Shown in pieces: positions 1 through 64,000 of a DNA stretch of 64,000 bases. The notes beneath the pieces are model-generated. The model searched no databases, was not told the DNA's origin, and was given only the letters and a program-made list of their open reading frames with translations. The stretch spans positions 4,154,001 to 4,218,000 of the forward strand of contig CM075988.1 in NCBI GenBank assembly GCA_038087875.1, read 5' to 3'. Both the position numbers and the translations under genes were made by a program. Source of the DNA: Malacoraja senta. Its lineage: Eukaryota. Each line of letters opens with the position of its first letter. Within the stretch, counting starts at the first letter, position 1.

Positions 1-423
1 GTCATCCGCATGTCTCCCTAAACAAATCCTGTACTCTCAATTGAAGGAAGGTCGGCGAGCCCCCGGCGGGCCAAAGAAATACTTCAAGGACAACGTCAAG
101 AACAGTCTGAAGAAATTCCACATCCCATCGAGCAACTGGGAGCACATCGCACTGGACAGGCGCTCCTGGAGGAAATCAGTGCAGGAAGGAGCTGCACGTC
201 ACGAAATGGAACCACACCGTGTCGCAGAGACGAAGCGACAGCACCGTAAGGAGAGAGAGAAGGGGGCTCGACAACTACCAACCACCGCCAGTCTCCACTG
301 CCCACGTTGCACCAAGGTGTGCGGATTGCGGATCGGCCTCTACAGACTTCTGCAGACCCACAAGTAGACGACTCTATGGAGAGGAGACGACAGTCATACT
401 CGTTTGGAGTGACCACCGATGAG
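1..423 (+). mobile_element. RTE-clade (BovB-like) LINE, 3' end fragment
   Basis: Frame 2-367 reads LPKQILYSQLKEGRRAPGGPKKYFKD...W..IALDRRSWR...CPRCTKVCGLRIGLY..LQTH, the typical RTE ORF C-terminus with a degenerate C2H2 finger, followed by a short 3' UTR. Confidence 0.8.
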
Positions 424-641
424 CACTGTCCAACACACAAGGGAAGATTTAATTTTTTTTTCCCAAAGCCAATTAACTTACAAACCAGTATGTCTTTGGA
501 GTGTGGGAGGAAACCGGAGCGCCCGGAGAAAACCCACGCAGGTCACGGGAAGACTGTACAAGCTCCATCCATAGTCAGGATCGAACACGGGTCTCAGGTG
601 CTGTCAGGCAGCAACTCTACTGCTGCACCATTGTACTGCCC
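424..641 (-). mobile_element. HE1-like tRNA-derived SINE (V-SINE), partial
   Basis: Reverse complement carries a B-box-like GTGTTCGATCC and the body GTGGGTTTTCTCCGGGCGCTCCGGTTTTCCTCCCACACTCCAAAGAC shared by more than 20 copies in the window. Confidence 0.8.
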
Positions 642-974
642 CTGATATCAGAGGTAATGGACGTGTAGTAGATCGCAGCTGACCCTGAACTCATGTGGTC
701 TGAACACATCATACCCCTCATTCCCCAGCCCCTCACCTACTAAAATGTTGCCTTAAATACAGGAAAGCTTTCTGGCGAAAACCACTCCACTCTCTAACAA
801 GCAATTGAGAGTCTTTTGTATGATGCATTGTCTCTGCAATGGCTTCCACTAAAAATGCAACCACTAACTTTGTTGCTTTCCAACAGAATGAATCTTTTGG
901 GCTGCATCAAATCACATTTGTGTGGGATGTGGTAAATGTACCTATCAAAGCAAAGGAGCATTACAGATTCATCA

Positions 975-1128
975 GCTCCATTCTCCCCATATCTTTCATT
1001 CATCTGTTCTATATCTCTCTACATCACTGTCTATATCTCTCGATTCCCTTCCTCCTGACTCTCAGTCTGAAAAAGGGTCTCGACCCGAAACGTCACCTAT
1101 TCCTTTTCTCCAGCGATGCTGTGTGGAC
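975..1128 (+). mobile_element. Penelope-like element 3' UTR/pLTR fragment with hammerhead-like motif
   Basis: Matches the UTR downstream of the GIY-YIG ORF at 57562-58002; motif ctgaaaaagggtctcgacccgaaacgtcacc at 1067. Confidence 0.75.
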
Positions 1129-1511
1129 CGCTGATGTGGAAGGAAACCGGAGCACCCGAAGACAACATCGCAGGTCACAGGGAGAACATGCAAACTCCGC
1201 ACAGATGACACCAACAATTGACCATTGTGGGCTCCACCTTTCCTTGATCATCGTTCCTGGCTTTGATTTGTCTTTTTGCAAACCTCTCATTCATTTGTCA
1301 AGTCAAGTCAAGTTTATTCGTCACATACACATACGAGATGTGCAGTGAAATGAAAAGTGGCAATGCTCGCGGTCTTTGTGCAAAAACCAAACGAACAAGC
1401 AACAAACTACAAACAGAATGGAACAGAATCACATATTCTTTTACATATTACATATTGTGGGAGGAAGGAAAAAGGAAAAAGGAAAAAAACAGCAATTAAA
1501 AAAAAAAAGTT

Positions 1512-1700
1512 TTCCTCTTCCCTGACTCAGTCTGAAGAAGGGTCTCGACCCAAAACGTTACCTATTCCGTTTCTCCAGAGATGCTGCCTGACCTGCTGAG
1601 TTACTCCAGCATTTTGTGTCTATCTATGTAAACCAGCATCTGCAGTTCCTTGGAGAGAAGGAATGGGTGACGTTTCGGGTCAAGACCCTCTTTAGACTGG
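1512..1700. mobile_element. Penelope-derived short units in opposite orientations
   Basis: ctgaagaagggtctcgaccc...ccagcatctgcagttcct on +, directly followed by the reverse-complement unit ggagagaaggaatgggtgacgtttcgggtc. Confidence 0.75.
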
Positions 1701-2034
1701 ACCCAGACTCCTACAAATCCACAAGAAAGGCAAGTGTAAAGGTGAGTAGATCTGGACGAGGGTATTGAGACCGTGGGCCAAAGCAAAGTGGCAGTACATG
1801 GTGCAAATGAATCACCAGGGGGAATCATTGAGCACCAGAGGGCATTTTGCCCCACTGTCCAGTAAATGATAACCTCTTAAATAGTGACAATAAAGCAAAA
1901 AGTAACTTAAAAAGTCATCACCCAGATAAAGCAAAATCACAGGAGTTTGCTGCATGTCCCGCTGAGTTACTCCAGCTTTTGTGCCTATCTTCAGTATAAA
2001 CCAGCATCTGCAGTTCCTTCCTGTACAAAGTGGA

Positions 2035-2299
2035 GTTTAGTTTAGAAATACAGTGCGGAAACAGGCCCTTCGGCCCGCCGAGTCGGCACTGGCCAGTGAT
2101 CCTGGCACATTAACACTGCCCTACACACACTAGGGACAATGTTACATTTATAACCAAGCTAATTAACCTACAAACCTGTATGGAAACCGAAGATCTCAGA
2201 GAAAACCCACGCGACGTACAAACTCCATACAGACAGCACCTGTAGTCAGGATCGAACCCAGGTCTCTGTCAGTAGCTCTACCGCTGCGCCACCGTGCCA
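2035..2299 (-). mobile_element. HE1-like SINE
   Basis: A box (TGGCGCAGCGG), B box (GGTTCGATCC), CR1-derived tail GGGCCGAAGGGCCTGTTTCC and (TAAAC)n end on the minus strand. Confidence 0.85.
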
Positions 2300-3486
2300 C
2301 TCCAGTAACCCGAGCAAAATATCTCAAGCAGAACATCTCATCATTCATCCGGCTTGCAGTTGGAGAGACTTGCGCCGTAAAATACATCTCTATTTCTTGA
2401 CTTTGTAAAGTCAGTGAATATGGTTCAAACAATTTAATGAATTCATTGCGTGTTGCAGATTTGCTGAGCATGTGATGTGGCATTTTTTTTAATACATTTT
2501 TCTTCTCCAGCACATTGGTTAATGCTGCTGTGGCGTTTTGATATAAATCAGTTCAGAAACGTGCACTCAAGTGAACTGTTAAGTCAAACGCAATTATATT
2601 TAATCATTGCACAGTCTTCAAATCTCAAATCAATTTTGATGAGTACATTTTAATGAGTTCTGAAATTAATTCACGAAAAAAAAATGGAATTAAGGTGCCA
2701 TAAATTGTTACATTGCCATCAAAACTTTATAAAGAATGTTATTTAGAATTCAGGGGTGTGTTCATGAGCAGAATAACATTAGAACGTGTCTGATAAGAAC
2801 AAAAACTAAAGTATTCTGGGAGTCATTCACTCCAACATTGTGAGCTGATCGTTAGTAGTGTACACAGCCAGGGTAATGATGAACCTTCTGATGTAGTGCT
2901 GTCTCACTGAAATGAGGATTAAATGTTAACTCACCACGTTATTGACCGATACATCTGCAAATATCTCCTTAAAGTATCAATCACATCCATGCGAGAAAGA
3001 TCACCAACACTTGGCAAAGCCAGGGCCCTGACAAAGGAGGCTATTGACGCGTGGAACAGGTACACAAGAGCGATTTACAAGTGTGTGGGAAGGAACTGCA
3101 GATGCTGGTTTAAACCAAAGATAGATGCAAAAAGCTGGAGTAACTCAGCGGGTCAGACAGCATCTCTGATGAAAAGGATAGAGGTGGCGTTTCGGGTCGA
3201 GACCCTTCTGCAGAAGAAACGTCACCTATTCCTTTTCTCCAGCGATATACAAGGTTGATTAGATTGTGGCCGATCTATGTGGCCTCTGTACCCACCCACT
3301 GTTCTCCTTATCCGTCAGTGCCCTCATCTAACAATAATTTAATCTCAGATGAAGAAAAACACAAAGTGCTGGTGTAACTCAGCGGGACAGACAGCATCCC
3401 TGGAGAACATGGATTGGTGACGTTTCAGGTCTGGACCCTTCTCATCACCTATTCATGTTCTCCTGACCCATTGAGATACTCCAGTA

Positions 3487-3934
3487 GTTTAATTTAGTTT
3501 AGAGGTACAGCAGGGAAACAGGCCCTTCGGCCCACTGCGCCGTCTGCGCCATCAAGTGATCCCGGACATTGACACTGCCCTGGGGTGGGAGATTGCAACT
3601 TTCACGTGGTCTGCCCTGTTTCAACGAATGCAATCAACCTGGCGTGCACAATCAAATAAGATCAAATAAAACAAGTTGTCCTACAACTTTAGGCTGCGCA
3701 CGCCATACGCAAGAAGAAGAACAGGAAGAAGAGGAAGACACTACCCTACACACACTAGGGACAATTTAACTTTTATACCAAGCCAATTAACCTGCATACC
3801 TATACTTCTTTGGAGTGTGGGATCTCTGAGAAAACCCACGTAGGTCATGGGGAGAACTTTCAAACTCTGTACAGACCGCACCCCTAGTCAGGATCAAACC
3901 CGGGTCTCTGGCGCTGTAAGGCAGAAACTCTACC
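3487..3934 (-). mobile_element. HE1-like SINE interrupted by a short retroposed insertion
   Basis: The SINE halves are colinear across the 3582-3736 insert. Confidence 0.8.
3582..3736 (+). mobile_element. 5'-truncated non-LTR retroelement 3' end with (GAA)n tail (possibly Vingi/Ingi-like)
   Basis: Flanked by gacactgccct (3571-3581) and gacactaccct (3737-3747); ends ...gccatacgcaagaagaagaa. Confidence 0.55.
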
Positions 3935-5216
3935 AGTACTTTGTGTCATATTTTGTTAACCAGCATCTGAAGTTCATTGTGTCTCCAACAATTAAATTTC
4001 AGAGTGGAACCCCCCCCCATCCCTCACCAACACTTGGCTTGGAAATCCTAAATTTCCATGACTCATTGGACAAAAATAAGTGTCTTAATTTTGTTTAGCT
4101 TCTGAATAGTCTAGCACTGGTTGAAAATGAGATCCCCTTGTCCTAGATTCCCCCACGAGAGGAACAATCTGTCTGTATCTCTCCTAAGCAATCCATTTAT
4201 CACAGAAAATACCTGGATTATTCATTCCAAACCTACCTAAACTCCAGGGAGTGCCAACTGCGTAAACCAGGCTGGTTCCCATCAACTAATGCTCCAGGAT
4301 TGGCTGGCAAAGCAACTGTACAAGTGGCATTCGGCCAGTGAGAAACCCGAAGAAAATTAGATCGCAAAATGGATATTGTGGGAGGAAATGGAATAGCAAT
4401 GTTAAAGAACGTCTCCAAAGATTTGCTCAAGAATTCAATTCACCTCACGTCGTAGCGTGTCACCTAATGTTCTCTGCACTTTGCTTCATTGAAAGATTAT
4501 TAGAAGAATGAGGTAAGAGGGAGCAAGTTTTCTTCATTGTGCTATCCAAAATCACTCGAGGGGTTATGACACAAGGCAGCTCAGACAAAAAGGGTAGAGA
4601 GAATTCTTTGTACTTCTGAATCATTGAAAATAAACATGTCCCATGCATTATAGATTTGATTAAAATTCAAAATTGTCGCTAATATATCTACTATTTTATA
4701 ATGCTATGGTTTTTACTTTTTTTATTCCCAAGATGCCATACCTCAAATCGGTTTTATAGAACATTGCTGAAGATTTGATTAAAATTTGTATGGATTGTGA
4801 TGAGACAGTTATAAATATTTCATTACGAGGTCTTGGACTAATTCAAAATGACATGTAAAATAGTGTGGAATCCTTTGGAGTAGCAAGTTTTAGCCCAAGG
4901 CTAGGCAAGAATGCTGTGGGATGAGACATTGAGAACCTGAGAGAAGCAGATTGCAGGGATTAGTGGATTAGAGGCAGGGATTAGTGGATTAGAGGCAGTA
5001 TTATTGCTGGGGGAAGAGAGCAGCTGTTGGAGATCTTGCAACCCTGATCCGGTCACTCAGCCACTGATCTGCCTCATCCCTTTTCATCACCACTAACACA
5101 GCCAGGATCGGACAGAAAGCCCACGGTAAACCCTTCGCAATAGTCATCATTAACTGAGCTGCATCTCACAGCCCCAACTTGCCTCTCCACCTTCGCCCAC
5201 CATTTGCTCTGATGTA

Positions 5217-6075
<859 letters not shown>

Positions 6076-6574
6076 TATATACTGTGCATACAACCTCCCT
6101 GGTTGTTTGAATACCTTTGGATTTTAATATTGCTCAGTCGGCCAGTGTTTAGTTATTCAGTCATTATACTTGTGTGTGTGTGCATGCATGGGCCTCTATA
6201 TCCCCACACCTCGATGTGCCATCATTTCTCCCACTGCCCTGTTGCTCTCTCCACCACCACCATCCCCCACCGTTGCCTTCCAACTGTATCCCATCCCCTC
6301 TGGTCTCTACATTGCTGACCAGCAGATAGAGTTTGGCACTCGTGGAATCCCATTATGACAGCTGCTGAAATCAAATTCAAGTATTTAAGAAAAACATAGA
6401 AACATAGAAAATAGGTGCAGGGGTAGGCCATTCGGCCTTTTGAGCCAACACCGCCATTCAATATGGTCATGGCTGATCTTCCAAAATCAGTACCCCGTTC
6501 CTGCTTCTCCCCATATCCCTTGATTCCGTAATAATCTAAACTAAAGTAATCTAAAGCTAAATAAGAAGTGTTCT

Positions 6575-7420
6575 TTCTACTCTTTCTCCAGTCCCTTCAG
6601 GGACCTCATTCAGGGACCCCAAGGGTCTTTCCAAGCAGGGCAGTGATTCACTTACACTTCTTCCAACTCGGTGTACAGCAGTCCATTGTGGTCCACTCTC
6701 CACTGGGGAACCTACAGAGTGGCTGATCTCTCTGCTCAGCACGGGACTGACCCTGGCCTTCTGGTTATAGACACAAAAAGCTGGAGTAACTCAGCGGGAC
6801 AAGCGGCATCTCTGCAGAGAAGGAGACCCTTCTTTAGACTGGTTAGGGAACTACTTCCCTAACCACTTCCCAAACCAGACTGAAGTTGGGTCTCGACCCG
6901 AAAAGTCACCTGTTCCTTCTCTCCAGAGAAGCTGCCTGTCCCACTGAGTTACTTCAGCATTTCGTGCCTATCTTTGGTTTAAACCAGCATCTGCAGTTCC
7001 GTCCGACACATTTTGTCAGACCTTCTGGTTACCTGACACTGCAGTTCTCCTACCCATTCCAGGCAATGGATCATTATGGGCTGCACCTTTCCTTGAACAT
7101 CGCAGCTGTGATTTGTTCTTTTGTACCACTCATCTCACTGTCCTGTGTATCTTTGCATATCTCTCATTTCCCTCTCCCCTGACTCTCAGTCTGAAGAAGG
7201 CTCTAGACCCGAAACATCACCTATTTCTTTTCACCAGAGATGCTGCCTGAGCCGCTGAGTTACTCCAGCTTTTTTGTGTCTATTTCTGGGCTTCTGTATC
7301 TGCCTTTCTGCAGTTTCACCATGAGGCCCAGTACAAACATAAACAACACCACCTCATCTCCCCCGTGTACACTTCAGAATCCTTCAGAACGCAATGTTGA
7401 ATTTTCCAACTTTAAGTAAC
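6575..7420 (+). mobile_element. Degraded Penelope GIY-YIG remnant carrying younger Penelope-derived insertions
   Basis: Pieces at about 6610-6745 and 7290-7420 resemble GPKQSFQV..FTCTSSNLVY and HLI...LQ...NVEFSNFK*, matching the ORF at 57562-58002; an inverted unit pair lies at 6768-7010. Confidence 0.6.
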
Positions 7421-7459
7421 ACACTCTCTGTCAGTCTGTTTTAGAACTGGTCATTCTTA

Positions 7460-7774
7460 GGTCGGCGCGGTAGCACATTGGTAGAGCTACTGCCTTATAG
7501 CGCCAGAGGCCTGGGTTCGATCCTGACTAAGGGTGCTGTCTGTGCGGAGTTTCTACGTTCTCCCCGTGATCTGCGTGGGTTTTCTCCGAGATCTTCGGTT
7601 TCCTCCCACACTCCAAAGAAGTACAGGTTTGTTGGTTCATTGGCATCGTATAAGTGTAAATTGTCCTAAGTGTGTGTAGGATAGTGTTAATGTGTGGGGA
7701 TCGCTGGTCGACGTGGGCCTGCTGGTACGAAGGGCCTGTCTGTTTCCTCGCTGGGTCTCTAAACTAAACTAAAC
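7460..7774 (+). mobile_element. HE1-like SINE, full length
   Basis: tRNA-like head with GGTTCGATCC, shared body and (TAAAC)n tail. Confidence 0.85.
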
Positions 7775-8087
7775 TTGTCATTCCAGTTCATGCCAGTCCA
7801 GTTGCAAGAGCACCTTCTTCCTAACTACCACCGGACTATTGAACACTACCAACACCAACTAAAACTTCCAACTCCCCTGATTGTACTCGGGACCTGGGGG
7901 GCATTGCTTTCGTCTTTGCACTACATTGTTTGATTTTACATTTTGAACTTATTTTTGCTCTTTATTATGGTGTCTACTGAATACTGTGTTTACCCACCTG
8001 TTGTGCTGCTGCAAGTAAGAATGTCATTGTTCGGTTTGGGACATATGACAATAAAACACTCTTGACTTGATTCATCATTATCTCACT

Positions 8088-8495
8088 TTATTTTAGAGAT
8101 ACAGCACGGAAACAGGCCCTTCGGCCCACCGACCAGCGATCCCTTTACACTGAGGTCATAAATGATAGAAGCGGAATTAGGCCATTCGGCCCATCAAGTC
8201 TATTTCACCATTTAATCATGGCTGATCTATCTCTCCCTCCCAGCCCCATTCTCCTGCCTTCTCCCCATAACCCTTGACACTAGCACTATCCAACACACTG
8301 GGGATAATTCACAATTTTGAAGCCAATGAATTACCCACAAACATATAGGTCTTTGAAGTGTGGGAGGAAACCGGAGCACCCGGGGAAAACCTACGCGGTC
8401 AAGGGGAGAACATACAAACTCCATTCAGACAGCACCCGTAGTCAGGATCGAACCCGGTCTCTGGCGCTGTAATTAAAGCAGCGACTTTACCGCGC
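8088..8495 (-). mobile_element. HE1-like SINE with an internal CR1 3'-tail fragment (about 8153-8280)
   Basis: SINE body and B box on the minus strand; the inserted aggccattcggcccatcaagtc...gctgatct is a CR1 3' UTR motif. Confidence 0.75.
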
Positions 8496-9275
8496 TCATT
8501 GTATTATTTGTGCACTAGTATTGGATTAAAAAAAAGTTTATTGTCGTTTTTTGTTTGATTGTTATGTTATCTATGAGTACTGTCTTTACACACCTTGCTG
8601 CAAGTAATAACTTCAATGTTCCGTTTTGAATACATATGACAAACACTGTCGACTTTAGACAGTGAGAGCATTTAGCCACGCTCCTATTAAGAGTCAGCGG
8701 TATTAGTTTGAGGAGAAGGTGAGCTGCGACATCCAAAGACCGCCGCTGGAAAGTGCAACACCAGCCCCGTCTACTGAGCCCAAAGCACGGTCGGTGGCGA
8801 TTCCTTCCACGAACAACCGCTTGATCTTAGACGGAAAACGCTGGAGTAACTCAGCGGGACAGGCAGCATCTCTGGAGAGAAGGAATGGGTGATGTTTCGA
8901 GTCGAATCGCTGAGTTGCTCCAGCAAATTGTGTCTATCTTCGGTGTAAACCAGCATTTGCAGTTCCTTCCTACACACAGCCCTGATCTTGCTCGCTTATG
9001 GGTAGCAAATCCTTGCACTGGAAGCAGGCAGTGCCGGTGAGGTGCATTGGTATGCGAGAGAGCTTGGCGTTCACTCCAGACAGAGACGAGTTAATGCTGG
9101 AAGCGCCGTTGCTTGGAGGCGAGCGCTGCTGGCTCTCTCTGCCGGCGCTGCCCGCTGGCCTGTGGGAGCTGTGGCCGGGACTACAGTGGGCAGGCTTGGC
9201 TGTGTGGGGCTGGTGGGGAAACTGGCAGCGTGTCTCCATTTCCAGCCCAATACAGCCTAGTCCTGCCTCGCTCAC

Positions 9276-9745
9276 CCCAGCCCAGCCCAGCCCAGCCCAT
9301 CCCAGCTCACCACAACACATCCCAGCCCAGCGCAGCCCAGCCCAACTCACCATAACACAGGTACACAAAAATGCTGGAGAAACTCAGCGGGTGCAGCAGC
9401 ATCTATTCCTCACCATAACACATCCCAGCCCAGCCCAGCCCAGCTCACCACAACAGATCCCAGCCCAGCCCAGCCCAGCCCAGCTCACCATAACACATCC
9501 CAGCCCAGCCCAGCTCACCACAACACATCCCAGCCCAGCCCAGCCCAGCCCAGCTCACCATAACACATCCCAGCCCAGCCCAGCTCACCATAACACATCC
9601 CAGCCCAGCCCACCCCAGCCCACCCCAGCTCACCATAACACATCCCACCCCAGCTCACCATAACACATCCCAGCCCAGCCCAGCCCAGCTCACCACAACA
9701 CATCCCAGCCCAGCCCAGCCCAGCTCACCATAACACATCCCATCC
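9276..9745. repeat. Composite minisatellite CTCACCATAACACAT+(CCCAG)3-5, i.e. GAGCT(GGGCT)n on the minus strand
   Basis: About 12 units seen directly; a short Penelope fragment is inserted at about 9360-9408. Confidence 0.9.
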
Positions 9746-10019
9746 CACTCGACCCCAGTCCAGCCCAACCGGGTTCCAGTTTAATCGTACTGAGACGGGG
9801 TGATTCTGCCCTCCCGCGGAGAGGGTGAGCGAAGGGGGACTCAGCCCACACACCCCCCTCCCCTACTCCTCCTCAGCCCGGGAGTACAGCCACAAATCCC
9901 CGCTACCCCGGGGACAGGTGCTAATGTTCCTCACCCATCTCATTCACTCCCGTCCCCGTGCTCCCGCTCCCGCTCCCGCTCCCGCTGTCTCTCCCCACAC
10001 ACCACCGGAGTGGCCCGTG

Positions 10020-10400
10020 CTGTTTATACTGGGTACGGTCTGTGTACACTGGGTGTAACTTGTGCATCTGACTGTGTGCAGCGGACTATCCAGTTGTGTA
10101 CAAGACATGATCTGTGTACCTGACTGTACACTGGGCATCTGTGTGTACACACTGGGCAGTGTGTGTACTGGTCTGTGCAGTGGATACAGTGTGTGTACCG
10201 GTCTGTACAGTCGTGGGCACAGTAAGTGTACAGGCCTGTGCGCTGGATCTGTGTACCAGTCTGTGTACCAGTGTACCAGTCTGAAGAAGGGTCTCGACCT
10301 GAAACGTCACCCATTCCTTCTCTCCAGAGATGCTGCCTGTCCCGCTGAGTTACTCCAGCATGTTGTGTCTACTCAGGTGTGTACCGGTCTGTACACCGGG
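10020..10400. repeat. Degenerate TGTACA(C)-based tandem repeat with a Penelope-derived unit at about 10281-10372
   Basis: Repeated gtctgtgtacactggg / ctgtgtacc words. Confidence 0.7.
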
Positions 10401-10582
10401 CAAGGTCCGTACACGGTGGCCACGTTAGCTGCTCCCCACTGCCACCATCTCGCCTGTTGAAGGCCGGGAGAGGAAGCTGCGCCGGGGATGAGATTCCGGC
10501 ATCAGGCACGGACTGTCCCTGTAGCCGCCGCTCGCTGCTCCACTCACGTGTCAGTGTTGCCCGTTGCAGCTCGGGCAATTAG

Positions 10583-11262
<680 letters not shown>

Positions 11263-11890
11263 CACCGCCAGGACCCGCGGCTGAGGGCTGGATCAGCTCC
11301 GACCGACAGACACCCGGTGCAGCCACAGCTACCTGCTTGCCGCGGCCCATGGATCGCACCGTCCGCCCGGCGTTTGTCGGCAGCTCTCCCCGCCACAGGG
11401 GCTGACACAGCGAGCGGGGATGCCGGAGTGACTCTGCAAGCTCGCCGCTCTCATCTCCACCGGCTGGAATCCCCTGCCTCTTACCCTGGCGTTCCCCACT
11501 TTGAATTTAGTTCCGTGGATGGAACTGCACGATTCCTGCACTGATATCGCCGGCATCAGCGCTCAGGAACTGACCGGGGCCATCCCTCTCCGGCCTGCGG
11601 TGGCTGTTCGACCTCAGCCCGCGGCAGTCCGGCTCGCCACTCTGCGCAAACTTGGCTCGCTGCTCACCAATGGGGAACTCTGGCACTCTGCATCCCACCA
11701 CCACTCTCTCTCTCCCCCTCTCTCCCCGGCGCCGCTTCAGCCGCTCGCTACCAGCGCAGAGCCCGCAGAGGAGCGAGTGTGAGCTGCCCGCCGTCGTGCA
11801 CACTCCTCGCTCACACTCGCTCGTCGATACACGCTCAGTGTACATTGAGCCAAGCCCCCCCCCCCGGGGTTCACAGATAACCGCGCACTG
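11263..11890 (-). promoter_or_regulatory. CpG-rich island with a candidate alternative first exon ending at donor AGG|GTAAGA (11485|11484)
   Basis: High GC/CpG non-repeat sequence with a strong donor on the minus strand; ATG at 11556 gives 24 codons (MPAISVQESCSSIHGTKFKVGNAR), phase 0. Confidence 0.4.
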
Positions 11891-12094
11891 TGGCAATAGT
11901 CACTCCCAGGCCAGTCACACAAACTCATATCAACTGTACACAGTCTAATAGTAACTCAGATCAGGGTGAAGAAGGGTCTCGACCAGAAACGCCACCCATT
12001 CCTTCTCTCCAGAGATGCCGCCTGTCCCGCTGCGTTACTCCAGTATCATGTATCTATCTTGGATTTAAACCAGCATCTGCAGTTCCTTCCTAGA

Positions 12095-12960
12095 AATCTG
12101 ATATACAGACCACCCAGTGTACACAGTCTGATATACTAGACCACGGACAGTGTACACAGACTGATATATATATAAACCATAGCTAATATATACAGGTTTC
12201 TATACAGACCTTTCTCCGTATACACAGACTGATGTACACACCATACCCAGTGTACACAGACTGATACACAGAACATTGCCAGTGTACACAGACATATGCA
12301 GACCATAGCTAGTATGCACATGCTTATATACAAACCTTACCCAGTACGCAAGATTAATACACAGAGCATACCCAATGTACACATACTGGTATACAAACCA
12401 TCGCCAGTATACACGGACTGATATACACATTATACGTGGTGTACACAACCCGACACACAGACTATGTCCACCGTGCACAGACTCGTATACAGGCCATACC
12501 CTGCGTACACAGGCGGCCTTACAAACCATACGCAGTGTACACAAGTTGCTGTACAACCCGTACACAGACGAATAGGTCGGCCACGGCAAGAGTGTCAGGA
12601 ACACGTCCAGACTGTACAGACTGAGATGCAGGCCATTCAGAGTGTACACTGGCGGCTGCACACACCAAATCAACGTATACAGGCTAGTAGGCAGACCAAA
12701 CCCAGTGTACACAAGCCGACGCGCAGACAATGTCCAGCGTACACGGACTGGCACACAGACCATACCCAGTGTACACCGGACTGATTCACAGACCATACAC
12801 GGTTCACACAGACGGAACCAATGACAGTGTCCACTCACACTGACTTGTACACAGACCATGTACACAGACGGGCACAGAGAGGATGCCAAGTGTGGGCAAG
12901 ACTGCACCCGGAGCACACAGACACAGGCCATGTCCAGTGACACAGGCGGACAGTCACTCT
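12095..12960. repeat. Degenerate tandem repeat of about 25-30 bp (cccagtgtacacagactgatatacagaccata-like)
   Basis: Recurring GTGTACACAGAC words; inverted relative to the 10020-10400 array. Confidence 0.75.
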
Positions 12961-13318
12961 CCACAGCCCGTCTGACCCGGTGTGAAACTTCCCCCAGACC
13001 CCCGTTTCCCCGCGGACCCCACTCTCCCGGGGTTACAGACAAACTTTTGAGCATCTGAAACCTGCTTACGACAGTGTTTGTCCAGAGAGACAACGGCGCG
13101 GGTCAGAGCCAGCACTAAACTAACACGTTCTTTCCAAAACACACACACACACACACAGTGGTTGCATTGACAGCCCGCTCCTGAGTACAAGGCGGGAGAA
13201 GAAGTCAAACGAGCCACAGAAACCATCTCTGGAAATTATAGCAGGAAAAGAAAAGAAAAAAAGACAGCGAGGAGAACGAGCAAAGATAAAGAAGGTAAAA
13301 AGCAGCCGGGGCAGTTAC

Positions 13319-13364
13319 CTTGCCCGACGAGTAGAGCCATCAGCAGTGGGACCAAGGCGCTCAT
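13319..13364 (-). CDS. First coding exon of an unidentified secreted or membrane protein gene (signal peptide MSALVPLLMALLVGQ + G, phase-1 intron)
   Basis: ccagctATGa start with purine at -3; 15 mostly hydrophobic codons; donor CAAG|GTAACT at 13319|13318; CpG-rich UTR-like sequence upstream (13365-13690). Confidence 0.6.
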
Positions 13365-13690
13365 AGCTGGCACAGCGAGTAAACCGTCCGTCCGCCGCTG
13401 TGTGCAGGGCGATAGGACTGCAGGTGATTCCCCTCTCCCCGCTCCGAGCTGCTCCCTGCCTGCCTGCCTGCCTGCTAGCCGCGCTTCTCTCCTCGCCGCC
13501 CCGCTCCTTCCCCCGCTCAGCACCGCTCCTCTCTGACACTCATTCGGATCCAGCGCTTCCACAGGCTGCAACTCCGCCCACAGCGGCAGCCAGCCCGGCA
13601 ACACAGCGGCCACCGCCGCCCGGCGTCCTCGCCACGGCCCCACCGACACCGGGGGAAGGGCGGCCAGGATCATACCCCGGGGGAGGGGGG
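13365..13690 (-). promoter_or_regulatory. CpG-rich 5' UTR / proximal promoter
   Basis: GC-rich with GGC/GCAG runs and a GGGCGG GC box near 13658-13663. Confidence 0.55.
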
Positions 13691-14560
13691 CAATGGGTCA
13701 ATGTCCCAGAAGAGGGTAATGGGTCAATACCCCAGGACTGGGCAATGGGTCAATACCCCAGGACTGGGCAATGGGTCAATACCCCAGGACTGGGCAATGG
13801 GTCAATACCCCAGGACTGGGCAATGGGTCAATACCCCAGGACTGGGCAATGGGTCAATACCCCAGGACTGGGCAATGGGTCAATACCCCAGGACTGGGCA
13901 ATGGGTCAATAGCCCAGGACTGGGCTATGGGTCAATACCCCAGGACTGGGCTATGGGTCAATAACCCAGGACTGGGCTATGGGTCAATAACCCAGGACTG
14001 GGCAATGGGTCCATAACCCAGGACTGGGCAATGGGTCAATACCCCAGGACTGGGCAATGGACAAATACCTAGTGCTGGGCATTGGGCAAATATACCAATA
14101 CCCCAGGAAAGGCCAATGGGCCAATACCCCAGGAGAGGGCAGTGGGCCAATCCACCAATACCCCAGGTGTGGGCAATGAACCAATGCACTAATACCCCAG
14201 GAGAAGGCAATGGACTAATACCCTAGCACAGATACCGCAACACAGGGCAATTGGCTAATATGCCAACACAGGACAATGGACCAATGCATAAATGCCCCAG
14301 GAGAGGGTAATGGACCCATGCCCAGCACAGGACCATGGGCTAATAGCCCAGGAGAGGGCTCTGGGTAATACCCCAGCACAGGGCAATTCACTCAATGCCT
14401 CAGCAAAGGGCAATGGACTAATGCCCCAACACAGGGCACTGGAACAATGCCCCACTTCCCAGCTATGGATCTAAAGCACAATTTAATGCATTGGATTATT
14501 ACCCCACCTCCAGGCAATGGATCCAACACTTAACCACAGGGCAATAGACTAATTGCCTGT
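13688..14560. repeat. 26-bp minisatellite GGGCAATGGGTCAATACCCCAGGACT, near-perfect to about 14060, then decaying
   Basis: Period 26 counted directly (13740 to 13766); about 13 clean units. Confidence 0.95.
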
Positions 14561-14852
14561 CGGGGCAACAGATACAACAGTCTGAAAGGCAACAGTCCCA
14601 ATATTCTAGAAGAGGGCAGCAAACCTCACTGACACACACTGGGTAGTAATTCTGACCCACCCAGCATAGGGCAGTGCCCGGGCACAGAGCCACACACACA
14701 GCACAGGGCAGCAGACATGGTGCGTCTGACTCACCAATGGGAAACGCATGCTCCACAAACTGCAGTGGTGCAGAATGCACTGAAGGTGGCTCAGCGGAAT
14801 GCAACAGTTCCTGACCCCACAGCGCAGGCCAGCACTAGTGACAACAGAATCG

Positions 14853-15262
14853 AAAGGGGCTGCTCCTTGCCTTCTGGCTGATCTTCTCACCCACCATCCT
14901 CATCTTTGGACACCCTGTGCGTAGGGGAGAGGGTAGGGCCGAAGATGTCTTGGTTGGGTTGCTCCTAGGCCTGGCCAAGCTGGCCATCCATGAGTCACGG
15001 CGCAGGCAGAAGAGGGCTCGGCACCCGGGTGGTACTAGAAAGGGACTACATCCTGACCACGGGCGCCCTGGGGGATTTCTGGGACTGCTGGGCACCGCAG
15101 GGGGTGGAACTTAATAAGGATGGTGATATAGTTGTATAATATTTTATTTATTATTTAAGAATATTTGTTTTACACTGTATTATGGTGGTGGGTTTGTTTT
15201 GTATTGTTTTGTGTTGTACGTATCATTTTTGTAAATAATTGATTACAATTATTTTTGGTGAA
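14853..15262 (+). mobile_element. Tx1-clade LINE 3' fragment
   Basis: Encodes KGLLLAFWL.FSPTILIFGHPVRRGEGRAEDVLVGLLLGLAKLAIHESRR, homologous to the ORF2 C-terminus of the element at 29314-35753; T-rich 3' UTR. Confidence 0.85.
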
Positions 15263-15627
15263 AAGACAATTACAAGATCGCAGTGGCGATACCTTGGTTA
15301 ATGAGCCTTGGTCACCTGAACTTGTGATCAACAGCCTCGGACTAATAATCCACAGGCCACGGGTTCCAGTCCCATCATAGCCGCTGTGAAATTTAAATTC
15401 AGGTTGGCCAGTTAGTAATGGCAGTCTCACTAGTGATGGCCAGATCACCTTGTCACCCAAACTTGCTGAAAAAAACAATACTGCTAGTAATCATACTATC
15501 CACGCCACATCCAAATTCCAACAGCAAGGAACCACTACTCAGCACAGAACGCCACAGGAGATCCTTCTTCCCTGTGGCTATCAAACTGCACAACTCCTCC
15601 CCATTCTGTCATGGGGTCGACTGAGAC

Positions 15628-15658
<31 letters not shown>

Positions 15659-16011
15659 CGCCCAATCCTTTCCACTCAACACTTTAATTTCATATTGTAT
15701 GTATTTTGTATTTTTATGACTGTTGGCAGATCAAATTCCCCCCTGGGATAAATAAAGTTCTATCGTATCGTATTGTATTGGGCAAACTGTGTAGGAGGTC
15801 ATACAGCTAGCATGGAACAATGCATCCAGACTTGACTCAGGGCGATCTCATACACTTCAAAACCGAGCAGAGGTGAATTATTTGATGTCCACCCATTTCA
15901 CCAACATGGGGAAACACATTTCAGCCCAAAAGCCCAGCACAGGGCAAATCCTGGGTGATAGTCAACACAAGGTAAATGACCCAGCTGGTTCTGCTGTATT
16001 GAGGAACACAA

Positions 16012-16180
16012 GGGCGGTCACGGTGGTGCAGCGGTATGGTTGCTGCCTTACAGCACTTGCAGTGCTGGTGATCCGGGTTCGATCCCGACTACGAGTGCTG
16101 TCTGTACGGAGTTTGTACATTCTCCCCGTGACCACGTGGGTTTTCTCTGAGATCTTCAGCTTCCTTTCACACTCCAAAGA
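16012..16180 (+). mobile_element. HE1-like SINE 5' part, cut by the assembly gap
   Basis: A-box-like TGGTGCAGCGG and B box GGTTCGATCC. Confidence 0.8.
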
Positions 16181-16380
16181 NNNNNNNNNNNNNNNNNNNN
16201 NNNNNNNNNNNNNNNNNNNNNNNNNNNNNNNNNNNNNNNNNNNNNNNNNNNNNNNNNNNNNNNNNNNNNNNNNNNNNNNNNNNNNNNNNNNNNNNNNNNN
16301 NNNNNNNNNNNNNNNNNNNNNNNNNNNNNNNNNNNNNNNNNNNNNNNNNNNNNNNNNNNNNNNNNNNNNNNNNNNNNNNN
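16181..16380. other. Assembly gap (200 N)
   Basis: Run of N. Confidence 1.
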
Positions 16381-17180
16381 GGAAAGACTGTGGCTCCCAA
16401 CCTACCTGATTGTGGACCTTGCACTTTTTTTGTTAATCTGCATTTTCCCTGCAGCTGTGATGAGATTAGAGTTTAGAGATACAGCATGGCCATGGACCCT
16501 TCCGCCCATTGAGCCCACAGCGACCATTACCATTATCTCTCTTTCCTATCCACTCGCTGTGCATTAGGGGCAAGCTGCACATCTTTGGGATGAAGGAGGA
16601 AACCGGCACAGTGAGAACATGCAAATTCCACATAGACAGCACCTGAGGTGAGGATTGAACCCGAGTCTCTGGTCCTGTGAGGTAGCAGCACTACCTGCTG
16701 TGCCACCATGCCGCCCTTTATGCCATAACGTTTTTTTACATAATATTCTGCCCTCTGGTATTTTCCTCTTTGCACTGCCTGATGCACTTGGACAAGACTT
16801 GATTGTACTCATGTGTGGTATGAATTGACTGGATAGCCCACAAACAAAGTTATTCTCTGTATCTCGGTACGCATGACAACAATAAACCAATACCAATACC
16901 ATTTACTGTGTAAGTTCTACCCTGGTTTGCCGTCCATATTCAACACCTCGTATTTATCTGAATTAACCTCATCTGCCATATCTCTGCCCAGTTGATCAAG
17001 ATTCCATTGCTTTCTTCGATAACTTTCTTCACTGAAATATTTTGTGCTGCCCCTCTACTCTTCATGTTCAGATCAATACTGCTTAATTTACAGGGTAGAG
17101 CAAATGCACAGTCCAATAATAGACCTTATAGCTGTTTCCTTTGATGTTTCTTCAGAGGTACTGAACCAGGAATAGAAGTT

Positions 17181-17755
17181 GGGCGGTCATGTTGCAGATG
17201 TATAAGGCATTGGTGAGGCCGCATTTATAGTATTGTGTTCAATTCTGGGCACCATGTTATAGGAAAGATGTTGTCAAGCTGGAAAGGGTGCAGAGAAGAT
17301 TTACGAGGATGTTGCTAAGACTCGAGGGCCTGAGGTATAGGGAGAGGTTGAGCGGGCTGGGACTCTATTCCTTGGAGCGCAGGAGGATGAGGGGTGATCA
17401 TATAGTGGTGCAGAAAATCACGAGAGGAATAGATCGGGTAGATGCACAGAGTAGGTGAATGGAGGACCAGGCAACCTAGCTTTAAAGTGAAGGGGGGAAG
17501 TTTTAATAGGAATCTTGGGGTAACTTTTCACACAAAGGGTGGTGAATAAATGGAACAAGTTGCCAGAGGAGGTAGTTGAGGCAGAGACTGTCTCAACGTT
17601 TAAGACACAGTTAGACAGGTACATGGATAGGACAGGTTTGGAGAGATAGCGACCAAATGCAGGCAGGTGGGACTAGCGCAGATGGGGCATTATGGTTGGT
17701 GTGGGCAAGTTGGGCCAATGGGCCTGCTTGATGCTGTATCATTCCATGACTCTAC
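17181..17755 (+). mobile_element. CR1 LINE 3' fragment
   Basis: VMLQMYKALVRPHL*YCVQFW...LERVQRRFTRML...FFTQRVV..WNKLPEEVVEA remnants and a CR1 3' tail. Confidence 0.85.
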
Positions 17756-18090
17756 ATCCTTAAGCCATGTACTGTCCTTGTTCCACGATCTGCCTATTCA
17801 ATTGCTTGTCTCCTTGTTCCAGTAAGGAGGAGATTGTGGCATGAACTCTGGAGGGAGCCTGCTTGTAATATCTACCCTTGGAACTGCCCTTCCTCTATCC
17901 TTCATGGCAGTCACTCCTGTATAGGTGTGTACAATCACTCCTATAACCTTTTTGGAATTACATGTACACAGTTCTGCACATGTCCATGGCAGTACTTAAA
18001 TAGAAGTACCGCTACTTATAGTACTGCTACTATACCTGTAAATGTATAATTTTGTACTTATAATTCAAACTTAGAGTTTTGAATTATGTT

Positions 18091-18405
18091 GGTGGCAGCA
18101 CGGTGGCGCAGCAGTGGAGTTGCTGCCTTTCAGCCCCGGAGACCTGGGTTCGATCCCGACTACGGGTGCTGTTCGTACGGAGTTTGTATTTCTCCCCGTG
18201 ACCGCATGGGTTTCCTCCGAGATCCTTGGTTTCCTCCCACACTCCAAAGACGTACAGGTATGTTTATTAATTGGCTTGGTATAAATGTAAAATTGTCCCA
18301 AGTGTGTGTAGGATAGTGTTAGTGTGCGGGGATCACTGGTCAGTGTGGACTTGGTGGAACGAAGGACCTGTTTCCGCGCTGTATCTCTAAACTAGACTAA
18401 ACTAA
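18091..18405 (+). mobile_element. HE1-like SINE, full length
   Basis: A/B boxes, body and (TAAAC)n tail. Confidence 0.88.
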
Positions 18406-19198
18406 AGTACAAAAGTAACATCTTTTGTACTTATAATTCAAACTAAAGTTATAATCAATAACTAAAAGGAAAAATAAGCTGAATGGAAAAATAGGTTTTA
18501 TTTTTAAAAGAGCAGATTGAAGATGATTGAAGAGAGATTCCGGCTTTGGGTGGCTGACCTCTTGGATATAGTGTTCTCTATTTGAGTCGATTAGACCATG
18601 GTCCAGTGAAGGATTACCAATGTACAGGCAGCGAGCTGACTGATGTACAACAGTGCAGCAAAAAACCCTGACAGCACTTTTGTGAACACAATGGCCATGC
18701 AAAAGAAAACCCTTGGAATGAAAGAATATAAATCCCATTGAATTCCTGAAACTCTCTTCAGCTTTTTGGATGCCAACATTTCTGCTGAATTTGTCATCAA
18801 AACCATTTCTAACAACATAACTTCATGATTTGAATCCCCTGCCTCCTCTTTTCTTCCCCACACCCTCCCCTTCCTTCGTTGGTTCCTACCTGGCCTCCAA
18901 CCTATTTTTCCCCTCCACCCATACCTTATCCTGCTACTTTCCACCCATCCCTGGCTACACAATCTGCAACTCTTTAAACCTGTCTCACGTCTTCTGTTCT
19001 TATTCCTGGCCTTTGTTCCACCATCTGACTGTCAAAAAAATCCCCTTCGCCTGTGTCGACCTATTACCTGCCGAGCTTTGTTCTGCGTCTCCCCATTTTT
19101 AGGCTTTCATTCCCCCCCCCCTCCTCCCCACAATCAGCCTGACGAAGAGTCTCGACCCGAAACATCTCATATCCATGTTCTCCAGAGAAGCTGCCTAA

Positions 19199-19430
19199 AG
19201 TCCCTGTCCCAATTTCACGACCTAATTGGCGACCTCTGCCGAGTTTTCCCTTGACTCATACTCGCAGCATGGTCGCCACGAGGTCGTCGGAGGTCTTCAT
19301 AACTCTTCCTTATGCTTGTGAGTGGTCTCGGCGTACTCGTGGCACCAAGTAGGTCGCGGCGTTTTTTCCAGCCTGATAAAAAATGTCCACGAGTTAAAAA
19401 AAGGTTGGCATGGAAAAAATGGATACAGTA
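19199..19430 (+). mobile_element. PIF/Harbinger-like MITE left end (partial)
   Basis: TAA then AGTCCCTGTCCCA, the same terminus as the complete copies at 28969, 51008 and 63379; inserted in a Penelope-derived unit. Confidence 0.55.
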
Positions 19431-21567
19431 CGTTTCCAAAATTCTGCTGTGTCTTTGTGTAACTCCAGCACCGTGTGTTCACTTTTTGTCAACCAGCATC
19501 TGTCCTTTCTTGTGTATGACATTATGTGTATCCGTGGCAGTTGATTGTCGCTCCGTTCAGTTTCCCAGAGGGTCGGGACGGGGCTGGAGTTGGGAGGGAA
19601 TGGTGTGGGGTGGGGGGGGGGGGGGGGGGGGGGGAGGTTGGGGTGAATTAGTACGGGAGACAAGTGTGCTGACTGTGTGGGCAGACACTTTGGTAGTGAT
19701 TGCCCATGGGGTTCACTGTCGAGGACTTCATAATGCAGGAAGCATTATAAACAGTGGAGCGATTAACCCTGGAAAGGGGGGAGACTTCTCTCTGAGTTGG
19801 ACCCATTTGCAGGAATTTTCTTGAGGTTATTAACGACAGATAAATGGATGGGAAGGGTTTAGAGGGCTATGGGCCATATGCAGGCAAATAGGACTACCCC
19901 AAAACGCCAACTTGGACGGCACGGCCTATCTGGGCCGAAAGACCTGTTTCCGTGTTGTACAGCACCATGACTAAAGCCTATCCAGTGGGATTGACATGTT
20001 TTGTATTTTTCCTTTCTAAAGATGCAGTGTATTTTGGTGACTATTGCACACTGCAGACCAGAAGCGCTTTCAATACCCAGAGAGAAGGGATGGGCGGGTT
20101 AGGTGAGCAGGAGAGTGGGGTTGTTTGCAGTTGCAGAGGGAGGGGGCAAGGGCGGTACAGTTCCCAGTCTCAGCTCCTGTTCTACCGAGCGTGTGGACGT
20201 GGACGGGTGGCTTGGTTGGTGGCGGCCCATGGTGTGGCAGAGCCGGCGTGCCCGCTAACTCCCATCCCCCCCCCCCCCGGTCTGGGGCCGCGCTGGGAGA
20301 GAGCCCCCGCGCATCTGACCCGGGGCGACGGGCACTGACCTGCTGGCATCGCCGACGTGAAGACAGTGCAAAGCCCCCGCGCCCGGTGCAATGGGCGGGG
20401 AGCTGGAGAGGGGAGGGAAGGGGTCACACACATGGCCGGGAAGCAGAGGGGTGGGGGTGGGGGTGGGGGTGGTGACAGACAGGGCCAACAATGAGATGGA
20501 GAAAGACAGAAACACCGACGTGTAAAGGAGACCTACAATGGTGCATGATCTCTCTCGTGTTATGGCGGGTGTTTCTGACGCTAAAGCCTTGGGATCATTG
20601 CCTTCGTGTTGGCGTGGAGGGGGAGGGGGGTATCGTGCTGTTTGATCGCACCCTGCTATCCCAGGGACAGGGAGACACAGCGGCTTTTGAGACTGGTGGG
20701 CAATCACTACCAACGTGTCTGCCCACACAGTCAGTACACCTCTCCTACACTTGTCTCCCGTACTAAGATCATCCCGCAGAGAATGATCCCAGCCTAACCC
20801 AAGAGCCTTGTCACCCCAGACAGATTAATGACGCCCTCCCTCTACCTCAACTCACGCCTGGGCACCAAAGCTGCTCAGGAGCCGAACCCTGAGCTCCGTC
20901 TCCCAACAATCTGATGTGCAACTGATGTGAAAGAACAGCGGCTGCGGCCCGCCGGCACCTGGCATGGACTTCTCACACCCTCACACACGAAAAGTGTGTG
21001 AGAATAAACAAAAACAAGGAATAAAACCAAAGCCCGGCTTGAAAGGCATCTAAAAATATATTCCGCTTAGAACGAGCAGGCGCGGAGACATCCGTCCACA
21101 TTCAAAGATTTCATCTCTCGTCTCCCCGCAGTGTGTAGACCTGGCAGTAAATTCAATTAAAATATAGCAAACCTCCGCTCGCTGGTCTTCTAACTACGTG
21201 ATGTGTGTTTCAAACAAATCATAAGTATAATTGCTCTGGCACTGGACGGTACGCATTTTCCCTTTGTAGGTCACATCAATAGATTCGGCCGCGCTGAATT
21301 CTATCTTTAACTCAAAGCCGCAGGATGGAGATGTCTTCTTTAACACTGTTGCTTATTAAAACAGACCTTCATTCATGGTTGGCTCAAGAGTAACTCGGGA
21401 GAGGAACTTGGAACATCGCAGAAATGACAAGTAAACGGCAAACGTAGTCATACCCATGGGAACTCGGTTAAACTCTTGATCATACACTTGGAATCTCGTA
21501 CACAACCACGAGTCTTTCGCTCGGGGTACCTCGTGGGTCAACTCGCACCATGAGGCAGGGCTTTAAG

Positions 21568-22150
21568 GAAGTTCACCATGTCCTTAAAAAACTCACCAAC
21601 TTCTACAGATGCGCCTTAGAAATTATTTTATCAGATGCATCACAGCTTGGTTTGGGAACAGCTCCATCCAACGCAAGAAATTGCAGCAAATTGTGGACGC
21701 AGCCCAGACTAAGACACAAACCAACCTCCCTTCCATTGACTGCATTTACACTTCCTGTGCCCCAGCAAGGCCAGCAGCCTAATCAACGACGAGCCTCTTT
21801 TCTCCTCTCTCCCATCAGGCAAGAGGTACAAAAGTGTGAAAACGCACACCTCCAGATTCAGGGCAGTTTCTCCCCAGCTGTTATCAGGCAACTGAACCAT
21901 TCTGTCCAACTAGAGAGTGGTCTTGACCAACCATCTGCCTCATCGGAGACCCTCAGATTATCTTTAATCAGATTTTATTGGACTTTATCTTGCACTAAGC
22001 ATTATTTCCTTTATCCGGTGTCTGTACACTGTGGACGGCTTGATTGTAATCATGTATTGTCTTTCCGCTGACTGGATAGCACGCAGCAAAACAGGTTTTC
22101 ACTGTACCTCGGTCCCCGTGACAACAATAAACCAAACTAAACTAAACTAA
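21568..22150 (+). mobile_element. Rex1/Babar LINE 3' fragment
   Basis: LTNFYRCA.E.ILS.CITAWFGN...SF.PAVIRQLN remnants and a (TAAAC)n tail. Confidence 0.75.
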
Positions 22151-25100
22151 ACATACAAAATGTGTTGGAAGGAGCTGCAGATGGACACAAAAAGCTGGAG
22201 TAACTCAGTGGGTCAGACAGCATCCCAAGAGAAAAGGAATAGGTCTCTCATTTACCTGTCTCCGACTCTCAGTCTGAAGAAGGTTCTCAACCTGAAGCGT
22301 CACCTATACCTTTTCTCCAGAGATGCTGTCTGACCCGCTGAGTTACTCCAGCTTTTTGTGTCGATCTTTGGTCTAAATTAAACATACATCTTGATATAAC
22401 GTTGACAGTTCCTTTCCCCCCACAGATGCTGCTTGGTCTGTTGAGTTCCTCCTGCAGATTGTTTGTTGTTGAGGGCTATGGTGAACAGGCACAGAAAGAT
22501 GTGGAGAAGATCAGCCATGATCATATTGAAGGGCAGGGCAGGTTTGAGGTGGTAAAATGCCTCCTCTTCTTCCTCTGTACGTCTTGCCTGATGGGAGAGG
22601 GGAGACGTGCGAGTGCCCAGTGTGAGATACATGGTTCATTTTACTTCGGAGTCACGTGAGTGATTCCGTGAAGAAGCCCCGCCAGTCCGCATGCGCGTCA
22701 TATCGTCGTTCGCATGGCGAAGCACCGGACTGGCAGGGCATCACTCCTGCCGGCGGTAAGTTTAAAACTTCAGGTAAGTTTTGTATCACTTACCAGGTTT
22801 TGAATTTCTTGCAGGAACCTCTTTTCACAGAGGTATCCTGCTAGATATTGTGGCGAATTCCGGCGAGTGAACCGGCTATGTGCTGTGGGGAGACCCGGTT
22901 CCGACCGCGAAAGCGGATAGTCGGCAGATGTCGGGTTCGTGATTTCCAGCCTGCTGTGTTCCTGGGGAGGGAAAATCAAGCAGGAAGGCGGTATCACCGC
23001 CAGAGTCGCTGACAGTGTGGTCAGCGGCTCACAGACATATCATCGTTCGGTGGTCCCCAGGCATGGGGGAAATCACCGATACATCGATCAGCCCTATTGA
23101 ACTCGGACGAGTCGGGCTGCAAGGATTCCCTTCCGGAAATAAGTATATATTTGGAGGATTCTGTTTGTCATTTTAATCCTTTACAGGTGAAGCTCCACAC
23201 TCAAAAATTGAATTTGGAAGCGCGGGCCTGTGGGACAGGCCGCGCCAGCAGCGCCTAGGACAGGGCTGCTTAATGTCTCCCTGTTGGAGGGGGAGACCAT
23301 CATGGGTCAGTATACTGCTGACGCCGTATCTGTCACAGAGCCGGCCTACGGGACAGGCCGCGCCAGCAGCGCCTGGGACAGGGCTGCTTAATGTGTGACA
23401 GCGCCGGCCTGGACAAGAGGCCGTGCCAGCAGCGCCTGGGACAGGGCTGCTTCATGTCTCCCTCTTTGAAGAGGAGAGCATGCTGGGTCAGTGTAATTCT
23501 GACGCCGAGGCTGAGGGTATAGCCGTGGAGCATACCCCAAGGGATGAAGGGCACGTGTCAGAGGTATAATTTCCTGACAACAAAGTTTGCCATCCCAACA
23601 GAATGTTCCATCCTGGTATAGGGCCATTGGGGGCCGTATCAGCGCAGGTATCCCAGGGGCCTGCGGCAGCACCTGTTTAGGGCTGCCTACGAATCGCCCT
23701 CTCTAAGGAGGGGAGCGCGAAAGGTCAGATGTAACTGACTTCAGATTCTAAAGATGTCCGTGGAACATACTGGAGCACATGTGTGCCTGCAGTGAACAGC
23801 GCTATCAGGGGGATATGAGAGACAGCTGCCGAATCTTCTATTCAGGTAAGGTCTATTCAACAGCAAAAACCTGGATGAAGCAAAAGCTGTCGGACCAATT
23901 AAGACCAAAGGCGGGCAAAGGTTCATCGGTACAGAACGCATCCTATGCCTTCATCGGCAGTCAGCGGTTCACTGAAACTGGTGGCAGCATGACAGCTGGG
24001 CAGAGGTTCCACGCACCCTACCAGTCCAACTCAACAAGGTGGGTCTGGCACTTCCGAAACATGGGTAAATGGACTACTCACAAGTTGGTAATAGTTACAC
24101 TTGTTTGTACAGCACACAAAGGATAAAGGCATTGTCATCTGCTTAGAGGCATCTAACCACGTAAAACTGCACAATACTAGCATGCCAAGCAAGTTTGGAA
24201 TTAGGGCCAGAATTGTCGTTTTCAAGACAGGCTCGGAAATCGGGCCAGAGTTATCGTGCGAAGCACCCAGGGAATGATGGCAGGAGTGGCCTGTTCATTA
24301 TGAAAAATGGAGAAAGTCGTTTAACTCGCATATAAACTTTCCAAATAGGAAACTTCTTTATTGACTAACAACGGATTCATAAGGGTCTCAAAGATCCATT
24401 CTATGCAGTTCCCATTACAGGGATCGTCGGAGACATTGGAAATTATCAAAAGGCAATGATAACTGTACTAATAACAGTAAAACATTGCAAATTGGGATAT
24501 ACTATTTCCCCAGTTTATTTAACTAATTAGTAAAATCGGTGTTTGGACTCAGAGTTCGAAAATACTTGTTATGTCTTGACTGGATGATATTCTAACGCTG
24601 TATTTTGTTAAAATCACCTGTTTCAGCCTCAAACTGTATTTGAGATATTGGCATCCAGCCAGTTAACTTTATGTTGTTACCAAATAGACTTGTTGGTCAT
24701 TGGGATTTACTTTTAACTATTAATTGGCCTATGACTCCGCCTTGTGGCACGAGATTGGAGTTAATAGAAACCTGTTATTAAGCTGAATTCTATTCATCAA
24801 GAGTAATTGGCAATATAGTAGCTGTGATTCAGCTGTGCAAGTCGGGAACTGACACCTTGCAAAGTAGCAACCTCTCATATGACATGTCATATGAGAGGTC
24901 TCCCATATAACCATGGTTATATGGTCTCCTATATAACCATATAACCATTGTTAACAGGCTTATGCTATGACCAGCTGAAGCTACCTAATTCACAGTGATG
25001 AACAAACAGTATTCAGCATTGCTCCAGTAGTTTGGTCAGTCGAATTTCAGGTATTTTACAAACTGATGCTAAGGACTCTAAGGTGGAAAGTTGCGAATGT

Positions 25101-26086
25101 CATCTCTAGTTTGGAGGTGGAGGAGATTTGCATGAGTTGCCAATTCTTCAGTTATTGGTAACAACTAGCTATAGACGCTAGATGCATCCCATAGGTAAAG
25201 GGCTATTGAACGAATATACATAATCTACATGCTCAAATTCAAGTTGAGACAGTACAGTGGTGGCATATGTTAGTCACATGGCAATCAAGTTAAAGTATCC
25301 TGTAATAATTTACCTAATTTCCTTTGCCACTGGTGTATCATCAAGTTCAGATTGATGACAACACAGAATAGGTGTTGGATCACAAAGTATTTATGAAAGT
25401 ATGGTTCAATGAAACACCGAATATCGACATGTTGGTTTCATGCTGATTCACTGATTACAAAAATATGTGGCATAACAGTGTTGAGAGATACATTCTCGCT
25501 ACAAGAAGGAGGAATGTTCTTTTATGTCTTCCTCCATTTTGCCTCATCAGTCGGGTCTTGAAATAAAGCCAGCAAGATCTCGCTTTAGTTTTCGTACTGT
25601 CTGACTGGCTCTGCAGCCATGATTCCCGCTTCCGTCAGGCATAATAATACAAACATATACGGTTATTCTAAAAACTAAAACTTTGGTGGTTCAAACTGTG
25701 GTTCAGGAAACCAGCCTCTGCATGATAAAATCAATTTGTTAACTTGCAGATTCTGAATAGACTGCCCTATGGCTCAGGTTGTCACATCAATCCAGGTATG
25801 TGCTCAATGCAGAGTGCAGTTATAGCACCAAAAAAGCAGTACTTTTCCTATTCAGGAGGTAGGAAGCGGTTTTGTTTAATGTTAATGTTACATTTAATAC
25901 GGTACAGATTACTGACATTTTCCAGTTCATTCTTAAATGGTCTTCTGACAATAATTGAGTTTAGGGCCATTAATTGTGCCAAATGTGTCTTCCCATCATA
26001 TTAACTGCAGCACACAGGACCCACTCTGTCGGGTTTCAACCTTGGATATCGAGTTTGTAAACGATATCTTTAACACAAGTTCCCCC

Positions 26087-27830
26087 ATATAACCATATAA
26101 CCATATAACCATTACAGCACGGAAACAGGCCATCTCGGCCCTTCAAGTCCGTGCCGAACATTTTTATTTTTTTTATTTTGTTTATTTAAAAAAATATATA
26201 TACTTTCCCCTAGTCCCATATACCTGCACTCAGACCATAACCCTCCATTCCTTTCCCGTCCATATACCCATCCAATCTATTTTTAAAGGATAAAATCGAA
26301 CCAGCCTCCACCACTTCCACTGGAAGCTCATTCCACACAGCTACCACTCTCTGAGTAAAGAAGTTCCCCCTAATGTTACCCCTAAACTTCTGTCCCTTAA
26401 TTCTCAAGTCATGTCCCCTTGTTTGAATCTTCCCTACTCTCAATGGAAAAAGCTTATCCACGTCAACTCTGTCTAACCCGCTCATAATTTTAAAGACCTC
26501 TATCAAGTCCCCTCTTAACCTTCTGCGCTCCAAAGAATAAAGACCTAACTTGTTCAACCTTTCTCTGTAACTTAGTTGCTGAAACCCAGGCAACATTCTA
26601 GTAAATCTCCTCTGTACTCTCTCTATTTTGTTGACATCCTTCCTATAATTAGGCGACCAAAATTGTACTCCATACTCCAGAATTGGCCTCACCAATGCCT
26701 TGTACAATTTTAACATTACCTCCCAAGTTCTATATTCAATGCTCTGATTTATAAAGGCCAGCGCACCAAAAGCTTTCTTTACCACCCTATCTACATGAGA
26801 TTCCACCTTCAGGGAACTATGCACAGTTATTCCTAGATCCCTCTGTTCAACTGCATTCCTCAATTATCTACCATTTACCATGTACGTCCTATTTTGATTT
26901 GTCCTGCCGAGATGTAGTACCTCACATTTATCAGCATTAAACTCCATCTGCCATCTTTCAGCCCACTCTTCCAAATGGCCTAAATCTCTCTGTAGACTTT
27001 GAAAATCTACTTCATTATCCACCACACCACCTATCTTAGTATCATCTGCATACTTACTAATCCAATTTTCCACACCATCATCCAGATCATTGATGTACAT
27101 GACAAACAACAGAGGACCCAACACAGACCCCTGAGGCACCCCACAAGTCACCGGCCTCCAACCTGACAAACAGCCTTCCACCATTACTCTCTGGCATCTC
27201 CCATTCAGCCACTGTTGAATCCATCTTGCTACTCCACCATTAATACCCAACAATATAATCTGAGGAAGGGTTTCGGCCCGAAACGTTACCTATTTCCTTC
27301 GCTCCATAGATGCTGCTGCACCCGCTGAGTTTCTCCAGCATTTTTGTGTACCTTCAATATAATCTTCTTAACCAACCTTCCATGAGGAACCTTGTCAAAG
27401 GCCTTACTGAAGTCCATATAGACAACATCCACTGCTTTACCCTCATCAATTTCCCTAGTAACCTCTTCGAAAAATTCTAGAAGATTAGTCAAACATGACC
27501 TTCCAGGCACGAATCCATGTTGACTGTTCCTAATCTGACCCTGCTTATCCAGATGCTTATATATATTATCTTTAAGTATCCTTTCCATTAATTTGCCCAC
27601 CACTGACGTCAAACTAACAGGTCTATAATTGCTAGGTTTACTCTTAGAACCCTTTTTAAACAATGGAACAACATGCGCAGTACGCCAATCCTCCGGCAGT
27701 ATTCCCGTTTTTAATGACATTTGAAATATTTCTGTCATAGCCCCTGCTATTTCTACACTAACTTCCCTCAATGTCCTCGGGAATATCCTGTCAGGACCTG
27801 GAGACTTATCCGTTTCATATTTTTCAAATT
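26087..27830 (-). mobile_element. CR1 LINE (5'-truncated) inserted in the DIRS YR gene
   Basis: ORFs 27286-27888, 26864-27253 and 26210-26863 carry KSPGPD, YRPVSLTS, DFSKAFDKV, GVPQGSVLGP, YADD; (AACCATAT)n tail at 26087-26112. Confidence 0.95.
27262..27354 (+). mobile_element. 93-bp Penelope-derived unit with 11-bp TSD, inside the CR1
   Basis: caatataatct duplicated at 27251-27261 and 27355-27365; motif CTGAGGA-A-GGGT-TTCG-GCCC-GAAAC-GTT. Confidence 0.85.
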
Positions 27831-27878
27831 CACTTATACTGGCCAGTACAAGTATAGGCAGTATGGGATATTGACATT

Positions 27879-28384
27879 GTGTTAACAATACTTCACCAGG
27901 GGCCAGCTACTTCCTTAGTCATGACACCAGTATCAGCTCAACGAGTGCAGACATTGCAAAAGCTGCGGCTAGATAGGATGGAAGTGGTTGCAGATCCCAT
28001 TACGTTTTACATTTCTGGTCTACACAAGCAGAGCAGACCAGGGGTAACAGGGTTTAAGATCATATTTCGGCATACCCCACGGACTCACGTCTATGTGTGA
28101 TGGCACGTTTGCTATATTATATCAAGGCCACCAGAACCCTAAGAGGTGTGGAATCAGCATTGTTTATTAGCCAGGAACAACCACACAAGAAAAAGTCGGT
28201 TCAGACTATTTCAAGGTGGCTGAAGCAGGTTCTGGTTTATGCAGGTATTAACACTGACAATTTTACATCTCATTCCACCAGGGCGGCATCAATGTCAGCG
28301 GCCAGGGCAATGGACGTTCCCATCGACCATATCCTCGCGGCGACAGGATGGTCAAGTGAATTGATTTTCAAAACATTTTTTTAA
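27879..28384 (+). pseudogene. DIRS tyrosine recombinase C-terminal domain (frameshifted)
   Basis: SAQRVQTL (catalytic R), LFIS, TISRWLK..L..AGI, HSTR motif, GWSS...F..F; the catalytic Tyr is not present before the stop. Confidence 0.85.
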
Positions 28385-29101
28385 CCATAGGCCGATTGCC
28401 CACCCGGGGCTATTTGCCCATTCTGTTTTGCACCCACTTTAGCCTCCCCTGAGATAGAGGGGATGCTATTGATTTTCTTTATTAACGTAAACCATTAATA
28501 TGTTTAAATCAATGTCATGTATAATGCATTGTTGATTATTCACTCATCCTGAGTCAATCGATGCAGTGAGACGCCGGGATTTGAATCTACGGCATGAAAT
28601 CACAGAGCTTTGAACTCTTCACGGAATCACTCACTTGACTCCGAAGTAAAATAGTAAGATTAAATGAGAACTTACCAGTTTGAAGTTTGATCTTTATTTT
28701 TTGAGGAGTTACGATGAGGGATTCCGCTCCCAACCCTCATAAAAGTCATCTGGTAGTTCTAGTCTTCTCTAAGTCTTACTATGTTACTTCGACTGCTGTT
28801 ATCTGTGATTTCACACCGCTGCTTTGAAGATTGACACGCATGCGCACTGGCGGGGCTTCTTCACGTAATCCCTCAAAGTAACTCCTCATAAAATAAAGAT
28901 CAAACTTCAAACTGGTAAGTTTTCGTTTAATCTTACTATTATGCTGGAGGCCTTGCTGAGCAGCGTTAAGCTCCTGTCCCACTTACATGTCCTTGGCACG
29001 CTAATTACGCTACCTCGTGGTCGCGTTGAGGCGCGACGGTCCCGCGAAGGTCGGGCGCAATTACATGCGTACGCACAGCCGTCTGGAGCGCATGACGTCA
29101 T

Positions 29102-29297
29102 TTGAAGATGGACACAAAGCTGGAGTAACTCAGCGGGACCGGCAGCATCTCTGGAGAGAAGCAATGGGTGATGTATCGGGTCGAGACTCTTCTTCAGTCT
29201 GAAAGAAGGGTCTCGACCCGAAACGTCACCCATTGCTTCTCTCCAGAGATGCTGCCGGTCCCGCTGAGTTACTCCTGCATTTTGTGTCTATCTTCAA
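29102..29297. mobile_element. Inverted pair of Penelope-derived units (196-bp near-palindrome)
   Basis: The arms are reverse complements centred near 29198, where two hammerhead-like motifs meet. Confidence 0.9.
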
Positions 29298-29449
29298 TTT
29301 TCTTGGCCCCGCTCTTTTTTTTCTTTTTTTTCCGTAAATGTTTTTTTTATTAGATTTTTAAACAAATGTACAATTTACAAGGGAGGGTAGAAAGCTCAAA
29401 CAATTTAAAAAACACTTACACAAAATTATCAAATTAAAATATTAACATT

Positions 29450-32400
29450 TTAATCTATAATATATTCAACCTCCTGCGGTGACCAGCGTTCACAGAAGGC
29501 CTCCACAGTCCCCGTGGACACGCGGGCACGGACGTAACCCCGGAAAAGGGGAAGGGAGCCGACCGCTGTGCGGCCATCGACTGCCCGCTGCCTGGACCCG
29601 CGAATGGCCATCTTGGCCAGGCCCAGGAGCAGACCAACAGGGAGACCCCCTCCTCCCTCCCGACCCTCCCCCCTCTGTACCGGGTGCCCATAAATTAATA
29701 GCGTTGGACTAAAATGTAGCCAAAACTTGAGGAGCAGCCCCTTCAGATACTCGAACAGGGGCTGCAACCTCTCACACTCTATATACACGTGGAACACGGT
29801 CTCTTCCTCACCGCAGAAATGACAAGCAGGGGAAGAGTCCGTGAACCAGCTCAAGTACCTATTACAGGCCACGGATTTGTGCAAAACTCTCCACCCCAGG
29901 TCCCCGATGTAAAGGGGGAGGACTCCCTTGTAGAGAGACCTCCACTGGGGACCGCTCCCCTCGTCAGGTGGTAACACGGACCGCCAGGGTGTGTCTGGAT
30001 GGAAGACGAGGGCGAGGAAGTGGAGAGTGTGCAAGAGCAGCCTGTACAGTACGCGCCTCTCCGCGTCACGGAACGGCACACTGGGCATCTCAGAAAGGCG
30101 GCTCATGTTGCATGGGGCCGGCTCTCGGGGAGGGACCCGGGCCATGGGCCCTATGAACAATTCAGACTGAGCGGGGGTAAGCTCGTCCGGAATCGCTCCA
30201 TGCACACGCCTCTCCTCGACACCCACCATCACAGCCACGACACCCCCCTCCCCCTGAGGAGCAGGGCACTGGCTGAAGGTGACCAAATTCCTGGCCTTCA
30301 GGAGGTCACGGTAAAAGCCAGGCAACTCCCGCCTAGTGCGTCGACTCATGCCCGCTACCGGGAGCCGTGAGCCCTCCTGAAGGCAGCGCCCCTGACGGAA
30401 AAAGTACGTCGCCAGCACGTGCCATTTAGGAGGGTAGTCCGAGTAGACGTACCTCCGCAGGGTCCTGAGTCGGAGAGCCGCCACCTGGGTACGAATACAG
30501 ACCAGCCCCTGACCACCCTCCTCCAACGGGAGACTCAGAACCCCAGCAGAGACCCAGTGATTCCTCTCACCCCAGAAGAAGTTGACCAATCTCCTCTGTA
30601 ACATGGTTATAAAATAAGAGGATGGGACCATAGTGGCCATCCGGTACCACAGCAGAGAGGCCACCAGCTGGTTTATAACTACAGCCCTGCCCCGGTAAGA
30701 GAGCACACCAAGTAGGCCAGACCAACGTCCCAGCCGGGCGACCACTTTCGCCTCCAGCTCCTGCCAGTTCGCCGGCCACCCCTCCTCAGCGGGACTCAGG
30801 TAGACCCCCAGATAGAAGAGATGTGTGGTACTCCACGCAAAACCTGCCATCTCCTCCGGCAGAGAGTCCACCTGCCACCCACCCACCAAGAGACCAGAAC
30901 ACTTCCCCCAGTTGATCTTGGCGGAGGATGCAGCCGAGAACACCTGCTGGCACTCACGCATCCTCCACAGGTCAACAGGGTCGGTGAACATCAGAAGGAC
31001 ATCATCGGCGTAGGCCGAGAGAACCACCTCCACCCCTGGCCCCGGTAAAGCCAGGCCTGTCAACCGCCTCCGGAGAAGGCACAGGAAAGGCTCGACAAAT
31101 GGAATACAGCTGGCTGGACATGGGACATCCCTGACGAACCCCCCTCCCAAAGGGAATGGGGGCCAACAAAGAGCCGTTGACCTTAACAAGGCATTCTGCA
31201 GCAGTGTATAAAAGTCGGACCCAGGCCACAAAATGCGGTCCAAATCCGAACGCCTGCAGAGTCCCAAGAAGGTAGTTGTGCTCCACCCTGTCAAACGCCT
31301 TCTCCTGGTCGAGGGAGAGAAAGGCGACCGACTGCCCAGCCCCCTGGGACAGATGGATCAGGTCCCGGAGCAGATAGATATTGTCCTGGATGGACCGGCC
31401 CGGGACTGTGTACGACTGGTCAGGGTGGATCACCTGGGACAGCACGGGACGCAGGCGATTCGCCAATGCCCGTGCAAAAACGTGCTGAGGAGAGAGACTG
31501 GGCGCCAGTTCTTCAAAAGGCGAAGATCGCCCTTCTTGGGCAGCAGGACAACAACAGCCCTGCGCCACGAGAAAGGCATCTCCCCGGTCGCCAGGCTCTC
31601 CCCCAGGACCTTCATATAGTCGCCCCCCAGGACATCCCAGAAGGCTCTAAGGTACTCCACAGTCAGCCCATCCAGCCCTGGAGACTTGCCCCTCCTGAGC
31701 TGGGGCAGGGCACCAGTCAAGTCCTCCAGAGTTAGGGGATCATCCAGGTGTTCAGCCACATCATTGCACACAGCGGGTAAGCCCTCCCACAGGACCTCTT
31801 GCGCCTCCCCACTCGATGTGCCAGCCGAGAACAGAGTCCTGAAGAAAGACCGAACTGAGGCACCAATGCTCTCTGGATCTGTGACAGAGGAGCCATCATC
31901 CGCAAGCAACTCTACAAGCTGCCTGCGGGCTCATCGCCCCTTCTCCAGAGAAAAGAAAAAGGGGGAGGCGCGGTCCAGGTCGTGCAACATCTGGACTCGC
32001 GACCTCATATACGCACCCCGGGACCTCCTAAGCTGCAAGTCCCTCAGTGCTCCCTTCTTCTCCTGGTATTCCTCCCACTCACACGAAGCCCCACAAGTCT
32101 GATCCAGACGAGCCTCCGAGTCGAGCAACTCTCTCTCAAGCCGTCCGATCTCGGAGTCCCGCCCCTTGGTCAACCCCCTCGCGTAGTCCTGGCAAAACAG
32201 ACGGACGTAGGCCTTCCCCACGTCCCACCACTGCCTTAGGGAAAGGAAACGCCCCTGCCTCTCTCTCCACCTCGCCCAGAACTGCCTGAATGAATCCCGG
32301 AATCGGCGATCCTCCAACAGCTGGCTATTAAAATGCCAGTACGCGGACCCTGCCCGTGTGCGTGTCGGGATAAAGTCCACTCGCACCAGGCAATGGTCCG

Positions 32401-33070
32401 AGCATGGCGCCGGCTGCATGGAGGCCGCCGAAACACAGGAGACATAGGCCTTGGACACGCATAAATGATCAATACGGGAACCACCACCCTCAAACCTGTA
32501 CGAGAAGGCGTTAGAGTCAGGATGGAAATTCCGCCAAGCATCTACCAGCTCAAAAGAGTCCACCATCTCCCTTAAAGACTTTACTGCACCCGGGTCATGC
32601 TGAACGCCAGAGCGATCTCTTGTCTCGAGGGCACAATTAAAATCTCTCCCAAGGAAAACACACTCCCCACGGTCGATAATATTCAACAACGTGGTCACTT
32701 CCCTTGTTAAGCGCGTCTGCATTGCGCCGATCTTGGGGGCGTACACATTAATGAAGTGTAATGGCACGCCATCCAAGCGCATGGCCAGATACAGCAAACG
32801 GCCTGGTACAATGTCCTGCACTTTGAGGATCTCTGGCTGGAAAGACAGGGCCAACAGGAAGGCTACTCCACTCGAATTGGAGCTGAGATGACTCATGTAG
32901 ACCCCCCCTTCCCACTCCAGGATCCAGGTGGATTCATCACTAGCCACAGTGTGTGTTTCCTGCAGGAAGCTCAACGCATACCTCCCGTCCCTGAGCACTG
33001 AGAGATGGTGAAACCTACGGAGAGACCCCCTGCCCCCATTGATATTCAGGCTGGCTATAGTGAGCTTCAT
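29450..33070 (-). pseudogene. Tx1 ORF2 (APE endonuclease, reverse transcriptase, C-terminal CCHC), disrupted
   Basis: SLNING, LQETH, NVYAP, DFN, SDH; KSPGLDG, WRPVSLL, DQEKAFD, GVRQGCP, YADD; CHFC...H...C. Stop at 31931-31933 and frameshifts at about 31480 and 31095. Confidence 0.93.
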
Positions 33071-35172
33071 TTTGAAAGTAAACTAGATCTTTTACCCCTC
33101 CTCGGTGATGGGTTGGAGCCGCCCCTACCCTTCTGCCCTCTCTTTAGGGCCTTAAAAAGCTCTTGGAACTGGCGCCTCTCATTTCTTATTAGCCCCGCCT
33201 CATTCCCCTTCTTCTGAAGGAAGGCATGAATGGACTGCATGGGCGCCCTCAGGTCCGACCAGCGGTTGACAGCCAAATCCACCTTGTTCCTACTCCCTCT
33301 AGTGTCCTTTAAGAACTTCCGAAGTTCCCAGACTTCGACAAGTCGAGACACGGGGCCGCGGGTGGAGCAGTCCGTCAACTCACTGTCGATGGACTCCGTG
33401 TACCCCTCCTCCTCGCACTCAATGTCCGAGCCCGAGTCCAGAAGGTTACTACTCTCATCCACCTCGCTCACCCCTCCCTGTGAGGTGGGCATTCCAGCCA
33501 CATCACACAGTCCCTCCTCTGTCACCATCCCACCCCCAGGATCAGTGACAGGGGCAGGTACCGGCGCCTCTGACCGCGGCAAGCTATCTGACAATTGGCC
33601 AGTCTCCTGCACGCTCCCATCGCCCTCTGTAACCGGATTGGGAACAATGAAGTCGGAGCAAGTCTCCGGGCCTTGCTGTAAGCGGGTCTGTCTGGAGTCC
33701 GACCTAAGGACACGATCCAAAATGATCTTGCCCTCCTCCGCACCCAGGGTATCCGCCCCTGCACCGTCACCCAGAGAGTCCCCGTCCCCCACCACCAGGT
33801 GAATCACCTCACTGTGGCCCTCAGGGGCCGATGTTACTGGAGTCTCCCCTGCTCCCTCAACCAGTGGGCCTTCATACCCCTCAACTGGGCTTGTAGCCTC
33901 AACGTGGAGCTCACGTTGGGGACCCACCCCCTCACCCAAGTCCCCCCCTTCAGGCTGCCCCTGGTCATCCACTAAGCTAGCAGACATGTTCTCTGGGGGA
34001 ACAGCCCCCAAGAGTAATATATCGCCACTCTCAGGTGGTCCCATACCTACAGAGGCATCCTCCCCCTCAGAGGAAACGTGCCCTGGGTACCCCACCTCAA
34101 CAGGAGGGGAAGGCTCCCCTTCAGGTTGCCCCTGAACTTCAGGGCCCTTCTCTGTATCGGAGGACCCAAACCTCCTCCTCTTCCAACCACTGGCGTGCGG
34201 TGGTACGGTGAGCTCCATTGCAGAAGCCTCTACCTCCGCACTACCGTCTATCTCAGAGGCGAGCATGAAATTATCTGATGCCGGGAGTCCTGCTTGGAGG
34301 TAATCATCTTCTAGGGGATCCGCCTGGAGATGTTTCTTCTTTTTCTTGACTTTCCTCCCCTGCTGATGCTCCCAAACCTTCCCATCCACCCCACGCACTT
34401 CTCCGGCATCCACCGCCACAGGTACGGAACATGGGGGTGGGGGGATAGGGGTTGGGGGTAGGGGAGTAAAGCCTTCACGGGCCACCGTGGTAAAACCAGC
34501 AGCCCCAGATGGGCCAGTAGTGCTTTCCCGGGCCATCGTGGTGGAACTGGCAGCCCGGGTCCTAGGACAATTCCTGCAAAAATGCCCCACCTTTTTGCAA
34601 GCGTGACAACGCAATTGGCCCGTGTTCCAGAACACGCGATAGAAGATATCATCCACCTCCACCTCAAAACTCCCCTCCGTGTCCGTCCCCTGTGCCAACT
34701 GTATATACACGCGACGCTTGAACGTATATATATGCTGCATCTCAGGATCGTCAAACCTGTACAACGGTTTGGTGAGCCCTGACCGCACCTCCGCCAGCTT
34801 CCTTACATGTGGGAGCAGGAGCGCATCCGGAACAAAAGTGGGAACGTTGGACAGAATGACCGGCAAAACGGGACCCCCCCATGGGTCCACCACCATGAAA
34901 TTCCCGCCTGCTGTTACCCCCCTTTCCAGAGCCAGAGCCAGAGCCACCGCCTGTTCAGTCTTTAGTAGAACCACAACCTTCCCACTGACCACCGTGCCCG
35001 AGACTATGGCTTTCTTGCCAACAGTCTCACCCAGCGCATCTAGAAAGGCCTTAAAGGGCAGGTTGCTCTGCATGTACATTTTTACACCATATGTGCGCCC
35101 CATCAACTCGTGGCCCTCAATCTCGGAGACTGCCGACCGTGCGACAGCTGCATAACTCTGAGGGGCCGCCAT
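33067..35172 (-). CDS. Tx1 ORF1 (gag-like nucleic-acid-binding protein, 701 aa from MAAPQSYAAVA)
   Basis: Open frame; N-terminal SYAAVA, LSNVP.F, zinc knuckle CHACKKVGHFCRNC, long acidic region and basic C-terminus; the stop overlaps the ORF2 ATG (ATGA). Confidence 0.88.
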   Translation of the reverse strand: MAAPQSYAAVARSAVSEIEGHELMGRTYGVKMYMQSNLPFKAFLDALGETVGKKAIVSGTVVSGKVVVLLKTEQAVALALALERGVTAGGNFMVVDPWGGPVLPVILSNVPTFVPDALLLPHVRKLAEVRSGLTKPLYRFDDPEMQHIYTFKRRVYIQLAQGTDTEGSFEVEVDDIFYRVFWNTGQLRCHACKKVGHFCRNCPRTRAASSTTMARESTTGPSGAAGFTTVAREGFTPLPPTPIPPPPCSVPVAVDAGEVRGVDGKVWEHQQGRKVKKKKKHLQADPLEDDYLQAGLPASDNFMLASEIDGSAEVEASAMELTVPPHASGWKRRRFGSSDTEKGPEVQGQPEGEPSPPVEVGYPGHVSSEGEDASVGMGPPESGDILLLGAVPPENMSASLVDDQGQPEGGDLGEGVGPQRELHVEATSPVEGYEGPLVEGAGETPVTSAPEGHSEVIHLVVGDGDSLGDGAGADTLGAEEGKIILDRVLRSDSRQTRLQQGPETCSDFIVPNPVTEGDGSVQETGQLSDSLPRSEAPVPAPVTDPGGGMVTEEGLCDVAGMPTSQGGVSEVDESSNLLDSGSDIECEEEGYTESIDSELTDCSTRGPVSRLVEVWELRKFLKDTRGSRNKVDLAVNRWSDLRAPMQSIHAFLQKKGNEAGLIRNERRQFQELFKALKRGQKGRGGSNPSPRRGKRSSLLSK

Positions 35173-36141
35173 CTTTAGGGCGTGGCACAACACACAAAGT
35201 ATCAGTAGTTTATATCCAAAGCAGTCTTTCTGCTGTTGCTGCACCTCCACTCTTTTGCAGCAGTTAAATAGTCCTGTGAAGGCTCTCTTGGCAAGCAACA
35301 GAAGCGGTTTCCTCCTGATAAGATAGGAATGTCTGTGCCAATCCTCCCCGTCGTCAAAAATGGAGCTTCCGGAGGCTTCTTCCCCAGGTCTCCGTCCCCT
35401 CCCCGGCTTCAACGAAATCCAAGGCACTGTTGCCGTTCTTACCCAGCACACCTGGACCGGGCAAGTCGGTGTAGGAGGGAGCTTTCCGATGTTACTGACC
35501 ACAAACACCGCTCCAGACTCAACTCCCACTTGTACAAACGTAACTTGGCCTTCTGCCAACCAAAGCCGCTCCTACGACTTTCCATATACACAGACAAATC
35601 CTCACTAATTAGTGGAATCTTTGAACAAAGAAAGTCTCTGCAGATCGACAAAGCTCTGAACTGCAAAGTCTGACTGCTTTTGTTTCGCCCCGCCAAACAA
35701 AACCTTCCAAAAAGTTCATCAAATCCTCCCCGCCAGCAGAACAGCTCCTCACCTGGCCCCGCTATGGGAGTAGAAGTGGGGGCGGATCCGGATCCGCAAC
35801 GGCCGTGAGCCCCAGGCCGAGTTCAGCGATCATTTGCCTGCTTCTGCTGCTGTGGAGGCGAGGCATTGTGTTGCGCCAGGGTCTTGGGCCTGTCCCACTT
35901 TGGCTGTCAGTTACGCAACAGGCCGGTGGTGCGCGAAGATTTCGTTGCCTACAAAATTTCAGAGCGCCGCGCGATACTGCGCACAACTCAATACCCCTCT
36001 GCGCTTCTCAGTGGGACCGGCCCCTCGCGGCCACACGATGCCCGTGCGCCTCAACGTGACGACGAGGTTGCGTAATTCGCATGCCAAGGACACGTAAGTG
36101 GGACAGGTCCTTAAAGTGTAGATGAAGTCAATGAAAGGGAG

Positions 36142-36445
36142 GTTTAGTTTTAGAGATACCGCATGGGAGCTGGCCCTTCGGCCCACCGAGTCTGCACCGC
36201 CCAGCGATCCCCGCACATTAACACTACCCTACTCACACTAGGGACAATTTTACATTTACACCAAGCCAGTTAACCTACAAAACTGTACGTCTTTGGAATG
36301 TGGGATGAAATTGAAGATCTCAGAGAAAACCCACGCAGGTCACAGGGAGAACGTACAAATTCCATACAGACAATCCTGTAGTCAGGATCGAACCCAGATC
36401 TCTGGCGCTGTAAGGCAGTAGCTCTAACGCTCTGTCACCATGCCA
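36142..36445 (-). mobile_element. HE1-like SINE
   Basis: Body, B box and tail on the minus strand. Confidence 0.85.
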
Positions 36446-37747
36446 ACCTCAGGTTGGTTTGCATGTTCATACTCTTGTGTGGTCCAAAACCACAAACTTC
36501 TTGCATCATTTTATGTTGGAAATTAGGTAAATAATTTGCATGCAGATTTACATAATTAACATTCAAATATGACCTTGGCTCAAGTATTGATGCTGGGATA
36601 ATGGTGCCAAGTAATGGCAAAAGCAGAACCCTGAGCAAAGGATTTTGTTGTACTGCAGTATTGTGTAGTGAGTCAAGTCTGGTCGTCAAGTACTGTATGT
36701 TATCATTTGCACAAGTACGTGGAGATGCAGGAACAATGAAGATCTTGCTTGCAGTAACATCACAGACACATAGACTCAGACAACACACAGATCATACATA
36801 CATTATATGTAAATTCCACATACATTCCATGAGATATTGTAAAGAAAAAGACTATACAAAACAAGAACAAGACGTTGCAAAAATACACAATTAGAAATAG
36901 AAATAGAATAGAAGGATCAGGGTCAAATGCAAGGCGGTGGGACTAATGTAGATGGGACATGTTGGCCGGTGTGGGCAAGTTGGGCTAAAGGGCCTGTTTC
37001 CACGCTGTAAGACTCTGTGACTCTATAACATTGTAAATACATGATAGTGCAAAAGATGGCCCATGGTGTTATGTTGCTGAGGTACGATGAGGGTACTTAA
37101 AATACCTGGGAGTTAGTAGAAAGAGCAATGGTATATTGAGGATCTGGGTGTCATTGGGAATGTGGTAGGATTTTTAAATAACGTTTGAAAGTGGTTTAGT
37201 TCAATCTAAAACCACTATCTTAGATCCACTAGCTACAAATGCATTAGGCAAGGGTTAGGCCTGGTGGGTTGGGAGGATTTAATAACCAACAGTGGCCAAC
37301 TTGTAAAGAATTTATGCATAGATTACAAGTGATTATACTGTATATCGCTTGCAAATAAACGAAGTAAAAATTGTTCAGCAGTAGATTAAGAAGAAAAATT
37401 ATAGATCGTATCAAATCAAAGGAAATTGGTCGTTACATTGTCAGTAAAAATAAAGCATAAACTTGTGGACAGGAAGATTTCAGATTTCAGCAAAAGCTGA
37501 CCAAATTATTGATAAGCAATTGTAGAATACATGTGTAGTGCAAAGATAAACATATGAAAGGGGTATAAGAACTTCTATGGATTATTTAAATGTAGATTAA
37601 CAGAAGTTAATGTTGAAAGAGATTGGAGAAATCATAACTCGAAGAGAAGCACAGTGATGCAAGGGGCGGCCAAGTGGCTCAGCTGGTACAGTCACCACCC
37701 CACAGCTCCATAGACCCAGGATCAATCCTAGTGAAAGTGTCATCACA

Positions 37748-38041
37748 GGGTGGCACGGTGGCATAGCGGTAGAGTTACTGCCTTACAGCACCAGAGATCC
37801 AGATTCAATCCTGACCCCGGGTGCTGTCTGTTTGGAGTTTGCACATTCGCAAGGTGCTCCAGTTTCCTCCCATTTCACAAAGATGTGATGGGTTTGTGAG
37901 ATAATTAGCCTCTGTGAAATTGTCCCTCGGGAGTGGATGAGAAAGTGGGATAACACAGAACTAGTGTGAAGAGGTGATCAATGGTCAGTGTGGACTCGGT
38001 GGGCCGAAGGGCCTTTTTCCGTGATGTATCTCTAAACTAAA
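37748..38041 (+). mobile_element. HE1-like SINE
   Basis: A box, degenerate B box and CR1-type tail. Confidence 0.8.
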
Positions 38042-38369
38042 TTAGAGACAATGGGTACAAAGGCGATGGCAGAGAAAATAAACACATATTTTGTGTCCAC
38101 CTCCATGAAGTAGGTACAGAAAAAAACTCTCAGAATTACTAAACAGGTAACTACAACTAAATGAGGAGCTCAAAGAAAATATTATTAGCAAAAAATATGC
38201 ATTGAAAAAATGAATGGGAGTATGAGGCATCAAAACGATAGGGTGTTGTGTGCTGCCTCCTGGGAATGTGGAAGAGGTGATGATGGAGTTATTGGAAACA
38301 TTGGTCACCATCTCAAAAACTGTTCCCATGGATTTGGAAGTGACCAATATTATCCTATTGTTTAAGAAT

Positions 38370-38696
38370 GGGCGGCACAGCGGCACAATGGCAAGGTTAT
38401 TGCCTTAACTGCACCAGGGACCCTGGTTTGATACTGACCGTGGATGCTGTCTGTAGGGAGGTTGTACATTCTCCCTGTGACTGCGTGGGGTTTCTCCGGA
38501 TGCTCCAGTTTCCTCCCGTATTCCAAAGATGTGCAGGTTTGTAGGTTGATTGGCGTCTGCAAATTGTCCCTAGTGTGGAGGATAGAACTGGTGTACGCTG
38601 GTCGGCACATACTCGGTGGGCCGAAGGGGCTGTTTCCACGCTGTATCTCTAAACTAAACTAAACTAAACTAAACTAAACTAAACTAAACTAAACTA
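38370..38696 (+). mobile_element. HE1-like SINE with long (TAAAC)n tail
   Basis: Body and about 9 TAAAC repeats. Confidence 0.85.
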
Positions 38697-38882
38697 CAGG
38701 ATGGAAAGAGGAAAGAAAAATCTTTGTCCTATATGCCTGACATCAGTTGAAAGACAAAATGCAAGAATGCAATATGAATGAAGAGATAACTGTGCATTTA
38801 GTTAACAAAACTGGGTGCATGTAAGGGAATACATTTGACAAATCTATGGCAAATCTGTGGATAACCTTGAATTATTTTCTCA

Positions 38883-39733
38883 CTGACAACACCACTGTGG
38901 GGACGAGTCAGAGTATAGAAGTGAGATCGACCGACTGACCAAATGGTGCCAGCACAACAACCTGGCTCTCAACATCAGTGAGACCAAGGATCTGTTTGTG
39001 GACTTTGGTAGGGGAAGAATGATGACCCACAATCCTGTTCATATCAATTGGACGATGGTGGGGAGGGTCAATAACTTCAAATTCCTGTGCGTGCATATTT
39101 CCAAAGATCTTTCCTGGACCCAGCACACCGATGCAATTATAAAGAAGACATCAGCGATTCTACTTCCTGAGAAGATTACGGAGATTCGGCATGTCGAAGA
39201 GGATTCTCCTAAACCTCTACAGGTGCACGGTGGAGAGCATTCTGACTGGTTGCATCGTGGCCTGGTTCGGCAACTTGAACGTCCAGGAGCGAAAAAGACT
39301 ACAAAAGTTGTGACCACTGCCCAGTCCATCACCGGCTTTGACCTCCCCACCGTCGAAGGGATCTATCATAGTCGCTGCCTCAAAAAGGCAGCCACAATCA
39401 TCAAGGGCCCACACCATCCTGGCTACACATTCATCTCACCATTGTCACCAGGAAGAAAGTACAGGACCCTGAAAACTATAAAGTCCAGGTTCAGGAACAG
39501 CTACTTCCCCACAGCCATCAGGCTATTAAACACAACAACGAATAAGCTCTGAGCTCTGAACTGCAAATTATATTATTATTGCACTGTATTTGTCATTTAT
39601 TGAACTTTTTCTTTTTTTTCTCCTCCCCCATTATGTACTATGTTTACTTATTCACATATTCTGTTGTGCTGCAGCAAGTAAGAATGTCATTGCCCCATCC
39701 GGGACATATGACAATAAAACACTCTTAACTCTT
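38883..39733 (+). mobile_element. Rex1/Babar LINE 3' fragment
   Basis: D.TTVG..ESEYR.EI..L..WC..NNLALN..KT, FKFL.VHIS.DLSW, FRNSYFPTAIRLLN remnants. Confidence 0.85.
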
Positions 39734-39749
39734 GGAACACCGTGATTGA

Positions 39750-40250
39750 GGGAAAATATATAAAATGATGAGAGGCATAGGTTGTGTAGAAGGTCAGAAT
39801 CTTTCTCGCAGGGTGGAAATGTCAAAGACTAGATGGCATAGATTCACGGTGAGCAAGGCAAAGTTTGAAGGAGATGCGTGGCCATATCTTTTGCACAGAG
39901 GATAGTCTGTGTCTGGAAGGCACTGCCAAGGGTGGTGGTGGAGGCAGATATAATAGCTTTAGACAGGCACATGTATGCACAAGGAATGGAGGAATATAGA
40001 TCATATATTTTGGAAGGAACTGCAGATGCTGGTTTACACCGAAGATAGACTCAAAATGCTGGAGTAACTCAGCAGGACAGGCAGCATCTCTGGATAGAAG
40101 GAATGGGTGACGTTTCAGGTCGAGACCCTTCTTCAGATCATATGTAGGCAGATGAGATGAGTTTATCTTTGTATCATATTCAGCACAGACGTTGTGGGCT
40201 GGAGAGCCTGCTCCTGTTCTGTACTGTTCTATGTTCTGTGTTCTCATATT
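39750..40250 (+). mobile_element. CR1 3' fragment with a Penelope-derived unit (about 40010-40137, minus strand)
   Basis: CR1 ORF-end remnants and an (TGTTC)-type tail. Confidence 0.65.
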
Positions 40251-40616
40251 TTGAGGTTCTAACTAATTAAATAAAAATGAGATAAGTAGTTGAGCTTTCA
40301 GAAAGTGCTCGATAAAGTGCCGCACAAGAGGTCATGTAATGATATTGGAATGTTTGGTATTGTGGGCGGCATAGATTGAAGACTAATTAACTGGGAAAAC
40401 AGAGATTTGGAGTAAATGATGGGGAAAAAACACAAAATTGCTGAGTATTCTAAGTAGAACAAAACACAAAAATGCTGAGTATTTTTAAGGATGAGAGCTT
40501 AGGAAATGTTGTTGCTCAGAGGCATTTGGATATCCTTGTCAAAAAAGTCACTGAACTCTACCATGCAGCAGTCAATGTGGAAGGCAAACGGTCTTTATTA
40601 CAGGAGGATGTGAATA

Positions 40617-40868
40617 CTTTAGACTTTAGACTTTAAAGATACAGCGCCTAAATAAGCCTTTCAGCCCAGCAAGTCAGCACCAAACTGTGATCATCCCGTA
40701 CACTAGCACTATCCTACACACTAGGGACAATTTACAATTATACCCAAGCCTAATAAACCTACAAACCTGCCCGTCTTTGGAGTGTGAGAGGAAAGCGGAG
40801 CACCCACAGAAAACCCACGCGGTCACAGGGAGAATGCGCAAACTCTGTACAGACAGCACCCGTAGTCA
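40617..40868 (-). mobile_element. HE1-like SINE, 5'-truncated
   Basis: Body and tail on the minus strand. Confidence 0.8.
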
Positions 40869-40872
40869 TGAT

Positions 40873-41181
40873 TGTATGTATGTGTGTGTGTATGTATGTG
40901 TGTATGTATGTAAGTATGTATGTATGTAAGTATGTATGTATGTATGTATGTATGTGTGTATGTATGTATGTATGTATGTATGTATGTATGTATGTATGTG
41001 TGTATGTATGTATGCATGTATGTATGTATGTATGTATATGTGTATGTGTGTATGTATGTATGTATGTATGTATATGTGTGTGTATGTATGTATGTATGTA
41101 TGTATGTATGTATGTATGTATGTATGTATGTATGTATGTATGTATGTATGTGTGTATGTGTGTATGTATGTATGTGTGTAC
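40873..41181. repeat. (TATG)n microsatellite
   Basis: Seen directly. Confidence 0.95.
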
Positions 41182-42821
41182 ATGCTGATCTTTTTGTGTA
41201 TTATATTGTTTAAAGAGTACTTTGTTTACATATCTGTTGTGCTGCTGCAAGGAAGAATTTCATTTTTCTGTTTGGGACATTAGGCAATAAAACACTTATG
41301 ACACTAATGTCCTTATCCCATTAATGAGTAAAGGAACCCCAGCTACTGAAAATATGAAGCCCAGTGTGGAATGTCCAGGTACCGAAATTCTCCACGGGGA
41401 TATAGAAAGGATAAACTGCTGGGCAAGGACCAGCAGATGGAACATAAGATGGGAAAAGTATGTGGTAAAAAAATAGATAGGATCCATATTCCTTTAAGTG
41501 GAATATTTGCAAGCTGGTGCAACTCAGAGGGATCTGGCGGATCTTAAAAAAACATGTCACTGAATAAGTTGAAGGAACAGCAAGCAATTCTGAAAGAGAT
41601 CTTTTGCTCCAAATATATGGGGCCCTGGCAGCTTGACATTTAGTTTAGAGTTGTGCGGTGCAGTGTGGAGACAGGCCTTGCACAGTCCAGCTACTAGTTC
41701 TGAGCTGAAGACGGAAGAAGGCCATTGATTACGATGATTGGACCTCAGATACCAGCCTGAGGAATTCCCACAGTGACCTCCTAGGGCTGGAGTGAATGGT
41801 CTCCAAGAACCGCTACCTTTGTGTAGGTTTAGGTTTTGGGTTTTTATATTTGTCATGTGTACCGAGGTACAGTGAAAAGTTCCGTTTTACATGCTATCCA
41901 TTCAGGTCAGTTAATACCACACACAAATACAATCAAGTCAAATTCAAGTATAATAGATGGAGCAAAGGAAAAGATACAGAGTGCAGAATACAGTTCCCAG
42001 CATTGTAGCACACCAGTTCCATTGACAAAATATATCTCTCTACATCATCATCTATATCTCTCCTTTTCCTCTCCTGTGACTTTCAGTCTGAGGAAGGGTC
42101 ACCACCCGAAACGTCACCCATTCCTTCTCTCCAGAGATGCTGCCTGTCCCACTGAGTTACTCCAGATTTTTGTGTCTAGTTCCATAGACCAAGTCCAATG
42201 TCTGCAATGGGGAAGAGGCGTATTAGACTGCATCCTAGCTTGTGGATGGACCATTCAGTAGCCTGATAACAAAGGGGAAGGAGCTGTTCCTGAGCTTGCT
42301 GGAGCTCATTTACGAGCTTTGGTATCTTATGGCCAAAGGAAGTTCTTCATTTATGAATGTACTCACGTACAGATTACTAGCAGGAATAGGCCACTGACCC
42401 CACACGGTACCACAACTTAATAAGATCGGGCTGATCTGGAGATGCCCCAGTATCCTTTCACTCCTTTCCTGTTGAGTATCAATCACCCCTGCCTTAAATG
42501 TATGATGCCCCCACTGCCCATTGAGGAAGAGAATTTGAAAGGCTGATGACCTTCTGAGAGATAAGCAGAGAATGCTGGAAGCACTCAGCAAGTTAGGCAG
42601 CACCTGTGGAAAGAGAAACAGAGGTGGTGCTTCAGGTCAAAGATCCTTTAACAGATCAGAAAATGTAGGAAAACAAGTTAGTTTTGCACATATAACTTTA
42701 GCTCACCATCTCATTGTGATATATCTGTCTGTGGCCTCCTGCACTCAGTAAATTTCAACATACATTTGAATAACTGCTCTGTATCTTCTCCCTGGACGAG
42801 TTGCAGCTTCCAACTTTTTAG

Positions 42822-43099
42822 CTTAGTTTAGTTTAGTTTAGAGATACCGCGCGGAAGAAGGCCCTTCAGCCCACCGAGTCCGCAACGACCATAGAATTAA
42901 CACTTTTCTACACACACTAGGGACAATTTCCATTTATACCAAGCCAATTAACCGACAAACCTGTACATCTTTGAAGTGTGGGAGGAAACAGAAGGTCTCG
43001 GAGAAAACGGTCACAGGGAGAATGTACAAACTGCGTACAGATCAAACCCGGGACGCTGGCGCTGTAAGGCAGCAACTCTACCGCTGCGTCACCGTGCTG
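42822..43099 (-). mobile_element. HE1-like SINE
   Basis: Head, body and tail on the minus strand. Confidence 0.8.
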
Positions 43100-43330
43100 C
43101 ACTCACACACTGTGCAGTTTAGTATAGTTTAGTATGGTGTAGTTTAGTTTATTTTAGTTCAGTTTAGTTTTGTTTATTATTGTCATGTATCGAGGTACAG
43201 TGAAAAGCTTTTCCTTGCGTGCTATCTAATTAAATAAAAAAACGTAAGTGATTACAATGAATCTGTCCACAGTGTACAGATAAAGAATACACGGTACAAC
43301 ATTCAGTGCAAGATCAAGTCCGATTAAACA

Positions 43331-43780
43331 AGGATGTTGCTAGGACTCAAGGGCCAGAGCTATAGGGAGAGGTTGAGCAGGCTAGGACTCTATTCCTTGG
43401 AGCACAGAAGGATGATGGGTGATCTTATAGAGGTGTACAATATCACGAGAGGAACGGGTCGGGTAGACGCACAGAGTTTCCTGCCCAGAGTAAGGGAATT
43501 GAGAACTGGATGACATAGGTTTAAGCTGAGGGGAAAAAGATTTAATAGGAACCTGAGGGTGTAACTTTTTCACACAAAGGGTGGTGGGTGTATGGAACGA
43601 GTTGCCGGAGGAGGTAGTTGAGGCAGGGACTGCTAAGAAACATTTAGACAGGTACATGGATTCGACAGGTTTGGAGGGATATGGGCCAAACGCATGCAGG
43701 TGGGACTAGTGTAGATGGGACGTAGGTTGGTGTACAACGTGGGCCAAAGGGCCTGTTTCCATGCTGTATGACTCAATGAC
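43331..43780 (+). mobile_element. CR1 3' fragment
   Basis: RML.GL...SYRERLSRLGLYSLE.RRM.GDLIEVY, FFTQRVVGVWNELPEEVVEAG. Confidence 0.85.
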
Positions 43781-44341
43781 GCTAAGGATAGTTCAAAGGT
43801 CTCCAATGAGGTAGATGGTAGACCACGACCGTACTCCTGCTAGTGAGATGACCATTCAGTTGCCTGATACCAGCTTGGAAGAAACTGTTCTTGAATCTGG
43901 TAGTATGTATTTTCACACTTCTGTGCCTCTTGCCTGATGGGAGAGGGGAGAAGTGGGAGTGATCGTGGTGAGAGTGGTCCTTGATTATAATGTCTCCAAA
44001 GTGGAACTGACTCGCTTCTTTTTCCACAGATGGATAAACAAAAAGGCTGGAAAAACTTGGATAGTTTTCTCTGGAGCATCGAAGACTGAGGGGAGACCTG
44101 ATAGAAGTATTTAAACTTATGAGAGGCTTGTATAGGGTAGGCATTCAGAACCATTTCCCCATGGTGGAAATGTCAAAGACTAGCGGACATAGCTTTAAGT
44201 GAGAGGGGCAGAGTGTAAAGGAGATCTGGGGGGGGCAATTCGTTTACACAGAGGGTGGTGAGTGCCTTGAAAGTGTTGCCAGTGCTGCATCATGAGCTGC
44301 CAGTGCTGCAACATCAGCATCGGAGGCATCATGAGCGTGGA

Positions 44342-44746
44342 ATTTAGACTTTACACTTTAGAGATACAGCACAGAAACAAGTCCGTCAGCACGCCAAGTC
44401 CATGCCACCCAGCGATCACCCATACGCTAGCACTAAACTACACATTAGGGACAAGTTACAATTTTTCCAAAGTCAATTAACATACAGATCTAAAATAGTC
44501 ACACAAAGCTGGAGTAACTCAGCAGGTCCGACAGCATCTCTGGAGAAAAGGAATAGGTGATGTTTCGGTTGAGACCAAAAACTGATACGCTTTTGGAGTG
44601 TTGGAGGAAACCGGAGCACCCAGAGAAAACCCACGCAGTCACAGGAAGAATGTAGCAAACTCCGTACACAGAGCACCCGTAGTCAGGATCGAACCCAGGT
44701 CTGTGGCGTTGTAAGGCAGCAACTCTACCGCAGCGCCACTGTGCCA
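44342..44746 (-). mobile_element. HE1-like SINE with an embedded Penelope-derived unit (about 44500-44585)
   Basis: SINE halves are colinear around the insert. Confidence 0.75.
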
Positions 44747-44877
44747 CGTTCAGATAGACACATGGATACGTAGAGAATGGAGGCATATGGATCACGTGCG
44801 GGCAGAGAAGATTAGTTTAACTTGGCACCACGTTTGTCATGGACATTGTGGACTGAAGGGCCTGTTGTGCTTCTCTA

Positions 44878-46730
44878 TGTTGTATTGTATATCTTTATTG
44901 TCATTTCCTGAGTATTCGCATACCCAGAGGAAACAAAAAAACGTTCCTCAACCAGTGTCCATTTCAGTGTGCAGTAAAAAATAAATAGAAGTAAAAATAC
45001 ATATATCATGAACAAATTAACACTCTACTCTCTACTAAACATCAACAGGCGTTCCGATCGGCAGTGGCACGACAGTGGCTCTGCTGCAGTGTGTCCAGGT
45101 TGGTGGTTGGTGCACGATACTTTGGCAGGGGGGCAAAGTCCGTTTATCAGTCTTATAACCTGCGGGAAGAAGCTGAGGAGCATCCTGCTGGTTTTGCACC
45201 TAATGCTCCGGTACCTCTTCCCAGATGGCAGGATGGAGAATATGTAATGCGATGGGTGGTAGGGGTCTTTGATGATGGAGATGGCTCTGCTGATACATCT
45301 CTTCCTGTATATGTCCAGCAGGAAAGGGAGTGGAGCACCAATAATCCTGCTGGCGGTCTTCACAATCCTGTCTAGTTGGTGCCGTTCGTACGCCTTGCCA
45401 GGCGCCCGAACCAGGAAGTGATGCCGTAGGTTAATGTGCTCTCGATTGTCCCCCTATAAAAAGTTCGTAGGTGTGTAGTGGGGAGACCTGCTTTACGTAG
45501 TCTTCGGAGAGGGTGTAGTCGCTGCTGGGCTCTCTTGACCAGTGCTGTGGTGTTGGTCGTGGACGTCAGGTCATCTGACAGGTGGAGTCCTAGGAACTTC
45601 ACGCTGTTGACCCTTTCCACATCAGCTCCATCGATGTGCAGAGGTGTATGGTGTTGTTTTCCCACCCTCCTGAAGTCAACCACCATCTGCTTGGTTTTTT
45701 CCACGTTGAGAATGAGGTTGTGGGATTTGCACCATCCTGTGAGCAGCTCCACCTCCATCCTGTACGCCGACTCATCATTGTCACTGATGAGACCCACCAC
45801 TGTTGTGTCATCAGCGAACTTGTTGATGAAGTTGTTGTTGAGTCTAGCAGTACAGTCGTGTGTTAGCAGACTAAACAGCAGGGGGCTTAGGACACAGCCT
45901 TGGGGCGAGCCAGTGCTCACGGCTATGGTTTTTGATGTCCTACTGCCTACCCTGACTGTCTGCTGCCGTTGCGATAGAAAGTTCAGGACCCAGTTACATG
46001 TACCAGCATCAACCCCCAATAGCTCTAACTTCTCCACCAGCTGCTGCGGAATGATTGTATTAAAAGCAGAGCTGAAGTCTATGAAGAGGATCCTGGCATA
46101 AGTATTTTTCCGATCAAGGTGTGACAGTACGAGGTTCAGTGTTGTTGAGACTGCGTCCTCTGTGGATCGGTTGGCTCTGTAGGCGAACTGCAGTGGGTCT
46201 AGGTCGGCAGGTAGACTATTTTTGATATGCTGCATAACCAGTCGCTCAAAACACTTCATTACTATGGGTGTTAGAGCCACTGGTCGAAAGTCATTATGGC
46301 AGGCTGGGTTTGGTTTCTTCGGGACAGGGACGATGGTGGCACTCTTAAGACAGTTGGGCACTACTGCCTGGCTGAGCGAGATGTTAAAAATGTCTGTGAA
46401 GACATCTTTCAGTTGCTCGGCGCAGTCTCTTAAAACGCATCCAGGAATGTTGTCCGGCCCTGCAGCTTTGCGTGGGTTGAGGCTGGCAAAGGCCTTTTTA
46501 ACTCCGGCTGCGGACAGCCTGAGCGACTGGTCACTGGGAGATGGCAGTAGTGCACGTGTCTGGGTGGTGTTTCCAACCTCAAACCGTGCCTAGAACTCGT
46601 TCAGTTCATCTGGTAGAGAGGGGTCATTTTGGCATATCCGCAGCGGGGGAGGGGCTTGTAGTCAGTGATGGTATGAAATCCCTGCCACAAGCGACGTGTG
46701 TCTTTGTCATTTGCGAAGTGGCTATTAAGT
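44878..46730 (-). mobile_element. Rex1/Babar LINE, 5'-truncated, RT domain largely open
   Basis: ORF 45372-46361: [45 protein letters not shown]; continues by frameshift into 45025-45363 (LPSGKRYR...SFFPQVIRL). Confidence 0.93.
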
Positions 46731-46750
46731 AATGTTCTATACGTTTTTCT

Positions 46751-47060
46751 TTAGTTTAGTTTTGAGATACAGCATGGAAACAGGTCCTTCGGCCCACCGA
46801 GTCCACACCGACCAGCGATCCCCACACATTAACATTATTGTACACAAACTAGGGACAATTTTACACATTCCCTAAGCCAATTAAACCTACAAACCTCTAC
46901 ATCTTTGGAGTGTGGGAGGAAACCGAAGATCTCGGAGAAAACCCACACAGGTCATGGGGAGAACGTACAAACTCCGTACAGATAGCACCCGTAGTCGGGA
47001 TCGAACCAGGTCTCCGTCACTGCAAGCGCTGCAAGGCAGCAACTCTACCGCTGTGCCACC
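46751..47060 (-). mobile_element. HE1-like SINE
   Basis: Head, body and tail. Confidence 0.85.
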
Positions 47061-47259
47061 ATCCTCTATGACTTACCGAGTGACCCATTATTTATAACTA
47101 CAGCTCCTCGTTCTCGATCCTCCCATTACAGATAAGATCCCCTCCCCATTCATCCTGTCATGACCCATCATGCTTTTATGTTTCGTTCAAATGTCCATCT
47201 AGTCTTCTAAATGCAGCAGGATCAATCCTCTCCGGTGCGATCAGTCGTGTAGTGAACCT

Positions 47260-47560
47260 GTGGCACAGTGGCACAGCGGTAGAGCTGCTGCCTTACAGCA
47301 CCAGTGACCCGGGTTCAATCCTGACTACGGGCACTGTCTGTATGGAGTTTGTACGCTCTCCCTGTCACCGGATGGGTGGATTTCCTCTGGGTGCTCCGGT
47401 TTCCTCCCACACTCCAAAGACGTGCAGCTTTGGAGACTAATTGGCTTGGTAAAATTGTAAATTGCCCGAGTGTGTGTAGGATAGTGCTAGTGTACGGGGT
47501 GAAAACTGGTCAGCACGGACTCGATGGGCCAAAGGGCCTGCTCCTGCGCCGTTTCTCTAA
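47260..47560 (+). mobile_element. HE1-like SINE
   Basis: Head, body and tail; head-to-head with the previous copy. Confidence 0.8.
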
Positions 47561-48496
47561 TGTTTCTCTAACCTACTGTATGTGCACATCGAACATATAA
47601 ATCAGACTGAACGGCTTCTAACATTAAATAAAGAGACGGGTACTATTTACAGTACTTCACATGTAATCTTGTACATACCCTGGATAGATTAAATTATAAC
47701 CTTTCAACTTTGGCATTCATTTCCCCCAGCAATAATGTCTAATGCTCTTAAAACTATTCCAATTAGATGCTGAAGATGCATCATAGCCTATTGTAATTCA
47801 TGCACTGGATATTTCAGGATTCTGCAATCTCTCCGTCGAAAGGTGTTTCTTTTTTTAATTTTTCTGCCAAAACTGATAATGTTACATCTTTCTACATTTT
47901 GCCAGAGCACCACTGTGTTCACTCAACTAATTTATATTCCTTTCCAGCCTCTTTATAACCACTTCACACCTTACGTCCCTTTCATTTTGCTAACATCAGC
48001 AAATTCAACAACCATGCCATTTGTGCCTTCATCCAAGTTATTTATGTGGTTATAAAAAGTTAAGGGCTCAGCAACGATCCCCATGGTACGCCACTCATTT
48101 CAGCTCGCCAACCAGAAAAAGGCCCTTTTACGCTTGCTGTTTGATTTCTGTTGGACAGACAGTCGTACCTCCGACACCGGGAGTTTTTATTCTGTACAAT
48201 AACCATTAATGTGGCACTTATCAAATGCTTTCTGGGTCTCTACTGTGTGTACAGTACATTCACTAGTTCCATGTTCAACCCAAGATAGACACAAAAAGCT
48301 GGAGTAACTTAGTGGGTCAGACAGCATCTCTGCAGAATAGGAATAGGTGATGTTTTGGTTCGAGCCCCTTCTTCAGACTGATGTTACTTCTCTCCAGAGA
48401 TGTTGCCTGAATCGCTGAGATACTCCACCATTTTGTGTCTATTTCCGGTTTAAACCGCCATCTGCAGTTCCTTCCTACACATTTTCCACCCGTATA

Positions 48497-48934
48497 CAAG
48501 CTGTCCTTGAGGTACATAGAAACATAGAAACATAGAAAATAGGTGCAGGAGGAGGCCATTCGGCCCTTTGTGCCAGCACCGCCATTCATTGTGATCATGG
48601 CTGATCGTAAGAATTACTTTCCATGAACCCTTACGAAAGTCAGATTTTACATAAGTTGGAATCACCATCCCCATACCCTGCCTGAAATAACTCACAGAGA
48701 GAGTATTAACTGTCCTGGCGGTGTCCAGCTGCGTCCAGGGCACTTTCTGTATCGTGTGGCCTTCTGGGTAAACACCACCGCCATTGCCAGCTTGTTTCCA
48801 ACGGAAACTTGAGTGATCGTACAGTGTTGTGAAAATTACAAACTGCCTTGGTTGCACCAGGGACTAATTCCAGGTTTGTTCACGTAAGTGTAAGTTTACG
48901 TTAGTCACCTGTTACGTATGTCGGGGAGTGTCTG
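48497..48934. mobile_element. Old Tigger/pogo-like non-autonomous DNA transposon, interrupted by a CR1 tail (about 48515-48606)
   Basis: TA on both sides; degenerate TIRs caagctgtccttgaggtac / gtatgtcggggagtgtctg; internal CGTAAG-type repeats. Confidence 0.4.
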
Positions 48935-49279
48935 TAGCCTCTTTTTTCCAAGAAACCATCCCTTTCTTATGCCTTAGTTTTAAGTTGAGTTTAGAGATAC
49001 AGTATGGAAACATTAGGCCCTCTGGCCCACCATGTCAGCACCAACCACTATCCTACACACCAGGGACAATTTACAATTGTTTTTCAAAGCCAATTAACCG
49101 ACAATCTGTACGTCTTTGAAGTGTGGGAGGAAATCAAAGCGCCTGGGGAAACAATTGGTTGGATTCATCGGTTCAATTTCATTTCAATATTTTTGTGAAC
49201 CTTAGAAGGCAGGAGGAAAATATGAAGTCAAGGTGCAAGGTAATGCATTTGGCATACCTCTCCAACAGAACACAACTGT

Positions 49280-49587
49280 GGGTGGCGTGGTTGCGCAGCA
49301 GGAGAGTTGCTGCCCTACAGCGCCAGAGACCCGGGTTCGATCCTGACTACGGGTGCTGCCTATATGTAGTTTGTACGTTCTTATTGTAACCGTGTGGGTT
49401 TTCTCCGCGATTTTGGCTGCCTCCCACACTCCAAATACGTGCAGGTTTGTAGGTCAATAGGTTTAGCTAAAATCGTAAATTTTCCCTAGTGTGTTCGACA
49501 GTGGTAGTGTATGGGGTGATCACTGGTCAGCACAGTCAGTCGGCCGAAGGGCCTGTTTCTGCGGTGTATCTCTAAACTAAACTAAAC
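49280..49587 (+). mobile_element. HE1-like SINE
   Basis: A/B boxes, body and tail. Confidence 0.85.
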
Positions 49588-49889
49588 CACATACAATCTG
49601 CAGTCTCACCAATTCGCTCCGCCTGGACTCAAGTCAAATCAAGTTGAGTTTATTGTCCTATGCATAGGCTTGCAACAACATCACAGACACATAGATTCAG
49701 CCAACACACGAAACATAAATTATAGATAAGTTATAGGAACATTCTACCAATCAATGAAAGAGAAAGATTGTGTAAAAACAAAAACATAATTGGAAAACAA
49801 ATAAAAATTAAATAGAAACATCACCTCAGGAAATAATGTTTTGATTGTCTTATCAAATGTATTAATGCTGTATAGAGACATAGAGGCAG

Positions 49890-50445
49890 GGAGTGATACA
49901 GTGTGGAAACAGCCCCTTCAGCCCAACTTGCCCACACTGACCAACATGTCCCAGCTACACTAGTCCCACCTGCCTGCGTTTGGCTCATATCCCTGTAAAC
50001 CTATACTATCCATGTACCTAAATGCTTCTTAAACATTGCAATAATACCAGCCTCAACTACCTCCTCTGGCAGCATGCTCCATGCACGCACCTCCCTTTGT
50101 GTAAAAAAGTTAGTCGTTAGATTCCTATTAAATCTTTCCTCCCTCACCTTAAACCAATGTCCTTTTGATCTCGATTTCCCTACTCTGGGCAAGAGACTCT
50201 GTGTCTACCCTATCTATCCACCTCATGATTTTGTACACATCTATAATATGCCCCCTCATCCTCCTGCAATCCAAGGTTTAGAGTCCCAGCATGCTCAACC
50301 CCACTACATAGCTCAGGTCCTTGAGTCCTGGCAACATCCTGGTAAATCTCTGCACCCATTCCAGCTTGACACCATCTCTCCTACAACAAGATGCCTAGAA
50401 CTGAACATGATACTCCAAATGCAGCCTCACCAACATCTTAACTAA
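49890..50445 (-). mobile_element. CR1 3' fragment
   Basis: ORF 50001-50192 (FFTQR.V.AW..LPEEVVEAG) and a CR1 tail. Confidence 0.85.
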
Positions 50446-51007
50446 CTGCATGAGAGAGGGAATATTAGATTTTGCAGATTCATGTTTTGCATCCTTGACT
50501 AATTGTCTTTTTGGCATGACTTCATGATTTTGTGGACCACTGCTGTTCATGATGTATATTATCTATCTTCAGGAGTCAGGGGGAGTTCCCCCCACCACGG
50601 GTACCATGTAATCCCCCACCTGGTTTGCCAGATGAGGAAGGGGCTGTGGACCCCCAGCAGGACCAAAAACAAGACCTTTCAAAGGGCGGATGAGCTTCTA
50701 GCGAGCCAACGGCCATCCACACTTCAGCAAAAGTTGCGATCACTGTCGTAGGTAGCATTGTAAGGAACGATGATAAAGCACACACACCAAAATCCTATAC
50801 TTCTAGCGGCAGAAGTCCGCAGGAACTGGAGGTCAGAGATGTGTGGTACGTCCGTCATCGTTCCCGTTGGAAACCAGCACCACTGTGACACTAACGTTTT
50901 CAACAATGATGAATGAATGAATGAAGGAGTGCCAGTCATACCATGTGCTGCTCTCCCAATTTGACAATCACTTCCTTGTGTAGGAAGGAACTGCAGATGC
51001 TGCTTCA

Positions 51008-51355
51008 TGGGCCAATCCCACTTACGCGACTTTTTCGGCGACTGCCAGCACCCGTCATAGGTCACCGAAAATTTTCAACATGTTGAAAATTCAGTGGCGA
51101 CCAGAAAGACGCTACGGCTCTTTGGGTGACTGAGGAGACGACTCACGACCATACAGGTGACACCCTGGCGACATATCGCGGGGTGAAACCTGTATGGTCG
51201 TGAGTAATCGCCCAAATACCTGTATGGTCGTGAGTAATCAACCTTGTTCTGGTCGCTGCTGGATTTTCAACATGTTAAAAACTTTCGGCGACCTGCAATG
51301 ACCTATGACGGGTACCGGCAGTTGCCGAAAAAGTCGCTTATGTGGGACAGGCCCT
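51008..51355. mobile_element. PIF/Harbinger-like MITE (348 bp)
   Basis: TIRs of about 100 bp; TCA duplicated (51005-51007 and 51356-51358); the flanks rejoin into a Penelope-derived unit. Confidence 0.85.
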
Positions 51356-51482
51356 TCAGACCGAAGATAGACATAAATAGCTGGAGAAACTCAACGGGAC
51401 AGGCAGCATCTCTGGCAAGAAGACCCTTCTACAGACTAGTCAGAGGAAGGGAAATGAGAGATACAGACGGTGATGTGGAGAG

Positions 51483-53272
51483 ATAGAAAATAGGTGCAGG
51501 AGGAGGCCATTCGGCCCTTCGAGCCAGCACCGCCATTCATTGTGATCATGGCTGATCGTCCCCTATCAATAACCCGTGCCTGCCTTCTCCCCATATCCCT
51601 TGACTCCACCAGCCCCTTGAGCTCTATCTATCTCTCTCTTAAATCCATCCAGTGATTTGGCCTCCACTGCCCTCTGTGGCAGCGAATTCCATAAATTCAC
51701 AACGCTCTGGGTGAAAACGTTTTTTCTCACCTCAGTCTTAAATGACCTCCCCTTTATTCTAAGACTGTGGCCCCTGGTTCTGGACTCGCCCAACATTGGG
51801 AACATTTTTCCTGCATCTAGCTTGTCCAGTCCTTTTATAATTTTATATGTTTCTATAAGATCCCCCTCATCCTTCTAAACTCCAGTGAATACAAGTCTAG
51901 TCTTTTCAATCTTTCCTCATATGACAGTCCCGCCATCCCAGGGATCAATCTCGTGAACCTACGCTGCTCTGCTTCAATCACAAGGATGTCCTTCCTCAAA
52001 TTAGGAGACCAAAACTGTACACAATACTCCAGATGTGGTCTCACCAGAGCCCTATACAACTGCAGAAGAACCTCTTTACTCCTATACTGAAATCCTCTTG
52101 TTATGAAGGCCAACATTCCATTAGCTTTCTTCACTACCTGCTGTACCTGCACGCCAACTTTCAGTGACCGGTGTACAAGGACACCCAGGTCTCACTGTAC
52201 CTCCCCCTTACCTAACCTAACCCCATTGAGATAATAATCTGCCCCCTTGTTTTTGCCGCCAAAGTGGACAACCTCACATTTATCTACATTATACTGCATC
52301 TGCCACGCATCTGCCCACTCACTCAACCTGTCCAGGTCACCCTGCAACTTCCTAACATCCTCTTCACAGTTCACACTGCCACCCAGCTTTGTGTCATCTG
52401 CAAACTTGGTAGTGTTGCTCCCAATTCCCTCCTCCAAATCATTAATATATATGGCAAACAGTTGCGGCCCCAACACCGAGCCTTGCGGCACTCCACTCGC
52501 CACTGCCTGCCTTTCTGAAAAGGACCCGTTTATTCCTACTCTTTGCTTCCGGTCTGCCAACCAATTTTCTATCCATGTCAACACCCTACCCCCAAGACCA
52601 TGTGCTCTAATTTTAGTCACCAGCCTCCCGTGTGGGACCTTATCAAATTCTTTCTTAAAGTCTAGATACACTACATCCACTGGCACCCCTTCATCCATTT
52701 TACTTGTCACATCCTCAAAAAATTCCAGAAGATTAGTCAAGCATGATTTCCCTTTCATAAATCCATGTTGACTTGGGCGAATCCTTTTACTGCTATCCAA
52801 ATGCCCCATTATTACCTCTTTAATAATTGACTCCAGCATCTTTCCCACCACCGAAGTCAGGCTAACTGGTCTGTAATTCCCCGTTTTCTCTCTCGCTCCT
52901 TTCTTGAAAAGTGGGATAACATTAGCTATCCTCCAATCCACAGGAACTGATCCTGAATCTATTGAACATTGGAAAATGATCACTAATGCGTCCACTATTT
53001 CTAGAGCCTTCACCCTGAGGACCCTGGGATGCAGACCATCAGGCCCAGGGGATTTATCACCCTTCAGTCCCATTAGCCTACCCAACACTATTTCTCGCCT
53101 AATGAAAATTTCTTTCAGTTCCTCTACCCCCTTAGAACCTCTGTCCTCCAGTACATCTGGGAGATTGTTTGTGTTTTCCTTAGTGAAGTCAGATCAAAAC
53201 TCTTCTGCCATTTCCTTGTTGCCCATAATAATTTCACCCGTGTCTGCCTTAAAGGGACACACATTTGACTTT
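51483..53272 (-). mobile_element. CR1 LINE, 5'-truncated, inserted in a Penelope 3' UTR
   Basis: ORFs 52192-53088, 51853-52152 and 51566-51805 with KSPGPDG, YRPVSLTS, GVPQGSVLGP, FADD. Confidence 0.95.
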
Positions 53273-53640
53273 GATAAAGAGCAATGAATGAAAGATGCAA
53301 AAAAGTAACGATTATGAATGAAACTGGCCATTATTAGCTGTTTGTTGAGTAAAAATGAGAAGCTGGGGCAACTTGGGTGGGGGAGGGATGGAGAGAGAGG
53401 GAATACTGAGGTTAATTTAAGTTAGATAAATTAATATTCATACCACTGGATTGTACCTGACAATGGGGGAGGCTGAGGACAGAAAGGTCAGTGTGGGAAT
53501 GGGAAGGAGAATTAAAGTGTTTGGCAACCGGGAGATCAGGTAGGTCCAGGCGGACTGAGTGAAGGTGTTCAGCAAAACAAACTCCCAGTCTACTTTTGGT
53601 CTCGACGATGTATAAGAGTGCTTGTGCTTTGTTTTAACAA
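53273..53640 (-). mobile_element. Penelope GIY-YIG end and 3' UTR, continuing at 51359-51485
   Basis: Colinear with 57290-57840. Confidence 0.8.
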
Positions 53641-53802
53641 CGTGTTTAACATGTTTAAAGGAAAGTGCTTTGTTAAAATGTCCATGAAAACGTTTGACAT
53701 AAAGTTCTTCACTGCACAAGAAATTTGGCTTTGAGAAACGTCAACCAATGACACGTGACTAAAGCTGTTCTTCTGGGTGTCTATCCCGTAGACACACGAT
53801 GT

Positions 53803-53972
53803 ACTGTACGTCTTTGGAGTGTGGGAGGAAACAGAAGATCTCGAAGAAAACCCACGCGGTCACGGGGAGAACGTACAAACTCCGTACAGACAGCACCTGT
53901 AGTCGGGATCGAACCCACGTCTCCGGCGCTGCATGTGCTGTAAGGCAGCAACTCTACCGCTGCGCCACCATG
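53803..53972 (-). mobile_element. HE1-like SINE, 5' half
   Basis: A/B boxes and body. Confidence 0.8.
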
Positions 53973-54468
53973 TTGCTCTGTTCTATTCTCTTGTCTTTCT
54001 GGAGACATTTTAAGAATCTAGGTTTTCTCAAACTCCATCTATGTTTGGACAGATTGATCAGTTCTGACTATAACATCTGTCTCCATGGGCACCTGATTTG
54101 TCAGTGGGATAGTTCTCCTTTAAACCATCAGTGAGCTCACAAATCTAATAGTCAGGGTACTTGATACAGGTGAAATAATGCTCTCCCTAACCTGGATGAA
54201 GCTTCTGCTGGAGATCTGAGCCTGGAAGGTCAATGGGAGGTCAATGCTCTGATCAAGATCATGTAATGGAAAGATGGTATTCTGCTGAAGACAGACACAA
54301 AATGCTGGAGTAACTCAACGGGACAGGCAGCATCTCTGGATGGAAGGAATGGGTGACGTTTCATATCGAGACACTTCTTCAGACTGAGAGTCAGGAGAGA
54401 GGGAGACACAGAGATATGGAAGGGTAAGGTGTGAAAACGAGTTGTCTGGAATGAAACCAGGTTGACTC

Positions 54469-54721
54469 GGTGGCACAGTGGTAGAGTTGCTGCCTCACAG
54501 TGCCAGAGACCCAGGTTCGTTCCTGACTACGGGTGCTGTCTGTGCAGAGTTTGCACATTCTCCCTGTGACCGTGTGGGTTTGTATGTTAATTGGCTTCTG
54601 TAAATTGTAAATTGTCCCTAGTGTGTACGATAGTTCTAGTGTACAGGGTGATCGGTGTTCGGTGCGGACTCAGTGGGCCGAGGGGCTTGATTCCGCGCTG
54701 TATCTCTAAACTAAGCTAAAC
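54469..54721 (+). mobile_element. HE1-like SINE
   Basis: Head, internally deleted body and tail. Confidence 0.8.
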
Positions 54722-55992
54722 AAAGGAACTGCAGATGCTGATTAATACACAAAAGGACATAAAGTGCTGGAGTAACTCAACAGGTCAGGCAGCATTCCTG
54801 GAGAACATGAATAGGTGACGTTTCGAGTCAAGACATCTGAAGAAGGGTTTCAACCTGAAACATCACCTATCCATGTTCTGCAGAGATGCTGCCTGACCCG
54901 CTGAATTACTCCAGCACTTTGTGTCCTTTTGGTAATAATAGTCAGCATCTATGACCTATTTAGAAATAATTTAATACTAAAGTATTTTGAATGGCCATTC
55001 TGCCTGACTGTAATAACTCTATATGTTTAGTTTAGTTTAGCTTAGTTCAGAGATACAGCAGGAAACAGGCCCTTCGGCCCATTGAGTCCGTGCTGACCTT
55101 TACCCACACGTTTGCATAGTTCTAACTTATACCATTTTCTCATCCACGACCGACACTTTAGAGGGCTATTTTTACAAGAGGGCCTATTAACCTATAAACC
55201 TGCAGGTGCTTGGGATATGGGAGGAATCTAGAGCACCTGGATGAAACCCACGCAGTCACAAGGGGAACGTGCAAACTCTGCACAGAGAGCAAAAAAGGCC
55301 TGGAGTGAAACTGGGTCTACAGCTCTCCCAGCTGTGCCTGTCTGCTGCCCATATTAAGAATAGGATAGTGCTGGTGTATGGGGTGATCACTGGTTGGTGT
55401 GGACTCATTGGGCCAACAGGCCTGTTTTAGTTCAGTTTAGTTTATTGTCACATGTACCGAGGTACAGTGTTGCGTGCTAACCAGCCAGTGGATTATAATC
55501 AAGCCATTTACAGTGTATACAATAGATAAATGACAAGGGAATAACGTTTAGTGCAAGGTAAAGCCAGTAAATTCTGATCAAGGATAGTCTGAAGGTCACC
55601 AATGAGGTAGATAGTAGTTCAGCGCTGCTCTCTGGTTGTGGGAGGATGATCCCGTTGCCTGATAACAGCTGGGAAGAAACTGTCGTTGAAACTGGAGGTG
55701 TGCCTTTTCACACTTCTATTCCTTTTGGCCGCCACGCTGTATCTCTAAAGTCTAACGCCTAAAGAGAAACAAATGCTTCTGTGACTATTAAATATGAGCT
55801 AACTATTTGAAGAGAAATAACTTTCCTTGAAAATGCATACTTTCATGAGATATCTAGCTTTGGGAATTTAGAGAAATATATATTCCATGAAAAAATGGTA
55901 AGTGATCCCTTTCTGATGCTAGAATCAGTCGTGGGGATTGAAAATAATAAATCATTGATTATCACTTCAGGTAAATAGACAATACTGAATGC

Positions 55993-56287
55993 GTGGCACG
56001 GTGGCGCAGCGGTAGAGTTGCTGCCTTACAGCGCTTGCAGCGCCAGAGACCCGGGTTCGATCTCAACTACGGATGCTGTCTGTACAGAGTTTGTACGTTC
56101 TCCCCATGACCGCATGGGTTTTCTCTGAGCTCTTTGATTTCCTCCCACACGCCAAAGACGTACAGGTTTGCAGGTTAATTGGCTTGAGTATAAGATTGTC
56201 ACTAGTGTGCGGAGGGAATCACTGGTCGGTGCGGACTCGGTGGGCTGAAGGGCCTGTTTCCATGCTGTACCTCACTTAACTAAACTG
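55993..56287 (+). mobile_element. HE1-like SINE
   Basis: TGGCGCAGCGG A box, GGTTCGATCT B box, body and tail. Confidence 0.85.
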
Positions 56288-56771
56288 AATCTTGGCTGGT
56301 TGCTTTACCACGGGTCACGGCTGGAATTAGTGGCACAGGGGGAGAGAAAAACAACTTGCAGTGAAAGTCCCTTTAGCAGGAGGAGCCATTGGTTCATTAG
56401 TGGAGTAAGATACGATGATGAAGCTGTCGTAATGGAAACATATGCTGTTCATCAGACAACAGCTGTTTCCCATTGAAATAATGGAGTTCTATTTCCATTC
56501 CATCAGGACACAATCACAACCCAGAATTCGCCCATTTAGCTCTGAAATGAGTTGCATTAATAACACTTCATAAAAGGACTATTCATCGTGGGAAATTTGC
56601 TTTGAATTCCTCCCTTGTCAACAGTTATTGTAAATCATCGATACATTTTTATAAGTAATGCTAATTCTCAGGAATAGCACAAGTGGAACATGGAAGCGGG
56701 TGGGAGGAGGAGGTCACCGATCGTGGATGGCTTGGTTCCTCCCAGTTAGCAAATGGCTTGAGTCCGTTAAG

Positions 56772-57190
56772 TGATGGCGGGACTGTCACATGCTGAGAGA
56801 ATGGAGCGCCTGGGCTTGTACACTCTGGAGTTTAGAAGGATGAGAGGGGATCTTATTGAAACATATAAGATTGTTGAGGGTTTGGACACACTAGAGGCAG
56901 GAAACAGTTTAAGAATAAGGAGTTTAGAACAGAGACGAGGAAACACTTTTTCTCACAGAGAGTGGTGAGTCTGTGGAATTCTCTGCTCAGAGGGCAGTGG
57001 AGGCGGGTTCTCTGGATACTTTTAAGAGAGAGCTAGATAGGGCTCTTAAAGATAGCGGAATCAGGGGATATGGGGAGAAGGCAGGAACGGGGTACTGATT
57101 GGGGATGATCAGCCATGATCACATTGAATAGTGGTGCTGACTCGAAGGGCCGAATGGCCTACTCCTGCACCTATTGTCTATTCTATTGTC
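56772..57190 (+). mobile_element. CR1 3' fragment
   Basis: MAGLS..ERMERLGLYTLEFRRMRGDLIETYKI and the 3' UTR hairpin aagggccgaatggcct. Confidence 0.88.
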
Positions 57191-57287
57191 AGTGTCCTAG
57201 ATGGCCAATGTGGGGAAGGATATCTGCACAGCTGTGCATTGTGGCCAGGTCAAGCTATCAAAGTAAACCACAACAAAGCACATGACA

Positions 57288-57985
57288 ACAAAAAGCTGGA
57301 GTAACTCAGCGGGACAGGCAGCATCTCTGGAGACAAGGAATGGGTGACGTTTCGGGTCGAGACCCTTCTTCAGACTGGTTAGGCATAAGGCAAACGAGAG
57401 ATATAGACGGTGATGTGGAGAGCTAAAGAACAATGAATGAAAGATCTGAAAAAAGTAATGATGATAAAAGAATCAGGGCATTATAAGCTGTTTGAAGGGT
57501 GAAAACGAGAAGCTAGTGCAACTTGGGTGGGGGAGGGATAGAGAGAGAGGGAATGCCAGGGCTACCTGAAGTGAGAGAAATCAATATTCATACCACTGGG
57601 CTGTAAGCTGCCCAAACAAAATATGAGATGCTGTTCCTCCAATTTGTGTTTAGCCTCACTCTGACAATGGAGGGGACCGAGGACAGAAAGGTCTGTGCAG
57701 GAATGGGAAGGAGAATTAAAGTGTCCAGCAACCGGGAGATACGGTTGGTTCACACAGGCTGAGCGAAGGTGTTCCGCGAAACGATCGCCCAGTCTACGTT
57801 TGGTCTCGCCGATGTATAAGAGTCCACATCTTGAACAACGGATACAGTAGATGAGGTTGGAGGAGCTGCAAGGGAACCTCTGCATCACCCGAAAGGACTG
57901 TCGGGGTCTCTGGACAGAGTTGAGGGAGGATGTATAGCGACAGGAGTTGCATCTTCTATGGTTGCAGGGGAAGCACATGGACACT
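57288..57985 (-). mobile_element. Penelope-like element (Neptune-type) 3' portion: GIY-YIG endonuclease and 3' UTR/pLTR
   Basis: ORF 57562-58002: FPC..RRC.SC, NLIYCIRCSRCGLLYIGETKRRLGDRFAEH, LGSLQPSGMN; the UTR contains the hammerhead-like motif. Confidence 0.92.
57341..57376 (-). ncRNA. Candidate minimal type-I hammerhead ribozyme (best-preserved copy)
   Basis: Minus strand AGT-CTGAAGA-A-GGGT(CTCG)ACCC-GAAAC-GTC-ACCCA: both core boxes, stem II and an NUH triplet, with only a palindromic ACGT in place of helix III. Activity is untested. Confidence 0.65.
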
Positions 57986-58214
57986 GTGTGTTCAAATAGC
58001 ATAGAGTCACAGCATCATACAGCAGGGAAACAGGCTCTTCAGCCCAACTCGTCCATGCCGACCAAGATGCCCAATCTAAGCTTGTCCCATTAGCCTGTGT
58101 TTGGCCCATTTCCTCTAAACCTATCCAATCCATGTTGGAAGTTGACCAATCCAAGTTGACCTTTCACTGCCGTAACAGGCATAGATCAGTATCATGTATA
58201 GATCATCAGATGTT

Positions 58215-59255
58215 ACATAGATACATAGATACATAGAAAATAGGTGCAGGAGTAGGCCATTCGGCCCTTCGAGCCTGCACCGCCATTCAATATGATCATG
58301 GCTGATCATCCAACTCAGTATCCCGTACCTGCCTTCTCTCCATACCCCCTGATCCCCTTAGCCACAAGGGCCACATCTAACTCCCTCTTAAATAGAGCCA
58401 ATGAACTGGCCTCAACTACCCTCTGTGGCAGAGAGTTCCAGAGATTCACCACTCTCTGTGTGAAAAAGTTTTTCCTCATCTCGGTCTTAAAGGATTTCCC
58501 CCTTATCCTTAAGCTGTGACCCCTTGTCCTGGACTTCCCCAACATCGGGAACAATCTTCCTGCATCTAGCCTGTCCAACCCCATAAGAATTTTGTACGTT
58601 TCTATAAGATCCCCTCTCAATCTCCTAAATTCTAGCGAGTATAAGCCAAGTCTATCCAGTCTTTCTTCATATGAAAGTCCTGACATCCCAGGAATCAGTC
58701 TGGTGAACCTTCTCTGCACTCCCTCTATGGCCATAATGTCCTTCCTCAGATTTGGAGACCAAAACTGTACGCAATACTCCAGGTGTGGTCTCACCAAGAC
58801 CCTGTACAACTGCAGTAGAACCTCCCTGCTCCTATACTCAAATCCTCTTGCTATGAAGGCCAACATACCATTCGCTTTCTTCACTGCCTGCTGCACCTGC
58901 ATGCCTACTTTCAATGACTGGTGTACCATGACACCCAGGTCTCGCTGCATCTCCCCATTTCCTAATCGGCCACCATTTAGATAATAGTCTGCCTTCCTGT
59001 TTTTGCCACCAAAGTGGATAACCTCACATTTATCCACATTATACTGCATCTGCCAAACATTTGCCCACTCACCCAGCCTATCCAAGTCACCTTGCAGTCT
59101 CCTAGCATCCTCCTCACAGCTAACACTGCCCCCCAGCTTAGTGTCGTCCGCAAACTTGGAGATGTTGCTTTCAATTCCCTCGTCCAGATCATTAATATAA
59201 ATTGTAAATAGCTGGGGTCACTGCCTGCCATTGTGAAAAGGACCCGTTTACTCCT
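58215..59255 (-). mobile_element. CR1 LINE 3' part
   Basis: ORF 58315-59085 (WQMQYNVDKC...LVRPHLEYCVQFW...FFTQRVVNLWNSLP) and a (CATAGATA)n tail. Confidence 0.95.
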
Positions 59256-59473
59256 ATGTTGTGGTAAAACTTCCCGCCTCTGAAAACAGATGATTAGGGT
59301 GGTGAATCTGTGGAATGCTTTGCCACAGAAGGCTGCGGAGGCCAGGTCAATGGAAGGCAGGAGAATGGGGTTAGGAGGGAGAGATAGTTCAGCCATGATT
59401 TAATGGCGGGGTAGACTTGATGACCTAATACTGTTCCTATCACTTATGACCTTATGACCTTATGACCTTATGA

Positions 59474-59975
59474 TAGACACAAAATGCTGGGGTAACTCAG
59501 TGGGACAGGCAGAATCTCTGGATGGAAGGAATGGGTGATGTTTCGGGTTGAGACCCATCTTCTGAGTCAGGGGAGAGGGAGACAAAGAAATATGGAAGGA
59601 TAAGGTGTGAAATGGGAGATCAAAGGGGATGAAGTTCAAGGGAAATGTAGGATACATCATTGTTAGCTGAGGGGAAGGAGAAAATGAGGCATTCAATCAG
59701 TAAATGTTAATCAGGAGGACAGTCAAACTGGTTGGAGAACTAGGATGGGGGAGGGATGGAGAGAGAGGGAAGGCAAGTTAGAGAAGTCAATGTTCATACC
59801 ACTGGGTTGTAAGTCGCCAAAGTGAATTATGAGGTGATGTTCCTCTGATTTGTGTTGGGCTTCACTCTGACAGTGGAGGAGGCCCAGGACAGAAAGGTCA
59901 GTGTGGGAATGGGAGGGGGAGTTAAAGTATTTAGCAACCGGGAGATCATATAGGTCTGGGTGGAATGATTGGAGG
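59474..59975 (-). mobile_element. Penelope 3' fragment (degraded GIY-YIG end and UTR)
   Basis: Similar to 57290-57760. Confidence 0.75.
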
Positions 59976-60861
59976 TGTTAAACCTGACTAGAATTATGAG
60001 AGCCAGAGATAGGGTAGACAATTAGAACCTTTTTCACCAAGATGGAAAAATCAAATATTAGAAAGCAAAGCTTTAAGGTAGAGGGGCAAAGTTTAAAGGA
60101 GATGTGTGGGGCAACATTTTTATACAGTGGGTGGTGGTTGCCTGGAACGTGTAGCAGGAGTGGTGGTTGAAGCAGATACAATAGCAACCTTGAAGAGGCT
60201 TTTGGATAGGCAAATAAACACAAAATGCTGGCGTAACTCAACGGGTCAGGTGGTATCTCTGGGGAAAATGGACAGGTGACATTTCGGGTTAGGACCCTTC
60301 TGCAGACGGCATTTGGATAGGCATATGTATATGCAGGGAATGGAGGGATATGGATTATGCACTGGTTGATAATAGATGGAAGATAGACACAAAATGCTGG
60401 AGTAACTCAGCGGGACAGGCAGCATCTCTGGAGAGAAGGAATGGACGACTTTGCGGCTCGAGACCCTTCTTCGGACAATAGATAATAGATAATAGACCAC
60501 CTATTTCAGATCATAGATGGTGTTGGCATCATGACATTATGGGCCAAAGGGCCTGTTCTTGTGCTGTACTGTTCTATGTTCCATGTTTTAAATGTAGCTG
60601 GACCAGCTATATACGGTAACTAATACAAGCCACTTGAGTACGTGATCAGGTAAATTACTCACCCCATACACGCCAAATCGTCCCCCCTACCGAAAAGACA
60701 CAGATCAAGAAGATGATGGAATATTCTTCTTCCCTGGAATAGTCCAATGTGAATAACTCTCAAGAAACTCAACAGCAACAAATTGGCAGCACGTTGCTGT
60801 CCAGTTCTGTTTAATTAGCACTCGATCACCTACCCTAAAGTTTTATTTCCTACACTGCGGA

Positions 60862-61142
60862 TTTAGTTTAGTTTCAACTAACAGCATGGAAACAGGCCCT
60901 TTGGCCGACCAAGTCCACACCAACCAGCAATCCCCGTACACGAGTTCTATCCAACACAAGGGACAATTTACAGAAGACAATTAACATACAAACCTGTAGG
61001 TCTTTGGAGTGTAGGAGGAAACCAGAGCACCCAGAGAAAACCCACGCAGGTCACAGGGAGGACATATTAACTCCACACAGACAACACCCGTAGTCAGGAT
61101 CGAACCTGGGTCTCTGGCGATGTAAGGCAGCAACTGTGCCAC
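60862..61142 (-). mobile_element. HE1-like SINE inserted in an older LINE remnant (about 60690-61440, +)
   Basis: SINE body and tail; the flanks resemble a decayed RT C-terminus (..MEYS...W......LKKL). Confidence 0.7.
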
Positions 61143-61734
61143 CCCAAAATATTGTCCCTCCGCCATCCACAGAATGCACAGCAGCAGGTTTATGGCTAAC
61201 ACCACCGCCTGCAGCTTCCCTTCCAGGTCACACATCAACCTGACAGACACATTTATCGCTGGTCTTTCAGTGTCATTGGGTCCAAATGCTCGTCTTCCTC
61301 CACAACATTACTGTGAAGTTCTGTCGCCAGAAGGGCAGCAGCAGTTCAAGAAAGCAACTCGTTCTCTCAAGGGTCGTTCCATTTGACAACAAACGCTGAC
61401 CTTTCCGGCAACACAGACGTCTCCAAAACTGAATGACCATGAATCACATTTCCCAATTGTGTTTCCCAACACCAGGAGTAAAGGTTATGGCGTGAAGGCA
61501 GGAGTATGGGGATGAGAGGGAAAATAGACCAGCACTGATCGAATGGCCTAATTCTGCTTCTATATCTGTCATAAGACCTGGTGATGTCTGTGGGCAGGCA
61601 GTGGAGGAGGGGGGTGAGAGTGTAAGCACAGGGGTCCTCTGTTAATCTAGGAGACAGACTTAATGATCTTTGATTTCAGCGAAGAAAAGTCCAATTCCTT
61701 ATTCCTCAAACACCCAGCTTACTTGCAGTCATAT

Positions 61735-63115
61735 TCATACAGTGTGGAAACAAGCCCTCCGGCACAACTTGCCCACACCAACCAACATGCCCCGTCTATA
61801 CCAGTCCAACCTGCCCATGCTTAGCACACATGCTTAAACCTATCCTATCCATGTCCAAATGTCTCTTAAACGTTATGACAATACCTGCTTCAACTACCTC
61901 CTCCGGCAGCTCGTTCCATACACCCACCACCCTTTGCGTAAAAAGGTTACCCTTAAGGTACCTATTAAATCTTAAACCTGCGTGCTTTAAACCTAAGATA
62001 GACACAAAATGCTGGAGTAACTCAGTGGGACAGGCAGCATCTCTGGAGAGAAAGAATGGGTGACGTTTTGGGTCGAGACATTTCTTCAGACTGATCTGAC
62101 CTATATCATCTGGTTCTTATTTCCCCTGCTCTTGTGCATTTACGCTATCTATTCCTCTTATGATCATGTGCACCTCTATATATAATCACCCCTCATCTTC
62201 CTCCTCTACACATCCAAGCTACATAACCACAGACCCAGAATAAAAAACACATAGCCAGCAAAACATATTTAATACTTCCAATGATGACAGAACTCACTCA
62301 CCAACGAAGCACCCTGGACAATCATTGTTGGACATGTGCCATTCCTTAGGTCATAATGTCATAAGGTCATAAGTGATAGGAGCAGAATTAGGCCATTTGG
62401 CCCATCAAGTCTACGCCATTCAATCATGACTGATCTATCTGTCCCTCCTAACCCCATTCTCCTGTCTTCTCCCCATAACACCTGACACCCATACTAATCA
62501 AGAATCTATCTATCTCTGCCTTTAAAATATCCATTGACTTGGCCTCCACAGTCTTCTGTTGCAAACAATTCTACAGATTCACCACCCTCTGACTAAAAAA
62601 ATCATCCTCATCTCCTTCCTAAAGGTACATCATAGAGTGAAAGAGTGTAGAAATCGACCCTTCAGCCCAGCTTGCCCACACTGGCCAATATGTGCCAGCT
62701 ACACTGGTCCCACCTGCCCGCGTTTGGTCCATATCCCTCCAAACCCGTCTTATCCATGTACCTGTCGAACTGTTTCTTAAATGTTGGGATAGTCCCTGCC
62801 TCAACTACCTCCTCTGGCAGCTTGTTCCATACACCCACCACCCTACGTGTGAAAAAGTTACCCCTCAGATTTCTATTAAATCTTTTCCCCTTATCCTTGA
62901 ACCTATGTCCTCTGGTACTCGATTCACCTACTCTGGGCACGTGACTGTGTGCATCTAATGTCCTTTAATTCTGAGGCTGTGACCTCTGGTCCTAGACTCT
63001 CCAACTAGTGGAAACATCGTCTCTACATCCACTCTATCCAAGTCTTTCACTATTCGGTAAGTATCAATGAGGTCACCGTCACCCTTGTAAACTCCAGCGA
63101 ATATGGGCCCAGTGT
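61735..63115 (-). mobile_element. Cluster of CR1 3' fragments with a Penelope-derived unit (about 61985-62093)
   Basis: ORFs 61796-62005, 62662-62940 and 62955-63173 carry FFT.RVVGVWN.LPEEVVEAG and ESRTRGH motifs. Confidence 0.85.
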
Positions 63116-63378
63116 TGTCAAACGCTCCAGAGGACACCCAGACAGTCACAGGGAGAATGTGCACATTTCTCACAGACAGTACCGGAGGTCAGAATTGAAC
63201 CCGAGTCTCTGGTGCTGTGAGGCAGCAGCTCTACCAAGTGCCTCCAGCTGTTGTTATATATTTTAAGGTTCCATATATCACTGGGAAGGCTCTCATTTAA
63301 TGCTATTCCCATTGCCCTTGAGAAGATGGTGGTAAATCACCTTTGGAATCATTGCAGTCATTAGGAGAAGGTGCTTTA

Positions 63379-63947
63379 AGGACCTCTCCCACTTAGGCGA
63401 TTTTTTAGGTGACTACAGGCGACTAGGCTGTCGCCAGATTGTCGCCGGGTTGTTGCCTGTATGGTCTCCTCAGTCGCCCAAAGAGTCGTACCTTTTCCTG
63501 GTGGCCGGTGGATTTTGAAATGTCTAAAACCTTTCGGCGACGGTCGCCGCCCGTGGGCTTGACGCCAACGATCGTTAGCCTGACGTAGTGCTATCGCCAG
63601 GATGACGTGGGTTGTCGCCGGTGGTGACTTCAGCAAATTCCATTGGAGACTGCCGACATCAACCGGCGACAGGTACCGGCGACTGAATTGTTTTATCTTA
63701 TCGTAGCTTATCGCGGATGGATGTAGGTTGTCGTAAGTCTGGTCGTAGGTGGATGTCCTAATGGGTCGCCGGTTGTCGGTAGCTTTGGGCGACTGAGGAG
63801 ACCATACAGGCATGACGTCAACGACGTGGTAGGTTTTTGTAAAGATTGTCATAGACATTGTCGTAGGGGGGTCCAGTTGCCGGTTTTTGAGCAACCTGCT
63901 ACGACTATGACAGTCGCTGAAAAAATCGCCTAAGTGGGACAGGCCCA
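63379..63947. mobile_element. PIF/Harbinger-like MITE (569 bp)
   Basis: TIR (A/T)GG.CCT.TCCCACTTAGGCGATTTTTT; TTA duplicated (63376-63378 and 63948-63950); GTCGCC/GGCGAC-rich interior. Confidence 0.85.
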
Positions 63948-64000
63948 TTAATATGATACTGATTAGAAGCCCTGGGGAATGTAAAATTGTAGGTGCATCT

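What the first reader, a model, noticed from the sequence alone, without database searches (positions are those of the whole stretch)
57288..58002. Hammerhead-ribozyme-like motif in a Neptune-type Penelope 3' UTR, amplified as about 20 short units in the window
Seen: CTGAAGA-A-GGGT-CTCG-ACCC-GAAAC-GTC lies about 190 nt downstream of the GIY-YIG stop (57373-57341, minus). The motif recurs in units of about 100-150 bp at 1067, 1532, 5413, 7191, 10281, 19139, 22274, 27260, 29199, 42088, 54837 (+) and near 40136, 48377, 54382, 62089 (-), many with point mutations. A second subfamily (27260) changes N7, the stem-II loop (UUCG) and the triplet (GUU) but keeps the core. Established: Penelope-like elements carry minimal type-I hammerheads that lack helix III and are thought to cleave as dimers. 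Inference: a very high-copy, possibly non-autonomous hammerhead-bearing retro-unit (retrozyme- or SINE-like) mobilised by Penelope. Stem I pairs only weakly (2-3 bp) in monomers.
Basis: partly seen in the sequence, partly recalled or inferred. Interest (0 to 1): 0.72.

Follow-up and report, generated by a model that had tools for sequence, protein, structure and literature searches.

The report
Penelope stubs starting at their hammerhead
This stretch of a likely skate or ray genome holds 33 insertions of the short end piece of a Penelope-type jumping gene with a known kind of minimal hammerhead ribozyme motif; about half of the copies that reach the motif begin just in front of it, likely because they are dead-end copies that ran off the capped start of the element's uncut RNA rather than a separate self-spreading ribozyme element.

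Summary
The motif is real. CUGAAGA-A-GGGU-CUCG-ACCC-GAAAC-GUC (57373-57346, minus) lies 189 nt after a Neptune-type GIY-YIG stop. It is the known minimal type-I hammerhead of Penelope-like elements: the same core lies behind related endonuclease ORFs in metagenome contigs, with covarying helix I, and window subfamilies differ at 0 of 22 motif columns against 20 of 62 downstream. Here helix I has 2 bp, 3 copies match the intact pattern, and monomers fold into a rival helix, so cleavage is doubtful. The units are not retrozymes: no head-to-tail pairs, 10 inverted pairs, target-site duplications in 9 of 33, two 3' ends matching the Penelope tail, no separate short-unit lineage. Of 26 copies reaching the core, 12 start 1-5 nt before it; 1 of 17 internal starts is at the cut site. 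Contigs from 8 runs show a G excess at that boundary, with a TATA-like box about 30 nt upstream. Best reading: run-off cDNAs from internal priming near the capped 5' end of uncut RNA. This scan reported the same pattern, cap G included, on other genomes.

The parts
57562..57985 (-). 5'-truncated end of a Neptune-type Penelope ORF: CX4CxxC linker, GIY-YIG endonuclease with CxxC/H/H residues, stop at 57564-57562; the left boundary near 57985 is approximate
57378..57561 (-). Pyrimidine-rich 3' UTR (upstream part of the pLTR)
57398..57405 (-). TATA-like TATATCTC, 32 nt before C3 and 29 nt before the inferred start A (function inferred)
57374..57378 (-). Hot spot of 5' ends of short copies (-5..-1 from C3); initiator-like CCAGTCT; inferred capped transcription start at 57376/57375; also the 5' strand of the 2-bp helix I
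57346..57373 (-). Minimal type-I hammerhead motif: CUGAAGA, extra A, helix II GGGU/ACCC with CUCG loop, GAAA, palindromic ACGU, C17; predicted cut between 57346 and 57345
   Evidence: 33.3 bits with model R1
57288..57345 (-). Downstream part of the unit up to the first 3'-end class; its first 12 nt pair with GAAGAAGGGU in the predicted monomer fold
40012..40137 (-). Stand-alone short unit starting at -1, with the 3' tail and a 9-11 nt target-site duplication
27259..27355 (+). Stand-alone short unit of the divergent type (N7=G, UUCG loop, GUU), exact 11-nt target-site duplication
60214..60476 (-). Two neighbouring short units (60476-60379, 60307-60214), both starting at -2, each with its own target-site duplication
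29104..29295 (.). Near-symmetric head-to-head pair joined just before C3
22162..22377 (.). Head-to-head pair; one arm starts at -31, the other exactly at the predicted cut site (+29) and bears the tail; 16-nt target-site duplication
3083..3246 (.). Head-to-head pair, one arm starting at -1 with tail; 13-nt target-site duplication
48274..48480 (.). Head-to-head pair, arms starting at -5 and +34
54723..54925 (.). Head-to-head pair of the third subfamily type, arms starting at +11 and -1
59472..59977 (-). Second 5'-truncated Penelope end: GIY-YIG remnant, UTR, decayed motif
53275..53651 (-). Third GIY-YIG remnant plus UTR, ending before the motif
988..62094 (.). Span of all 33 insertions of the unit; the others start at 988, 1509, 1948, 3351, 3933, 5308, 6767, 7157, 8828, 9363, 10277, 11961, 19119, 19456, 22409, 42031, 42559, 44492, 50978, 51360, 54287, 61983

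Best explanation
The motif is the minimal type-I hammerhead in the terminal repeat of a Neptune-type Penelope-like retrotransposon, and the many 95-130-base units are likely dead-end run-off copies of the front end of the element's capped, uncut RNA. Steps. (1) Shown: the motif sits 189 nt behind a GIY-YIG stop, recurs in 33 insertions and is held constant between subfamilies. (2) Inferred: in a tandem element the upstream terminal repeat starts Pol II transcription 2-3 nt before C3 (initiator-like YCAGTCT, TATA-like box about 30 nt upstream), so the RNA carries the unit at its front and again at its back. (3) Established for the anole Poseidon element, inferred here: the enzyme nicks target DNA and starts reverse transcription inside the RNA at one of two sites, here about +91..96 and +123..130 from C3, which gives the optional tail. 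(4) Inferred: priming on the front copy reaches the cap after 95-130 nt, sometimes copies the cap as an extra G, and is integrated alone or with an inverted second arm; priming on the back copy gives ordinary 5'-truncated copies reaching into the UTR and ORF. (5) Inferred: the template was not cut at GUC when copied. Short units lack the TATA-like box and decay at CpG sites, so they are likely passengers. The ribozyme is likely active only in source-element RNA, as a dimer or with the element's protein.
For: Position and family. Same core 57-585 nt behind Neptune-like ORF hits in 36 of 132 metagenome/MAG matches, against 1 with a downstream same-strand hit and 5 with an opposite-strand hit; helix I covaries there (72 cells changed on both sides, 0 of 500 shuffles as high). 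Subfamily conservation 0/22 against 20/62. 3' ends: 21 of 43 at +84..99, 14 of 43 at +122..130; by those ends the tail is on one arm in 8 of 10 inverted pairs and on none in 2. 5' ends: 12 of 26 at -5..-1, against 4 of 76 within 5 nt in the metagenome families (p=7e-6). In 4 DNA runs, loose ends with random flanks at 57375 and 57376 are among the six best-supported per run, and contig depth over the unit is 15-21 times that over the GIY-YIG end (depth is not copy number). First flank letter is G on the unit strand in 8 of 8 runs at -2 and 6 of 7 listed at -3. TATATCTC or CATATCTC at -32..-36 in 5 of the 8 copies scanned, 2 of which do not reach that far. Target-site duplications 9 of 33. Literature: PMC11167929 (internal initiation, tail, unprocessed RNA as main substrate, protein-assisted ribozyme); PMC11702581 (extra G at full-length L1 junctions reflects the cap).
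Against: No RNA 5' end was observed; all runs were contigs. The G excess is read from consensus first letters only; 4-19% of ends with G would tip them, an A-to-G change could feed the -2 class, one run shows another letter at -3, and the runs share old copies, so they are not independent. In the window only one boundary (5411) clearly shows the G, and several are blurred by microhomology with the target. No copy in the window runs from the tail into an ORF start, so the front copy of the repeat is assumed, not seen. The TATA match is weak (5 of 8 to the recalled TATAWAWR). In D. virilis the same position is a splice acceptor, not a start site (PMC4209133).
Confidence: 0.6

Rival explanations
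1. The short unit is a self-propagating non-autonomous element (a Penelope-dependent SINE): solo units are transcribed from an internal or flanking promoter and recopied by the Penelope enzyme.
For: Sharp 5' boundary, own target-site duplications and a large excess over ORF-linked copies. The divergent type (27259, 9404) occurs only as short copies in the window. D. virilis Penelope has an internal promoter with initiator and downstream element (PMC2377424). Non-autonomous Chlamys elements exist (PMC8557442).
Against: Short and long copies do not separate by diagnostic sites (difference 0.004, permutation p=0.28; 14 short, 12 long). Three of four subfamily types occur in both forms (read by eye). 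The TATA-like box lies outside the short unit.
Confidence: 0.13
2. The boundary is a 3' splice site (pyrimidine tract, CTRAC, CAG before the U at -1): copies derive from spliced RNA or a splicing intermediate, and the 1-3 extra matching bases are exon ends.
For: The UTR is pyrimidine-rich and ends in CAG in both main types. In D. virilis the intron ends at the 5' end of helix I (PMC4209133; PMC2377424).
Against: Flanks at the boundary are random (agreement 0.31), and in several copies they are duplicated target DNA, not an exon. At -3 an exon end would favour A, but G is seen in 6 of 7 (recalled exon-end frequencies). The CTRAC is only 3-6 nt from the AG.
Confidence: 0.1
3. Ordinary premature termination: the enzyme starts at the tail sites of the 3' repeat and stalls or switches template just upstream of the motif, helped by the small CAGTCTG palindrome and by microhomology, with no RNA end there.
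For: Many inverted junctions lie at -1..-4 (9 head-to-head pairs). Palindromes at inverted junctions and self-priming are described for rotifer Penelope elements (PMC3846280). Heavy 5' truncation is typical of PLEs (PMC8557442).
Against: Stand-alone, non-inverted units start at the same place (27259, 40137, 60307, 60476). It does not explain the G excess or the TATA-like spacing. The metagenome families with the same core show no such pile-up.
Confidence: 0.14
4. A true non-LTR retrozyme: units are released by ribozyme cleavage, circularised and reinserted.
For: Head-to-tail joints from -1..-4 back to the unit's 3' part occur in 21-52 contigs per position and run (what lies between is not known). 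One piece (22244) starts exactly at the cut site. Retrozymes related to pLTRs are reported in vertebrates, one cartilaginous fish among them (10.64898/2026.07.22.740005).
Against: 0 of 33 insertions are head-to-tail. Unit ends are not at the cut site: 1 of 17 internal starts. The motif is minimal, with 2-bp helix I, and helix II has probability 0.00-0.11 in monomers.
Confidence: 0.03

Closest known systems
Minimal type-I hammerheads (min-HHR) in pLTRs of metazoan Penelope-like elements (Cervera and De la Pena 2014, PMC4209133; parts 1-2 of 4 read)
   Same: No helix III, palindromic 15.2-16.2 (ACGU), extra base between 9 and 10.1, G10.1-C11.1, location in the pLTR, mostly dispersed single motifs, opposite-strand pairs, reported in Neptune elements of fishes.
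   Different: Helix I is 2 bp (4-5 bp typical; 2 bp in D. virilis) and helix II 4 bp. The parts read do not mention cartilaginous fish or a pile-up of 5' ends before the core.
Poseidon element PAc of Anolis carolinensis (Frangieh et al. 2024, PMC11167929; parts 1-2 of 4 read)
   Same: Two adjacent 3'-end classes 30-40 nt apart (tail) about 100 nt behind the hammerhead; no pile-up of ends at the cut site; uncut RNA as template.
   Different: Different clade (Poseidon, no zinc-finger linker); its ORF starts inside the ribozyme; no start site or run-off products mapped in the parts read.
EN+ Penelope-like elements, Neptune clade (Craig et al. 2021, PMC8557442; Arkhipova et al. 2013, PMC3846280; passages read)
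   Same: C-terminal GIY-YIG with CX2-5CxxC linker, 5' truncation, inverted 5' partner, tail on one arm, target-site duplications, solo pLTRs; a TATA and initiator-like sequence noted in a rotifer pLTR.
   Different: Solo pLTRs there were ascribed to recombination or deletion; here short units carry their own target-site duplications and far outnumber ORF-linked copies.
Non-LTR retrozymes (Cervera and De la Pena 2020, PMC7229834, passages; Li et al. 2026, 10.64898/2026.07.22.740005, parts 1-3 of 5)
   Same: Non-coding, carry a type-I hammerhead, related to pLTRs, depend on Penelope enzymes.
   Different: Defined by head-to-tail repeats (mostly 150-450 bp, canonical motif in the 2020 paper) and circular RNA; the window's units are solo or inverted, 95-130 bp, with a minimal motif.

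Membership tests
min-HHR of Penelope-like elements | Core CUGANGA ... GAAA ... UH with an extra base before helix II and G10.1-C11.1 | tested here: met
   Exact in 3 window copies; majority base at every core position in 26-30 copies; best window hit 33.3 bits with a model built from 37 metagenome motifs, which were themselves fetched with this core
min-HHR of Penelope-like elements | No helix III; palindromic 15.1-16.1 | tested here: met
   A-C-G-U directly between GAA and C17
min-HHR of Penelope-like elements | Helix II with base-pair support | tested here: inconclusive
   GGGU/ACCC can pair and 27260 keeps it with a U-G wobble, but its predicted probability in monomers is 0.00-0.11, against a median of 0.65 in 47 metagenome/MAG motifs
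min-HHR of Penelope-like elements | Helix I of about 4-5 bp | tested here: not met
   2 bp in the window against mostly 4-5 bp in 125 metagenome/MAG matches; PMC4209133 lists a 2-bp variant in D. virilis, so this places it among the atypical variants
min-HHR of Penelope-like elements | Located in the pLTR behind the ORF | tested here: met
   189 nt behind the GIY-YIG stop; second ORF-linked copy at 59977-59472
min-HHR of Penelope-like elements | Self-cleavage at H17 as dimer or with protein | not testable with these tools
   No biochemistry; only contigs available
Neptune clade EN+ PLE | C-terminal GIY-YIG endonuclease preceded by CX2-5CxxC linker | tested here: met
   C-NHRR-C-NS-C before the nuclease, then stop; homologues carry RT upstream (P0025, P0026)
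Neptune clade EN+ PLE | Placement by RT phylogeny (separates Neptune from Nematis) | not tested
   No RT part in the window; assignment rests on the linker and on the report that vertebrates hold Neptune and Poseidon (10.64898/2026.07.22.740005)
Neptune clade EN+ PLE | 5' truncation, inverted partner, optional 30-40 bp tail, target-site duplication | tested here: met
Non-LTR retrozyme | At least two head-to-tail units each with a complete motif | tested here: not met
   0 of 33 insertions; unresolved head-to-tail joints exist in other genomes' contigs
Non-LTR retrozyme | Unit ends or circular junction at the cleavage site | tested here: not met
   1 of 17 internal 5' starts at +29; circular RNA itself not testable
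SINE-like non-autonomous element | Own lineage of short copies distinct from the autonomous partner | tested here: not met
   Permutation p=0.28 on 14 short and 12 long copies; small sample, low power
SINE-like non-autonomous element | Transcription from a promoter inside the short unit | not testable with these tools
   No raw RNA reads; the promoter scan covers bacterial promoters only

The most novel reading that the evidence does not exclude
The stubs are a genomic record of a strong-stop-like step in Penelope replication: the element's capped RNA starts 2-3 nt before the hammerhead core, internal priming on this front copy runs off the cap and is integrated directly, and so the in-vivo template is uncut. 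The invariant 28 nt may be held as much by a core-promoter or protein-binding role as by catalysis, with the 3' flank pairing back onto the core as an off switch.
Probability: 0.45. Interest if true: 0.55.

Novelty: new member of a known kind. Interest (0 to 1): 0.33.

Why it matters
Hammerheads in Penelope terminal repeats have been known since 2014, so the motif itself is ordinary. What these ribozymes do for the element is still open (PMC8557442 calls it unclear), and the one biochemical study found cleavage dispensable in vitro. If the pile-up with an extra G marks the capped start, a very abundant repeat family gives a base-level map of the start site and both priming sites, and says that the RNA copied in the germ line was uncut. 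That is directly testable with an assembly and CAGE. It would also mean that such units should be annotated as Penelope by-products, not as SINEs or retrozymes.

Tried and rejected
Rfam scan of the window: 36 matches at E<=1, none a hammerhead family, mostly microsatellite hits to miRNA models; 8 metagenome/MAG loci also gave none, so Rfam is blind to this motif class. No whole genome is held, so no genome-wide consensus or junction count could be made. Viral contigs: 0 matches. Sequencing runs: no RNA holder listed on record; this says nothing on expression. Splice test on four runs guessed to be RNA (one marked probably DNA): no joint with intron-type ends among the 15 shown of 65; inconclusive. 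Folding z-scores of 6 units were -0.5 to +1.2: no unusual stability. Search with the 43-codon open frame of the unit found 2 unnamed proteins only: no evidence on exonisation. The bacterial promoter scan is not applicable. A downstream-promoter-element match overlapping GAAACGUC was considered; it is 5 of 8 to the RGACGTGY of PMC2377424 and out of register by recall, so no weight was given. Dropped rows: copy 6876 was counted as long although the pairwise call was -4, because the profile hit extends about 20 nt upstream; the palindromic pair 29185/29205 was left out of the 12 (14 of 26 with it). The alignment A1 used 37 of 49 distinct helix-I combinations, chosen by eye to leave out truncated and bacterial-looking ones, so leans towards pairing; the test on all 49 also shows covariation at pairs 1-4 (p<=0.0015). 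Lunse et al. 2016 on dimer cleavage is not held; I saw only its citation in PMC6765202. Literature searches found no paper on this repeat in cartilaginous fish or on capped run-off copies of PLEs; subscription journals, Repbase and the supplements of the papers read (alignments in PMC4209133, tables of the 2026 preprint) were not seen and may hold it.

Full report
Observation. The minus strand reads CTGAAGA-A-GGGT-CTCG-ACCC-GAAAC-GTC at 57373-57346, 189 nt after the stop of a 150-codon frame with a CX4CxxC linker and a GIY-YIG domain. The best protein matches are from skates and rays (65-70% identity), then sharks; longer relatives carry reverse transcriptase upstream. The window is therefore likely from a skate or ray (inference), and the element is a Neptune-type Penelope-like element by its linker (definition in PMC8557442, passages read). 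A profile finds 43 pieces and none in the reversed window; they form 33 insertions. Three GIY-YIG remnants lie in the window.

Is it a hammerhead? Rfam does not see it. PMC4209133 (parts 1-2 of 4 read) defines minimal PLE hammerheads by the missing helix III, a palindrome at 15.2-16.2, an extra base after A9 and G10.1-C11.1; all are present. Of these 36 lie 57-585 nt behind a Neptune-like ORF hit on the same strand, 1 has a hit downstream and 5 on the other strand. The bases outside the search pattern covary as helix I: Watson-Crick fractions 0.78, 0.78, 0.67 and 0.47 at pairs 1-4 against 0.56, 0.33, 0.30 and 0.26 shuffled, over 49 distinct combinations (also on 37 selected rows). A model built from these scores the 57373 copy at 33.3 bits and lists 20 window hits at E<=1; that score is partly circular. 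A zebra shark read-through protein ends in a peptide matching the same frame of the motif (P0007), which suggests conservation across sharks and rays (inferred from protein only). Within the window, columns where at least 3 copies share a non-CpG variant number 0 of 22 in the motif and 20 of 62 behind it (p=0.001). The source elements thus keep these 28 nt, three CpGs included, while inserted copies lose them (mismatch 0.13-0.22 at CpG sites against 0.05-0.10 elsewhere).

Is it active? Not shown. Helix I is 2 bp here against mostly 4-5 bp in the metagenome set. Three copies match the intact pattern. In those three, the sequence just behind the cut site pairs with GAAGAAGGGU, and helix II has probability 0.00-0.11 against a median of 0.65 in 47 metagenome/MAG motifs. 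Inverted pairs place the two motifs on opposite strands and cannot give the cis dimer. Published minimal PLE ribozymes cleave weakly as dimers (PMC4209133; review passage in PMC6765202) or only with the element's protein (PMC11167929, parts 1-2 of 4 read).

Anatomy of the units. With C3 as +1, 21 of 43 pieces end at +84..99 and 14 at +122..130, 3 in between and 5 earlier. This matches the optional 30-40 bp tail, which PMC11167929 traces to two internal start sites of reverse transcription. Ten insertions have two arms, all inverted: 9 head-to-head and 1 tail-to-tail; none is head-to-tail. Target-site duplications of 11-16 nt with at most 2 mismatches flank 9 of 33 insertions, against 0.7-1.3% of 1056 mismatched flank pairs, so units insert on their own. 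Of 26 pieces that reach C3, 12 start at -5..-1 (14 with the palindromic pair at 29104-29295), the rest at -14 to about -610. In metagenome families with the same core only 4 of 76 copies start within 5 nt (p=7e-6). Of 17 pieces that start inside the unit, 1 starts at the cut site. Short and long copies do not form separate lineages (p=0.28; small sample).

Evidence from other genomes. Contigs of four DNA runs from four coded organisms each put about 250,000-276,000 records on the stretch. Summed depth over the unit is 15-21 times that over the GIY-YIG end; the tool warns that depth is not copy number, but the window's 33 insertions against 3 ORF remnants point the same way. Loose ends with random flanks (agreement 0.31-0.32) at 57375 and 57376 are among the six best-supported in each run; none is listed at the cut site. 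Inversion joints cluster at 57373-57377. The first flank letter is C on the plus strand, so G before the unit, in 8 of 8 runs at -2 and 6 of 7 listed at -3, while later letters are mixed or A/T. The 9 listed joint inserts from these two positions also begin with that letter, but several look like variants of the same amplified loci. An extra G at full-length L1 junctions is read as the copied cap (PMC11702581, passage). The signal is qualitative: 4-19% of ends with G would be enough. A TATA-like TATATCTC or CATATCTC lies at -32..-36 in 5 of 8 copies scanned, 2 of which end before that point; I looked for it after an earlier scan note (e1-8021554).

Mechanism. The likeliest reading (0.6) is that transcription starts at -3/-2, so a tandem element's RNA carries the unit at both ends. 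Internal priming on the front copy runs off the cap after 95-130 nt and integrates, alone or with an inverted arm, and priming on the back copy gives the longer truncated copies. The template was uncut, since copies span the cut site and do not begin there. Shown: positions, ends, duplications, conservation. Inferred: start site, cap, front copy, priming sites. Rivals: premature termination at a palindrome (0.14), a self-propagating SINE-like unit (0.13), a splice acceptor as in D. virilis (0.10; PMC4209133, PMC2377424 passages; the splice test was inconclusive) and a true retrozyme (0.03; definition in 10.64898/2026.07.22.740005, parts 1-3 of 5 read, and PMC7229834 passages).

Novelty. The motif, inverted pairs, tail and solo repeats are all described for PLEs (PMC4209133, PMC8557442, PMC3846280), so this is a new member of a known kind. 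My searches found no paper on this repeat in cartilaginous fish or on capped run-off copies; Repbase, subscription papers and supplements were not seen. The scan's own notes report the same units and the same cap reading on other genomes; they are unchecked and are not counted as support. I noted the G excess before reading them. Interest 0.33; the run-off reading would deserve about 0.55 if confirmed.

Noticed in passing
window 29450-35571 (-): Long LINE-like element in several frames: an 834-codon frame without Pfam hit, an endonuclease/phosphatase frame (31931-33082), RT pieces and zf-RVT (29450-31646); looks like a frameshifted L1/Tx1-type element (label recalled).
   Followed up: no
window 27286-27906, 45372-46589, 52192-53193, 58315-59217 (-): Further RT-bearing LINE fragments; 45372-46589 also hits ALKBH8_N. 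One lies between the two Penelope ends at 59.5 kb and 57.9 kb.
   Followed up: no
window 57373-57335 (-), 42088, 27260: The bases just behind the predicted cut site repeat the 3' strand of helix II and pair with GAAGAAGGGU in the predicted fold of all three intact copies: a possible off conformation.
   Followed up: partly
window 5205-5443: An inverted pair of units sits directly beside a (CA)n(TA)n(TG)n palindrome; 9363-9404, 10277 and 11961 sit in short tandem repeats. PMC8557442 mentions a microsatellite bias of linker-bearing PLEs.
   Followed up: no
window 40008-40136 (-): Unit plus tail is open for 43 codons in the frame starting at C3; two unnamed ENA proteins contain this peptide.
   Followed up: partly
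proteins P0006, P0008, P0016, P0037, P0039: Skate, ray and shark gene models named as host genes (RTP3-like, DCC isoform, neuromedin-U receptor, divergent kinase) carry pieces of the Neptune ORF: exonisation or annotation artefacts.
   Followed up: no
L125, L127, L128: Contigs filed in bacterial MAGs hold the motif, two of them behind a Neptune-like ORF hit; likely animal host DNA in the bins.
   Followed up: no
L089, L124, L126: GC-richer matches to the same minimal core without a PLE hit; possibly bacterial hammerhead-like motifs or chance; no Rfam hammerhead hit.
   Followed up: partly
L038, L044, L099, L110: Head-to-head inverted pairs of the motif in metagenome contigs, joined about 20-30 nt upstream of C3, and downstream extents clustering near 55-65 and 105-113 nt behind the motif: a tail-like two-end pattern in other animals.
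   Followed up: partly
window (whole): The window contains 200 N bases; position not looked up.
   Followed up: no
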